A DNA stretch of 64,000 nucleotides, from positions 310,001 through 374,000 of the forward strand of contig OZ218961.1 in the NCBI GenBank assembly GCA_965112735.1, in the 5' to 3' direction. This document shows positions 1-64,000 of this stretch, piece after piece; position 1 is the stretch's first letter; each line of letters begins with the position of its first letter. The notes beneath the pieces were generated by a model. It saw nothing but the letters and a program-made list of their open reading frames with translations. It was not told the origin of the DNA and searched no databases. The translations under genes were made by a program, and so were the position numbers. Source of the DNA: Phaeosaccion multiseriatum. Taxonomy: Eukaryota > Protista > Ochrophyta, other classes.

Positions 1-418
1 CGACATCACCGTACCGAGCAGCGGCCCTGAAGAGCTCCCCAGTTAGCTTGAGGCCCTGCCGACCTGTCGCCCAGTTCAAGCACTCCACAGAGCTCACCAC
101 AGACGAAAACGCTGTCTCCACTGCTGGATACAAAGCGGTGTAGCTGGCCTTCCACTCCTTGCTCACACCCGCCACGAAGCAGAAGTGCCCCTTTCCCGAG
201 TGCTCCAAGATGGCACGAAGCAGCTCGAGATTCTCCAGGGCCTCGCGGCAAGCTTCAAAGAGCAGCCCATTCACTGAGGGCGTAGCACTGGCACCCCCAC
301 ATGCTGTTGTTGCCTGAGACCGTCTCAGCTGTCTCAGCCTCCTTCCCTGTGCAGAGTCACGAGGCGCCTCCCCATGCCCCAATGCCGTTCTCCTCCTCCG
401 CTGCAGCCTCGTCTCCAT
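1..418 (-). CDS. Ankyrin-like repeat protein, tandem copy A (5' part only; runs off the window edge)
   Basis: ATG at 418 gives METRLQRRRRTALGHGEAPRDSAQ...EALENLELLRAILEHSGKGHFCFVAGVSKEWKASY...AAARYGDV, near-identical to copy C. Confidence 0.8.
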   Translation of the reverse strand, partial: METRLQRRRRTALGHGEAPRDSAQGRRLRQLRRSQATTACGGASATPSVNGLLFEACREALENLELLRAILEHSGKGHFCFVAGVSKEWKASYTALYPAVETAFSSVVSSVECLNWATGRQGLKLTGELFRAAARYGDV

Positions 419-1465
419 TATTTCGTCGAAATGGGTCTTGGGATAAAGGCGAGTAAGTAAGCAAAATAGGAGGAACTGCTGGTCGGAGCTGATAAGTTGC
501 TGAAGAAGAGGGGGGTGGAAGGAAAGCGGAGCGGAGCAGCGAGACAGAGAGAGAGAGTGTGTGAGCGGCTGTGGAGGAAGGGCAGCAGCAGAGAGACCAG
601 ATGGCCAGCATGATCACATATTAACTCCTCCTAATCCTCTTCCCCCGTCTTGCTCCCCCCTCAAAGAGAGGGGCGGGCAATCTCCGGTAGCAGGCACTTA
701 CCAGCGCCAGCAGAATCCTTTCTTTGTATCAGGCTCACCCCCTTCCTAATGCTGCCTACTTTATTCACGCGTGGGAGGTCTTCTTGCGGCCCGTATATCT
801 TGTATGGAGCTCCGGGCCTGGGCAGGCCCACCATCTGTGAGTCTGGATGTCGAGGCCCTGAGGCAGGCAGTCCAGCCAGCTCCTCAGGAAGCTGCAAGCT
901 TCATCCGTGTGATGCCTTCCCTCGACCAACCCCCCTGGCCACCTTTGACAGCCCTTCGCTGACACACACACACACACACACACACACTGACACACATAAA
1001 TCTTAGGTTCGACCACATTCTCGATAGCAGGTAGCATGCCGGCTGGCGCCGGCAATAGCAGATCGCAGAGAGCACGTCAGGGGTCGATTAGGTTGATTTA
1101 ATTCCTGTAAGTTGCTAAAATAATAAAATTCCTTCCCCTGACTTCCCTCAATCTCAGTCTGGCATGTCTCGCTGCCGAAGTCCTCGTCGAACCATATATA
1201 CGTATTCACTGAAGCCTCCCACCAGCCGAAGGGCGCAAAGTGTCCCGCGAACATGCCACAGACACGATGATGAGGGCACCTCCCTCTGCTGATAGACCGC
1301 TTGTAACAAACATTCACAGCAGCGCCTCGAAGCGCGACAGTCACAGCCGTCCATCCTGCTCTGTACTGACCCACGCTCACCGGAAGCCTCCCCAAACGTA
1401 CGCTAACTGCCCCCCCACCCCTCCCGCCATGTCTCTCTCTCCATCTGTGCGAGCTTGTTCTCCTC

Positions 1466-2413
1466 TCAGTCCTGGCAGTCGCAGGGGTGCCCATTGGCGT
1501 GCACCCACTGCTTGATGTCCTCAAAGGTTTTGCCGTCCATGTCCCATACCTCGCCCTCCCAGTTACGCCCTCCATCATACAATCTGTCCCTGATGATCTG
1601 TGGGCACGACATTGCGTCCCACGGACACTGCACTTCTTCCGATCGGAGCCACTTCAGCACAGCAAGGCTCTTACCACTCAAGACTGCCTCTCTACAGACA
1701 CTCACATCCCAGTCACAGAGGTGGCGAGCATTGGCGTGGAGCAGCTGCAGTACCTCGAGGCGGCCCCCGTGAGCTGCAATAAAAGCCCCATCGCGCCAGT
1801 CGTTATAATCATTCCGTTCCAGCACGGCTCTCGTGGGAGGATGCTCGAGAAGCCATTCCACGACGGGAACATGTCCACCGCCGCATGCATCGTTCCAAGA
1901 GATGGAATCAAAGTCTGCCCCACCGTCGTCCGACAGCAACCACGTGAGCATATCTAAGCGCCCTTTACCTGCAGCTACGGCACACATTTCGCAGCCGTTA
2001 TAGTACCATGGGCACTGCTCCTTGTCGGGAAGGTCCTCTGAGCGCAGCCACTTGAGAACGCTCAGGCCATGCTCTCTGTTACGCACTGTTGCAGTACACA
2101 CATACTCACTCCAGGGACAGTCCTTGCCATGGAGAGCCTTGCAGACCTCGACATCTCCGTACCGAGCAGCGGCCTTGAAGAGCTTGGCATTTGGCACAAG
2201 GCCCTGCCGACACGTCGCCCAGTTCACGCACTCAACTGAGCTGACCACAGATGAGTATGCTGTCTTCACTGCTGGATACAAGGTGGTATAGCTGGCCTTC
2301 CACTCCTTGCTCACACCAGCCACGAAGCAGAAGTGCCACTTTCCCAAGTGCTCCAAGATGGCACGAAGCAGCTCGAGATTCTCCAGGGCCTCGTGGCAAG
2401 CTTCAAAGAGCAT
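1466..2413 (-). CDS. Ankyrin-like repeat protein with F-box-like N-terminus, tandem copy B (start uncertain: ATG 2413 or ATG 2758)
   Basis: Open ORF 1466..2758 with repeated CPW..C..AA..G.L.vL.WL motifs and an N-terminal ELLRAILEHL..HFCFVAGVSKEWK segment. The ATG used by copies A and C is ACG here (2561-2563). Confidence 0.8.
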   Translation of the reverse strand: MLFEACHEALENLELLRAILEHLGKWHFCFVAGVSKEWKASYTTLYPAVKTAYSSVVSSVECVNWATCRQGLVPNAKLFKAAARYGDVEVCKALHGKDCPWSEYVCTATVRNREHGLSVLKWLRSEDLPDKEQCPWYYNGCEMCAVAAGKGRLDMLTWLLSDDGGADFDSISWNDACGGGHVPVVEWLLEHPPTRAVLERNDYNDWRDGAFIAAHGGRLEVLQLLHANARHLCDWDVSVCREAVLSGKSLAVLKWLRSEEVQCPWDAMSCPQIIRDRLYDGGRNWEGEVWDMDGKTFEDIKQWVHANGHPCDCQD

Positions 2414-2671
2414 CCCATTCACTGAGGGCGTAGTACTGGCACCCCCACTTGCTGTTGTTGCCGGAGATCGTCTCAGCCGTCTCAGCCTCCTTCCCTGGGT
2501 AGAGTCATGTTGCGCCTCGCCGTGCCCCAATGCCGTTCTCCTCCGCTGCAGCCTCGTCTCCGTTGTTTCGTCGAAATGGGTCTTGGGATAAATGCGAGGA
2601 AGTAAGCACCCTAGGAGGAAAGGAAGGAGAGGAAGAAGGGGGGAGGGGAAGGAAAGGCGGAGGGGAGAGGG

Positions 2672-2702
<31 letters not shown>

Positions 2703-3541
2703 GGCTGTGGAGGAGGGGCAGCAGCCGAGAGACCAGATGGCCAGCATGATTCATACATCTGTTGTAACTCCTCCCACTCCCCTTCCCCGCAGCTGCTTCC
2801 CCGCAGCTGCTTCCCCGCTTCCCCCGTCGTGCTCCCCCCTCAAGAACAGAGGGGCGGGCTATCTCCGGTAGCAGGCACTCACCAGCGCCAGCAGAATCCT
2901 TTCTTTCTATCAGCCTTACTTTATTCAGGGATATCTTGAACTCCGGGCCTGGGCAGGCCCGCCATCTGTGAGTCTGGATGTCGAGGCCCTGAGCCAGCAA
3001 AGGCCCGGGGAGCTAAGGCCTAACTCATCAATTCCTTCCCACTGACACACATAAATCTTAGGTTCGACCGCTGACGTGTTATTGCTATCGACCACATTCT
3101 CGATAGCAAATAGCACGCCGGCTGGCGCCGGCGATAGCAGATCGCAGATAGCACGTCAGGGGTCGATTAGGTTGATTGATTCCTGTAAGTTGCTAAAATA
3201 ATAAAATGCCCTCCACTGACTTCCCTCAATCTCAGTCTGACACGTCTCGCTGCCGAAGTCCTCGTCGAACCATATATACGTATTCACTGAAGCCTCCCAC
3301 CAGCCGAAGGGCGCAAAGTGTCCCGCGAACATGCCACAGACACGATGATGAGGGCACCTCCCTCTGCTGATAGACCGCTTGTAACAAACATTCACAGCAG
3401 CGCCTCGAAGCGGGACAGTCACAGCCGTCCATCCTGCTCTGTACTGACCCACGCTCACCGGAAGCCTCCCCAAAAGAACGCTAAGCGCCCCTCCACCCCT
3501 CCCCCCATGTCTCTCTCTCCATCTGTGCGAGCTTGCCCCTC

Positions 3542-4639
3542 TCAGTCCTCGCAGTTGCAGGGGTGCCCATTGGCGTGCACCCACTGCTTGATATCCTCAA
3601 AGGTTTTGGCGTCGATGTCCCATTCCACACCGTCGTTATACCGTTCATACACTCCTTCGTCCCTGATGACTTGTGGGCACGACATTGCGCTCCACGGACA
3701 CTGCCCTTCCTCTGATCGGAGCCATTTCAGCACGGCAAGGCTCTTACCATGTACGACTGCATGAAGACAGACCTGAGCATGCCAATCGCAGAGGTGGCGA
3801 GCATTGGCGTGGAGGAACTGCAGTACCTCGAGGCGGCCCTCTCCAGCTGCATACCAAGCCCCATCGCGCCACTTGCCGTCTTCATTTTCTTCCAGCAAGG
3901 CTCTCGTGGGAGGATGCTCGAGAAGCCATTCCACGACGGGAATATGCCCACCGTCACATGCGTCGTTCCAAGAGAAAAAAGCAAAGTCTGCCCCACCGTC
4001 GTCCGACAGCAACCACTTGAGCATATCCAAGTGCCCTTCAAGTGCAGCTTGGCAACACATATAGGAGCCGTTACGGTCCCATGGGCACTGCTCCTTGTCG
4101 GGAAGGTCCTCTGAGCGGAGCCACTTGAGTACGCTCAGGCCATGCTCTCTGTTACTCACTGTTGCAATACACACATACTCACCCCAGGGACAGTCCTTGC
4201 CATGGAGGGCCTTGCAGACCTCGACATCACCGTACCGAGCAGCGGCCCTGAAGTGCTCCCCAGTTAGCTCGAGGCCCTGCCGACCTGTCGCCCAGTTCAA
4301 GCACTCCACAGAGCTCACCACAGACGAAAACGCTGTCTCCACTGCTGGATACAAAGCGGTGTAGCTGGCCTTCCACTCCTTGCTCACACCCGCCACGAAG
4401 CAGAAGTGCCCCTTTCCCGAGTGCTCAAAGATGGCACGAAGCAGCTCGAGATTCTCCAGGGCCTCGTGGCAAGCTTCAAAGAGCAGCCCATTCACTGAGG
4501 GCGTAGCACTGGCACCCCCACATGCTGTTGTTGCCTGAGACCGTCTCAGCCGTCTCAGCCTCCTTCCCTGTGCAGAGTCACGAGGCGCCTCCCCGTGCCC
4601 CAATGCCGTTCTCCCCCTCAGCTGCAGCCTCGTCTCCAT
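3542..4639 (-). CDS. Ankyrin-like repeat protein with F-box-like N-terminus, tandem copy C (365 aa, intronless)
   Basis: ATG at 4639 (METRLQLR...). About 6 degenerate ankyrin-type repeats (CPWDRNGSYMCCQAALEGHLDMLKWL etc.), stop at 3542. Confidence 0.85.
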   Translation of the reverse strand: METRLQLRGRTALGHGEAPRDSAQGRRLRRLRRSQATTACGGASATPSVNGLLFEACHEALENLELLRAIFEHSGKGHFCFVAGVSKEWKASYTALYPAVETAFSSVVSSVECLNWATGRQGLELTGEHFRAAARYGDVEVCKALHGKDCPWGEYVCIATVSNREHGLSVLKWLRSEDLPDKEQCPWDRNGSYMCCQAALEGHLDMLKWLLSDDGGADFAFFSWNDACDGGHIPVVEWLLEHPPTRALLEENEDGKWRDGAWYAAGEGRLEVLQFLHANARHLCDWHAQVCLHAVVHGKSLAVLKWLRSEEGQCPWSAMSCPQVIRDEGVYERYNDGVEWDIDAKTFEDIKQWVHANGHPCNCED

Positions 4640-4763
4640 TGTTTCGTCGAAAAAGGCCTTGGGATAAATGCGAGCAAGTAAGCACCTCCAGTAAGCCCTG
4701 CTGGCCGGGGCAGATAAGTTGCTGAACAAGAATGGAGTGGAAGGAAAGGCGGAGGGGAGAGGT

Positions 4764-4808
<45 letters not shown>

Positions 4809-5628
4809 GCGGCCGTGGAGGAAGGGCAGCAGCAGAGAGGCCAGATGGCCAGCATGATTCATACATCTGTTGCAACTCCTCCCACTCCTCTTCCCCGCAG
4901 CTGCTTCCCCGCTTCCCCCGTCTTGCTCCCCCCTCAAGAACAGAGGGGCGGGCCATCTCCGGTTGCAGGCACTTACCAGCGCCAGCAGAATCCTTTGTTT
5001 CTATCAGCCTCGCCCCCTTCCTTATGCTGCCTACTTTATTCACGCGTGGGAGGTCTTTGCCGGTTCTATGTAGACCTCCGTCTGCCAGACCCGCCATCTG
5101 TGAGTCTGGATGTCGAGGCCCTGAGCCAGCCAGGGGGGGAAAGTGAGTGCGCGCGCAATTTTGGTTTTTCCTCTCTACATCATTGACAGGTAAACAAAGA
5201 TGTGATGGGCCAGGGAGGGGGAGGGGAAGAAGCAGTCTGCCTTTTCGCAGCATGGAACGAGCTCAAGTAAGCTCAAAGATCTCAGGAGGAGAGGGATGGG
5301 TACGAGGTGAAGGATCTGTAAGCAGACAATGGCACGGAGCTGATCAGCAAAGAGGACGAAGGCTAAGCTCAATGCTCAAGGCATCAAGACGCATCTCACG
5401 GACCCGCCCCTACTACTACTGCGTGGAACAAAATGGGCTGAACGAGGCGCGGCACACGATGCTGAGGAAGATGGCGATAGGGCTACTGGTAGAGGCCAAA
5501 CTATCGGACTTCCTCCAGCTCATCTCGGCCCTCCTCCTTTGTCCTTCTGTTCCGCCTCACCTCCCGGCTGCTGCCGCTCGCCCTCCCCCTTTCCCCGTAT
5601 CATATTCAGATCCCATCCTCCTACTGGA

Positions 5629-6316
5629 ATGGCTATTGAAAGGCTCCTAGTCATTCATGGCGGCGAGCTTGCGAAGGATGTCGCTGAGCAAATCGAAAGG
5701 GCGGCCACTGCTGTCAACGTGGAATGCGCGCTCCAGTGTTGTAGTGAGAGACCGAAGAAGCTCGCGACTGATGTTCCGGCAACGACGCTCGCAGTGTTTG
5801 TAATGCAAACGATTGAAAATGCGCAGCCTACAGAAGAAGTACGTACAACAACGCAAAAGAAAAGACACTACCCTCGCTCTTTTTTCTTATTCCTCTCTTT
5901 CTTCTTCTTCCTCCTCCTCCTCTCTCTCTATCTCTCTCTCTCTCTCTCTTTCTCACTCACCAATACAACACCACACCTTCTCTATGCTTTTGTTTTAGGG
6001 TGGCGCGACACTGCGTTTTTTCAAGCGAAAGACGCATCCCAGCGACATGCTCAGCAGCAACAGTAGCAACCCCGACGGCTTACAGTACACGGTTTTAGGT
6101 GTGGGCGATTCCAACTTGCTCTTGGACCGACAGACGACAGGGGCAGCGGACTGCAACCAAGTCGCCCAGGAATTAGACCGACGGCTTGAGCAGCTGGGAG
6201 CAACCCGCCGGTATCCCCTCGGGCTGGACGACGAACGGGCAGGCCTGACCCAAGTCGAAGGGTGGATATCGGGCCTTTTGGAAAGTGTCCGCACTACTCT
6301 ACCCCCTAGCGGATGA
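5629..6316 (+). CDS. Stand-alone flavodoxin-like domain protein (exons 5629-5838, 5999-6316; 175 aa)
   Basis: A GT-AG intron joins ...VFVMQTIENAQPTEE|GGATLRFF... and YTVLGVGDSN...ELDRRLEQLGATRRYPLGLDDERAGLTQVEGW, typical of the FMN domain of diflavin reductases (MTRR/NDOR1/CPR). Confidence 0.85.
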
Positions 6317-6979
6317 GGAGAAGTACTACAGAGACGTAAAGCGTCGCAATTTTGGTCAACCAAAGAGTGTCCTGAACTAAAGCTCGTAATCTTTAGCTCT
6401 TAAGCTGTGGTGCCTTTAAATTTTAAAAAGTACAAGCCTCACCATTCAGACAAGCTTTCCTCTTTTCGCCCTATCAACGTGAAATGACGGCCAAACGCGG
6501 GGAGGGCTCGCTATGTACCATTCAATGTTCAGCTTTTGGAGCTTTTCTTCTGAGCTATCACTATTGCCGGCGTCAGTCCGCACGCCATCAGCTACCCCCC
6601 CCCCCCCCCCCTCGACCCCCCCCCCTCAGCTTCTACAGATGGATATGATTGAGCTAGCCTCCTAGTCATTGGGGGGTCAGGCGGCGCCATTTGGGCCATC
6701 TCACGCTATCAGCTAGAGACGCGTGCCAATAGCGCAGCTACCGGCGACAGCTCAATAGCGCATCAGGGGTCGACGAACCAACTTCTCCACCCTGTCCCTC
6801 TGCAGCCTCTCTCAGACCCCACAGCGAATGCAATTCTGGTATAAAACGGACGAGAGCACTGGCTGGTGGGTTTGGTTGGAGTACCAACGCGTGATGTATG
6901 CTCTCTCGCTCTACAACTCCACCCGCCATAATCCCATAGTCCTGTGCACAAGGACCTCGCTCGATTAGAGTGAGTGATC

Positions 6980-7044
6980 TGTGAGGGCCAGGCCACCGCC
7001 ATTTGTGAGGGCCAGGCCACCGCCATTTGTGAGGGCCAGGCCAC
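6980..7044. repeat. 24-bp minisatellite, ~2.7 copies (TGTGAGGGCCAGGCCACCGCCATT)
   Basis: Directly visible tandem copies at 6980, 7004 and 7028. Confidence 0.9.
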
Positions 7045-7300
7045 GGCTCACCGCCAAGTCAGCGCCTTGTGTGCTGGAAGCGCACACGTGCGAGGAGGGA
7101 AGCCCCTCCTGCTGCTTAGTGCGTGAAGGAATCTCATAAGAACTTGGGGGGGGGGTTGGTGTGTGTGGGACAGGAGTGTGAGGGACGGAGTGCGTGAGTA
7201 AGTCGTGAGTGATGGGACACCCAATCAATTTATTCAATTACAAGAAAGAGGTGGATTGAAAAGCAAGTTGAGCCAAAGCAAGCCAGAATTCCATCCCTTA

Positions 7301-10276
7301 CTACCCTCCTCCACCGACCCGCATCACCACCCTCCCCGGGTTGTGTTCGTCTTCCCAGACTTCGACGCCCGGCCTCTCCTGCAAGTAGGCCAGCACCGCG
7401 GGCTTGAGAACGCTGACGCCATCCTCACTGCCTCGGCCTCGGCCTGTGATGACTTGGATCTCACCCTCCACCTTCTCCACTGAGACCACGTGACGAAGCG
7501 CTGCCTTGCTCGTTCCCCTAGTGAAGTCGTGCAAGTCCACCTCCTGCCCCCCTTTCTTCCAGTGATTCAAGACCCCTTGCGATACGGCCTCTGCGTACAG
7601 CTCGTCAGCAGCCTCCTCGTCACCACCCTCCTGCAGAGCATCAATGGTGGCACTGTAGCTGATTTCATCGGGAGCAAGTCCTTCTGCCCTCATTTCCCTC
7701 AGTAAACCCGTTGCCTCCACATGTTGCCCAGCCCTGGCGCATGCATTAATGGTGGCACTGTAGCTGATTTCGTTCAGAGCGAGTCCTTGTGCCTTCATCT
7801 CCCTCAGTAAACCCATTGCCTCCACGTGTTGGCCAGCCCTGGCGCATGCGTTCATGGTGGCATTGTAGCTGATTCCATTGGGAGCGAGTCCTTGGGCCTT
7901 CATCTCCCTCAGTAAACCCATTGCCTCCATGTGTTGACTGGCTCTGGCGCATGCATTAATGGTGGAGCTGAAGCTGATTTCATCCGGAGCGAGCCCTTCC
8001 GCCTTCATCTCCCTCAGTAAACCCAATGCCTCCATGTGTTGACTGGCTCTGGCGCATGCATTAATGGTGGCATTGTAGCTGATTCCATTGGGAGCGAGTC
8101 CTTGGGCCTTCATCTCCCTCAGTAAACCCATTGCCTCCACATGTTGGCGGGCCCTGGCGCATGCATTAATGGTGGAGCTGTAGCTGATTTCATCCGGAGC
8201 GAGCCCTTCCGCCTTCATCTCCTTCAGTAAACCCATTGCCTCCACGTGTTGGTTGGCTCTGGCGCATGCGTTAATGGTGGAGCTGAAGCTGATTTCATCC
8301 GGAGCGAGTCCTTGTGCCTTCATCTCCCTCAGTAAACCCATTGCCTCCACGTGTTGGCTGGCCCTGGCGCATGCGTTAATGGTGGAGCTGTAGCTGATTT
8401 CATCCGGAGCGAGCCCTTCCGCCTTCATCTCCCTCAGTAAACCCATTGCCTCCACGTGTTGGTTGGCTCTGGCGCATGCGTTAATGGTGGAGTTGTAGCT
8501 GATTTCATCCGGAGCGAGTCCTTGTGCCTTCATCTCCCTCAGTAAACCCATTGCCTCCACGTGTTTGCTGGCCCTGGCGCATGCATTAATGGTGGAGCTG
8601 TAGCTGATTTCATCCGGAGCGAGCCCTTCCGCCTTCATCTCCCTCAGTAAACCCATTGCCTCCACGTGTTGGTTGGCTCTGGCGCATGCGTTAATGGTGG
8701 AGTTGTAGCTGATTTCATCCGGAGCGAGTCCTTGTGCCTTCATCTCCCTCAGTAAACCCATTGCCTCCACATGTTGGCTGGCCCTGGCGCATGCATTAAT
8801 GGTGGAGCTGTAGCTGATTTCATCCGGAGCGAGCCCTTCCGCCTTCATCTCCCTCAGTAAACCCATTGCCTCCACGTGTTGGTTGGCTCTGGCGCATGCG
8901 TTCATGGTGGAGCTGTAGCTGATTTCATCCGGAGCGAGTCCTTGTGCCTTCATCTCCCTCAGTAAACCCATTGCCTCCACATGTTGGCTCGCCCTGGCGC
9001 ATGCATTAATGGTGGAGCTGTAGCTGATTTCATCCGGAGCGAGCCCTTCCGCCTTCATCTCCCTCAGTAAACCCATTGCCTCCACATGTTGGTTGGCTCT
9101 TGCGCATGCATTAATGGCAGCATTGTAGCTGATTCGATGGGGAGCAAGTCCTTCCGCCTTCATCTCCCTCAGTAAACCCATTGCCTCCACATGTTGGCTC
9201 GCCCTTGCGCATGCATTAATGGCAGCATTGTAGCTGATTTCATCCGGAGTGAGTCCTTGTGTCTTCATCTCCTCCAGTAAACCCAATGCCTCCACGTGTT
9301 GGTTGGTTCTCGCGCATGCATGAATGGCGGAGCTGTAGCTGATTTCATTGGGAGCGAGCCCTTCCGCCTTCATCTCCCTCAGTAAACCCATTGCCTCCAC
9401 GTGTTGGTTGGCTCTTGCGCATGCGTTAATGGCAGCATTGTAGCTGATTTCATTCGGAGTGAGCCCTTGTGTCTTCATCTCCTCCAGTAAACCCAATGCC
9501 TCCACGTGTTGGTTGGTTCTCGCGCATGCATGAATGGCGGAGCTGTAGCTGATTTCATCCGGAGCGAGCCCTTCCGCCTTCATCTCCCTCAGTAAACCCA
9601 TTGCCTCCACGTGTTGGTTGGCTCTTGCGCATGCGTTAATGGCAGCATTGTAGCTGATTCGATGGGGAGCGAGCCCTTCCGCCTTCATCTCCCTCAGTAA
9701 ACCCATTGCCTCCACGTGTTGGCTGGCCCTGGCGCACGCATTAATGGCGGAGCTGTAGCTGATTTCATCCGGAGCAAGTCCTTCTGCCTTCATCTCTCTC
9801 AGTAAACCGATTGCCTCCACATGTTGGCTGGCCCTGGCGCATGCATTAATGGTGGAGCTGTAGCTGATTTCATCCGGAGTGAGTCCTTCCTCCTTCATCT
9901 CAGCCAGAAGTCTCAAAGCGCCCTTCCACCGCCCGCACTTCCCAATCGCGGTAATCGCAGCATTCAAACATTGCTGGTTGGGCTTGAGGCCCTCTTGCCG
10001 TGCGCGCTCCAGAGTAGGTGCCACCCTTTTCCAATTCCTGCTCCTCCCCAGATCTTGAATCTCCCTCATGAGCCGTGTCTGTCTCGACTTCTCACTCCCC
10101 CCAGTAGAGTAGCAGGACCATTGCTGCGGCAGCTGCTTCTGCTGATGGAGAGTAGAGTCGGCACGCCGTTCAGCAGCGGTGCCTCCCACTGCTGCGGGTC
10201 CTCTTCTATTCCTGCCAATGCAAGAGGAGTAGCAGGCTCTGGCCACCCCCCTCAACGACATTGCTCTCTTCAGCAT
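7301..10276 (-). CDS. P-class pentatricopeptide repeat protein with C-terminal SMR (small MutS-related) domain; probable mitochondrial presequence (991 aa, intronless)
   Basis: 35-aa repeats EISYSSTINACARASQHVEAMGLLREMKAEGLAPD. The C-terminal VDLHDF...VITGRG...VLKPAV...NPGRV motifs match SMR. The N-terminus MLKRAMSLRGVARACYSS is Arg/Ser-rich and acid-free. Confidence 0.95.
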   Translation of the reverse strand: MLKRAMSLRGVARACYSSCIGRNRRGPAAVGGTAAERRADSTLHQQKQLPQQWSCYSTGGSEKSRQTRLMREIQDLGRSRNWKRVAPTLERARQEGLKPNQQCLNAAITAIGKCGRWKGALRLLAEMKEEGLTPDEISYSSTINACARASQHVEAIGLLREMKAEGLAPDEISYSSAINACARASQHVEAMGLLREMKAEGLAPHRISYNAAINACARANQHVEAMGLLREMKAEGLAPDEISYSSAIHACARTNQHVEALGLLEEMKTQGLTPNEISYNAAINACARANQHVEAMGLLREMKAEGLAPNEISYSSAIHACARTNQHVEALGLLEEMKTQGLTPDEISYNAAINACARASQHVEAMGLLREMKAEGLAPHRISYNAAINACARANQHVEAMGLLREMKAEGLAPDEISYSSTINACARASQHVEAMGLLREMKAQGLAPDEISYSSTMNACARANQHVEAMGLLREMKAEGLAPDEISYSSTINACARASQHVEAMGLLREMKAQGLAPDEISYNSTINACARANQHVEAMGLLREMKAEGLAPDEISYSSTINACARASKHVEAMGLLREMKAQGLAPDEISYNSTINACARANQHVEAMGLLREMKAEGLAPDEISYSSTINACARASQHVEAMGLLREMKAQGLAPDEISFSSTINACARANQHVEAMGLLKEMKAEGLAPDEISYSSTINACARARQHVEAMGLLREMKAQGLAPNGISYNATINACARASQHMEALGLLREMKAEGLAPDEISFSSTINACARASQHMEAMGLLREMKAQGLAPNGISYNATMNACARAGQHVEAMGLLREMKAQGLALNEISYSATINACARAGQHVEATGLLREMRAEGLAPDEISYSATIDALQEGGDEEAADELYAEAVSQGVLNHWKKGGQEVDLHDFTRGTSKAALRHVVSVEKVEGEIQVITGRGRGSEDGVSVLKPAVLAYLQERPGVEVWEDEHNPGRVVMRVGGGG
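7667..9871 (-). repeat. Coding tandem array of 21 near-identical 105-bp units
   Basis: 2205 bp = 21 x 105. The central part shows 210-bp higher-order periodicity (alternating ...AEGLAP/...AQGLAP units). Confidence 0.95.
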
Positions 10277-10659
10277 TGTTCTCAACCCATTCGAGGAAGG
10301 ATATAGCTAAAGGAAAGGAGAGGATGGAGCGCCGATGCAAGAAGAACAAGTTCGCGGCCTCCTCATCCAAAGTCACAGATGGTTCGGCCATGGGGGGAGA
10401 GGGGAGAGAGAGAGAAAAAAAAAGCTCTTTCTTTTATTCTCGCTTCCTCAGGTGCGTACCTTCTAGCCGGAAGGGCGGTGTTAGACCCCCCAGCCAAACT
10501 TTTGTGGAGTAGGGTGCGCCCCGTTCTCACTGCTGCTGCCTCCCCTCCTCCCCCCTTCCTTTTAATTTGTGTCTACTGCTGCTGCTGCCCGCCTTGCGCA
10601 GAAGCTCAAACCTTCCAAGAGCTTCCCTTTCCGATCTCCGTGTGGTCCTTTCTGACCTC
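10277..10659. promoter_or_regulatory. Probable bidirectional promoter (PPR-SMR / hypothetical gene)
   Basis: Head-to-head start codons ~380 bp apart. Inferred from gene arrangement only. Confidence 0.45.
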
Positions 10660-11057
10660 ATGGCTCCTGGGCCTGATGCTGACCCGGCCACAGCCCATGC
10701 TGCAGATGAAGCCGCCGCCGCCGCCGCTGCTGTGGACAGTCTCGATCCTGCGACGCTCTATACGCGCAGTTGGAAAGGCTTCATCGCCCGGCTGAAAGAT
10801 GATCCTGGCGATGTAATCAGAGGTAGCAGAGACGCATATGACAAGCTCAAAGCGGAAGGGAAGAGCGGTGGCTCCGGCTCGGGCATGGGCGAGTCGTCGT
10901 CGCAGCAACCAGTCGTGGCCCGGGAAGTTCAACTCATTGAGGAAGCAACGTGAGTGAGGGAGAGGGGGATGAGATTCAGAAAGGATGATCCGAGGTGCCA
11001 AATGGACTTCTCTCTGTACTCATTTTCCACCGAACCATAGAGGAGAACGCTTTGGGC

Positions 11058-11101
<44 letters not shown>

Positions 11102-11913
11102 GGGGGCGGCTGCATCCATCTCACAGTCTTGTTTCGAGCCTGTTGTCGGGCTCCCTACACGTTTCCGGCTTGCTCGACACCAGACACGAATTCAAACCCC
11201 CTACCGCCCCTCCCCTGGTTCGTCTCTTTCCGATCACTCTCGACGACCCCCAAACCCCAACCTGCTCCACACCCCGGCCCACCCACCCACCTACCCACCC
11301 CTTCCACCCCACACCAACACCAACACAGCTACAACTCCAACTTCACCGCGGGAGCAGCTACGCTCTTCACCTTCTCCGGGCAACTGATCCGCAACGGCAT
11401 GGCTTCGCGCCCCTCCTCCAGCCCGGTCGTTCTCCTCGGCATTGCCATGCGGTCGGTGCTGGTGGGGCTGGGAGCTCAGATGGCAGCCTATACCTACAAC
11501 TTTCCCGACGCTCTAAGGGGGGTGCTGGCCGAGCAGGGGAGCCCGGTGGGAACGGTGTGGTGTGATGTGCTGAAGGAGGAGCTGGGGACGTGCATGGCTA
11601 GCAAGGAGTGCCGAAGTTTGTTGGACAGAGAGAGGTGAGTGAGTGAGTGAGTGAGTGAGTGAGTGAGTGAGTGAGTGGTACGAAGGCGAAGGCGCGGGGT
11701 GGGCGGAAGGGCACTTTAGAGGAGGACGAAGGAAGGAAGGAAGGAAGGAAGGAAGGAAGGAAGGAGGAAGCCGATTGCAGGGTACACTAGGGAAGCGAGG
11801 GTATAAAATGACGTCAAGGCCCTATGTTAGTGGGTCTTTGCTCTGATGCATTGCGTGGCCTGGTCCCCACGCACCCCTGTCGGCCATGCTGAATCACCAA
11901 CTGCTGGTGCTAC

Positions 11914-11947
<34 letters not shown>

Positions 11948-12176
11948 AAACAGATTTCCGCGGCTGGCTGGTACCTGTTTCGACGCCTGTTTGGAGAGCA
12001 AGATGCTGGCAGGCGCCAAGGCTGCCAGAGACGATCCTCCTGTATCACCAACTGCTAGGGACGAGGTGCAGGGGGGCGGAGGTGGCAGCAGTAGCGGCCT
12101 TCGGGGTTGGTGGCGCTGGGTGAGGGGAATAGGAGGTGGGGGAGGGGGAGGGGGAGAAGAGAAGGGCGCGAAATGA
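10660..12176 (+). CDS. Hypothetical small membrane protein (exons 10660-10949, 11329-11634, 11954-12176)
   Basis: Phase-consistent GT-AG junctions give a continuous protein with two hydrophobic segments (AGAATLFTFSG; VVLLGIAMRSVLVGLGAQMAAY) and a Cys-containing tail. No family recognised. Confidence 0.6.
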
Positions 12177-13384
12177 ATGATGCAGAGGAGTGAATGGGGT
12201 GCCTTGGTCGGGCTCGCCTACTTCACCCTCTCTGCCTTAATACTTCTTTGGGATATTGTGGAGGGGGCATACCCACGTCTACACCACCCACAAGTCACCC
12301 AAAGCCCTTTACATCCATGCCAGGGGGGAGCGGGTGAGGAGTTAAGCATGACGTGTCTCCAGCACTCAGTGTGTGTGTGAAGGGGGAGGGGGGGGGGGGG
12401 GAGGGGGCACGACGACGTGTCGGCTCGCTCTGCTGAGGGCTGGAGGCGTTACATGAGGCGATGAAACTTGAGCGTACTGGGACTCAGCGTGCTGTGATGG
12501 AAGGAAGCAAGCAAGCAAGCAAGAAGGACTTTAAGAAGCGGGGACGTAACGTACGTATGGAATGAAGTACGTTCGTTCCTTCCGTGGTGGGGCTGTGTTG
12601 GCGTCCTCCCTCGAGTCTGTCACACTCATCCTGCGGTGCCACTTCCAGCCCGCGGTCCCCAGGGTGGGTTCGGATAGAGTGGGGGTGGGGAGGGGGAGGG
12701 ATGGGTTGGGATTCTCCCTTCCCCTTCATCAGCTTGGGGTTGGACAGGGCGGGTACCAGCAGCCGCACACTCACTGGAAGGCTCTCAGCGGAGGCTCAGT
12801 GGAACGCGTGGAATGGGTCCAAGGGTGGATGGACAGGGACACGCACACTTGAATGCCTCCAGCAGGTGTATATGGCATGCAATGGGTGGAGGTGTATGGG
12901 CATTGAATGGCTGCCGTCGGGGACTGGGTGCCGAGTGACGCGCCCACCCCTTGCTTGCTCTTGACGGCAACCGAACCTGAGGAGGAGAAGCGCCGCAGAG
13001 AGAGAAGGAAGATGAGGAGAGAAAGAGAGGGGTGAATGAGTCGCTGTGGAGGCGCGCAAGTCAACAAAAGGGATGGCCCGTGGAGCGAGCTGCGGCGGCG
13101 TGGGCAGCTGAGCAGCTTGGTACTCTCTGGGACGAGCCCCCCAACCTGGGTGCGAGGGTGGAGGAAGTGAGCGAGAGAGCTTGTGACGATGGCACCAATC
13201 TACATTGGCAGGCAAAGGGGGAGAGAGGGTAGGGCGTCTACGGCCTGCCATCTCCCCTCCTCGACGGAGGGAGGGATGGAGGGAGGGAGGAGGGAGGGAG
13301 GGAGGGAGGGAGGGAGGGAGGGAGGGAGGGAGGGAGAAGGACGAGGGGGACCAGGGGAGAGACAAGAAAGAAATAGACAGGCAG

Positions 13385-13498
13385 GCAGGGAGAAGGACGG
13401 TGAGGAGAGGCGAACACTCGCCGCAGGGAGAAGGACGGTGAGGAGAGGCGAACACTCGCCGCAGGGAGAAGGACGGTGAGGAGAGGCGAACACTCGCC
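13385..13498. repeat. 38-bp perfect tandem repeat x3
   Basis: GCAGGGAGAAGGACGGTGAGGAGAGGCGAACACTCGCC at 13385, 13423 and 13461, with no spacers. Confidence 0.95.
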
Positions 13499-14122
13499 GC
13501 TGCCGCTGGGCCAAGTGTGTGTGTGCCCTGAGCGAAAGCAGCGGACCAATCCAGGTGCTGGCTGGCCTGCCTCCCCTTCCCAGCCTCTTGTCAGTCAGTC
13601 AGTGAGTAAGTCGGAGAAGAAGGAGGAGGAGGGGGGAGGGTTGCACCGCGTCTGTGCCCCTCTGGACACGGGATTGGTTGGTTAAAATGAGGTGAATATT
13701 TCTTAGCACATATTATATTATTTGCATGTGTGAAAACCAAGGCAGTCCACCCTAGACCCTCTGCTCTGCTCCTCGTCCTCTGACCTTGGACACCATTCCC
13801 TCTGCTCTGCTCCTCGTCCTCTGACCTTGGGCACCATTCCCTCTGCTCTCTCTCGTGCATTCCTCTTGCTCTTGCTCTTCTCACCGCGGTGCTCACCACA
13901 AGGCCCATACCCCCTCCCCTCGTGTTGCCAGTCGCTGCACACCCCTCGCTGACCGACAGATACGAGTGTTGCCGTGCTGCCGTGTTGCCGTGTTGCCTCC
14001 CTATGCTGCCCGACCTCTGCCGCATTTGGGCCGGTGGAGGCTTCAGCAGAACCTCAGCCGACATCAGGCAGTCTCAGCCATTCACACTGTGACTGTGTGT
14101 CGGCCGGTGTTTCTGTCTGTCA

Positions 14123-14156
<34 letters not shown>

Positions 14157-14184
14157 GAATGTGTCTGTCTGTCTGTCTGTCATT

Positions 14185-14217
<33 letters not shown>

Positions 14218-14353
14218 CATCTATCTGCCTGCATCTATCTGCCTGCATCTACCTGCCTCTGTCTGTATGCCTGTCTGTCTGTCTTTCTGTCTGTGAATGT
14301 GTGTCTGTCTCGTCCACCGCTCTTCCACCCCACACGCACACACCATACCCTCA

Positions 14354-15171
14354 TCATATCTCGCCCAAGTAAATGTTCTTATCACTCCCACAAGACCCAA
14401 TAATCCTCTCCGTCGGATGAAACGCCACCTCATTCACAGTCCCCGTGTGCCCCGGCAAGTGGTACAGCTCCTGCCCTGATGGCTCGTCGAACACATGGAC
14501 AATGCTATCTGCCGAGCCCCCCGCCACCATGGCACCATCTGCAGACCAGTTACACCGAAGAAGGTTCTTGTCGGCGCCGTGAAGCAACCCGGTGAAGGCC
14601 TGTGGGGTATGGGGTATGGGGTATGGGGTATGGGGTATAAGTTGGGATGGGTCGGGGGGGGGGGTGGGATCGAGGTTGGTAGGGGTGAGTGTAGAGGCCA
14701 CTAGAGGTGTACAGAGGAAGACAGAGGCAGACACACACCGTGCGGAAGATGTACCCCCTATGTCCTTCTCCTCCTCCTCCTCCTCCTCCTCCTCCTCCTC
14801 CTCCTCCTTCACCACCACCACCACCTCATCATCACCATTGTGCGCTTCCCTCCCCACCCACCCACCCATCCACCCATCCTCCCACTCCCCCACACCAACC
14901 CTCTACCCACCTTCTCGCCCCGCACCCCTGAGCAAAAGGGTCTTACGTCCCACTTGCGCATGGTGTTGTCCATGCTGCTGCTCAGCAAATGTGTCCCCTC
15001 CGGGCTGAGGGCGAGGCTGGTGACGGTGTCTGTGTGCCCGAGCATCTCGTAGGCCACGTCTACCTTGCGAACATCCCACACCTTCGTAGGAATTGGGGAG
15101 GGGCGGGGGGAGGAGGGGAAACGTGACAAATAGAACATATGCGTAAGGGAGGGGTAAGGGTGTCTTTGATC

Positions 15172-15202
<31 letters not shown>

Positions 15203-16613
15203 TTGAGTGTGAGTCAGTACCCTCCCTCCCTCCGTTCCCTCCCTCCCTCCTCCCCTTCTTCTCCTTGACCACATCAATCATCAATCACACTAAACACCCA
15301 CCCACCCAAACACACACACACACCTTAATGGTGTTCTCAAGTCCCGCACTAAACAACTGTGTATCGTCTGCGCTCAGCGCCACCGCTGTCTGCTGATAGT
15401 CTCCTCCAAACACATGCACAGCCCGCTTGACCCGAGTATCCCACAGCATGCACGTGTTGTCGTCCGAGGCCGAGGCCACAAGAGTGGGGGTGGTACGCGA
15501 GAGGTCGCACCCGTTTACGACCCTCTTATGGCCGCTAAGGCTCTTCTTGAGCAGTCCCTTGCGGGTGTCCCACCAGCCGAGGGTTTTGTCAGCGGAGGCA
15601 GAGAGCAGGTAGCGCCCGTCGCCGGACCACTTGATCTGGAGCACGGCCTTTGTGTTTTTGAAGGGCGAGGAGGAGGAGGAGGAGGGGAGAAGGAGGAGGA
15701 GGAGGAGGAAGGAGGAGGAGGAGATGAAGAGGAGGAGGCGGAAGAAAGAAGAGGAAGAGGAGGAGGCGGAAGAAGGAGGAGGAAGAAGAAGAAGAAGAAG
15801 AAGAAGAAGAAGAAGAAGAAGAAGAAGAAGAAGAAGAAGAGGAGGAGGAGGAGGGAGAGGGATGAGACAGGATGACTTTGTGCAGGCTACGGATGGGCCA
15901 GGTAGAGGCTAGGAGGGATGGCTGAGGCGGGCAGGGTTAGCAGCAGGGCAGCAGTCGCAAAAGAGGGGTAGCAGATACGACGTAGTGGAAGGAGGAAGAG
16001 GAGTAGCGGTGGTAGTCGTACAAGAAGTAGTAGGAATTAGTTGTAAAGGCAGAAGCTGCAGTAGCGGTCAGAGCAGCACCAGAGAAGCAGTAGTAATAGC
16101 AGCAGCAACACCTTTCCCTCCAAGGTCATGTACGCACACCACACGCTCTGGTCGTTCTCCTCGTCCTCGTCCTCGTCCTCGTCCTCCTCCCCCTCCTCCT
16201 CCTCCTCCTCCTCCTCCTCCTCCTCCTCCTCCTCCTCCTCCTCCACCACCACCACCACCACCACCACTACTCACATTCTTGTGCCCCTTAAGCACGTTGT
16301 AGTTGGTGCACTCCCCATACACATCCCACAACATGATTGACTTGTCAAACGAACACGATGCTAGGTTCTGCCCCGTGGGATCGAAAGCCAACGAGTAAAC
16401 TGGCGCTCCGTGACCCACCAGCATCATCGTGGGCGCCAACAGGCCGCTCGTCCGGGCAATGTCCTGCGCTTGCACCATTTGCAAGGTGGCCTCCGTCTCT
16501 AATCTAAACTTCTTGGGCTGCCCGGCGTCGTCGTCCTCTCTGCTGCGTTTGATGACAGACATTTGCCGCTCCTCCGATTCCATGGGGACTTCTGCTGCGT
16601 CGGATCCAGCCAT
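14354..16613 (-). CDS. SNRNP40: U5 snRNP 40 kDa WD40 protein (exons 16613-16275, 15647-15324, 15081-14911, 14599-14354)
   Basis: [61 protein letters not shown] and the C-terminal [10 protein letters not shown] are characteristic of SNRNP40. Confidence 0.93.
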
Positions 16614-17054
16614 GGTGCAGCTACGTGTCTCTCCCCCCTCCTACCGGGCGTGGGCTGCCTCTCTTCCCTTCAGCGACGTCCTTGGATTACTCACTCGTCT
16701 CTCCTTCTCTCTTCCATGTCCTTCCTTTCCTCTTGCTCTTGCCCTCAACCCTCTTCCTCCCCTGGTACTCCGATGCTGCTATTGCGCTACTGTTCCCTTG
16801 ATGCTCGTGGGTGTTGTTCGATAGGGGGCAGAGATATCGGGCGATCATCGGCAGCAGCGCTCACAGCAAATGAGGGCTTCCGAGCCCACATCCTCTCACC
16901 CCTCGATCTTGCACTTGTGAGGGCAGGAAACCAAAACGAAGATTGGGAGAGGTGAGGGCGAGCAGCAGCACAGAAGCAGCAACAACAGTAAACGCAGCAG
17001 AGGTCAGGGCGGATTGTAGAGGTCTGGGTGGACAGCAGCAGCAACAGGAGCACC
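16614..17054. promoter_or_regulatory. Probable bidirectional promoter (SNRNP40 / GrpE)
   Basis: Divergent ATGs ~440 bp apart. Confidence 0.5.
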
Positions 17055-17862
17055 ATGGGCTGGCTGAGCACCTCCGCGGCTCTCGTCTTTGCCGTGGCTT
17101 TGAATCGAGGCAGCACTTGCCAGGGCTTCATCGGGCCCGCTCCTCTGTCCAGCTCGGCCGCCCCCCCGCGCCAGAGTCCCTCGTTAGCAGTGACTGCGGC
17201 TGTGCCACCTCCATCATGCGCGCGGTCGGCATTTCCCTTCGGTATGGTCCCGGCGCTCGCGCATATGACGCAGTCGGGGTTGCCGACAACAAGCCTGCGG
17301 GCAGGTGCGGAAGGAGCAGGGCCTGAGGGACAGGGAGGTCAGGGCGGAGGAGCTGAAGACGCAGCGCAGCAGCAGGAGCAGCAGCAGGCGGGGAATGGGC
17401 AACAGGCATCAACCCCCCCCCCCTCCGACGCCACCGCCGCAGCCGACGCGCAACAAACCGAGGTGGGCGTTGATGACCTCTTGAACTCTCCCGCCTTCCT
17501 CAACAAGAAGGTCGAGGTGCTCGAGAAGAAGGTGGGTGGTGCGAGGCAGGGGCCGCGGGGGTGGGCGGGCAAGATTGGGAAGGCCTACACTAAATTGACG
17601 TCGAAGGAGTGGAGGGAGGTGGGGGTGCTGGAGAAGAAGGTAGGTGGGCCCGATTTCATTCCAAAAAGAAAGGATTGGTTGGTTGAATAGGGCACGAGGA
17701 GAGTGGAGGCTGCTTCAACAAGAAGCTGAAGAAGCTTCACCGGTTCTTGTGTGTGCCTCTGCCGGCATGTTTTGCACTTTCTCGAAGCACGTGCGTGGAA
17801 CGAGAGAAGTAGAGCAGTAGAAGCAAGTGTCTCTGTAGCAGCACTATTAGCAGCAGAAGCAG

Positions 17863-17895
<33 letters not shown>

Positions 17896-19926
17896 AAAGT
17901 AGATGGAGGCTCTGCAGTGAGTGAACCACATGCAACTCTTGTCCATCGACAAGCTTTTGCATCCCAATCCAATGGGGCGGTAAGGACGGGAGAAGATGGC
18001 AGCAGACAGGACACCTTCGCGTCATCTACTCCGGTGGCCGTCTTGCGTGGGCCTGCTTTCAGCTCTCTCTCCAGTACTTTCTGTATGTCTCATCAAAGAG
18101 GATGGAAGGGAGAGGGGGAAGAGGGTTTACACAGTGCTTTACATTTGGTACCTCTCAGTTCCTCTCAATCTCTTACTTCACCCCCCCCCCGCTCTCTTTT
18201 CTCTCTCTCTCTCTCTATCTCTATCTCCCGACCTTCCTCTCTCTCTCTCCCTCCCCTCTTCCACCGCACTCACTCTGCCCCCCCCCCCACAGCTGGAGAC
18301 CCTGGCAGCGGAGAGGGAGGAGTACGTTGTGCAAGCAGCGGCCAATTGGGAGGAGTGGGGCCAGCAAATAGGAAACCTCGAAGACGAATTCAAGCTTCTC
18401 AAGGTTAGGGAGGGAGGGAGGGAGGGAGCGAAGTGAAGAAATCAGAAAAAGAAGACGGGCTGACACACTACCATCCATTTCTTCTAAATACTGTCAAAAA
18501 AACCCGCACCGGCACTCTGTCTGTTATGTCAACAAAACGGAGCAGGGGCGCATGCTAAACGATACCCTTGAGGTGGATGAAGACGCCAAGATTAAGGTGG
18601 TGACGAGCGTACTTGATGTGTGCGATAACTTCGCAAGGGCCAACCAGGTGAGTGAGGGAGGGATGGATGGAGGGACGGAGGGAGGGAGGGAGCAGGGAGG
18701 CAGGCAGGGAGGGAGGCAGGGAGGGAGGGAGCAGGGAGGGGGGGAGGGAGGGAGGGAGGGCGGGCGGGGGGGAGGAAGGAAGAAGGGGGGAGGGAGGCAG
18801 GGAGGGGGGGAGGGAGGGAGGGAGGGAGGGAGGGGGGGAGGGTACCTCAGGGCCAATGAGGTCAGGGAGTCTATTGTGTGGAGCAGGGGGAGAGGGGTCA
18901 GGGGCAGGGGTATTGATCAGAGGTATAGAGAGAGAGGGGCAGGGCCGTCAGTACTTCCCAGTTGTTGTCTGTCAGTCTGTCAGTCTGTCAGTCTGTTAGT
19001 CTTGTTTGTCTGTCTTCTTGTCTGTCTCTCTGGTTTGTTGGTCTGTCTCGCCCTGACTATTTGTTTTCCTCTCTCTCTGTGTGTCTCCTTCCCTCCCTCC
19101 CTCCCTCCCTCCCTCCCCTCCTTCTTGATGGATGGATTGATTGATTGATGTATCGGGGGTGTACTTTCTACTACACAGGCCATCAAGCCCAAGGACGAGA
19201 CCGAGGAGAAGATCGTAACGTACTACAGAGCTATCTACGACAAGATTCTCGGGGATGTCTTCAAGGAGCTCGGGGTGGACGGCGTAGATACAGTTGGCGT
19301 ACCCTTCGATTACAACATGCACAACGCCGTCATGCGCCAGCCTTCTGAAGAGCACGAGGAGGACACTGTGAGTGGCGGGAGAGAAGGGAGGGGAGGGAGG
19401 GAGGGAGGGGAAGAATGGAGGGGGGCAGGGATCGGAGGGAAGGAGCAAGGAGACACACACCTGTGCTGGGAGGAAGGCGGATGGGAGAAAGTACCGCTTG
19501 GTCCATTGGGAGGGTGGTTGATTGGCTGGTGGGTGGGTTGGTGGATTGGTAGGTTGGTGGGTTCGTCTGACCTTGCCGCTCCATCGTCTTCCATTTGGGC
19601 AGAACTCCTCCAGAGATTGCTAGCGTACGTTGTATCGAAGTAATTGCTAGCGTACGTTGTCTCGAAGTACAACGCATTAACGCGCGAGAGGCGAGACCCC
19701 TTCCTTGCTGCGGGTGGGTGCTACTTCGATTGTATTTCTCATCTCTCTCTCTTTCTCCCTCTCTCTCTCCTCTCTCTCTCTCGATCTCCCGATCTCTGTC
19801 TCTGTCTCTTGTGTATCCATCAACCTCTCGTCCCTCTCATCTAAGGTCATGTCGGAAATGGCCCCAGGCTTCCGCATGGGGGAAAGGGTCATCAGACCTG
19901 CCATGGTGGTAGTGAGCGCGGGATGA
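17055..19926 (+). CDS. grpE: GrpE nucleotide exchange factor, probably plastid-targeted (exons 17055-17531, 18293-18403, 18546-18647, 19179-19367, 19846-19926)
   Basis: VLDVCDNFARA, VGVPFDYNMHNAV and GFRMGERVIRPAMVVVS motifs. Bipartite presequence: signal peptide ending CQG, then F and a Ser/Pro/Ala-rich transit peptide. Confidence 0.92.
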
Positions 19927-20844
19927 CGAGGGAGGCTAGAGGCTATCGGGTACCGGGTGTCAGGTGGACCAGGTGCAACGATGTATCAGGTGTCTGGACG
20001 GAACGACGGGAGGGTCGGGGGTAGTGGTCTGCGGGTGGGTGAGTGAGGAGGAGAGAGGTGGACGGTCGATGTAACGGGTCCACTCTGCTCATCCGTTCAC
20101 ATGCATGGGCACGCAGTCGGGGTTTGGGGGGATGGAGACCCAATAAGGAGTTATTGAGGGGGGGGGGGGGGGGATGAAAGAGGGGTAGTGGCGGTGAGAG
20201 AGGCATAGAGAGAGAAATCGGGACAGAGAGAGGGGCAGAGAGAGAGAGAGAGAGAAATTACGGTATGATGCGGATAGGACCATTCCCAGGGGGGCGGGTG
20301 CCCTGATGTAGAGGCGTATGGGGCAAAGGATGCCGTATCTTACTGTCGTAGTAGTAGTGGTTGGGTTGATTGGGTGGTACGGATGGCAGAGGCAGGCTAT
20401 CCTTTCGCCCCCCCCATGAATTAATTTAACTAACGAAGACGTACCGAAATGAATGTTAAAGTGTGAGAGAGTGAACGAGAGCATATCAAAATTCCTTTCA
20501 ACTCGCTACCAGGTCGTCTATCCAGCTACCTTCCACTGGCCCACGCTTACTGGTTGCCTGGGCCTCTCCCCCAATAGGGCAGGCCACTAAAAGAATAGAA
20601 TGTCCTTCTCTTGATTGGCGAGAAGAGGTGAGACGTTGACAACTGTGACTCCGAACTCGGGGTGGTGGCCGTTTCTTTTTTGTAACCGCTCCTTCTTGGA
20701 ACGAAAATAACGGCCGCAACTGCCCCTGGTATTCGCATTTCAAGGGGCAGCACTCTTGGCACTTGCCCACCAAGGGTAGCGAGCTCGCCAAAGACAAGCA
20801 CGCAGACCATAGTTGAGTTAACCATATACGTTTGCAGCAATAAG

Positions 20845-22085
20845 ATGATGGGCATTCGGCATCATGAACCGCACGAGCAGCACCATCACCAGCACCAGCA
20901 GCAGGAGGAGCAGCAGCAACGGGGGGCCTCAGCTCGAATACTGGCCGCTCTCTTAATGCTGCGTTCACCAGCACGGTCCAAGAGCAGAGTGGTGGCGCCT
21001 GCTTCTAAGAAGAAAACGGAGGAAAGGCTAAGGGCAGCGGGGTGGGGCGCAGGAGGCCAGCAAGAAAGAGGAATGCAGTGCTCTACCCCTGATGGAGGTG
21101 GAACAAGGCAACGAGGCTCAGGGAGGGGAGAAGAGCACGGGCACAAGAATGCTGCGCAGCAGCAGCGAGCCCCTTCTATATTCTTCCCCCCTTTCCCCCC
21201 CTCGCAGTCCAGTAGTGCTCCCCACTACAACGAAACGGGGGCGGCAACGACGATGAAGACTCCTCCTACTGCCGCTACTGCGAAGTCACCCTCCTCCGGC
21301 GGTACGGGTGGCGCTCGTGGTTTCTGGGCGGCAGCAGGGGGAGGTCTCAGATCAGCCCCCTCCGCTTGGGGGGGGGGTTCTCGCCCTTCAAGTGCTACGC
21401 GGGGGAAAATTGGCCATTCCCCCGCCTACTACCGTAGGGGCTCCGAATCTGACACAGGAGGAGGAAGCAGGAGTGGTACTGGCTGCGACGGCGGCCACGA
21501 CAGTACCGGCAGTACCGCTAGGATCAGCGGGAGCAGCGGCATGAGCCCGAGCCCCAGTCCTAACACTGCCGACTACGAGGTGGACTTGCCCTCGGGGCCT
21601 GCCCGAGAGAGAAGGGAAATCGAGGAAGAGTGGGCGTTCTGCTCCTCCTGTTCCTCCTGTTCCTCCTGCTCTTCCTCCTCCTCTGCCTCCTCCTCCTCGT
21701 CCTATGCTATGAACGATGACGACGAAGTAGACGGGTTGGGCATGACCCAGACCGACAACAATGAGCAACGCGACAACCAAGCCCAAGCATGGCCCAGCAG
21801 GATCAACAGGAGAAGCAGCCTCCGGAGGAGTATGGAATACCCTCGCCGGTACTTCTGCCATCCCTTTCAGCAGCATCATCATAACCATCACCACGACCGC
21901 CACGGCTTTGCGTCTGCCGTCGATGGTCCGCCCGACCCAGGCTCAGTTCCAACAACGCCGGTCGATTACCACCGCCCTCGGCCGTCGCCCCTTTGGCGAG
22001 CGACAGACGAGACTTTGACATCACTTGTCTGGTGTCGCTGCAGCAAAGAAGAGGAGATGGAAGAGTTGGAGGTGGAGGACCTGGA

Positions 22086-22125
<40 letters not shown>

Positions 22126-22440
22126 GAGGAGGAGGAGAAGGAACTTAATGGTCACAACCTCGGGTGCCCCCCGACGAGCCCCCACTACTGCGAAGAAGAG
22201 GAGGCACAACAGTTACGCAGGGCGAGGAACAGTCGAAACACGGTAGCCAAACTCATGGCCGAGCAGCGGCAGCGGCAGACGGCGAGGTTGGAACGAGAGC
22301 GACTACTCCGGAGCGAGTCTCACTGTGACGACAACAACAACAACAATCGCTCGGAGTCCGCGTGTGACTGCGAGGCCAGCCCCACTAGTTTCCGTCGCTC
22401 CGACCCGAGGCATCAGAAATGCTTTCCCCTCTGCCTGTGA
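20845..22440 (+). CDS. Hypothetical low-complexity/disordered protein (531 aa, single ORF)
   Basis: Long ATG-initiated ORF with poly-Q/E/S/N tracts like the other proteins here and a C-terminal predicted helix (RNTVAKLMAEQRQRQTARLERERLL). No domain recognised. Confidence 0.5.
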
Positions 22441-23411
22441 GGCGTGATTGTAAACCAAACAATGGGGCAGCACCCCCCCTACCCCCCTGGGGCACTTGCA
22501 GTCAGTTCTGCATGGGTCATCATCGCTAACCGTCGCCCCGCTGGGTCGCTGGGAGCAAGGTATAGCCGACCGCTTACACGCCACAAATTGAGCTATCGCT
22601 ACCTCCAGCGTCAGACGGCACACTACCAGCTATTGTCGGCCTGCTACCACAAGGGATCGGGCAGAGGTATATGGGCAGAAGGGGGGGGGGGGAAGGGCCG
22701 GCGCCAGCGGGCAAGTTATCAGTTTGTAACGCGTGCCAATGGCGTAGCTTTTGAGACATGTGGAATAGTGTGGCAACGGGTCGAGGATAGCTATCGTAGT
22801 CGTCAGTGCTTTCCTTCGGCCACACACACACACACATGAATGAATATCTCTATAAGTCAATAAAATTATACTTCCTCTGGCCCATAGACCTCCAAATTTC
22901 TCCCTGACTTATATATGCATTTTTCTTCTCCCCCCCTTCTCCTTTGTACGAGGCTCTTCAAAGAGCTACTTGCTATCGATCAGGCCAAGAACGCCACAAC
23001 AACACACTCCTGAGACTCTGAAGACATTTAAATCTCTCTCCGATCTCTTCCCTGCCCGCTTTGATACCTAATCCCTCCTCTTTCACTCCATTTTCCGTAC
23101 TCCCATGTGTCCCAAAGGAGAGGAGAGAGGAGAGGAGCATGGGAGGTAGAGATGGGCGACCTTTAGTTTCCTCTTCTTCCTGCTCTGTTGCAGCGAACGA
23201 CCTTCCCCTCTCAGTCCGTGTGTCTTGGTGCTCTTCGCAGACATTCCGCGACAATGCAGTGGAATTGAACATTGGCACAAAGCAAGGCCGGTGGCAGTTG
23301 AAAAGTGGGGGACTTCGTGTCACCACCACCGCAAGAGCGACAGGATCCGACAGGATATCCTGACAGCCCTAGACAGTAGCAGCTTGGTGCTCAGCAGCAG
23401 CAGCAGCAGCC

Positions 23412-23880
23412 ATGCGTGCCTTTGACCTGATGACCGCGCCACTAAAGAGCATGCTCACGAGAGCTCTTCAGGAGCAGCTCAGCAAGTACATTCAGGGCAT
23501 CGAGTTGGAAGGTGAGATATGCCAAAGTATGGCACACCAACTCCGGGACGATAAACTGACACATCCTATCCTATACACCTTCATTCATTCATGACTCTGT
23601 ACATCCATCCCTTCATTGATTATCCGCTCTACACCTTCATTCATGACTCTATACATCCATCCTTTCATTGATTACCCGCTCTTTTTGCTGTCCCTTCTTA
23701 TCTGCTCTTCCTCCCCCTCCTCCTCCCCCCCCCCCCTCCTCCTCCTCCTCCTCCTTCTTCTTCTTCTTCTTCTTCTTCTTCTTCTTCTTCTCTTCCTCCT
23801 CCTCCCCCTCCCCCTCCTCCTTCTCCTTCTCCCCCCCCCCTCCTCCTCCTACTTCCTCTACTACTTCTACAACAACAATA

Positions 23881-23917
<37 letters not shown>

Positions 23918-26900
23918 TTACTACTATTACTACTACCCCTCCTCCTCCTGCTCGTCTACCTCCTCCTCCCCCCCTTCCTTTGCTTAGGCCTGGGCCTGCT
24001 GCTGGGTGGCGATTTGGTTCTCCACAACCTCGAGTTACGTAAGGACGTGCTGCAGGAGAGTTTGCGCGTCCCCACGCACTTTGACTTCTCCCGGGGGTTC
24101 ATCAAGGTGAGCCAATCCAGCCATGCCCAGACGCTTGCAATGCCCATACGCCTCTTGCTTTCCCTCTTGTTCGCCTCTCACCCTCTCTTCTCTCCCAATG
24201 TCCCTTGTAACCGTTGGAAGTCTCTCTCTCCTCTCTATAAATAGCCCTCGTATTTCGCCCTCTCTCTCTCTCTCTCTTTGTCCCTCCCATCCCCACTCTC
24301 TCTCTCTCTTTTGCAATCGATTTGAACCCCACCCCGGGTCTTTCCCCTACCCCCTTCCTCAACACCATCACCATCCCCTGCCCTCCCCACACAATCATCG
24401 AAATACGACTGTCCATGTGACCCTGTATGTACTTACAAACCCCCCTTCTCACCACCCCCAGGAGCTGCGCATCCACATCCCGTGGACACGGCTGCAGAGC
24501 CGCCCTATCGAGATTCGGTTCCACACCATTGAGCTGATCATGACTCCGACGACGGTGCATGCCAGCAGGTGAGAGGCATATGGGCAGGCCTGGCCGGAAG
24601 GGAGACAGAGCGGCAGATAGAAGGCGCAGACGAAGATACGGCTCTTCTGTGGTTGCATGGGTGGGAAATCCCCCTCCCAAGGGGGGGAGTGAAGAACAGG
24701 CCAATGGGTTGGGCTGAGTAGCCGCCGCTCCCTTTGCCAATGTTTGCTTTGATACGGTTGTTTGTAGTCTCCCTACTACTAAAAGTAATACTACCTCTCC
24801 TATTTGCCTTCCTCTAACCTTTCGATGCTCCTCCTCCTCCTCCTACTCCTACTCCTACTCCTACTCCTCCTCCTCCTCCTCCTCCTCCTCCTCCTCCTCC
24901 TCCCCCCTCTCTCAGTGCTCCTGATGCCTCCCCCGGCGCCCCCGCAGGCCAGCAGCAACCTCACCCTCCACCGCAACCACCACCCCTCTCCACTCGTTCC
25001 CGCTCGTCTTCAATCTGGACTGGTAAGTCGTCGGAACAACCCTCACAGCCTCAGACCTCGTCAGCCGCCGCCGGAGGAGGTGGGAGAGGAGGAGGGGCAG
25101 GGCAGCAGCAGCAGCAGCAGGTGAGGCTCTTTTGCGTACGGGCATATGGGGCGTTTCTGAACGATTACGTAATCTTGTCTTGTTTAGTGCAAATGCCTCT
25201 CTTCCCTATCATAGTCGGGGGTCTCACAGCTTTCGGCGGTTGTGGAAAGTAGCAAAACGTGGTCTTCTGCTCTCCTATCCTTCTCTCTGTCTCAGTGTGC
25301 CCCCCCCCCCCACTCCCTGTCTCAGTCTTTTCTAATCTCTGTTTCCCTCCCCCCCCCTCTCTCTCTCTACCTCTCTCTCCATCTTCATCTCTATTCCCTC
25401 TTTCTCTCCCCGCGTCCTCTTCTCCCCCCAGTCCTCTGCCGGCATGCACGTGTGGATGCAAGCGCTGCTGACCAAGGCCCTGGCCAATGCTTCTGTAACC
25501 GTCACTAACGTCATCTTCAAGCTCGAGGATAACGACATTGTTCTGTCGGCCTCGCTCAAGGTATGTTCCGCAGCCAGTGGAGAGAGAATTAGAGGCATAT
25601 GGGGAGGAGGATTCTTCCCCCCTCCTGTCCCCCCTTCTTCTCTCCCTGAGTCCCTCCTCCCCTTTCTCCTCCTAAACCTCCCCTCTCCTTCCCTATCCTT
25701 CGCGCTCTCCCCCCTCCCCCTGCCCATATACCCTCCTATGTCAATGAATTTCCCTCGCAATGACATGAAACGAACGAGAAAAGTCTCTGCACGTTTTCAC
25801 AGCAAGTCCCTCGGTAGAGTTGGGCACCCCCCTGGGCTCCACCCCACTCGGGATAGCAAGCGATGGCAGCGGATGGATGCCTGCCTACGCCACACTCGAA
25901 GACCCTTTCGGCTTGCTGTACAAAGTCGTAAAGCTTGGTGATCTGACCGTATGTCTCGACAGATACAGCAGTAGCACTACCACCACGACCGGAAGCAGCA
26001 GTAGCAGCAGCGACAGAAGTAGAGGCTGGAGAGGCGGGAGCAGAGGCGGGCGCGACTCAGTCGGGGGTGGAGGTGGTGATACAGCAACAACAGCAGCCGC
26101 CAGGCCCAGGGGTGAGGGCTCTCGGAAGCGGGTTCAGATCTTCGAGGTGAGTTGAGGAGGAAGAAGGAGAGGAAGGAGGGAAGGAGGAGAGGAAAGAGGA
26201 AGGAATGAAGGAAGGAAGGTATGAAGGAAGGAAGGAAGGTTTGAAGGAAGGAAGGAAGGAAGGAAGGTATGAAGGAAGGAAGGAAGGAAGGAAGGAAGGA
26301 AGGAAGGGAAGAAAGAACTGACAGGGGCACACATTTCACATTTCACACAGGCCCATGGGGTCCGAGAGAATTGAAATTGGAACTGAATGCGCCTTTTCTT
26401 CTCCCCTCCCCTCCCCTCCCCTCCCGTCCCAAAGGTCCCCTTGCTCAGCAGGGCGTCTCTGGAGGCCAGGGCCCTGCTCAACGTGTGGATGCTCTTCCCA
26501 AGCTCCAACGACAAGTTCGGCTTAAGCGCCGCTGCAGCAGGAGCAGCAGCAGCAGCCGCCGGTGACAGAGAGAGGCGTGGCTCTCTTCACTCCTCCTCCT
26601 CCTCCTCCAACGCCAACTGTGATGCCAATCATTTCCGCCGCCGGGGCTCCGGTTCTTGGACCGGCATGGATGGCAGTGGAAGGCACAACAACAGCACTAC
26701 GAATCCTGCGAGTAATGTGGGTGGGAGCGCAAGCATATGGGGCCGAATGCCCCTCCTCTGCCCGGCGCAAATGATCCGCAGCGGCTGGGCACGCGTCAAG
26801 GGGGCAAGCGGGATGGAAACAGAGGGAGATGGGGCGGGTGGGATGGCAGCTAATGGTGGCTGTGGCCACAGAGGTGAGCAAGGGAGTTTCCGAGTCGAGG

Positions 26901-29900
26901 ATATGTCACCCTTTTACGACGGTGCGGAGGCGTGGCAGCGGCAAGGAGAACCTTTGAAGGTTGATGAGTGGGAGAGCGGGGGGCCATCTGCTGCCATCGG
27001 ACAGGCGTGGAGCAAGGAGGTGACCATGCCCGTTCCGACCATAACCTTCGACGTTAAAGTACACAACTTTGACTTTTTACTGAGGTGAGGGAAGGAAGGA
27101 AGGAAGGAAGGAAGGAAGGAAGGAAGAGGCAATGGGGGGGGGGGGGGCGTCTCGGGCAGGAAGAAGGGAACGGAACATCAATGTTAGAGGCGTATGGGGA
27201 GAGAGGGGACGCATCTACATCATTGGTATGGGCGCACAAGGGGATGGGGGAAGGAGACTGTCTGAACCGAGAGGAGACTTTTCCTGTTCCCCCGGTAGCA
27301 CAGCTCTCACACTCTTCCTCGACTCGGAAACTCTCCCTCCTCCTCCTCCTGCTCCTCCTCCTCCTCCTCTCGTCTCCTTCAGTGTATCGCAGCTGCAACT
27401 CTTGGTGGAACTTAGTGAACGCCTCAAGGAGAGAGCCTACCCGTCCATCGCTGCCACGAGCAGCGAGTTCGAAACCTGGCGAGCGTTTCAGGACTCGGCG
27501 TATCCGGCGACGACGAGGGCCAACAGCATCAGCTCTCTTGCAGGCGGGAGAGGCTCTTCTTCTCACGCCGCATCACCAACTGCTGCAGCTGGTGGTGCTG
27601 CTTCCTCATCGTCCTCTTCCTCCGCGGCAGCCGCTGCGCCAGGGGGTTACTTGTCGGGGTGGATTCCGCGTTGGCTTGGTGGGGGGGGCGCTTATCACAA
27701 CATGGAGGAGGAAGAGGAGGACTTCGACTACGAAGGTTATGAGGATGATGACGATGACGATGAGGATGAGTACGGCAGGGGTGGGGGGGCGAGCAGCTAT
27801 GGGGCAGGCACGAGTCATATGGGAGGGGAGGAAGATGGCAGTGGACGGCACAGCGGTGCACTACTCGCAGCACCAGAGGAGTTTTACCTTGCTTCTTTGA
27901 CCATCGGGAGCCTCTCGCTGACACTCGTAACGGCTCATGAGGAGGAGGAGGACGAGGACGAGGACGAGGAGGAAGGGGGGGGGGCGGGTGCAGTTGATGG
28001 GGAGGAAGAGGAGAGTGAGGGTTTCCGAGTTGAGGAGGAGGGCGAGGTTAGGCCCTGGTCTGGAAGGAACAGGACTCGTTCTTCTCGGCGTAGGATGGCC
28101 ACGGACACCCCGACCAAGCATGGCAAGCGTCTCGGGCTGGGCTCTGGAGGAGGAGGAAGAGGAGGCCCACTCAGGGCGCCTGACGACGACGACGAGGAGG
28201 AGGAGGACACAACAAGGTTTGGCGACGATGCGGTCTCCGTCATGTCCGTGCCAGTGGCGGGGATGGGCAACGTGCTGGTCGAGATTGGGCCTCTGGCGAC
28301 CCCCAGCACTCCGCACCGCAAGGTGGCTCGTAAGGCGGTGCAACTCTTGAAGCTTCGTATTGATAGCGTCTCAGCCGATGTGCAGGTGCGTCACCCGGTC
28401 CCGTGTTGTTAGGTGCATCACCTGGTCCCGTGTGTGTATGTGTCTGTGTGATGTGTGTGTCTGTGTGATGCGTGTGTGTATGTATGTGTTTGTGTGTGTG
28501 TGTGTGAGGGAGGGAGGAAGGGAGGGAGCGAGGGCGTGAGTGAGTGAGTGCTTGAGTTTTAAATTAAGTTTGTGTATGAGGGAGTGAGTATGTGAGGGAG
28601 TTAGTGAGTGCTTACGTGTGTGAGTGAGTAAGTGAGTGAGTGAGGGAGTGAGTGATGGAGTTAGCGAGTGAGTGAGTGAGTGAGGGAGGGAGGGAGTTAG
28701 CGAGTGGGTAAGTCTCTGACGCGACCCCTTTGGTTTTGGCTGGGCGTAAATTGTGTGTGTGTGTATGTGCGTGTGCGTTGTTTTTTGCATCCCGTCAGGC
28801 TCTTGTATGGACGGACGAAGGGGGCCGATCTGGCCACGCCCTAGACTGCCATCTGCAAGTGGCGGCCATCGCCCTCGATCACAGAACCGTACCCTTTGTT
28901 CTGTGGGGAAATGCCGATGGAATTACCGACGAGATTACCGGTGCTGAGGCTGCAACGGCAGCAACAGCAGCAGCAGGAGGCGGAAGAGGAGGAGGAAGGA
29001 TGGCCGGGGATGGGGGGGAGGGGGACGGTTTCCGAGTCGAGAGGGAGAGCGCCGCAGCCATGCTGCAGAGAAGGTTTCCAGAGCTCGTGGGCATGACCGA
29101 TCCTGACTCCGAGTCGGATTACAGAGGAGGCGACGACCTCACCTCTCCTGGATCACCAACTGCTGGGGGTAGGAGAAGCAGGCCTGCCCCTCAGCTGAGA
29201 GATGGGGTCGACTTGGGTGCCAGCGCCCCTGCGGCCTTGGGGGGATATGCAACTTCAGGAGTTGGTGATACCACAGCTGCAGCTCGCGACGGCGGTGGTG
29301 GGGATGGTGTAGAGGCAGAGGAGGCTGATGAAGACGGGTTGTTCGGAGATGACCCTGGACGTCAGAGCGGAAACCTCCCAACGCTCCCCCCGGGGTTGCT
29401 CAGTCAGAGGCATACGGGGCGGAGAAGGGGCAAGGACCGCGCCATTCAGGTGCGCTTTCTGCGGCTTCAAACACACGAGACAGAGGAGGAGGGAGGCTTC
29501 CGAGTCGAGGAGGAGGAGGAGGACGAGGGGGAGGGGGGCGCGGCGGCGGCGGAGGAGGAGGAAGGCAAGAGAGAAGGAAGACCACTAGCGGGTACCGGTG
29601 TCGGAAAGAAGGCCGGCAGCGGCAGTAGCCTTGGTCAAGGTAAAGGCCAGGCTTCTTCCTCCTCTTTCTCCTCTCCGGCAACTCCGAGGCAGGACACTGG
29701 GGGCGGTGCACTCATGTGTCTCGGAGCTAGTGCGGCCGCTCTGCAGCAGCAGTTGGTGATACAACAGCAGCAGCAGCAGTTGGTGATACAGCAGGAGCCC
29801 CTGCCGGTGGCGTGGCGTAAGAGCGTGCAGCATTGGTATGAAGCAAGCCTTGGGCCTCTTGATGTGCGGCTGAGCAGCACTGTGCTTCAAGGGCTTGAAG

Positions 29901-32900
29901 ATGTGTGTCTTCAAGCCTCCCGGAGGGGACAAGCCACGCGGGGGGAGGCGGGAGGAGGGTCTCCGAGTCGGGAGGAGGAGGAGGAGGAGGAGGAGGAGAA
30001 AGAGGAGAAGGGGAAAGAGAGGGTGGTGATGGAGACCTCTACTACCGCTGTCGCTGCCGGAGTTGGTGATACGGCTGTCATCGCCGGTGCTGTGACTGGT
30101 ACTGAGGGCGGCGCACAGCAACAGCTAGTCAGTCCTGATCCAGCAGCTGTTGGAGATACAGTCGTAGTCGCACCAGAAGGTTTTCCGAGTCGAGAAGGAG
30201 AGGGGGCCGCAGCTGTTGGTGATACAGCCACAACAGAAGAAGAGGAGGGTCTCCGCGCGGTGGTCTCTACGAGCGGGAGAGCGTGCTGCGGCCCCGTGCA
30301 TGTGGCCTGGGATACCCGCCCCCCCGGGGCTGGGGCGACATCGCACCCCCTCGGGCCGCCTCGCGCCCTTTTCTCTTCTCCCTGTGCATCGAGCTCGAGT
30401 TCGAGTTCAACGTCTGGCGACGACCCGAATAAGAACCTCCCCACCATCTTCTGCGTTGCTCGACTTTGTGGGGCGAGGATGAGCTCCCGCAGCGAGCCTA
30501 CTGCCGCTCCTGATAAGTCACTGAATGTCGAGGTCCCGAATGTCGCTAATGTCGATACTGAGGCTGGCCGAGGGGGGGCGTCGCGCACGCACCAGCACCG
30601 TCTGCGGCGCCGGCGGTTACGGAAGGAGCACGATCGCATCGTGTTCACAGTTGGCGTGGGGGAGCTTAGCCTGACGCGCGCTCTTACCCCGTTCAATATC
30701 GATGTTCTCGATGTCGATGATGTCGAAGTAAATCATGTCGATGTCGATTGTAGTGAGGCTGGCGGCGATGGTGGCGATGGTGATACGGATGGAGGCTTGG
30801 CGACGAACACTCCTGCCGAAGAGGACGAGAAGGAGGACCGGGAGGAGGGCGAGGATGACGGCGAGGAGGACGGTGAGGAGGGGCGCGAGGAGCGAATGAG
30901 CACAAGAAAGGCAAGGAAGAGAAGGAGAGAGAGAGGGAGAAGGAGAGTGCTTCTTCTGTCGGATTTGGGTATGGAGATCGTCTTCGGCAGAGGCACGGCG
31001 GACTCCGAGTCGCAATGTGCTCAGGGCGAGCAGCAGCAGCAGCAGGAGGAGGAGGAGGAGCAGTTGGTTGTGCATCAGCCGCAGGAAGAGAAGGACGACG
31101 ACGACGACGAGGAGGAGGAGGAGGAAGACGGTTACCGATTTGAGAGAGGCCGTCCTCGCAGTCGCTCATCTGGTACTTGTGTATCACCAACCGGTGGTGG
31201 TGCTGCTGCTGGGGCTGTATCACCAACTGCTTCACCTGTGGTGGGGATGCGATCGCGCCACAGCTTGACGTCCCTCTTCAATTCTTCCCTGCGCCACTCG
31301 CCTGCCGGAGGAGGAGGAGAAGGAGGAGGAGGAGGAGGAGGAGGAGGAGGAGGAGGAGGAGGAGGAGGGAGACTCGGTGGGGTCCTCTGGGGGAAATTTT
31401 CCCCTCCTCCTCCTCCTCCTCCTCCTCCTTCTCCTCCTCCTCCTCTCGCACAAACTGCTGCACCTTGCTCTGCTTCTCTGCCTCCCCCGTCCCCGCCGTC
31501 GAGCTCCCCTACTGGGACGGTGGGTGACACTGAAGGAGTGTTTGAGCGACCGCGTCGCAGCCTTTCCATGGGAGGGCAGGGAGGGCAGGGAGGGCAGAGA
31601 GGGCAGACATTCGAAGCGGACGACGCTCAAGGCTTCCAACCCAGTGCTGATGGTGCGGTTGGTGGTGGTGGTGGTAGTGGTGGTGGTGGTGGTGGTGGTG
31701 GGGAAGAAGGAGGAGGGGGGGGAGGGGGCGGATGGCAGCCGATGGCTGTGAAGGTGAAGTCCCGCTGTGTGGCCCTCTGTTTGAGCAAAGCCTCTGCACA
31801 CGCCATGACCAGCCTTCTTGTGCTGCACCACAAGAGAGACGCGGCTGCAGCAGTTGGTGATACATCAGCAGAAGCAGTTGGTGATGCAGCAGCAGCGGCG
31901 AGACGGCAGAGCGAGAAGGGTAGCAGCGATGGAGAGGGCGAAGGCGTAATGATCATCGCTGGAGGGGCCGGGGTGGATGTGTGTCTGGCGGGCCCCTCGG
32001 GATCGGGGTCGGCACCCCCTGGGGTATCTTGCACCGCCTCGATGCACTCTCTAAGAATCTCCAGCCTCACAAATGGCAGGGCCGGAGAGCGGCCGGCGGG
32101 AGCCTTCCCGGGGGAGACGCTGGTGGGCAAGGAAAGTTCCTCGGAGCGCTCCTCGGAGAGTTCCTCGGAGAAAGAACTTTCCCACCGGACTGATGAAGGG
32201 CTTGACCTCCCCGAGGGGAGGGGCACGCAGCTGCTTGCTTTCCACAGTGGTACAGGGATGGCAGCTAATGGCGGCGGTGCAAGTGGCGGTGGAGGAAGTG
32301 GTCTGCCGGCGTTGACGGTGCACGTAGAGACAGGTCGCTCTACCTGCCCAAAGGGAGGGCGAGAGAGAGGGAGGGAGGGAGGAGGCTCTCTCGTGACGGT
32401 GGATATGTTTTATGTGTCGTGTCAGGCACATTACATGCACCTCATGTACATCATAGGGCATATGGTTAAGTTCTCGGACAATGTCGCGGCTGGCTTGGCG
32501 GTGTCTGTATCACCAACTGCTGGGGCAGCATCAGCAGTAGCAGCAGCAGCAGCAGCAGGAGGAGGAGGAGGAGAAGTTAAGAGAAACGACCACAACGACA
32601 AGCACAACAAGAAGGAGAAGGAGAAGAAGAAGACCGAGACGGCGCTGGAGCTGACGTTTAGTGGTGGTGACATCAGCATGCTCTTTCCCGGCTACATGGA
32701 GTTCTCGGCACCGCTATGCACGGGAAGGTGCACGCTGGACTCGTTCTCCGCCAAGGTGCAGGAGTGCGTGCTGAGGCATCGCCCCCCTGGGGAGGCCTTT
32801 CTTTGCTTGGGGCAGGGCCGGCCCTTCCTGGCCGTGGATGGAGAGCTGCGGATGGACGTCAAGGTACGATATAGCAAGTCGATATGAAATGTCGAGGTTG

Positions 32901-33897
32901 GATACGCTGTCGACGTGTGGCGTCGTACGGTTCGATTAGAGGTGGTGGATTTGGTAGTGCTTCGTAGTTAGGATGTGGTGAGTGTAGGTAGTGGCGCGTA
33001 AGCACTTACTCACCTTGGTCATGCGCTCACTCCACTCACTCACTCACTCCACTCATTCACTCACTCACTCATTCACTCACTCACTCACTCACTCACCTAC
33101 TCACTCCCCCACCACTCACTCACTCACTCACTCATTCACGCACTCACTCACTCACTCACTCACTCACTCACTCGGTCACTCGCTCACTTCACTGACTCTC
33201 ACGCTCACGGGGTCACTCCACTCACTCACCACTCAGGCACTCATCCACTCAATCACTCACTCACTCACTCACCACTCCCTCACTCACTCACTCCCTCGCT
33301 CACTCGCTCACTTCCTCACTCACTCACTCACATACCTCACTCACCCTTCCTTCCTCTCAACTGCTCACTCCCTCACTCACTGACTTACTCCGAGCGTAGC
33401 ACGGAAAGGGTTTGACTTGAGCATATCCCGCCCACCCTCTGTCTGATATATGCTAACCTAGTCACTCCTCTCCTCTTCTCTCCTCTTCTCTCCTACCCTG
33501 TCACTCCTTGGCTCTTTCCTCCCTCCCCGTCCACTGCCATCCACTGCCATCCGCTACCATCCACTGCCACCCCATCATTCTCAGGGCCTAAGCGCGCCTG
33601 ACTTATCGGTGTCCATGAGCGCGGAGCGAGCTTCAATGAGCCTGACACCAGGCTCCACCGCAGGCATGGGGCAATTCGTTCGGGCAATGGGGGAACCCAT
33701 GGAGCTCGGTGCGAGTCGGGACAGAATGAGGGAGCGGAAACGAGAGGACGAGGCCAAGCGACGTCGTAACGGGGGTCGGAGCACCTTCAAACGCTGCTTC
33801 TCGACCTCCATCGAGGCTGCGGTGGAAGACCTGCAGGTGGACTTCCTGAATGACTTTTCAGATGGGGCAAGGAATGGCAGTGGAGGGGCAGGGGGAT

Positions 33898-33932
<35 letters not shown>

Positions 33933-36423
33933 GCAACAGCAGCAGTAGCAGGAGGAGGAGGAGGAGAAGGAGGAGGAGGAGGAGGCATATGGGCGGGGGC
34001 GGGGCTGGGGCGGGAGACGGCTTCGCGGTTCAACGTGGAGGGGCTGCGTGTGGTGTCCACGTTTGGGGTGGTGACGGGCGAGCTCACAGCAGCACAGGTC
34101 ACGGCGTCGTCGGCAAATGTGAATAATGGTGTTGACCCAGGCAATGGTGCAGCAGCAATTGGTGATACAGAAGCAGCAGCAGAAGGAGGGGGAGGCAGCG
34201 AGAACGGCCTTGACGGGGGGGGGGGGGGAGAGGAGGAGATGGACCCGGCAGCATCCTATCCACAGAACTTTGCGACGGTTTCAAACGTTTCGTTTCAGGT
34301 TCGAAGTCTGTCTGCGAGTCAAGCGGTCAACCCCCACCCTGGGGGGCGAGCATGGGCACTGCCCCCTCGGGCACAGGCCGTGGTGGCTTCGTTCCTCTCC
34401 TCCGGGGGGTCTCCTGGCAGCGGCTCTGTATCACCAACTGCTGCACGTGCCGCACGTAGCCTCTGTGCCTCCCTCTTTCGGCGCCAATCGGAAGCGGCAT
34501 GGGTCTCCCCTCTCTTCTCCGACGAGGGTGCCATCGCGGAGGAGTTACAACTGGCGGGGCATGACATCGAAGCACAACATCCGCACGAGGTTGAGCACGA
34601 CTCATCCAGCAGCGTCCCCCCGGGGTGTCCCCAGGGGGTGCTTCGCGGATTGGCCCTTTCGTACCCATTCATAATTCCCTGCGATGGCAAGACTTCTGCG
34701 GGTGACTCGGCGGCTGCTGTATCACCAACTGGTGGTGGTGCTGCTACTGCTGCTGCAGCGGCTGCGTATGGGCATCGAGGCGCGGGCGACGAACACCAGA
34801 GGCCAAGAGCGTCGAGTAGCGGCACTAGTAGTAGTACTAGTAGTAGTCGAGAAAGAGGAGGAGGACACAGAGCAACAAGAGCAAGCGCAAGACCAAGACC
34901 TGCGCTGATGGTGGAGTCTCATGTGGTCACAGCCCCTCTCCAGCGCTCCTCTCAGCTGGTCAAGGTGAGCTTGGCCCCTCTGCAGCTTGTGTGTGTTGGA
35001 CCTGTCCTTGGAGGGATGGCTCGACACGCGTCTTCCTTCATGACGCTGGCCTTCCCGGTGCCGAGGGGCAAGGCCAAGGTGGCGATAGACTCCTTGTACG
35101 ACTTCGACTTGGCGGGGTGTGCAGTGGTCCTGCCGGCGCAGGCGGTGGTGCCAGTAGGAGGAGGAGGAGGAGGAGGAGGAGGAGGAGGAGGAAGAGGAGG
35201 AGGGGGGGGGGGAGGGGGGGGCTTGCGGCTCTCGCTCAGCAAGTGCCGTATATGGCCTACTGACGACGCCAATGCTGTACATGTATCACCAACTGCTGCG
35301 GGAGTGGAGCGAGTGAATCGCATCGAGGTGGACGGCATGCAGCTCACGGTCGCAGAGGGCGACTGGATGGAAGGACTCGTGCTGGACACCGACACGGAGG
35401 GCCACTCAAACTTCAACTCAGAATCAGAGCCGCCCTCTCACATCCACGCCCTCACCCCTACCACCACCGCCACCCTGTCTGCCGCTTCGAGAGAGAGAGT
35501 GGCTGCTCATGAGGAGGACCACGACCATAGTGGTGGTGGTGGCTGTGGTGGTGGTGGTGGTAGTGGTGGTGATGGTGGTGGTGGGCCGCTGCGTACACGA
35601 GGAGGAGCCCTCATGCGACGGCTCCTTGCTACACCCTTGGAGGTCAGAGGGTTAATCAGAGGGCGCCACAGGGGCAAACCTACAACTGGCGGAATCACAG
35701 ATGGCAGCAGCCGCAGCGGTTCTGACACCACCACCAACAGCAGTAGCAGTAGCACCAGTACTGCATGGGTCAAGGGCGCTGACGAGTGGAGCGTTTCCGC
35801 GGTGCAGCTCTTCCTGTGCCCGAGAGACATGGAGATTCTGCTTGACGTGTTGGTGCACTGCAAAAGTGGGCTGGACATCTCACAGATGGCGAGTAGTGCC
35901 CCCCTCTTCTCCACGCGGAGGAGAAAGGACATGAAGATGAAGGCCTCGTTGGCGAGCGCTGTACCACCAACTGCTGCTGCTGCATCACCAGCTCCCTCCT
36001 CACCTTGGCCTAAGTTCGAGCTGCCGGGTGTACGCTTGGTGCTCTGTGCTGCCCGAATCACCAACAGCTGCAGCAGCAGAGGCGCACCGGTCGTAGAGGT
36101 GGCCGTGGAGAGCGTGAGAAGTGGGAAGAGAAGGCCGGAAACGGTGCGAGGGGGAGCGTCTCCGAGTCGAGGAGCAGGAGGAGGAGCGGGGGGAGAGGGA
36201 GGCGTTCATTCCTCCACGGGACACGGGGCCTCTCACGAAGGTTTGCAAGTCGAGCAGGAGGAGGAGAAGGAGGAGGAGAAGGGGGATTCTGTAGTGACGA
36301 TCAGACGAGTGGGCGTAACTGTCTGGAGCCAAGGGGAACAGGGGATGTGTCTGCTGGAAACGGGCCACTTGATTTCGACCCCACGGGGTCGTCCTGGTCG
36401 TCGTCGGACACCGGAAGAGGAGT

Positions 36424-36454
<31 letters not shown>

Positions 36455-39400
36455 TGGTGTTGACATCAGAACTGGGGAAGAAGAGGAGGAGGGCATTGCA
36501 CGACAGGAGGAGGACAATGAGGGAGGAGGTGCTTTCATCACCATCGCGAGAAGAGGGGGGGGGCGGACCACCTGCAGCTCAGAGGGCGCCACCCCTCAGC
36601 AGCCTCAGCAGGATGGCAGTGGATGGGAAGAGGGGAAGAGGGATGGGAGTAGATGGCAGGAGGCCGTGGGGGTGGACGTGAAGCCCTTCTTCATTCATGT
36701 CAGCCCGGAGACCTTGAGGCCTCTCCTTGACTTACTCGTACCGGCCGAAACCTCGCTTATAGGGGAGGAAAGCGAGGAGGAGGAAGAGGAGGAGAAGGAG
36801 GAGGGCTTACGAGGAGTGGAGGAGGAGCAGCGCCAGGAGAAGCTGCGCCTCTTTTCAAAGCTGTTCTCCCTCTCTCGACCGTCCCCAGCAAGGCCATCCA
36901 GCGGCAGCGCAGCGGGAGAGGAGGCATTGCCGCCACCGCCACCACCAGAGCAGCAGCAACAGGAGGAGGAGGAGGAGCAGCAGTTGGCGATACACCAGCA
37001 GCACTTCGTCCTGCGGACCTCCGCTGTGCAGGTGGCGCTTGCGTCTTCGCCTCTGCTGCTACAGCAGCAACAACAGGAGCAGGTCCCCCACCAAGTACTT
37101 CCAACGCCAACTGTGGCGAGCACGACCACCACGACCACCACCACCACCAGCAGCAGTAGCAGCAGCAACACGTCTCATCCGACGACCGCTGCTGCTGATG
37201 GATCACCAACTGCTGCTGATGTATCACCAACGGCACTGGTACTGCGCGTCCCTCCGCTGTCCGCCTCTCTTATCAGCTCCTCTCAGCGCTCTCCGTGGGT
37301 CAAGGCCTCGGAGGTTTCCGGAACGGCACGCGTGGACAAGGGATTGTCCTGCTCGCTGCTCGTCTCGCCACTGCAGCACAACGGGGGTCAGGGACAGCAG
37401 TTGGTGGTACAACAGTCGCTGTCACAGGAGACGACGACGCCTTCGATGCCCTACTACTCCGAGCTGCCGCTGCTGACAATGGGCGACGAGTTGGTCATTC
37501 ATTTGGCCTCCGAAGAGCGTCGAGGCTGTGACCTGAGAGGGGACGGACGGTGCCGTTTCGGAAACGCCTCTTACTCCGACTTGAATGTAACCGCTGGTGA
37601 AGGAGGGCTCCTCAGTTTCGGGGGTAGCCGGCGGTGGAGCGGACTGGAGGCGCTTGCTCACGTGTACTCGGTCGGGGTTTTAGAGGCGACGAGGGCGGTT
37701 TCGCGGGCCGCTTTGGCGGTTTCGGACGAGGGCGAGACAGCAGCCAATGCCTCTGCTTCGGCTCCCTCTGCTGCTGCTGTAGCCGCAAGCAGCACTGGTA
37801 GGAGTGGTGGTAGTGGGGGTAGTCGCCAGCAGAGGATTGTGTTTGGAGCGCGGCAGTTGACGCTCTCTGTGTATACAGACTCGGAAACTGTCCTGGGGCA
37901 GCCCCCCAGGGGAATGATCAGCAAGGAGGTTGTAAGCACGGCGAGCAGCGAGCACGAGCCAAGCAAGCCAAGCAAGCCAAGCAGCGGCAGTGGTGCAGAG
38001 GTCGAGACGACGCGACGGAGAGGAGCGAGAGAGGCGATGATGTTGGTGAGGGATGTGCTTCCACCTCCCACGGAGGAGAGGGTGCGCATCAGCCTCGATG
38101 GGCTCGGCGGTGACGTCACACTGCGCAACAAGCAGGGGGGTAAGCAGGGGTGTGAGATGCCCGCGCCGATGCCGAATCAGACCCAGCAGCAGCAGCAGCA
38201 GCAGCAGTCGCTGGGTGCCTCCCCGTCTCCCTCCCCGTCTCCGTCTCCCTCTCCCTGGCTGTCAGTAACGGGACGGATATCCAACCTTAGTCTTGATGTG
38301 CAAGACCTGTCTACCCTCCTGTGGGTACCTGTCATCGGAAAGGCTCACCTGTTCGGCAGATGGCAGCAGACGGCGGCTGTCACCATCTCGAATTCCCCCC
38401 GGACACGGGCGACCTCCCTGTCCGGTGGCGGGGGCGGAGATGGGCCTTCCCCGGGGGGTGTGCAGCAACCCAGGGGGGCTGGGCCTGCGCAGGGGACGTC
38501 CAGGAGTACGCTTGTGGCCACGTCCAGGAGCAGCGTGGAGCTTGCGGATGTGGTGCTCCATGCGTCGCCAAATGCATTGCTTCAGCTCAAGGGCTGCGCG
38601 GAGGAGCTGGGGAGGAGGGCTGCAGCAGTTGGTGACACAGCGGCAAGGGCGGCAGGGGCAGCAGATGGTGGTACGGGAGCTGCTCACACCAACGACGACA
38701 ACGATGACAAGCACGATGATGATGATGATGATCATGATGGCGACGGGGAGGTACTACCCGTCTCTTTTGGTGACCCTGCTCCTGCTCCTGCTCCTGCTCG
38801 TGCTCCTGCTCCTGCCTTCCATCGTCGGACAACAGAACGTGTCACAGCCAACCCCCTCGGGTCCTCTCCGAAGGTGGTGTCGGTTTCCGGACGGAGATAT
38901 ACCGTACGCAATCTCACCAATCGGAGTTTGCGCTTTGGTCAGGCCGGTACGCGCGAGAGCCGCTCGCTAGGGGCGGATGAGTGGACTGCTTACAGCTGGC
39001 GACGATGTCCTGCAGCTGCTGCTGTTGGTAGTGCGGAGGGAGGAGGAGCAGCTGGAGGGGGACGTATGCTGCTGGACCTGCGCTTTGCCCTTGACGACGA
39101 CCAAGAAGGTGCTGCTGAAGCACCAACGGGTGCTGGTACTGCTTATCGCGCGCCTGGGAGTGGAGAAGCTGGTGCTATGGCCATGGCGACGGCGCCGCAG
39201 CCGCAGTGGAGTGGGAGAGTGTGCGTGGATCGGTGCGGATATTTCTATCGCCAGCTCAGGGTAGGGGGGGGGGCAGCCAAGGGCGACTTTCAGGGTCAGG
39301 GTCAGGGTCAGGGTCAGGTTCAGGGTCAGGGGCAAGAAGAGGAATGTTACTTGCCGTTTTGGGTGCATGTGACTCGGCAGGGCTTACAGACGTGCATTGC

Positions 39401-40876
39401 CCTGCTGGGAGATGTGCAAGTTGTGAATTCACTTCCAATTGGCAGCGACGTCAGGTGGAGGGTTGTGGAAGCCCCCCGGGGAGATGAGCAGGATTCGAGG
39501 CGCCCTACTGACCCATGGAATGCCCACGTATCACCAGCTGCTGCTGATGCTGCTGCTGCTGCATCACCATTTGCTGGTGGTGATGGTGGTGGTGGAGGAG
39601 GAGGAGGAGGTGGACTGCTCCATGGCACGAGTGGCAGAACGACAGTGGGCGGCGACGGGAAAGGGCACTCGCTCCTCATGCAGTCCACTGCTTGCGTCAA
39701 GGGCAGTGGCAGCACAGTCACAGATGGCACTAGCGGCGTGGGGGTAATCCGCCTTGAAGTTTGCTTAGGCGAGGCGATTGGTGGGAGCATGCCACGCAGC
39801 AAGGCAGGGACTGGCGCCGTCGCCATCGGTGTTATTGATGTTCCGTCACTGATGGACGGCGGTGTGGGGATAGAGCAGGAGCAGGGGGTGGAGCAGGTGG
39901 TGATACAGGAGGGGGGGGAGCGAGGAACGCCAACTGTGGGAGCAGCAGCAGAGGAAGGAGAAGTACGAGGAGGAGGAGAAGGAGGAGGAGCAGCAGCAGG
40001 AGGAGGAAGTGGTGAACCAATTCAGCAGCAGCAGTCAACAGATGGGGGCGTATGGGCCGTCCAGCGGGCGGCGCAGTGGGTCCGGGGGGTGGGAACGGAG
40101 CTCAAGTGGTGCGCCCTCTTGCGATGCCGCTCAGGAGGAGGAGGAGGGGGAGGAGGAGGAGGAGGAGGAGGAGGAGGGGGGAGGAGGAGAGGACATTTGG
40201 GTGTGGGTTGTGGCGCGTAGAGAGGTGGTGAGCGCTGATGCATGGGAAGAGGGAGGGGGAGGAGGAGCAGCAGCAGGAGCAGGAGCAGCAGGAGGAGGAG
40301 GAGGAGGAGGAGGAGGAGGAGGAGGAGGAGGAGGTGTTGGGAGGAGATCTCCTTCTCAGCAAACGCAAACCCAAACGTATCGCCAACGCCGCCACCACCA
40401 CCATGTGGGCCCCCTGAGGATAGAGTTCCGCCCTCTTGTGAGTGTCCACAACGCGTGTGGGGGAGACGTGCTTGCCTACCTCGGTAGGGATGCCGTCCCC
40501 CCCTTTCTAGGTACGCCATGTGGTTATCCAGCGGATCGAGTGCGAGTGGGTAAGACGCGCGGGCTGCTGCAAGGAGTGTCGCCATTTGGAGGGGGCAGCA
40601 GGGCTGAGAAGGAGGAGCAGGAGCAAGAGGACAAGAGCTCGCAAGTGCTTTGTGTGACGCCCGCCAGAGGCGGAGAAGGAGGAGGTGGGAGGAATGAGCC
40701 TCAGCAGTTGGTGGTACAGCGTGAGCCGCATCGGGTCCTGTTGCCCGCTCGCCTTCTTTGCCGCGCCTGCCCAGCCACGTGGCTGGAGCCCCAAGAGTGA
40801 GTGCATCACAGATGACATTGTATGCACAGCATGCACACGTGTGTGTGTTTGGTGTGGGTGTGGGTGTGGGTGTGTC

Positions 40877-40927
<51 letters not shown>

Positions 40928-43900
40928 ATCTTTTGGGTGCATTCGTCCGTTCGTCCATGCATGGCATGGCCCTGCCGTCCTGCCCTCTGCTGCATCACCA
41001 ACTGCTGTATCACCAACTGCTGCACTACCCGCCTCTCCTCCTCCTGCCCACTCCTTGCCTTCCTCCTCAGCTCTAGCGGTAGTGCCGAGAGCAGCCTGTC
41101 TCTCCTTGTAGCCATCGCGTCAAGAAGCGCAAACTGCGCGGACCCCTCATGGCCCACCCTCAGGGTCAGTCTACAGGCGGGGCTCCGTGTGGTGAGCCTA
41201 CTTGGGTCCCCGGCCCAATTGCTGCTGGATGTGTTTTCTGCAGAGGGGGAGGAGGAAAGGGTGGAAAGGCGGGGTGAGAGTTGCCGAGTCGAGGGGGACG
41301 AGCAGCAACTAGCAGCTGGTGCTCGTCCTGCTGCTGTGGCTGCTGCTGGAGGGACAGAAGGAGGAGGAGGAGGAGGAGGAGGAGGAGGAGGAGGAGGAGG
41401 GAAGGGAGATCGGGAGGAGGGCGGGTCTGAGCTCAGCAGCTCACTGATAAGAAGGAGTGATAGCAGTACCAGCAACAGCAGCAGCAGCGGGAGGGAGAGG
41501 AATGTTGTTCCACGGAACAAGCTTCCGCGGCAGAAGATTCAGAGGACCGTGCACCTCGCCGGGGAGGGGGCTACGGAACATGTGTGGGACGTGTGCGATA
41601 ACGGTGGACGGCCTCTGACGTGGGTCCATCCAGTGGTGGGCTGCACCCTGCAGCTAGGAAGAGGCGGCAGCACTGGAGCGAGCAGCAACAGCCGCAGCAG
41701 CAGCCGTCAGGCAGGCAGAGGGACGGACCGTGGTGGTAGGAGTAGCCACGGACAGGAGGTGAGAGAGGGGCAGTTGGCGACGGCGGGACTCGACCTGCGC
41801 TTTGTGTCAGATACGGACGAGGACGAGGAGGAGGAGGTGGAGGAGGAGGAAGTGGAGCAGGTAGAAGAGGAGGAGCGCTTGCACACGCACATGCACAGCA
41901 ACGCCGGCAGTGGTGGCAGTGGTGGCAGTGATGAGAGTGGCCAAGGGAGCCGCAGGGGCGGTGGCGGGGGGCGGGGGGAGGGTTTCCGGGTTGAGGAGGA
42001 CGAGCAGGAGCAGCCCACCTGGAGCATTCGTCTCGACGAGGACTCTCAGCGACTCGGCCTGGTGGGGGTATGGTCGTCGACAACTGTGAAGAAGAAGAAG
42101 AAGAAGGAGAAAAGTACACTGAGTACAACCCGTCCGGCAGCCAAAGCAAGAGCCGCGGTGCTCGGAGGCGTCTTGCCGGTGCTGGTGAGCGTGAGGAGCG
42201 AGCTGTGCGAGGGCGAGGCCGTGCTGTTGGTGCTCGAGCTGAGACCTCGCTTAGTGCTGCACAATTGCACGGGGCTTGCCCTCACCCTGGACCTTGGCCT
42301 TGGGATGGCAGTGGATAGGGGACTCGGCGCTGACGTTGGGATGGCAGTGGATGGGGAAGGCGTCGGCGTTGGCGTTGGCGGTGGCCTTGAAGGCGGAGGA
42401 AGGAGAAGAGGAAGAATGAGACGAAGCAGTCGCGTTTTGCTGCGAGGGAGGAGCCCCCCGCCGCCGGACCGCTCCTCTGCGAGCTCCTTCGCGAGTTCCT
42501 CGTCCACGGACAACAGCTTGGCGACGGCCTGTGAACCCGCTCTGTCATGCTGCCCTCTCGTGTCGCTACTGCCGCGCCCCCCGCTTCCACTGCCATCCGC
42601 TGATGAGGAGAACGATGGTGGTGGTGGTGGTGGTGGTGGTGGTGGTGGTGGTGGTGGGGGTGCCAGGGGAGGAGCAGAAGGAACAGGGGGAGAGGCAGGG
42701 CGAGGGGGAGGGGGAGGGGGAGGGTCATGGAGGGGGGCTGTCAAGAGCTTCTTCTTTGGAGGTGGCATGCTTGGGGGGAGGTGGAAGGGAACAAGACCCG
42801 CCGGTGTCCTCAACGCTCGCCCTCCGGGGTACCGCCTGAAGGTGTTGGTGAAGGCTGCAGCAGCCGAATTTGCTACTGCTGAAGACGACGATGGTGATGA
42901 TGATGATGACGATGAGGAGGAGGAAGAGGAGGAAGAGGAGGAGGGTTTCCAGATCGAGCTATCGGAGCAGGTGGGGACGCTACACTGCGGAGAGCGCGAC
43001 TGCGACCCCATCCACTGCCATCCCAGCAAAGCGGGGCTGCGCTGCGGGGTTGGGGGCGTGGTTCGTCGTCTGGCCGTGCCGTCGTCGGAGTACGACGGTT
43101 ATGACGGTTACGACAAAGACTACGTGTCGCGAGACTCGCTGCGTGACACACTGACCACGGGCGGAGGGGCTGCGGGGACGGAGCTTCTCCTGTCTGTGGA
43201 CACGGAGCTAGACGACATGGGAACGTGGCATGTGGGCGTGAGGAGGAAGAGCTCCCACCCCCCCCTGCTGATCTACAATCGTACGGGGAGAGAACTCGGT
43301 GTACGGTTGGATGAGGTGGAGGTGTCTGTGATCAAGGATGGGTGGGCGGTCGAACACGAGTGGGCGTCGCCAAATGGGGGGCAGCAAGAGGACAACGGCG
43401 GCAAAGTCACAGATGGCGGTAGTGGCAGTGGTGCCGCTGCTCCTGCTAGTGTTTCTGCGGCTGGAGTACCAACTGGTCAAGCTGCTGCTGACGCGAAGAA
43501 GAGGAAGGTGAGCTCACTCACAGAGCGAGCCCTCATGCGGCACCGTTTCCAATGCAGACTCGGCCCCACTTCCTCCTCCTCGGCCCCAGGGGGGCAGGCG
43601 GCGTCCCGAGGGGGGGCGACGGGGTGGTCACGCAGGCACTACGTAGCCCCCGGGGTTCAGCTGGTGCGCTGCGGGGCGGCTCGTGACAACGCCTCGAGTG
43701 GGGTGGACTTGTCTGTAGCTCCACAAGTTGGTGCTCCGGAGGCTGGGCAGGAGGGGGAGGGGGAGGCAGCAGCGGTGGTGCTTGCGTCGTCGGGAGGAGC
43801 ACCTGTTGCAGGGGCTGCTGAATCACCAACCGCTGCATCACCAAGTGGTGAATCACCAATTGCTGGTGTTGCGGGGCCTTTGGCACATGAGCAGCAAGGA

Positions 43901-46900
43901 GAGGATGTGCTGCCATCGTTGACCCTGGAAACCTGTGCCGGAGAGGGAGAGGGAGAAGGAGAGGGAAGAGGAGGAGGAGGAAGAGAGGGAGGAGATGGAG
44001 GAGGAAGGGAAGCAGGAAGTGAAGCACGGCCGCCCCCCACTCTCCCCGCTGAGCTTCAGCAGCCCCAGCAGCAGGAAGTCCAGATCCAAATCTTCGAGCG
44101 AAACGGTACCCACGTGATGGTGTTTGCTACCTCCGGCTGCTTAATCTCCACCACCCCTGATGCGGGCCTCACTGGCAGCAGCAGCAGGCCGAGCCTCGAA
44201 GGCACAGACAGAGTCACAAATGACAGCAGCACAGGCGGCAGCAGGAGGAGCAGGACGAGGAGGAGCGGGAGGGGTACGATGGAGCGAGGTGGCAGCAGCA
44301 GCAGTAGCAGCGTGGCGTTGCTGCGTCTGGCGGAGCGGCTCTGGGGGGGTTCTGTCAGTCGGCATTTGCATTTGAGTTTGCGCAGAGTTGCCGTGCAAGT
44401 GGTGGACGATGGGGCCTTTTTCGCTCCTTCAGCAGTTGGTAATACAGCACCAGTAGCAGGGGGAGGAACAGGAGGAGGAGGACGACGAGGGAGCGATAGT
44501 GAGCTGGGAGGTGCGCCCGAAGCAGTGAGTGGAGCAGCAGCCGCAGCAGCAGCCGCAGCAGCAGCCGCTGCAGCGGTTGGTGGTACAGCAGGAGACCGCC
44601 CCAGCGCCTCCCTGCCTGTGATCCTCAGTGTGTACGTGGACCAGCTTGGGGTGCAGGAGACCCTCTCCCCCCCCCTCGTGTGTTTACAGGGGACAGGGGC
44701 AGCAGGTGGTGATACAGCGTCAGCAGGAGGAGGAGGAAGAGGAAGGATGGCAGTGGATGGAGGATTTCCGAGTCGAGAGGTCGCAGCGCAGGAGTTGGCG
44801 GCGGCGTATGCGGCGCTGGATGTGGAACGTCTTAAGCATGTTCGAGCCGAGCGCAAGATTGAGGTCTCCATCGGGACTCTCCAGGTACGCGGGTAGGGGG
44901 AGAGAGGGGCTTTTATTGACTTATAGGAACCAACCTAAGAGCGTTTGTGGGTGTGTGTGTGCGTGGGAGGGGTTAGTGTGAATATGAGTTGGAGTTTGTT
45001 ATGATTAGGTGAGCTGAGTTTGAAGTTGGAGCAAGAAAGAGAGCATGTGATTACGACTTTCGAGTCGATACTGTATTGCGGATCGATATTTTGGGTCGAG
45101 AGGCGAACAGATTTATTGGCGTAGGTCTCTCGTAATGAACTGAATGGGTTGGAGGGCTGTAATTGAGGTTAGAGTTGTGGTCATAAGGGTCAGAGGTTCG
45201 GTCAGGTAGGGTCATATGGGTACTCGAAGAGGACGTAAGAGGACGTTGTATGCAATCATCTGCCTTACTTATCTTACGGATGTACGTACGTACGTACGTG
45301 TGTGTGCCATTTGCAGGTGGATAACTACTTGCCGGAGGCCGAGTTCCCGGTGGTCCTTTGCTTCCGCCCCGGCTCGCGCGGCGTTGAGGGGGGCGGCCTG
45401 GGGGAGGAGGAGGGCGAGGAGGAGCGAGGAGGAGAGAGGGACGGGGGCGGGGACAGTGACCGAGGCAGAGGGAGCGATGTCCACGCCCCGGTCCTGACAC
45501 CGAGTCGCTTCCTGCTGGAGCTGGTGCAGGAAGAGCCCTGGTCGCACAGTGCGGTGCCCGTGTACGTACGCTCGTTGGTGATACGCTGTGCGCCCCTCGA
45601 CGTCGGCCTGGACGACTCTCTGCAGCCGTATTTGCTCAGTCTGGGGCACGACCTTGGACTGCTGGGGGCGGATGCCGAGCTACAGGCTGGCGGCGCCGTC
45701 GGAATACCAACGCCGGTACCAGTAGGTGCAGCGGGAGCAGCAGCAGGAGGGGGGGGAGGAGGTGGAGGAGCAGCTTCTTCTTCCAAGGGCGAAGCGAAGG
45801 TGGGAGCCTCCGAACCGGGCGGTGTAGGAGCTGCCGCAGAAGATCCGTACACTACCACCACCACCAACAGCAGTATAGCCACAGATGGCATCCCCAGTGG
45901 GAGCAGTCTTGACACCAGCAGTGGAAGCAGTGTGGGTGGGGAGGAGGGGACGGCATCGGCGATGAGTCTCCCGCCTCGTCTGCGAGAGCTGTGCCTACCT
46001 CGCCTCTTTGTAGGGCGGCTGCTGCTGAGCCCGTTAGAGGCACGGGTGTCGGTTAAGATGATTGTGCCCGGACGGAAGGTGAGGAGGGGGTGGGCGGGTG
46101 TGTGGGTGGGTGGGACGTCTCCTCCTTCTCCTGCGTTTTCTGCGCTGCTTTCCTTACCTCTCCTTCTCCGCACGCGCACACACACGCACACACACTTTCT
46201 CTCTGCTCACACACACGCTCACAACGACAAACATCCACTTGTGCACACACACACTCTCTCTCTCTCTCACACACACACGCGCTCTCTCTCTCTCTTACAC
46301 ACACACACTCACATGTACGAATGGGAAGGTGTTTGTGGCGCTGGACAAGTGTCCGCTCTCCTTCGGGGCCGTGGCACGCCGCAACATCTTGGGACAGCAG
46401 GTACCAAGTGTGTGTGTGCAGGTGTATGGGCTTTGGATGCAGGGACATGTGGGCATATGCAGGCATATGGGCAGCTCGTTCTCTCTTACCACCTCACCTG
46501 TCCTCTCTCTATCTCTGTCTCTCCTACCCCCCCCTCTCTCTCGGCTTGCTGGGTGGAATCCAGTACAACTGGCGACTGCGCTAGCCCGCCCCCCCCCCCC
46601 CCCCAAATAAGACGCTTTTAACATCCCTCGCCCCCCCCCCCTCCCCTCCCTCCCCCTTCCCCATCCACTGCCATCCCTCCCAGTCCCTCATTGTGCAAGA
46701 AATGATGTCCGAGTACCTCCTCGACACATTTCTTCGCTCTCCTGCCCTGTTGGGAAGTCTGGAGATGTTCGGCAATCCGACGACGGTTGTACGTCTCTGG
46801 AGCAGAGGGGTATATGACCTCTTCACGCTGCCCATCAGGGCCATTCCCCAGGTGGGTGGGTGTAGTATGTCAATGGGCCCTGGTGGGTGTGGTATGTCAA

Positions 46901-49649
46901 TGAGTGGGTGGGTGGGTGGAGTGCTCACGTATCATCCACACTGCCGATTGCCTCATTCCCGACCCACCCCACTGTTTACTAACCCACTCACTGCCTCATT
47001 CCCTACTGCCCACTCTGCCCCACTTTTATTCTCGCATTGCCCCACTGTATGATTATTATCATCCACTGCCGATTGCGTCATTCCTCCCCCACCATTGCCT
47101 CACCCCCCACCCAACCCACTCCCCCCGCTGCGATACCCAACCCACCGCACCACCGCACCACCGCACCACCGCACCACCGCACCACAGGGCTCTCTCCCGG
47201 CCCTGCGAGCGGCGGGGAGGGGCGTAACGTCTCTGGTGCGACACCTCTCCATGGGCACGCTCTCCTTCTTCAAGGGAGTGAGCTCCTCCCTCAGTAGGAA
47301 CATCGCAGGGGGGGGTGCGCATTCACAGCATGGGCATTACTCCCACTACTCGCTCACGCACCCACGCTCGCCGTCGGACTACACTGTGAGTGGAGCAGCG
47401 CAAAGAGCAGAGAGGGGCGACGCTTTCGAGACGGTTTTTTGTCTCTTGTCTTTCGTCCAAGGCAAAGGGTTTTGACGCTTTGTCCACAATGTGTGTTTTG
47501 GTGCGTGTGTTTTTTGTGTTTGTCTCTGCTGTCCCGCAAAGGGAGGGGGTCTACGTCAAGACACGAGATTGGATCTCGATCTACCTCATTCTCACGACCT
47601 CACTACCTCACTACCTCACTACCTCACTACCTCACTACCTCACTACCTCACTACCTCACCATCTTACTACCTCACTACCTCACTACCTCACGACCTCACA
47701 ACCGCACAACCGCAGGGTTTGCCTTGGGGCCTCGCCGCCACCCGCCTCGCAGAGAGGGGGCTTTTGGAGCACGGAGCGGGGCAGCAGTTGGTGATACAGG
47801 AGCAGCAGGCCGAGCTTGGCGACGGCTTCGTCGACAGCAATGCTGGTCCTAGCACAGTGCCCACACAACAGGGCGATGGCAGCAGACGGAGGGGTGTGAT
47901 GGCAGGAGTGGGGTGGGGACTGCGGGCAGTGGCCATACCGCTCGCAGGAACACTCGACCTCGTGTATCGCACTTCGCAGTCCTTGTCCAACAGGATCCGT
48001 GTGGAGGAGGTGAGAGGGAGGGAGGGAGGGAGGGGGAAGACCAAGAGACATGTGGCCATGCAGACTATTGGATGTGACTGGGTTGTGTCACCTTCGAGCT
48101 TCGAGCCCCTCCCCCGCAAATCTTCTCTCTCTCTCCCTCTTTCTCCCTCTCCCTCTCTCATGCCCCCTCTTGGCTCCTCCTCCTTGCTCTGATCCGTGAC
48201 CGTACCGTCGTGACTGCCTTGGATAAGACCCCTCCTGCACACACTATGAGCGTTTTCCCCTCATTCTCTCCCTCTGCTCCCTCTTCACTTCCTCCCGCCT
48301 CACCTGTCCTCCCCTGTCTTGTTCTTGCTTCAGATTTGCCCACCACGCGCTCCCCATCCCGTGACCACATGGCGCGATGAAACTCTACATTGGCAGCTCA
48401 TTCTTCAGAGCGAAGCGGGAGCGATAGGAGGAGGAGGAGGAGGAGGAGGAGGAGGAGGAGGAGGAGGAGGAGGAGGAGGAGGAGGAGGAGGAGGAGGAGG
48501 AGGACGTGTTTTGCTGATGCAGGACAGGGTCCTGTTCGCGTCGAGGGCGCTGCTTCTCGGCGACGACTCTCGCTGCCAGCCTCAGGCTCAGGCTCATCAG
48601 AGCCAGAGTCAGGGTCAGGGTCAAGGTCAGGGTCAGGGTCAGGGTCAGGGTCAAGGTCAGGGTCAGGGTCAGGGTCAGGGTCAGGGTCAGAGCCAGGATC
48701 AGGGCCAGGATCAGGGTCAGGGTCAGGGTCAGGGTCAGGGTCAGGGTCAGGGTCAGGGTCAGGGTCAGGGTCGTGTGGCCCCTCCCCATGAGGTTACGCT
48801 GCTACTCACCTCTGACGCACTCAGCATCTGCGGCGGGGAGGACGGCTTGGAAATGGTGCGTGGTGGGGTGGGGTTGTGACTGCTGTAACTGTTGTAACTG
48901 TAGCTTTGGAATGCTCCGCAGCCTACTGACTTGACTTGACGGACTGACTGACTGGCTGGCTGACTTGACTGACTGACTGACTGACTGACTGACTGGCTGA
49001 CTGACGAACCGAAGATCCGATCCCCACTATTAAGGGAGAGGGAGTAGTGGGTGTGGGTGGGGCTCCGAATCCAATCCCAAATAAATGCAAGTGCGGCTGT
49101 TCTCGTCCTCCTTCCTTTGGGCGTGAAGCGCTCCTTCCTTTGGGCGTGAAGCCTCACCCCTCCTTCTCACGCCCCTCCCCTCCCCTCCCCTCTCACCCTT
49201 TTCTTCTCCTCTCCTCTCCTCTCCTCTCCTCTCCTCTCCCCTCCCCTCCCCTCCCCTCTCACCCCTTTCTTCTCCTCTCCTCTCCTCTCCTCTCCTCTCC
49301 TCTCCTCTCCTCTCCCCTCCCCTCCCCTCCCCTCCCCTCCCCTCTCCTCTCCTCTCCTCCCCTCCCCTCCCCTCTCCCCTTCTCGACTCGATACGCGTGG
49401 GTTCCTCTCCACCCCTCAGCTGTTGACTCGGGTATCGCTTTCGAATGTTCGATTCATCGAGACCCCCCCCGCGTACGGCGGATTGACCCTCCTCATCGGC
49501 ATCACTCGACAACGCGGACGGCCACCCCAGGGGGGCATGCCTCCCCAGGGGGGGGGGCTCCTCCTCCCCTCTCACAATGTCAGTGCTGAGGAGGAGGGTG
49601 GTGGAGGCACAGCGGCCCTTCTGCCCCGCTTGGACACACCAGACGCACG

Positions 49650-49680
<31 letters not shown>

Positions 49681-50016
49681 TTGCATGTGTCTGGGCTGGG
49701 GGCAAGGAGAGGGGAGGAAGGAGGAGCGGGAGGGGCGGCCGCAGCCGAGCGGAGAGGAGAAGGAGGTGGGGGCGGGGGGAGGGTTCCGGGTCGGGGCGGA
49801 GGAGGAGGAGGAGGAGGAGCCACCCCGGGGAGGGCGGCCCGGAGGGAGGCAGATGGCCCAGGGGTGGAGTCAGAAGAGGCGGAGGCGAAGGTGGAGGGAA
49901 GGGAGGGGGCCGGGGGCGATGTTGTGTGGACCCTGACCTTGGCCATGCCCAGCAGAAGGGCGGTTCAGGAGGGCCGCGAGCTGATTTTGGAAGCAGTCGC
50001 CAGGACGCTGCCATAA
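23412..50016 (+). CDS. VPS13B: VPS13B (COH1)-like bridge-like lipid transfer protein, multi-exon, greatly expanded by low-complexity insertions
   Basis: Chorein-N: LSKYIQGI...GGDLVLHNLELRKDVLQ...FSRGFIKELRIHIPWTRL and NVIFKLEDNDIVLS. C-terminal QVDNYL, VALDKCPLSF, LGSLEMFGNPTTVVR...GVYDLFTLP and GVMAGVGWGL..PLAGTLDLV match VPS13B. Giant exons ~28799-32863, ~33585-40796 and ~41070-44885. Internal exon structure partly uncertain. Confidence 0.88.
48609..48770 (+). repeat. (TCAGGG)~27 telomere-variant-like hexamer tract encoding (QG)n inside a VPS13B exon
   Basis: Visible tandem TCAGGG with a few variant units. A shorter tract lies at ~39290-39331. Confidence 0.9.
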
Positions 50017-50389
50017 TTGAAGGGCTGTCTGTACTTTTGAGACCGCCTGCACTGCTATGCGAAGTATGGCAATAGAACGAAGAGAATGTAATTACTACGA
50101 AGTACATCATCAATGATGAGTTCGCAACCATCATCTTCGCGGCCTCCCCCTCCAGACTCACAGATGGTCTCGGCAGGAACTTATGGAACATCGCTGGATC
50201 CCTTGACCTAAAAGAAAAAGCACAAGAGAACAGACGTGGGTTCGTCCCTGCTTATCTCTCACTACTGCTACCTCTTCTCGCACGGCTCCAATTCACTGTG
50301 CCTCCCCTTCACAGTCCTTGGAGCTCCTTGGAGTTGCTCTGTGCCAGTGCCCATCGTGAGGCCTCTTCATGTGAAGAAAGTATCCTAGA

Positions 50390-52377
50390 ATGGTTGTTAG
50401 TGAAGAAGTGGTTCTTCAGGAGGGGACGGCGCCTGCTGCTGCGGGAGACAAGGTCGATCTCCACACAGTTGACTCCCTCGTGTTCACTCGAGGAGCAGTC
50501 GTGCGCAGTAACAGAGTAGTCGGTCAGCCCGCAGGTGCGGATGGCCTACTGCCGCAATTGCAGTGCTTTGAGGCCACACCAAGGCAAGCACCTGAGAGCG
50601 GTGATCACGGTGGGGCTCCTCCCTTGTGTGAGAGGTGTGTCTTTGAGTCCGCTCTGTGCACCAACAAGGGGAGAGGGGACAGCAACGAGCCTGTGTGGGA
50701 TTGCCAAGCTTCGTCGGACCTGCCTACCGACTTGAGCCTCGGTCGGGTGCAAGTCTCTTGTGAGGGATACAGCTCAGCGGAGGACAGAGACTTTGTTGTA
50801 GCGGGGTCATGCGCGCTTCAATACACGTGCACTGCACCTCTTACTGAGTCTGGTAGCGGCAGTAGCAGCAGCAGCAGCAGCAGCAGTGTCGACGGACTCG
50901 CAGAAGACGGTCTACAGCAACTGCAATCGCCTGCCATCCTTGACCACGTGCCAGCAGAGTCACAGGGCCAGCAGAATCACAGGGGCTTGACCATGCCGCA
51001 GCTCGGTTTTGAACACGTGATGCTCCTGCTCTTTGTCGGACTCATTGTGACCAACCTCATCAAGGGGTACAGGGTACGTGTGGGCGCGTGTGCGGGTGTG
51101 TGTGCATATATATATATATATGTGTGTGTGTGGGCACGTCTGTCTGTGGGTGTGAGCGTGTGTGTGGCCGCGTGTGTGGGTGGGGCTGCGTCTGTGAGCA
51201 GAGATAATTGCGCTTCCTCCTACCTTGAGCCCCACACTGCATGCAGATATAGAAGCACACATACAGGCATGCTGGCATACAGGCTGTCGCTGCTCTCATC
51301 TCTCTCCTCTGACTCCCAACGCTCTCTCTTCACACACATTTACACACATACGCACGCACACGCACACACCCACTCACACCCACACACACACACACACAGC
51401 AACGACATGGGCTGGCTCCCCTTCCCTCCTACCAACACGTGGATTACCAACACGTGGAGTCGGGGGATGGCAGTGGATGGGGAGGACGTGATGTGCCTGT
51501 GGCAGTGGCGATAGAGGTACCTCCTCCTCTGGAGCTTCCTCCCTCCTACCCCGCTCCTCGTCCTCCCCCCTTCGCCGACCCTCCTGCCGACCACAAAGAC
51601 ATGGCTCTTCCACCGGGCTGGCAGGAGGGTGCCGACGACAGTGCAGGGGTGACGTTTTACATCAATCACAACAAGGAGATTACCACGTGGCTCGACCCTC
51701 GGCAGGAGGTGTGGGAGGAGCAGCGCAAGGAGTGGGCGGAGTACCGAGTGAAGAAGCAGCAGTGGGAGGAAGTGCAAGCGGAGCGAGCGAGACTCACGGC
51801 GGAGTGGGAGCAGCAGTACCAGCATCAAGTGATGCAGCAGCAGCAGCAGCACCAGCAGCAGCAGCAGGAGGAGGAAGAAGGGGGGGGTAGAGGGAGCGGG
51901 AGGCGGGGAGGAGGACGAAGAGGAGGAGGAAGAGGAGGAGATGGAGGAGGGGGGATGGGAGCATTGGGGGGTGCAGCAGGGAGTGTTGGTGCGATGCTTC
52001 TGCGGCGCACGATACTTCGAAGACTTGGGCTTGGACCCATCATACCCTTCATGCAGATGGGCGGCTCAATGTGGAGAGGAGGAGGAGGAGGAGGAGGAGG
52101 AAGGAGAGGAGGAGGAGGGGGGGGGGGGGGGCTTGCAATGGCAGGAGTGGGAGGGGGAGGAGGAGGAGGAGGAGGAGGAGGGGGAGGGGGAGAAGGGGGA
52201 AGTATGCCTAGAGGAGGAAGCGGAGGGGGAGGAGGGGGGGGTGGAGGAGGAGGAGGAGGAGGAGGACGGAGGGGCGGAGGAGGAGGAGGAGGAGGAGCGG
52301 GGGGGGGGCGGAGAGGAGGAGGAGGGCGTGCATCGCCGAACGTCTCGCATGCCTTTGGCGGAACAAGTATTCGGTGA
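50390..52377 (+). CDS. SARAF: SARAF (TMEM66/DUF1183)-like membrane protein with an internal WW domain (exons 50390-51073, 51400-52377; true start uncertain)
   Basis: LPQLQC...CTNKG...WDCQ..DLP....LGRVQVSCEGYSSAED..VVAGSCALQY, a TM helix (VMLLLFVGLIVTNLI), a WW domain LPPGWQEG...FYINHNKEITTWLDPR, and the SARAF-type C-terminus FGGTSIR. Confidence 0.82.
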
Positions 52378-52898
52378 CAAATCACCGCGGAACAAATATT
52401 CGTTTACAGATCCCGCTCATTGAACGCTGGATTGAGCACAGTCTCACACGTGTTGACTTGTGGGGAACACGATACATGGCTGCTACGACCAAAGAGTCAC
52501 ATCCTGCCGACAACCACTTTCATATGTACGTATGTAATATATATACATATACATACAATATACATGTATATATATATGTAAGCAGGCGAATATTTATCCC
52601 GTCAGCCTCCAAACTTAACTCGTAGGGTGTGTGGGGTTTGGGAAAGAGTGTGTGTGTCTAAGAAAGCTGCTGCTGTATCACCAACTGCTGCTGCTGCTTA
52701 AATATTTATTAGCCAAGGAGCGTCCTCACGATCTCAACGGCATGAACGCTCCGCCCACGGAATGAACGCTCCGCCCACGGAATGCTCCACTCTTCATGAG
52801 TCGCGCTGCCCGCTCTCCTCTGCTGCATATGCCTGTACTCTCCACTCATGAGCTGTCTCGCCAACTCCTGCTGTATCACCAACTTCTGCGGCTGCCGC

Positions 52899-55800
52899 TC
52901 AAGGAGGTGGTGGGGTCTTTCTTCTTCGCCTTGGTCCTGTGGGCTCCAGCTCCATCTGCAGAGCAAAGGAGGCGACAAAGAGGGGGTCGGCGCTCTTAGC
53001 TTCCGTGATGGATGGACGGATGGATGGATGGATATATCGCCTTCTCTTCTCTTTCCGTACACCCGCCTGTGCGTGCATATGCGCGTGTGTGTCCGTGTGC
53101 GTGTATGTGTGTGCGCGTGCGCGTGTGTGTGTGTACGTGTGTACCTTCTGTATGTCCACCCCCACGGCGTTGGCGAGCCTAATGAGCACAAACTCCTCCT
53201 CCTTGGACACCAAAGAGATCACCTTGCCCGGCCTGCCCAGCCGTCCTGCCCTACCGCCCCTGTCACAGATGGCAGCAGATGGCAGTAGATGGCAGCAGAG
53301 GCCGGATGGGATGGAGTAGGGAAGGGTAAGAGGACGGGCGGGTCCGTTGTGTAGGAGGGCCATCAGGGAAACGTGAATCAAATCCACCCAGCCCAAATCC
53401 CCATACGAACCTGTGAACGTAGTCCTCGGGGTTGGTGGGAAGGTCAAAGAGAAACACGTGAGAGAGCTCCGTGACGTCAAGGCCTCGAGCGGCCATGTCG
53501 GTGGTTACCAGCACACGGGTAGTGGAGCCGTCTCTGTCGAGGTGGCGGGATGGCAATCAATGGTGGTGGTGGTGGTGGTTGTGGTGGTTGTGGTGGTGGA
53601 GAGAGGAGAGGAGAGCGGTAAGTCAGGGGGGGGTATATTCATTCGAAAGTTGCTTGCGCTATCCCCCTTCGTCCACTGCCATCCACTGCCTTCCATCCCC
53701 CCTCCCCATCCACTGCCTTCCACCCCCCCTCACCTGAGCAGGTCCATGGTGTCTGCCCGTTTGTTGAGGCCCAAATCCTCCCTCATGACCATCGCAAAGT
53801 TCGCCGCCCCCTTCTTGAGGCTGCTCTTCTTCCATGTCTGCCCATACGCTTGCCCCTCCTGCTTCTCCTTCCGTTGATTTTTCCGCTGATTCTTCCGCCG
53901 TCCACCACGTTCCCTGCTGCGCTCACTACTGCTCTCAATAGTGCTGCTGCTGGGCCCACTTCTGCCGTCGGAGGCAGCGAGGGGGGCCTCTTGAGCCTCT
54001 TGCTCTCTCTCCTCACCACCCCCCGCACCTCTCTCATCACCTCTGACCGCATCTTCGTTGCCACGGTCCCCTTGCCCGTCGAGGAGGGTCGCCTGCTCTC
54101 GCTCCTGCTGTAGGACCAACTGCTCTCCCTGCTGCTGCTCCTGTATCACCAACTGCTGCTGCCCCTCCTCTCCGTCAGCGGTGAGGGTCTCCGCGTCGGC
54201 TCTTTTGCTCTTGTAGTCCTTGGATAGAGCGAGCGCCATCTCCTCAATGGGGCGGATGGGCAGGGCAAACACAAGGGCTCGGTTCTGTGGGGGGAGTAGG
54301 TGCATGACAAGGGGGAATCAAGGGTTCGAATGAGCGAATAGGTACAACAGAGGCAGGGGGCACCTCAACGCACACACGCACACGCACACACACACACGCA
54401 CGCACGCACGCACATGCACAAACACACACACACGCACAAATACACACACATTCTCTCTCTCTCTCTCACAAACACACACACACACATGCACAAACACACA
54501 CACACACCTCGGACGGTTCTAGCTCCGTTCCGACGAGACTGCGCAGGATGGAGACCTTCTGCTCCTGCGCACACGTCACGTAGAAGTGAGACAGACTCTT
54601 GGGCATCGCCTCCTTGGGGTGCACCTGACCATGGTTGGGCATGGTTGGGAGGCGGGGGGGGGGGGGCGTAGATGGATGGGTAGATGGATAGACGGACATG
54701 GATGGAGAGATAGAGAGGTAGGCAGGAACATCGGCAGACAGAGGCGTTGGTACACACATTGTTAGAGGACGCAGAGCGGGTTGTGTGCATTGTCACGACA
54801 CAGAGGGGACAGTGTGTGTGTACGTGTGTGTATGTGCGTGTGGGTGTGCGTATGTATGTATGTGTGCAGGGCGGTGTGAGTGTTAGGGAGGGGTGTGTGT
54901 GGTGAAAGGCGGCTCATCTTCATTTGTATGTCAGCAAAATTTCCTCTGCAGTCTAACATGTGTATGTTTATGAATCAGTCATCGCCAGCCTCGGCAGTCA
55001 GTGTGTGTGTGTGTAGGTGTGTGTGTTGTGGGCGTGCATGTGTGTAGGTACGTGGGTAGATAGGAAGGTAGGTAGGTAGGTAGGTAGGTAGGTAGGTAGG
55101 TAAGTAGGTAGATGGGTAGATGGGTAGGTAGGTAGGTTGATAGAAAGAGAAAGGAAGGAGAAAGGAGGGAGGAAGGTAGGTAGGTAGGTAGGTAGGTAGG
55201 TAGGTAGGTAGGTAGGTAGGTAAGTGGTAGGTAGGTAGGTAGGTAGGTAGGTAAGTGGTAGGTAGGTAGGTAGGTAGGTAGGTAGGTAGGTAGGTAGGTA
55301 GGTAGGGCCATGTGGGCTGGGGCATGTCGCTTGCAAGTGGTACAGAAGGCGGCTCACCCTCCTTACATACCCGTATATGGACCGGCTCAACCTCCTTACG
55401 TACCCGTATATGGACCGGCTCAGTGAGAGTCCACTGCTCCTTGAGACACTGTTTGATGAAGTGCTTGTGCTGGGGAAGGGTGGCGGAAGCGAAGATGGTT
55501 TGTCGAGGGGACGGCCTGCGGTTCCCTGGCAGCTTCACACCCTGGGGGGCGGGGGAGGAGGAGGAGGACGACGACGAGGAGGAGAAGGATGCTGATGAGA
55601 AAGAGGAGGAGGAGGAGGAGGAGGAGGAGGAGGGGGAGGAGGAGGAGGAGGAGGAGGAGGGGGTGGAGGAAGGGATGACACACTCACACACTCCTATCTC
55701 TCTCTCGCAAACACACACACATACACACACACACACACACATACACACCGTGATGAATGACTCGGTAGCCTGCGAGAGAACGTTCTTGCCCTGCTCGTCA

Positions 55801-57588
55801 CCATTGAAGGTGGGGGAGAGGGCCTTGCCGAGGAGCTGCTGCAGAGCGGCTTTGGAGGCGTTGGTGAGCATGCATGCGTCAGCCTCATCCACCACCACCA
55901 TCTTCACGCTATGGCAGCGGATGGCACCCGTCTGAAAGGGGAGGGGATGGAGGGTAGAGTAGGGGGTCAGTCAGTCAGAGGGACGCTTCAATGCTGCAGC
56001 AGGTGCCCACTGAATATCGACATCGACATGGGCATCTATATCAGGTCTCGAGGTCTCGCCCCCCCTCCTCGACCCTTCCCTCCCCTCTCCTCACCATGAC
56101 GAGGTTGCTCAGACTCTCAGGGTTTCCGATGACGGCATGTGGAGGCTCCGCCCGGGCCCACGCCCTCTGGCGCTTGTTCTTGCTACCCTCCAGGACGGAC
56201 ATGATGAGGATCTTGCCGCCTGTGTCTGCCCCTGTACCGGCGGCGAGCTTCCTCGCTACAGCTGCCACCTGTGGAGGGCGAGGGAGGGAGGGAGCGAGGG
56301 AGGGAGAGAGTGGAGGGGATAAGAGTGGAGTGGAGGGAGGGAGGGCGAGGTAGTGAGCTTCCTCTACGTTTCCCCCGATAGATAGCGAGAGATAGGTTCA
56401 CACGTCCATAGTAAGCAAGAGTTCAGAAGCGTTACTCACACACCTGGAGGGCGAGTTCGCGTGTGGGCACGACGACAAGAGCCTGCACTGAGGATCGGGT
56501 GGGGTCCAGACTGGCGAGGAGGGGCAGCAGGAAGGCCAGCGTCTTGCCAGAGCCTTTTATGGCGAGGGAGGGAGGGAGGGAGGGAGGGATGTATATAAGG
56601 GAGAGAGAAGACTGTGAGGAAAAGGCAGCTTCTCTCGAGCGAGGCTGGTCGGGTTTCTTCCCCGGCGTGTTCGGAGGACTTGGCGCCTCTCTAGCTCAAC
56701 TCGCCTCTGTCCAGCGATTGTTTGCTTCCCGTACAACTCTACATTCCAGTCCTCCCTCCCCCTACACCCCATACCTGTCTGGGCATGGAGCATTGCATCT
56801 TCTCCCGCCATAATGGTGCCCATGGCCCTTCGCTGCACAAGAGTGGGTGTCGGGAAACCAACCTCCTCCAGCCGGTCAATGAGCCACCCCGGCAGGCTGG
56901 GGTTCGATTCTGGCCTGCCGTAGAGGTCTCTAAATGACGGGGCATCCCCACCCGAGTAAGCATCGTAGTCGTCTTCACCAAGCCCATCTGTCAGACCATA
57001 GTCCTCCTCCTCTTCCTCCTCGTCCTCTTGCTCTGCGGTGGCGTCACCGGAGGACGTGCTACTTGGGCTAGGGAAGCTCATTCCTGCCGCTGCCATAGCT
57101 GCCGCGAAGGAGTCTTCGTCCATCCCGCTCGCCGCTGCGGAGGCCATGAAGTCTTCCTCCTCCTCGTCCTGGTCCTGGTCCTCTTGACGCATGAGCAATC
57201 GCAGGCCACGCCTACTTTGATTGCTGCTGCAGTACATTTCCCAGCGTTGCCGCCGTCTCCCTGGTCGAGAGGGGCAAGCGGAGGCCCGATTAGCTCCACT
57301 AGCGCAGCCATAAATTCGATGCCCTCGGCGTCCTGGGCCCCTCCCTCCCGTCGCTGCTGCTGACGACCCTGAGAAGAAGCCCAGCCCTCCTACTGAGTGC
57401 GGCAGGCTTCTTGCCCCCAGCGAGGGCCATCTCAATGAAGACGAGGAGGGGCGGTGGCCGAAGCTGAACGCGTGTGTTTCCCGCGAAGATATCAAGACTG
57501 CGGCGGCGGCTGTAGTCAGAGGACCGCAGCCACCTCTTATTCTCCTTCTCCTGCTCCAAGAGGAGGCAGTTCTCTCTCCCTCTCTCAT
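52899..57588 (-). CDS. DEAD-box RNA helicase, probably plastid-targeted (RH47/RH58-like), ~10 exons
   Basis: Q motif [42 protein letters not shown] and YVHRGGRAGR across GT-AG exons. N-terminal hydrophobic stretch ending THA-F. Confidence 0.92.
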
Positions 57589-57801
57589 CACCCCACCGGC
57601 CTTGGCTCCTGACTGCTCCTACTCCTGCCGCTTCTGCCGTGAAAGCCTGGATAGCGCCTGTGGCTCTCGAGGTGAGGGACTTAGGCATCCAGGCCACGGA
57701 CTCACAAATACCGAGAACCCCGGGGTGGAAGTGGCTCTCAATTGTGGCCAGGGCGGCCTTGCCCACCAGTTTCTCTTGTTGTATCAAACGACTTGTTAAC
57801 C
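57589..57801. promoter_or_regulatory. Compact bidirectional promoter (DEAD-box helicase / RPS16)
   Basis: Divergent ATGs only ~213 bp apart. Confidence 0.55.
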
Positions 57802-59522
57802 ATGGGTGCTGGTGGTGCTGAGATCCGGAGTGTGCAGGTCTTCGGCCGCAAGGTTGGTATGCAGTGACGGGGGGAAGAAGAAGCAGAAGAAGATAGGATG
57901 TGACGGCACACTGTTGCCCAGCTTATGGTGGCCCCCTCTTTCCCCTCTGCCGCCCTCCTTTCGCCCTCCGTTTGGAGGGATGGAAGGTGGCGGTAAGGGA
58001 GGAGGGGTGAGATATATTCTTGACGGATGGTAGTCGGCTGCAGGGCTGGAGGTGTTGCAGATGGACTGCCTCTCTTTGACCTTTGCGCCTTGGGAGTGGG
58101 AGGAGACGGCGAGCACCATGCTCACTGGAGGGGAGGAGCGACGTGTACCACTCAAAAGGTAGCGGTCCCTCTCCTTGCTCTTGATGGGAGCTCTCCTCTC
58201 TATACATCTCCCACCATTAAACCTCATGAATGGCGGCCCCCACCTCTCTACGAGGGGGGTGAGATAAAGGAGATCGATGACTGCGTTGAGCAGCGGATTT
58301 GCGTCTTTGGCCATCCATCCACTACTCCCACAGATGATGTCACAGTCAATCAGTGGATGGTGGTGGTGGTCAGTCAACCTCGGAGCGGCAATCAGAAGAG
58401 CGAGAGACATAAGGGCAGGCTGCGTCGATCGAGTGTTCGGTTGTTGTGGGATGGGTGGAGGCAAAGCCCGCCAGGCAGCACCAGCAGCTGGTGCTCTTTG
58501 GATGGTGGGCATGGACCGGCGGATGGGGGGGGGCGCAATGGGCAAGGACGGAGAGCGCTTCGACTCGAGTTGAGACACCTATCTTGGAAAGAGATTGGTT
58601 TGCTCCCTCGACATGCGACACTCTCCTCTCCCCCTTGCCGATTGCCTTCCTCGTCCTCCTCCTCCCTAGCCGCCTCGCCTCCCCCGCCACCCATCCACCC
58701 TCACTCATCACGCTTTCTTCGTGTATACACGAAGAGTCCTTCTCTGCTCTGGATCGACGAGCCGCCGTGATGAGGGAGACGAAAAGAAGAAGCAAAACGG
58801 CACAAACGTTGATTTGGCCGGTCCTGGTCTAGCGCCTTCGAAAAGAAGCGTGACGCCTCATTGTATCTTCCTTGATTGGGCGGCCCCCTCCCCGGCTTGC
58901 TGGAGGGGTGAGAATTTTTGAAAATGGGCAAATGAGGTGGGCAAGGGGGAGAGGAGAGGAGAGGATAGGAGATTGCCCGTGGCTAAGCATCAATGCCAGC
59001 CCGGCTCAGTCAGTCAGTCTGTCAGTCAGTCAGTGGGCAGTGACTTGGGGCTTGCTGGGCGCCCTGAGTCTCTGTGTCAGCCATTGGCTCTGTTCCGCTG
59101 CCCTCCCCCCGGAGTGGGGGGGGGATGGGCGGATGGCAGTGGATGTTTTGCTTGTGAGGTGGGGTTGGGCCGTTGCGGGCATGTTGTGTACACTTGATTG
59201 CATTCTCGAGAACCAAAAGTAGATGGGCAGAGGGAGGAACAAGGAGCGGGGGGAGACCCAACAGAACCGAGAGCAAGGAGGATCTAAAAATCTGTGTTAT
59301 CGTCTCGATCATGACTATTGATATGAAGTCAAATTAACAACTGACTGAGCTCTCGGGGGTGTGTGTTGTTTCCTCACAACTTGTCCCCTTTCCCTGCAAA
59401 CTCAACACGGTTTGGCTTTGCACTAACTCCCACCCGTGTGACTCCCTCTCTCCCCTCTTACCCGGCACTGACCTCTCTCTCTCTCTCAATCTCTCTCCCT
59501 CAATCTCTCTCTCTCTCAATCT

Positions 59523-59567
<45 letters not shown>

Positions 59568-60172
59568 CATCTCTCTCTCTTTCGCCCTTGTGCCCTCCTC
59601 TGTTGGCTTGAGCAGAAGACCGCCACCGCCGTTGCGTACTGCAAGGAGGGGCGTGGTCTGATCAAGATCAACGGCTGCCCCATCGAGCTCCTCGAGCCCG
59701 AGATCCTGCGCATCAAGACCTTCGAGCCCGTGCTGCTCCTGGGCCAGGACCGATTCACCAATGTGGACATCAGGTATGTGTGTATGGGCGTAGACGAACG
59801 GCAATCTATGGGTGTAGACGGTTTTTTCCTCCCTTTTTACTACTATTACTTCCTTTCTCTACCCTTCCTTGACTTCCCTGACATGCTCACTCACTTCACT
59901 CACCCCCCCCCCCCCCCCACACACACACACTCACAACAGGATCCGCGTGAGGGGCGGAGGGTACAATGCCCAGATCTACGCCATCCGCCAGGCAATCGCC
60001 AAGGCCATCGTTGCGTACTACCAGAAGTTCGTGGACGAGGCTTCCAAGCGAGAGATCAAGGAGATCCTCATGGCATACGACCGCTCTCTGCTGGTGGCCG
60101 ACCCCCGAAGGTGCGAGCCCAAGAAGTTCGGCGGGCCCTCTGCTCGCTCTCGCTACCAGAAGTCGTACCGTT

Positions 60173-60174
<2 letters not shown>
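57802..60174 (+). CDS. RPS16: 40S ribosomal protein S16 (uS9) (exons 57802-57852, 59616-59773, 59940-60174; 147 aa)
   Basis: SVQVFGRK|[18 protein letters not shown]...[19 protein letters not shown]...[28 protein letters not shown]. Confidence 0.98.
59269..59354 (+). ncRNA. Candidate intronic box C/D snoRNA
   Basis: AT-rich island in RPS16 intron 1 closed by a GAGAGC/GCTCTC stem. It has a degenerate C box (AGGAGGA), a terminal CTGA, and AGTCAAATTAA complementary to the conserved 18S segment TTAATTTGACT. Confidence 0.45.
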
Positions 60175-60203
<29 letters not shown>

Positions 60204-61722
60204 TCGTCAGCAGCTCTTGCTGTTTGCCGTGCCACTCGGTAGTTTCAGAGCTCTTGTCTCTGTCGGTGTCTGGTGTGGCATGGTACGGTACCTAGACACT
60301 TTGTGCTGCACATTGTGGTGGTACAAGCAGTGTTCTTCTTCGTCTTTCAGTTGGCGACGGACGGACGGGATGGATGCAGACCCTGTTGGGTTTGTCTCTC
60401 TTTCGCTTGCCCTCTCTTAAGTAAAACGAATACAGCAACAGGAACAACAAGACTTGAGACTTCGCCCCCCACGTCTTATCCCACTGATGCATGTGTTCTC
60501 GCTTGAGGGAGCCCGTACGTACGTAAAGCTCCTCTCTTGTACCCTCGTTGGTTGTATGCAATGTGTATGTGTGTGTGTCTTGACAGAGTGTATGTGTGAT
60601 TGGGGGGGGGGCTCTCCTCCCTCGTCAGTTTCCGCTTCAGGGTATTGTCACCTTGTTGTTTGAAAGGTGTGCTGCGTAATAGTAATGTCCCTTTCGCGAG
60701 GGATGGCAGGAGATGGCAGCAGATGGCAGCAGATGGCAGGGGATGGCAGCGCGCCCTCTCGGGGGGGCGGTGACGGTGGGCAATTCCACAATCTGCTCCG
60801 GCGGTCCAAGTACGGCTCAGTCAAGGCCGGGTAAGGTGTGACAGACAAGCCAACAGCAGCAGAGAGCAGGGAGCATCTCATTTTCTCTGTCGCATGGAGA
60901 GAAGTCCCGAGACGGTGTCCCTCTCGCGAGTGTCACAGATGAGTTCGCCTTCGAAGCACCACATCCGACACTCGTCAAACAGATCATCCAATCGGAGCTC
61001 GCCCCCGGAGCCTCTATAGTAGGCCCTCCCGACAGGGAAGGGTAGGGACCCCCTATCGAAGAGACACACACAAAGAGACACACCCCGTAGGGACGCACGG
61101 AGAGACACACCCATATCGGCCTGGACCAAGTCGCACCGCTGTCCTCTCCGCCTCGGCCTCGACGAATCAACACCCTCAGCTGCCACAGAGCGGCCAGTCC
61201 ATCGGCCAGTCCATCGGCCAGTCCATCGGTCGGTCGGTCAGTTGTCGGTCACTCACGCACTCACTCGCAGAGCAGACAGTGATAGAGATAGAGACTCACA
61301 AACGGCCTCGCAAACCTCCAACTCTACAGGGAGGGCATGTCCTTACAACTGCCCAGCAGGCAGCAGTGCTGCAAAGCGCGTTCCACTGGATGACCAACGC
61401 CCCCCCCCCCCTGCTGCCAGCTGTTAAAATCATACGAAGGGAGTAAGCAGCGTGTGTCGTCGAATGTCCCGGCCTGCTGCTGCTCTGGGGGTGGGTGGGT
61501 GGGTGGGTGCCCACGCCATCCTGTGCGTGTGCGTGTGTGTGCGTGTGCGGTCACCCTTTTGGACTACCTTCTCTCAGGGCGACTCGACTGTCGGAAACAC
61601 TCCTTGTCCACTTCCTGCTCCTGCTCCTGCTCCTGCTGCTGCTGCTGCTGCTGCTGTTGGTGTTATTGTTGGCGCTGTATCACCAACTGTTGACACTTCG
61701 GCGTCGCCAAGTGCTGCTACTC

Positions 61723-63538
61723 CTACTGCAGCTCCGAGAGGAAGGGTTTGAGCGTCTCCACTACAGCAAGAGGAGTGTCTCCCAGGTGATAGCCGCCCTC
61801 CAGCCCGAACACGACCTGAGCAGTTGGATATACAGAAGTAGAAGCAGCAGCAGTTGGGTGTACAGCAGCAGTTCAGCCACAGCAGCAGCTCCATGTAGAT
61901 CCAAACAAACCAGATGGTGTTGCTCCACTTTGCTCTCTTTCCACCTCTATACCCTTCCTTTCCCTGCCCCTCTCTCTCACCTTATCTCCGAACTCTCTGC
62001 GAAGGATGGTGGCCATTCGGCCGAAGTCCCTCGGCTCCAAACTCATATTCGCCATTTCGTCCTTGCAAAGCGCGTCATAGCCGGCGCTGAGGCAGCAAAC
62101 GGGCACAGAGTAGAGAAATAGAGGCATATGGTCATTAGGGGTGTATGGGCGAAGAGCAGAGAATGGAGGTGTATGGGCACAGAGCAGACAATAGACGCAA
62201 ATGATGGAGGCACACGGGCCATCTGGGCACATCGCAGACAATAGAGGCATACGCCCCTCCCTCTCTCTACCTCTACCTCCCGACACCCTTACCCCCCCCC
62301 CGGCTCCCCACCTCCCTCCTCCCTCCCCTCCCCTCCCCTCCCCCACCTCACACACCTGACAATGAGTATGTCTGCATCGAACTCCTTGAGCCAGGGCACC
62401 GCCTCCTGCTCGAACTTGGGGCCGTACACTGTCCACGTGTCGTCTCCGTAGTAGAAAGGAACGTTCTTGAGATTCTTCTTGGGCCCCACTTGCTCCTGTG
62501 TGTAGGTGATTGTGTGTGTTTGAGTTTAAGTTGTATGGATCAGTGGCCGGCCTCGATCACTCGTCTCGAACCTATCGACATCAAATGTTCAGGAGTAACG
62601 TATCCGATTGTGTGAATGAAATGATCGAAACGATGAGTCTAGAGGTGAGGTGGTTGGCCTTGTGTACACACTACACACACACGTACCTTCTCGCCCCCAG
62701 GAGGGAAGATGCCTCCTTGGTGGAGTGAGCAGTACCGAATACGGTCATCTGCGGTTGGAGACGACGGAGAGAGAGAGAGAGGGAGGGAAGAAAGAGCAGG
62801 AATGTATGGGGAGGGACGGAGGGAGGGAGAGAAAAAAACAGTGCGGAAGGAAGGGAGGGAGGGAGGGAGAGAGGGAGAGAATGGAGGGAAGGAAATAGCG
62901 CGGTGGGCATTCTCTCGAGAGAGCGAGATTGCAATACAGAAACGAGCAACAAGCGCCGTCTGCCTCTCTCTCTGTGTCCCTCTCCCTTCTTCCTCTCTTC
63001 TCTCTGTCTGGTTCTCTCCCTGTCTACCTGTCCCTCTCTTCATCCCCCCACCCCCCTCACCGTCGCGAGAAAGAGACGCTATCCCATTCCCAAAGTGTAC
63101 GTCGAAATCTGTGCGCAGAGGGAAGGGGGGGGAGAGAGAAGGAAGAGAAAGGGAAACACCATTGTGTAATGAGCAACAAAGTGTATGACCATGCGTTGGT
63201 GGTCTCTTTTGCCTGCTCTTTGCAACAAAACTTTTTATACAAACGTTTGCCTGCTCTCTCACTCTCTTCTCTCCCTCTCACTACTCTTCTCTACTCTCTT
63301 ATCTCTCCTCTCAATCTCCATCACTATCTCTCCTCCCCTCCCCCATCCACTGCCATCCTCTTCCCTCCCCCCCCCTCTTTCTCTGTGCCCACATGCCTCC
63401 AACTGACTGCCTTGCACACGTTACACCCACTTGCCTAAGATGGCCACCCGGCGACAGTCCAAGTGGTCTGCGTGGGAGTGGGAGGAGAGGAGAGAGGGAA
63501 GAGGATGGCAGTGGATGGGGGAGGGGAGGAGAGATAGT

Positions 63539-63585
<47 letters not shown>

Positions 63586-63767
63586 GGACGGGTGGAGAGC
63601 AGGCGCTCCCTCTCTAGGCAGTGTCCCCTCTGACACTCTGACGCTCTCTCACCCACCGAGGCAGTAGAACGCGGCCGCTGCGCAGAAGTTGAAGATGCAA
63701 AAGCCCATGGCGGATCCCGCTACAGCGTGGTGCCCAGGGGGGCGTGTGAGGGCGAAGGAGGGCGTGC
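61723..63767 (-). CDS. Zn-dependent histone deacetylase (class II-like), 3' part (exons 63767-63657, 63467-63435, 63108-63061, 62748-62687, 62495-62356, 62086-61981, 61815-61723); 5' end beyond window
   Basis: RPPGHHA, GFCIFN, VAILDFDVHFGNG, SLHQ, VSAGYDA and LEGGY motifs joined in frame. One GC-AG intron. Confidence 0.92.
63321..63540. repeat. Perfect 47-bp inverted repeat (63321-63367 / 63494-63540) flanking a 33-nt exon
   Basis: TCACTATCTCTCCTCCCCTCCCCCATCCACTGCCATCCTCTTCCCTC and its exact reverse complement. Confidence 0.93.
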
Positions 63768-64000
63768 CTGAGTGAGGGAAGGAGGGAGGGAGGGAGGGAG
63801 GGAGGGAGGGAAGGAGGGAGGGAAGGAGGGAGGGAGGGAGGGAGTGGCGTGAGTGTGAGAGGAACGGAGGGAGTGAGGTGATGGAGGACGGAGGAAGGGA
63901 GGGAGGAGGAAGTGAGTGAGGGAGTGAGTGTAAATTCAAGTGAGGAGGTGAGTGTGTGAGGGAGTGAGTGAATGAATGAGTGAGTGAGTAAGTGAGTGAG

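Follow-up and report, generated by a model that had tools for sequence, protein, structure and literature searches.

Results

An array of ankyrin-repeat genes on the minus strand

The window, by which we mean the whole 64,000-nucleotide stretch of Phaeosaccion multiseriatum DNA that was analyzed, contains a minus-strand tandem array with a unit of ~2.1 kb that comprises two and a half copies of a gene, namely copies B and C and a partial copy A. As determined by tblastn, these are the only three copies of the gene within the window; copy A is truncated by the window start, and the remainder of it falls before that point. The neighbors of the array are ordinary cellular genes (e.g. those encoding PPR-SMR and SARAF proteins). 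Each gene is laid out as a short basic N-terminus, a putative F-box-like head of three helices, six ankyrin repeats, and a conserved capping tail. The coding features are as follows.

2..418, minus strand: copy A, partial coding sequence, the first 139 codons from the ATG (tblastn and translation)
1466..2758, minus strand: copy B, intact open reading frame of 430 codons (list of open reading frames, translations, and alignment)
1619..2236, minus strand: ankyrin-repeat domain of B (alignment with C, analyzed as for C)
3542..4639, minus strand: copy C, coding sequence of 365 codons starting at the ATG common to A and C
3692..4309, minus strand: ankyrin-repeat domain of C, six helix-turn-helix repeats, residues 111-316 (DSSP of the structural model)
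4355..4462, minus strand: putative F-box-like head of C, residues ~60-95 (equivalent in B, 2282-2389)

Copy B has ACG at 2561-2563, where A and C have their start codon, and the candidate starts for B are an upstream in-frame ATG at 2758 and an internal ATG at 2413 that immediately precedes the head; the open frame of copy C continues upstream as far as 4855. The B and C proteins are 75% identical over their open reading frames (79% when counted from the shared N-terminus), and the indels that separate them in the protein alignment are in frame. Copies A and C differ at 8 codons, 7 of them non-synonymously and 1 synonymously (pS 0.0095).

The gene products are supported as genuine ankyrin-repeat proteins by profile matches and by a predicted structure. 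The window proteins score 39-40 bits against Pfam Ank_4 (cut-off 22.7) and 28-38 bits against Ank_2 (cut-off 27.3), with E-values for copy C of 4e-10 and 3e-9, respectively. In an AlphaFold model of C the ankyrin domain has a pLDDT that is mostly 80-97, and its helices are arranged in pairs that recur every ~33 residues; the PDB matches listed by Foldseek for this model are all ankyrin proteins, with TM-scores of 0.2-0.45 and with the top match alone passing E<=0.001 (4e-4). The closest ankyrin relative, from Chloropicon roscoffensis, is 38% identical; a search of the ESM Atlas returned generic ankyrin clusters only, and the six repeats within one protein share framework residues only.

Copies B and C differ along one stripe of helix 1

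The initial annotation described hypervariable blocks set in a conserved repeat framework, and all four pairs of blocks that it quoted are present in the protein alignment of B and C. Placing the variable sites of the domain of C on the DSSP assignment, and tabulating them by position in the repeat, indicated that the hypervariable blocks are those of helix 1. The variable residues are located on helix 1 and on the loop that leads into it, as had been proposed: 24 of 58 helix-1 residues differ between B and C, against 3 of 52 in helix 2 (Fisher p=1.3e-5). The differences are autocorrelated at a lag of one residue (a value not attained in any of 5000 permutations) and again at a lag of four (p=0.0016), and they form an i, i+1, i+4, i+5 stripe along the helix. 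The same organization is visible in the DNA, where the nucleotide identity of B and C in 50-nt windows swings from 44-48/50 to 32-36/50 and back every ~100 nt, the length of one repeat. At six positions of each repeat, taken together, 25 of 36 sites differ, compared to 1 in 36 at positions of the back face (helix 2). The back face does tolerate change among 20 distant relatives, where its entropy is 2.07 bits, compared to 2.79 bits for the variable face. The reading of the variable positions as one surface is based on the secondary structure, the periodicity along the helix, and the standard geometry of ankyrin repeats.

The stripe appears to change faster than silent sites while the scaffold is constrained

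All rate estimates come from the one full pair of copies, B and C, for which dS is even over the gene at about 0.2 (0.19-0.23 in every class of sites). Purifying selection acts on the scaffold (the head, the tail, helix 2, and those residues of helix 1 that are buried), with dN/dS values of 0.12-0.25 (helix 2, 0.12; head, 0.24; rest of the ankyrin domain, 0.21). Measured for B against C, these values show that B has been subject to purifying selection in the past. The exposed stripe of helix 1, together with the preceding loop, appears to change faster than silent sites. For the two classes of sites that were fixed in advance, dN/dS was 1.7 (NG86), 2.4 (LWL85), or 4.0 (maximum likelihood, ML) for helix 1 of the model as assigned by DSSP, and 1.4-2.0 for the positions randomized in designed ankyrin repeat proteins (DARPins); for the stripe, which was defined post hoc, the NG86 value was 1.03. 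The dN of the advance-chosen classes (0.34-0.39) exceeds the gene-wide dS (0.19-0.20) with bootstrap p-values of 0.028 and 0.012, whereas against the few local silent sites dN/dS is not significantly greater than 1 (bootstrap p=0.08-0.24). The suggestion that the helix-1 face has been under positive selection is thus moderately supported, holding against gene-wide dS and falling short against local dS. The coding divergence of B and C is not neutral.

The array is a mosaic of segments with different histories

The non-coding features of the array are as follows.

1009..1465, minus strand: 3′ flank of B (near-identical core, 1141-1396)
3088..3541, minus strand: 3′ flank of C (near-identical core, 3219-3474)
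3095..3170, no strand assigned: GC-rich element, short and in part palindromic, where two units meet (second copy, 1016-1091)
4754..4818, no strand assigned: (GA)n/(CT)n microsatellite in the 5′ leader of C (counterpart in B, 2654-2708)

The flanks had been said to be ~99% identical. The count behind that figure is exact, with 3 differences in 256 nt between the cores, but it applies to the most similar stretch, the core; over its full length the 3′ flank is 95.8% identical (435/454, with 3 gapped positions) and its outer parts are 92-94% identical, which is close to the coding scaffold. Identity between units in the 5′ region is 75-96%, with indels. Positions 3222-3474 are also matched, with 4 differences, by a contig from a run that is labeled as a different organism. 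Scans of positions 1-7000 for Rfam families (E up to 1) and tRNAs gave nothing real on the flanks, the only matches being sub-threshold ones on the GA-rich leader; the flank of C gave neither an Rfam or tRNA match nor a fold signal, and when the flank core was folded as RNA for each strand the z-scores were 0.18 and 1.04, with no sign of a structured RNA. An open reading frame that overlaps the flank has no Pfam match. The microsatellites of the 5′ leaders translate as runs of LS and were flagged as repeats in the contig alignment.

The array is a recombination mosaic whose segments differ in which of A, B, and C pair with one another. In the N-terminal part of the coding sequence 37 of 44 informative sites group A with C; upstream, sites that group B with C dominate, and further out are sites that group A with B. 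Tracts of ~99% identity adjoin older sequence within the array, and the near-identical flank is most readily interpreted as a tract left by recent conversion or crossing-over. Of the alternative named in the initial annotation, that conversion explains the flanks while the coding sequence diverges neutrally, the first half would stand and the second does not. Divergence of the flanks (1-4%) is far below the coding dS of 0.2, a disparity that requires conversion, constraint on the flank, or import of paralogue sequence into the coding part; the contrast argues that recombination among the copies, and not a mutator, shapes the array.

The array is probably a small tandem cluster belonging to a large, fast-evolving gene family. 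From a single run, 2397 contig pieces align to 5.4 kb at an identity of at least 90%, and many contigs part from the sequence precisely where the stop codons lie, at 1466 and 3542. Contigs also break at 3101 and at 3146/3166, inside the boundary element, which is 93% identical between the two units; this element lies in the bin of deepest depth in the three runs from the source organism, and depth there is low in the fourth run (X6). A metagenome scan and a viral-contig scan found no close relatives, and we found no description of algal F-box-ankyrin arrays in the literature.

The N-terminal head is putatively F-box-like

Evidence for the claim that the N-terminus is F-box-like came from approaching the head through its relatives, and not from direct searches with the window proteins. 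None of the window proteins matched Pfam F-box (PF00646) or F-box-like (PF12937) at E<=1, and a profile of the window heads alone found no F-box in the PDB. Pfam F-box models match 6 of 22 family members, all of them distant relatives (best E=1e-6). Aligned with hhalign to a profile of the relatives' heads, the window heads are in register (87% probability, E=4e-6), and a combined profile of relatives and window copies matches nothing but F-box chains in the PDB, including those of FBXW7 (6e-7), FBXL17, Skp2, TIR1, and AnkB (5k35). The model of the head has a pLDDT of 88, and its best fold matches, which are weak (E=8), are the F-boxes of Skp2 and FBXW8, with rmsd values of 1.2-1.5 Å over 29-31 residues (Skp2 being the top match, at 1.2 Å over 31). 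The Leu-Pro (LP) motif at the start of helix 1 is absent, the aligned position reading L-E-N in A, B, and C. That the head is a degenerate F-box-like domain is therefore weakly supported, and by transitive profile evidence only.

Discussion

We consider it fairly likely that these genes encode a family of binding proteins that has been selected to alter its targets, with recombining tandem copies and a putative F-box-like head. According to this explanation the helix-1 stripe would line the concave groove, where ligands presumably bind, and its changes would be driven by natural selection favoring binding specificities that are new or altered, while unequal crossing-over and gene conversion among the copies may have given rise to the mosaic and to the near-identical core of the flanks. 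With less confidence, we suggest that the putative head could dock on SKP1, which would make each paralogue a substrate receptor of the SCF type, and that a partner bound in the groove might by this route be sent to ubiquitination.

Relaxed constraint could also produce a variable surface, if the exposed face of helix 1 simply drifts while the scaffold is conserved and homogenized by conversion and no specificities are selected. A local dN/dS that is not significantly above 1, the NG86 value of 1.03 for the stripe, and the fact that the variable positions are also the most variable ones among distant relatives (2.79 bits) are all in keeping with drift. Nevertheless, we regard this account as unlikely, if well short of negligible, given that dN exceeds gene-wide dS in the advance-chosen classes (p=0.01-0.03), that ML estimates of dN/dS are 2-5, that half of the differing codons in the stripe hold 2-3 changes, and that change-tolerant positions of the back face barely differ (1/36). 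A further account holds that B and C are a very recent duplicate whose coding sequence has been overwritten, ectopic conversion having imported helix-1 segments piecemeal from many dispersed paralogues. The disparity between flank divergence (1-4%) and coding dS (0.2), the mosaic nature of the array, and the homology to many other paralogues that ends at the stop codon all favor import, and because this homology ends there only the coding sequence can receive such conversion. We nonetheless think it improbable as the whole story. Synonymous differences are spread evenly, head and helix 2 included, instead of being confined to the variable blocks, and import leaves unexplained why the imported variation lies on one face, so that selection would still be needed; import complements the account of selected binding proteins more than it replaces it.

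The initial annotation also raised the possibility of targeted diversification. In such a case a DGR-like, AID-like, or cassette-templated machine would write changes into the codons of helix 1. Although the blocks are precise and many codons differ at several nucleotides, we found no mutator signature: all six types of substitution are present with no base dominating, transitions and transversions number 23:32 in the stripe compared to 39:43 elsewhere, and dS in helix 1 is the same as elsewhere and not raised. Moreover, the repeats in the window are the three gene units only, none of which is an invariant template copy, and the variation is among germline paralogues and not inside one locus. 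Such a machine is therefore highly improbable. The same holds for the notion that the copies are decaying pseudogenes, for which the loss in B of the start codon common to A and C, and the failure to find the locus in any RNA run, can be cited; both reading frames are intact across 365-430 codons, the indels are in frame, and the scaffold dN/dS is 0.12-0.25, leaving decay with very little to recommend it.

The family is reminiscent of several known systems. Fungal NOD-like receptors (NLRs) have hypervariable ankyrin, TPR, and WD repeat domains, with positively selected or polymorphic sites of the ankyrin domains on the inner helices and the hairpin or loop of the concave face, and with repeat units shuffled by recombination and concerted evolution (Dyrka et al. 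2014, PMC4986451). The algal genes resemble them in having a conserved scaffold, variable inner-helix and loop sites, and recombination among units. They differ in lacking a NACHT or NB-ARC domain (Pfam shows ankyrin families only), the partner domain here being the putative F-box-like head, and whereas repeats within a fungal NLR are >85% identical, those of A, B, and C are not near-identical, the variation here separating tandem paralogous genes, as opposed to the repeats or the alleles of a single gene. Expanded families of F-box substrate receptors in nematodes and plants are reportedly evolving adaptively (Thomas 2006, Genome Research), and these share with the array a constant adaptor head joined to a fast-evolving binding domain, tandem clusters, and birth and death; however, they bind through FTH, FBA, kelch, or LRR domains instead of ankyrin repeats, and their heads are canonical F-boxes, unlike the degenerate head described here that has no direct Pfam match.

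Ankyrin repeats are combined with an F-box-type motif for SCF docking in Legionella AnkB and other F-box and ankyrin proteins of intracellular bacteria, and in the ankyrin/PRANC proteins of poxviruses. AnkB has the same order of an N-terminal head followed by ankyrin repeats, and is among the matches of the family head profile (5k35), whereas poxvirus proteins hold the box at the C-terminus; both are pathogen effectors, unlike this chromosomal family located beside cellular genes (PPR-SMR and SARAF). DARPin libraries have a fixed framework with randomized positions that include 2, 5, 13, and 14. The framework is likewise fixed here and the variable positions overlap those four, but the natural stripe adds positions 1, 6, 9, and 10, the site of the canonical TPLH motif, follows an i, i+1, i+4, i+5 pattern on a longer helix 1, and leaves position 33 unvaried.

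By itself the cluster adds little, consisting of two full copies and one truncated copy with modest statistics, and the useful extra from the window is its mosaic structure. We entertain tentatively, as a rather unlikely extension, a genome-wide germline repertoire in which receptors with an F-box-like head and ankyrin repeats, numbering tens to hundreds, would serve as an intracellular recognition system; the groove of each paralogue would bind a different foreign (viral or parasitic) protein or a self protein, and the head would pass it to an SCF ligase. If that reading is true, the family would amount to the protist equivalent of an immune receptor repertoire, with a DARPin-like scaffold as its basis. 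If the genes encode diversified E3 substrate receptors, then a microbial alga would possess a natural library of variable recognition in its ankyrin grooves, the very surface on which engineered DARPins rely, and such a set of receptors would offer a way into conflicts between host and virus, or between self and non-self, in a lineage whose innate immunity is almost unknown.

Array organisation and genomic setting

The ankyrin-repeat genes form a head-to-tail array on the minus strand, with a period of ~2.1 kb, that takes up the initial 5.3 kb of the window, and a tblastn search of the 64 kb window found no copies beyond the three listed here.

Features of the array
2-418 from its own ATG, minus strand: copy A, partial, cut by the window start
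1466-2758, minus strand: copy B, intact ORF
3542-4855, minus strand: copy C, intact ORF; the ATG common to A and C is at 4639
3095-3170 and 1016-1091: GC-rich, partly palindromic short element at each unit boundary of the array

The start codon common to A and C is ACG in copy B (2561-2563), which has as alternatives an upstream in-frame ATG at 2758, reached via a GA microsatellite, and an internal ATG at 2413, just before the head (the N-terminal three-helix segment that precedes the ankyrin repeats).

The neighbours of the array are ordinary cellular genes, including one for a PPR-type repeat protein (7301-10285, minus strand), a 994-residue ORF in which some twenty 35-residue PPR-like repeats, nearly identical to one another, precede a distinct domain at the C-terminus, and one for a SARAF-domain protein (50390-51514; Pfam E = 2e-21). 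At 5539-6316, two plus-strand ORFs possibly belong to one flavodoxin-domain gene as separate exons, in which case an intron would separate them (the match to Pfam Flavodoxin_1 is weak, E = 0.0066, and under the cut-off). The interval 28730-44896, which is GC-rich and has a strongly positive GC skew, contains three plus-strand ORFs of great length (1385, 2203 and 1403 codons); the one that was searched has no Pfam match.

The closest outside relative of the array protein, from Chloropicon roscoffensis, is only 38% identical; the others come from diatoms and eukaryotic contigs. Proteins encoded in the window are themselves absent from a collection of 5.8 billion proteins, in which the SARAF-domain protein has a single weak, partial relative, and both observations indicate that the lineage is poorly sampled. 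When public contigs were mapped on 1-5400, one run alone contributed 2397 pieces at ≥90% identity. Many mapped contigs diverge exactly at the stop codons of B and C and then run into unrelated sequence, which indicates that the genome holds many paralogues that have the coding scaffold in common and lack these flanks.

Differences between copies B and C cluster on helix 1

Pfam searches with the array proteins returned ankyrin families only, above cut-offs. In an AlphaFold model based on 22 sequences of the family (pLDDT mostly 80-97 over residues 111-330), six repeats, each a pair of helices, are followed by a capping tail. Every PDB fold match listed for this model is an ankyrin solenoid, DARPins and the E3 receptor FEM1 among them, with weak scores.

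The B and C proteins are 75-79% identical. The initial annotation had described them as hypervariable in blocks at the same positions of each repeat, and every block pair that it quoted was found. In 50-nt windows, nucleotide identity alternates between 44-48/50 and 32-36/50 every ~100 nt, the length of one repeat. Mapped on the model, the differences fall in helix 1 and its leading loop, and the clustering is real: 24 of 58 helix-1 residues differ, as against 3 of 52 in helix 2 (Fisher p = 1.3e-5). Significant autocorrelation of the differences at lags 1 and 4 places them in a stripe along one side of the helix. Positions 5, 6, 9, 10, 13 and 14 (DARPin numbering) account for 25 of 36 possible differences, and buried positions 8, 11, 12 and 15 for none. 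Ankyrin interfaces are formed by the inner helices and hairpin loops (PMC4986451); from secondary structure, periodicity and this established geometry, we infer that the groove used for binding, on the concave side, is lined by this stripe.

Probable positive selection on the exposed face

Over the whole gene, B and C differ with dS 0.198 and dN 0.122 (dN/dS 0.61, NG86), and the ratio varies strongly with site class.

dN/dS by site class, B versus C
Helix 2: 0.12
Head: 0.24
Rest of the ankyrin domain: 0.21
DSSP helix 1, chosen in advance: 1.71 (NG86), 2.37 (LWL85), 3.97 (ML)
DARPin randomised positions, chosen in advance: 1.39-1.96
Stripe chosen after the differences had been seen: 1.03 (NG86), 5.4 (ML)

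For the post-hoc stripe the two estimates lie far apart, since counting methods treat third-position changes as silent where a codon has been hit more than once. By these ratios the scaffold clearly experiences purifying selection, so the genes are working now or were until recently. In a codon bootstrap, the two preselected classes have a dN above the dS measured over the remainder of the gene (p = 0.028 and 0.012); when the local silent sites, which are few, serve as the reference, the excess is not significant (p = 0.08 and 0.24). In the young pair A and C (pS about 0.01), seven changes are non-synonymous and one is synonymous, an excess that is suggestive and not significant; two of the A-C changes fall in the variable block of the first repeat.

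Plain relaxed constraint on the face is the main rival to positive selection. It was weighed with a control set of exposed helix-2 and following-loop positions, which are fairly free in 20 distant relatives (mean entropy 2.07 bits, compared with 2.79 for the face and 0.91 for core residues), yet only 1 of 36 differs between B and C, so tolerance of substitution alone fails to predict where the two copies differ. The initial annotation had offered a targeted diversification process beside positive selection, with a mutator signature as its possible mark. Such a process is unlikely: stripe codons show all six substitution types with no dominant base and thus no mutator signature (transitions to transversions 23:32, compared with 39:43 in other coding sequence and 11:8 in the flank), none of the array units is an invariant template copy, and dS is even over site classes (0.19-0.23), which speaks against an increase in the local mutation rate. 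For the face, positive selection is the preferred reading, though one pair of copies does not prove it.

Mosaic structure of the array units

The flanks had been described as ~99% identical. The count behind that figure is exact (3 mismatches in 256 nt, 1141-1396 versus 3219-3474) and holds for the best core only; the whole 3′ flank is identical at 435 of 454 positions (95.8%), with outer parts at 92-94%, like the coding scaffold. Upstream, B and C are 75-96% identical, with indels around the GA microsatellite. Informative sites in an A/B/C alignment pair A with C in the N-terminal coding part (37 of 44), B with C in the 5′ leader, and A with B further out. This shifting grouping sets near-identical tracts beside older segments: tracts diverged by ~1% (A-C coding sequence, B-C flank core) adjoin segments diverged by 6-20%. 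Such a mosaic is what unequal crossing-over and gene conversion are expected to leave in a tandem array, and these processes account most simply for the 99% core.

Divergence at silent coding sites (0.2) exceeds that of the whole flank (4%) several-fold, and a 258-nt contig, from a run whose label names a different organism, matches 3222-3474 with the same borders and with 4 differences over the 253 nt. For these two reasons it is possible that the core is under constraint or is a discrete mobile element. Nothing in Rfam, a tRNA search or RNA folding pointed to an RNA gene in it. The GC-rich boundary element is in the deepest bin of three source-organism runs, and contigs break at its edges. 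Run X6, whose label names a second organism, likewise has short contigs that match the element, at low depth. Possibly the element is a dispersed repeat from which the tandem duplication started.

A probable F-box-like head and the kind of system

An F-box-like N-terminus had also been proposed. Taken directly, the window heads have no F-box match in Pfam and, searched alone, no match in the PDB, and the canonical Leu-Pro is replaced. There is a link through relatives: 6 of the 22 have Pfam F-box or F-box-like matches, and the window heads align with the relatives' heads in register (hhalign 87%, E = 4e-6). Among solved structures, the combined head profile matched F-box proteins only (FBXW7 at 6e-7, FBXL17, FBXO4, Skp2, TIR1 and Legionella AnkB). 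The first fold matches of the head model (pLDDT 88) are the Skp2 and FBXW8 F-boxes, at rmsd 1.2-1.5 Å with non-significant E. The head is thus probably F-box-like, possibly degenerate, and might couple the protein to SCF.

The variable ankyrin groove of the array proteins resembles that of DARPins, and its combination with an F-box-like head in tandem algal genes did not turn up in the literature searched. Systems of this kind are already known, from the ankyrin repeats of fungal NLRs and among F-box families that evolve adaptively. The reading given in the initial annotation is supported in part: the most likely mechanism here, held with some confidence, is that a recombining paralogue family is under diversifying selection on its binding face.
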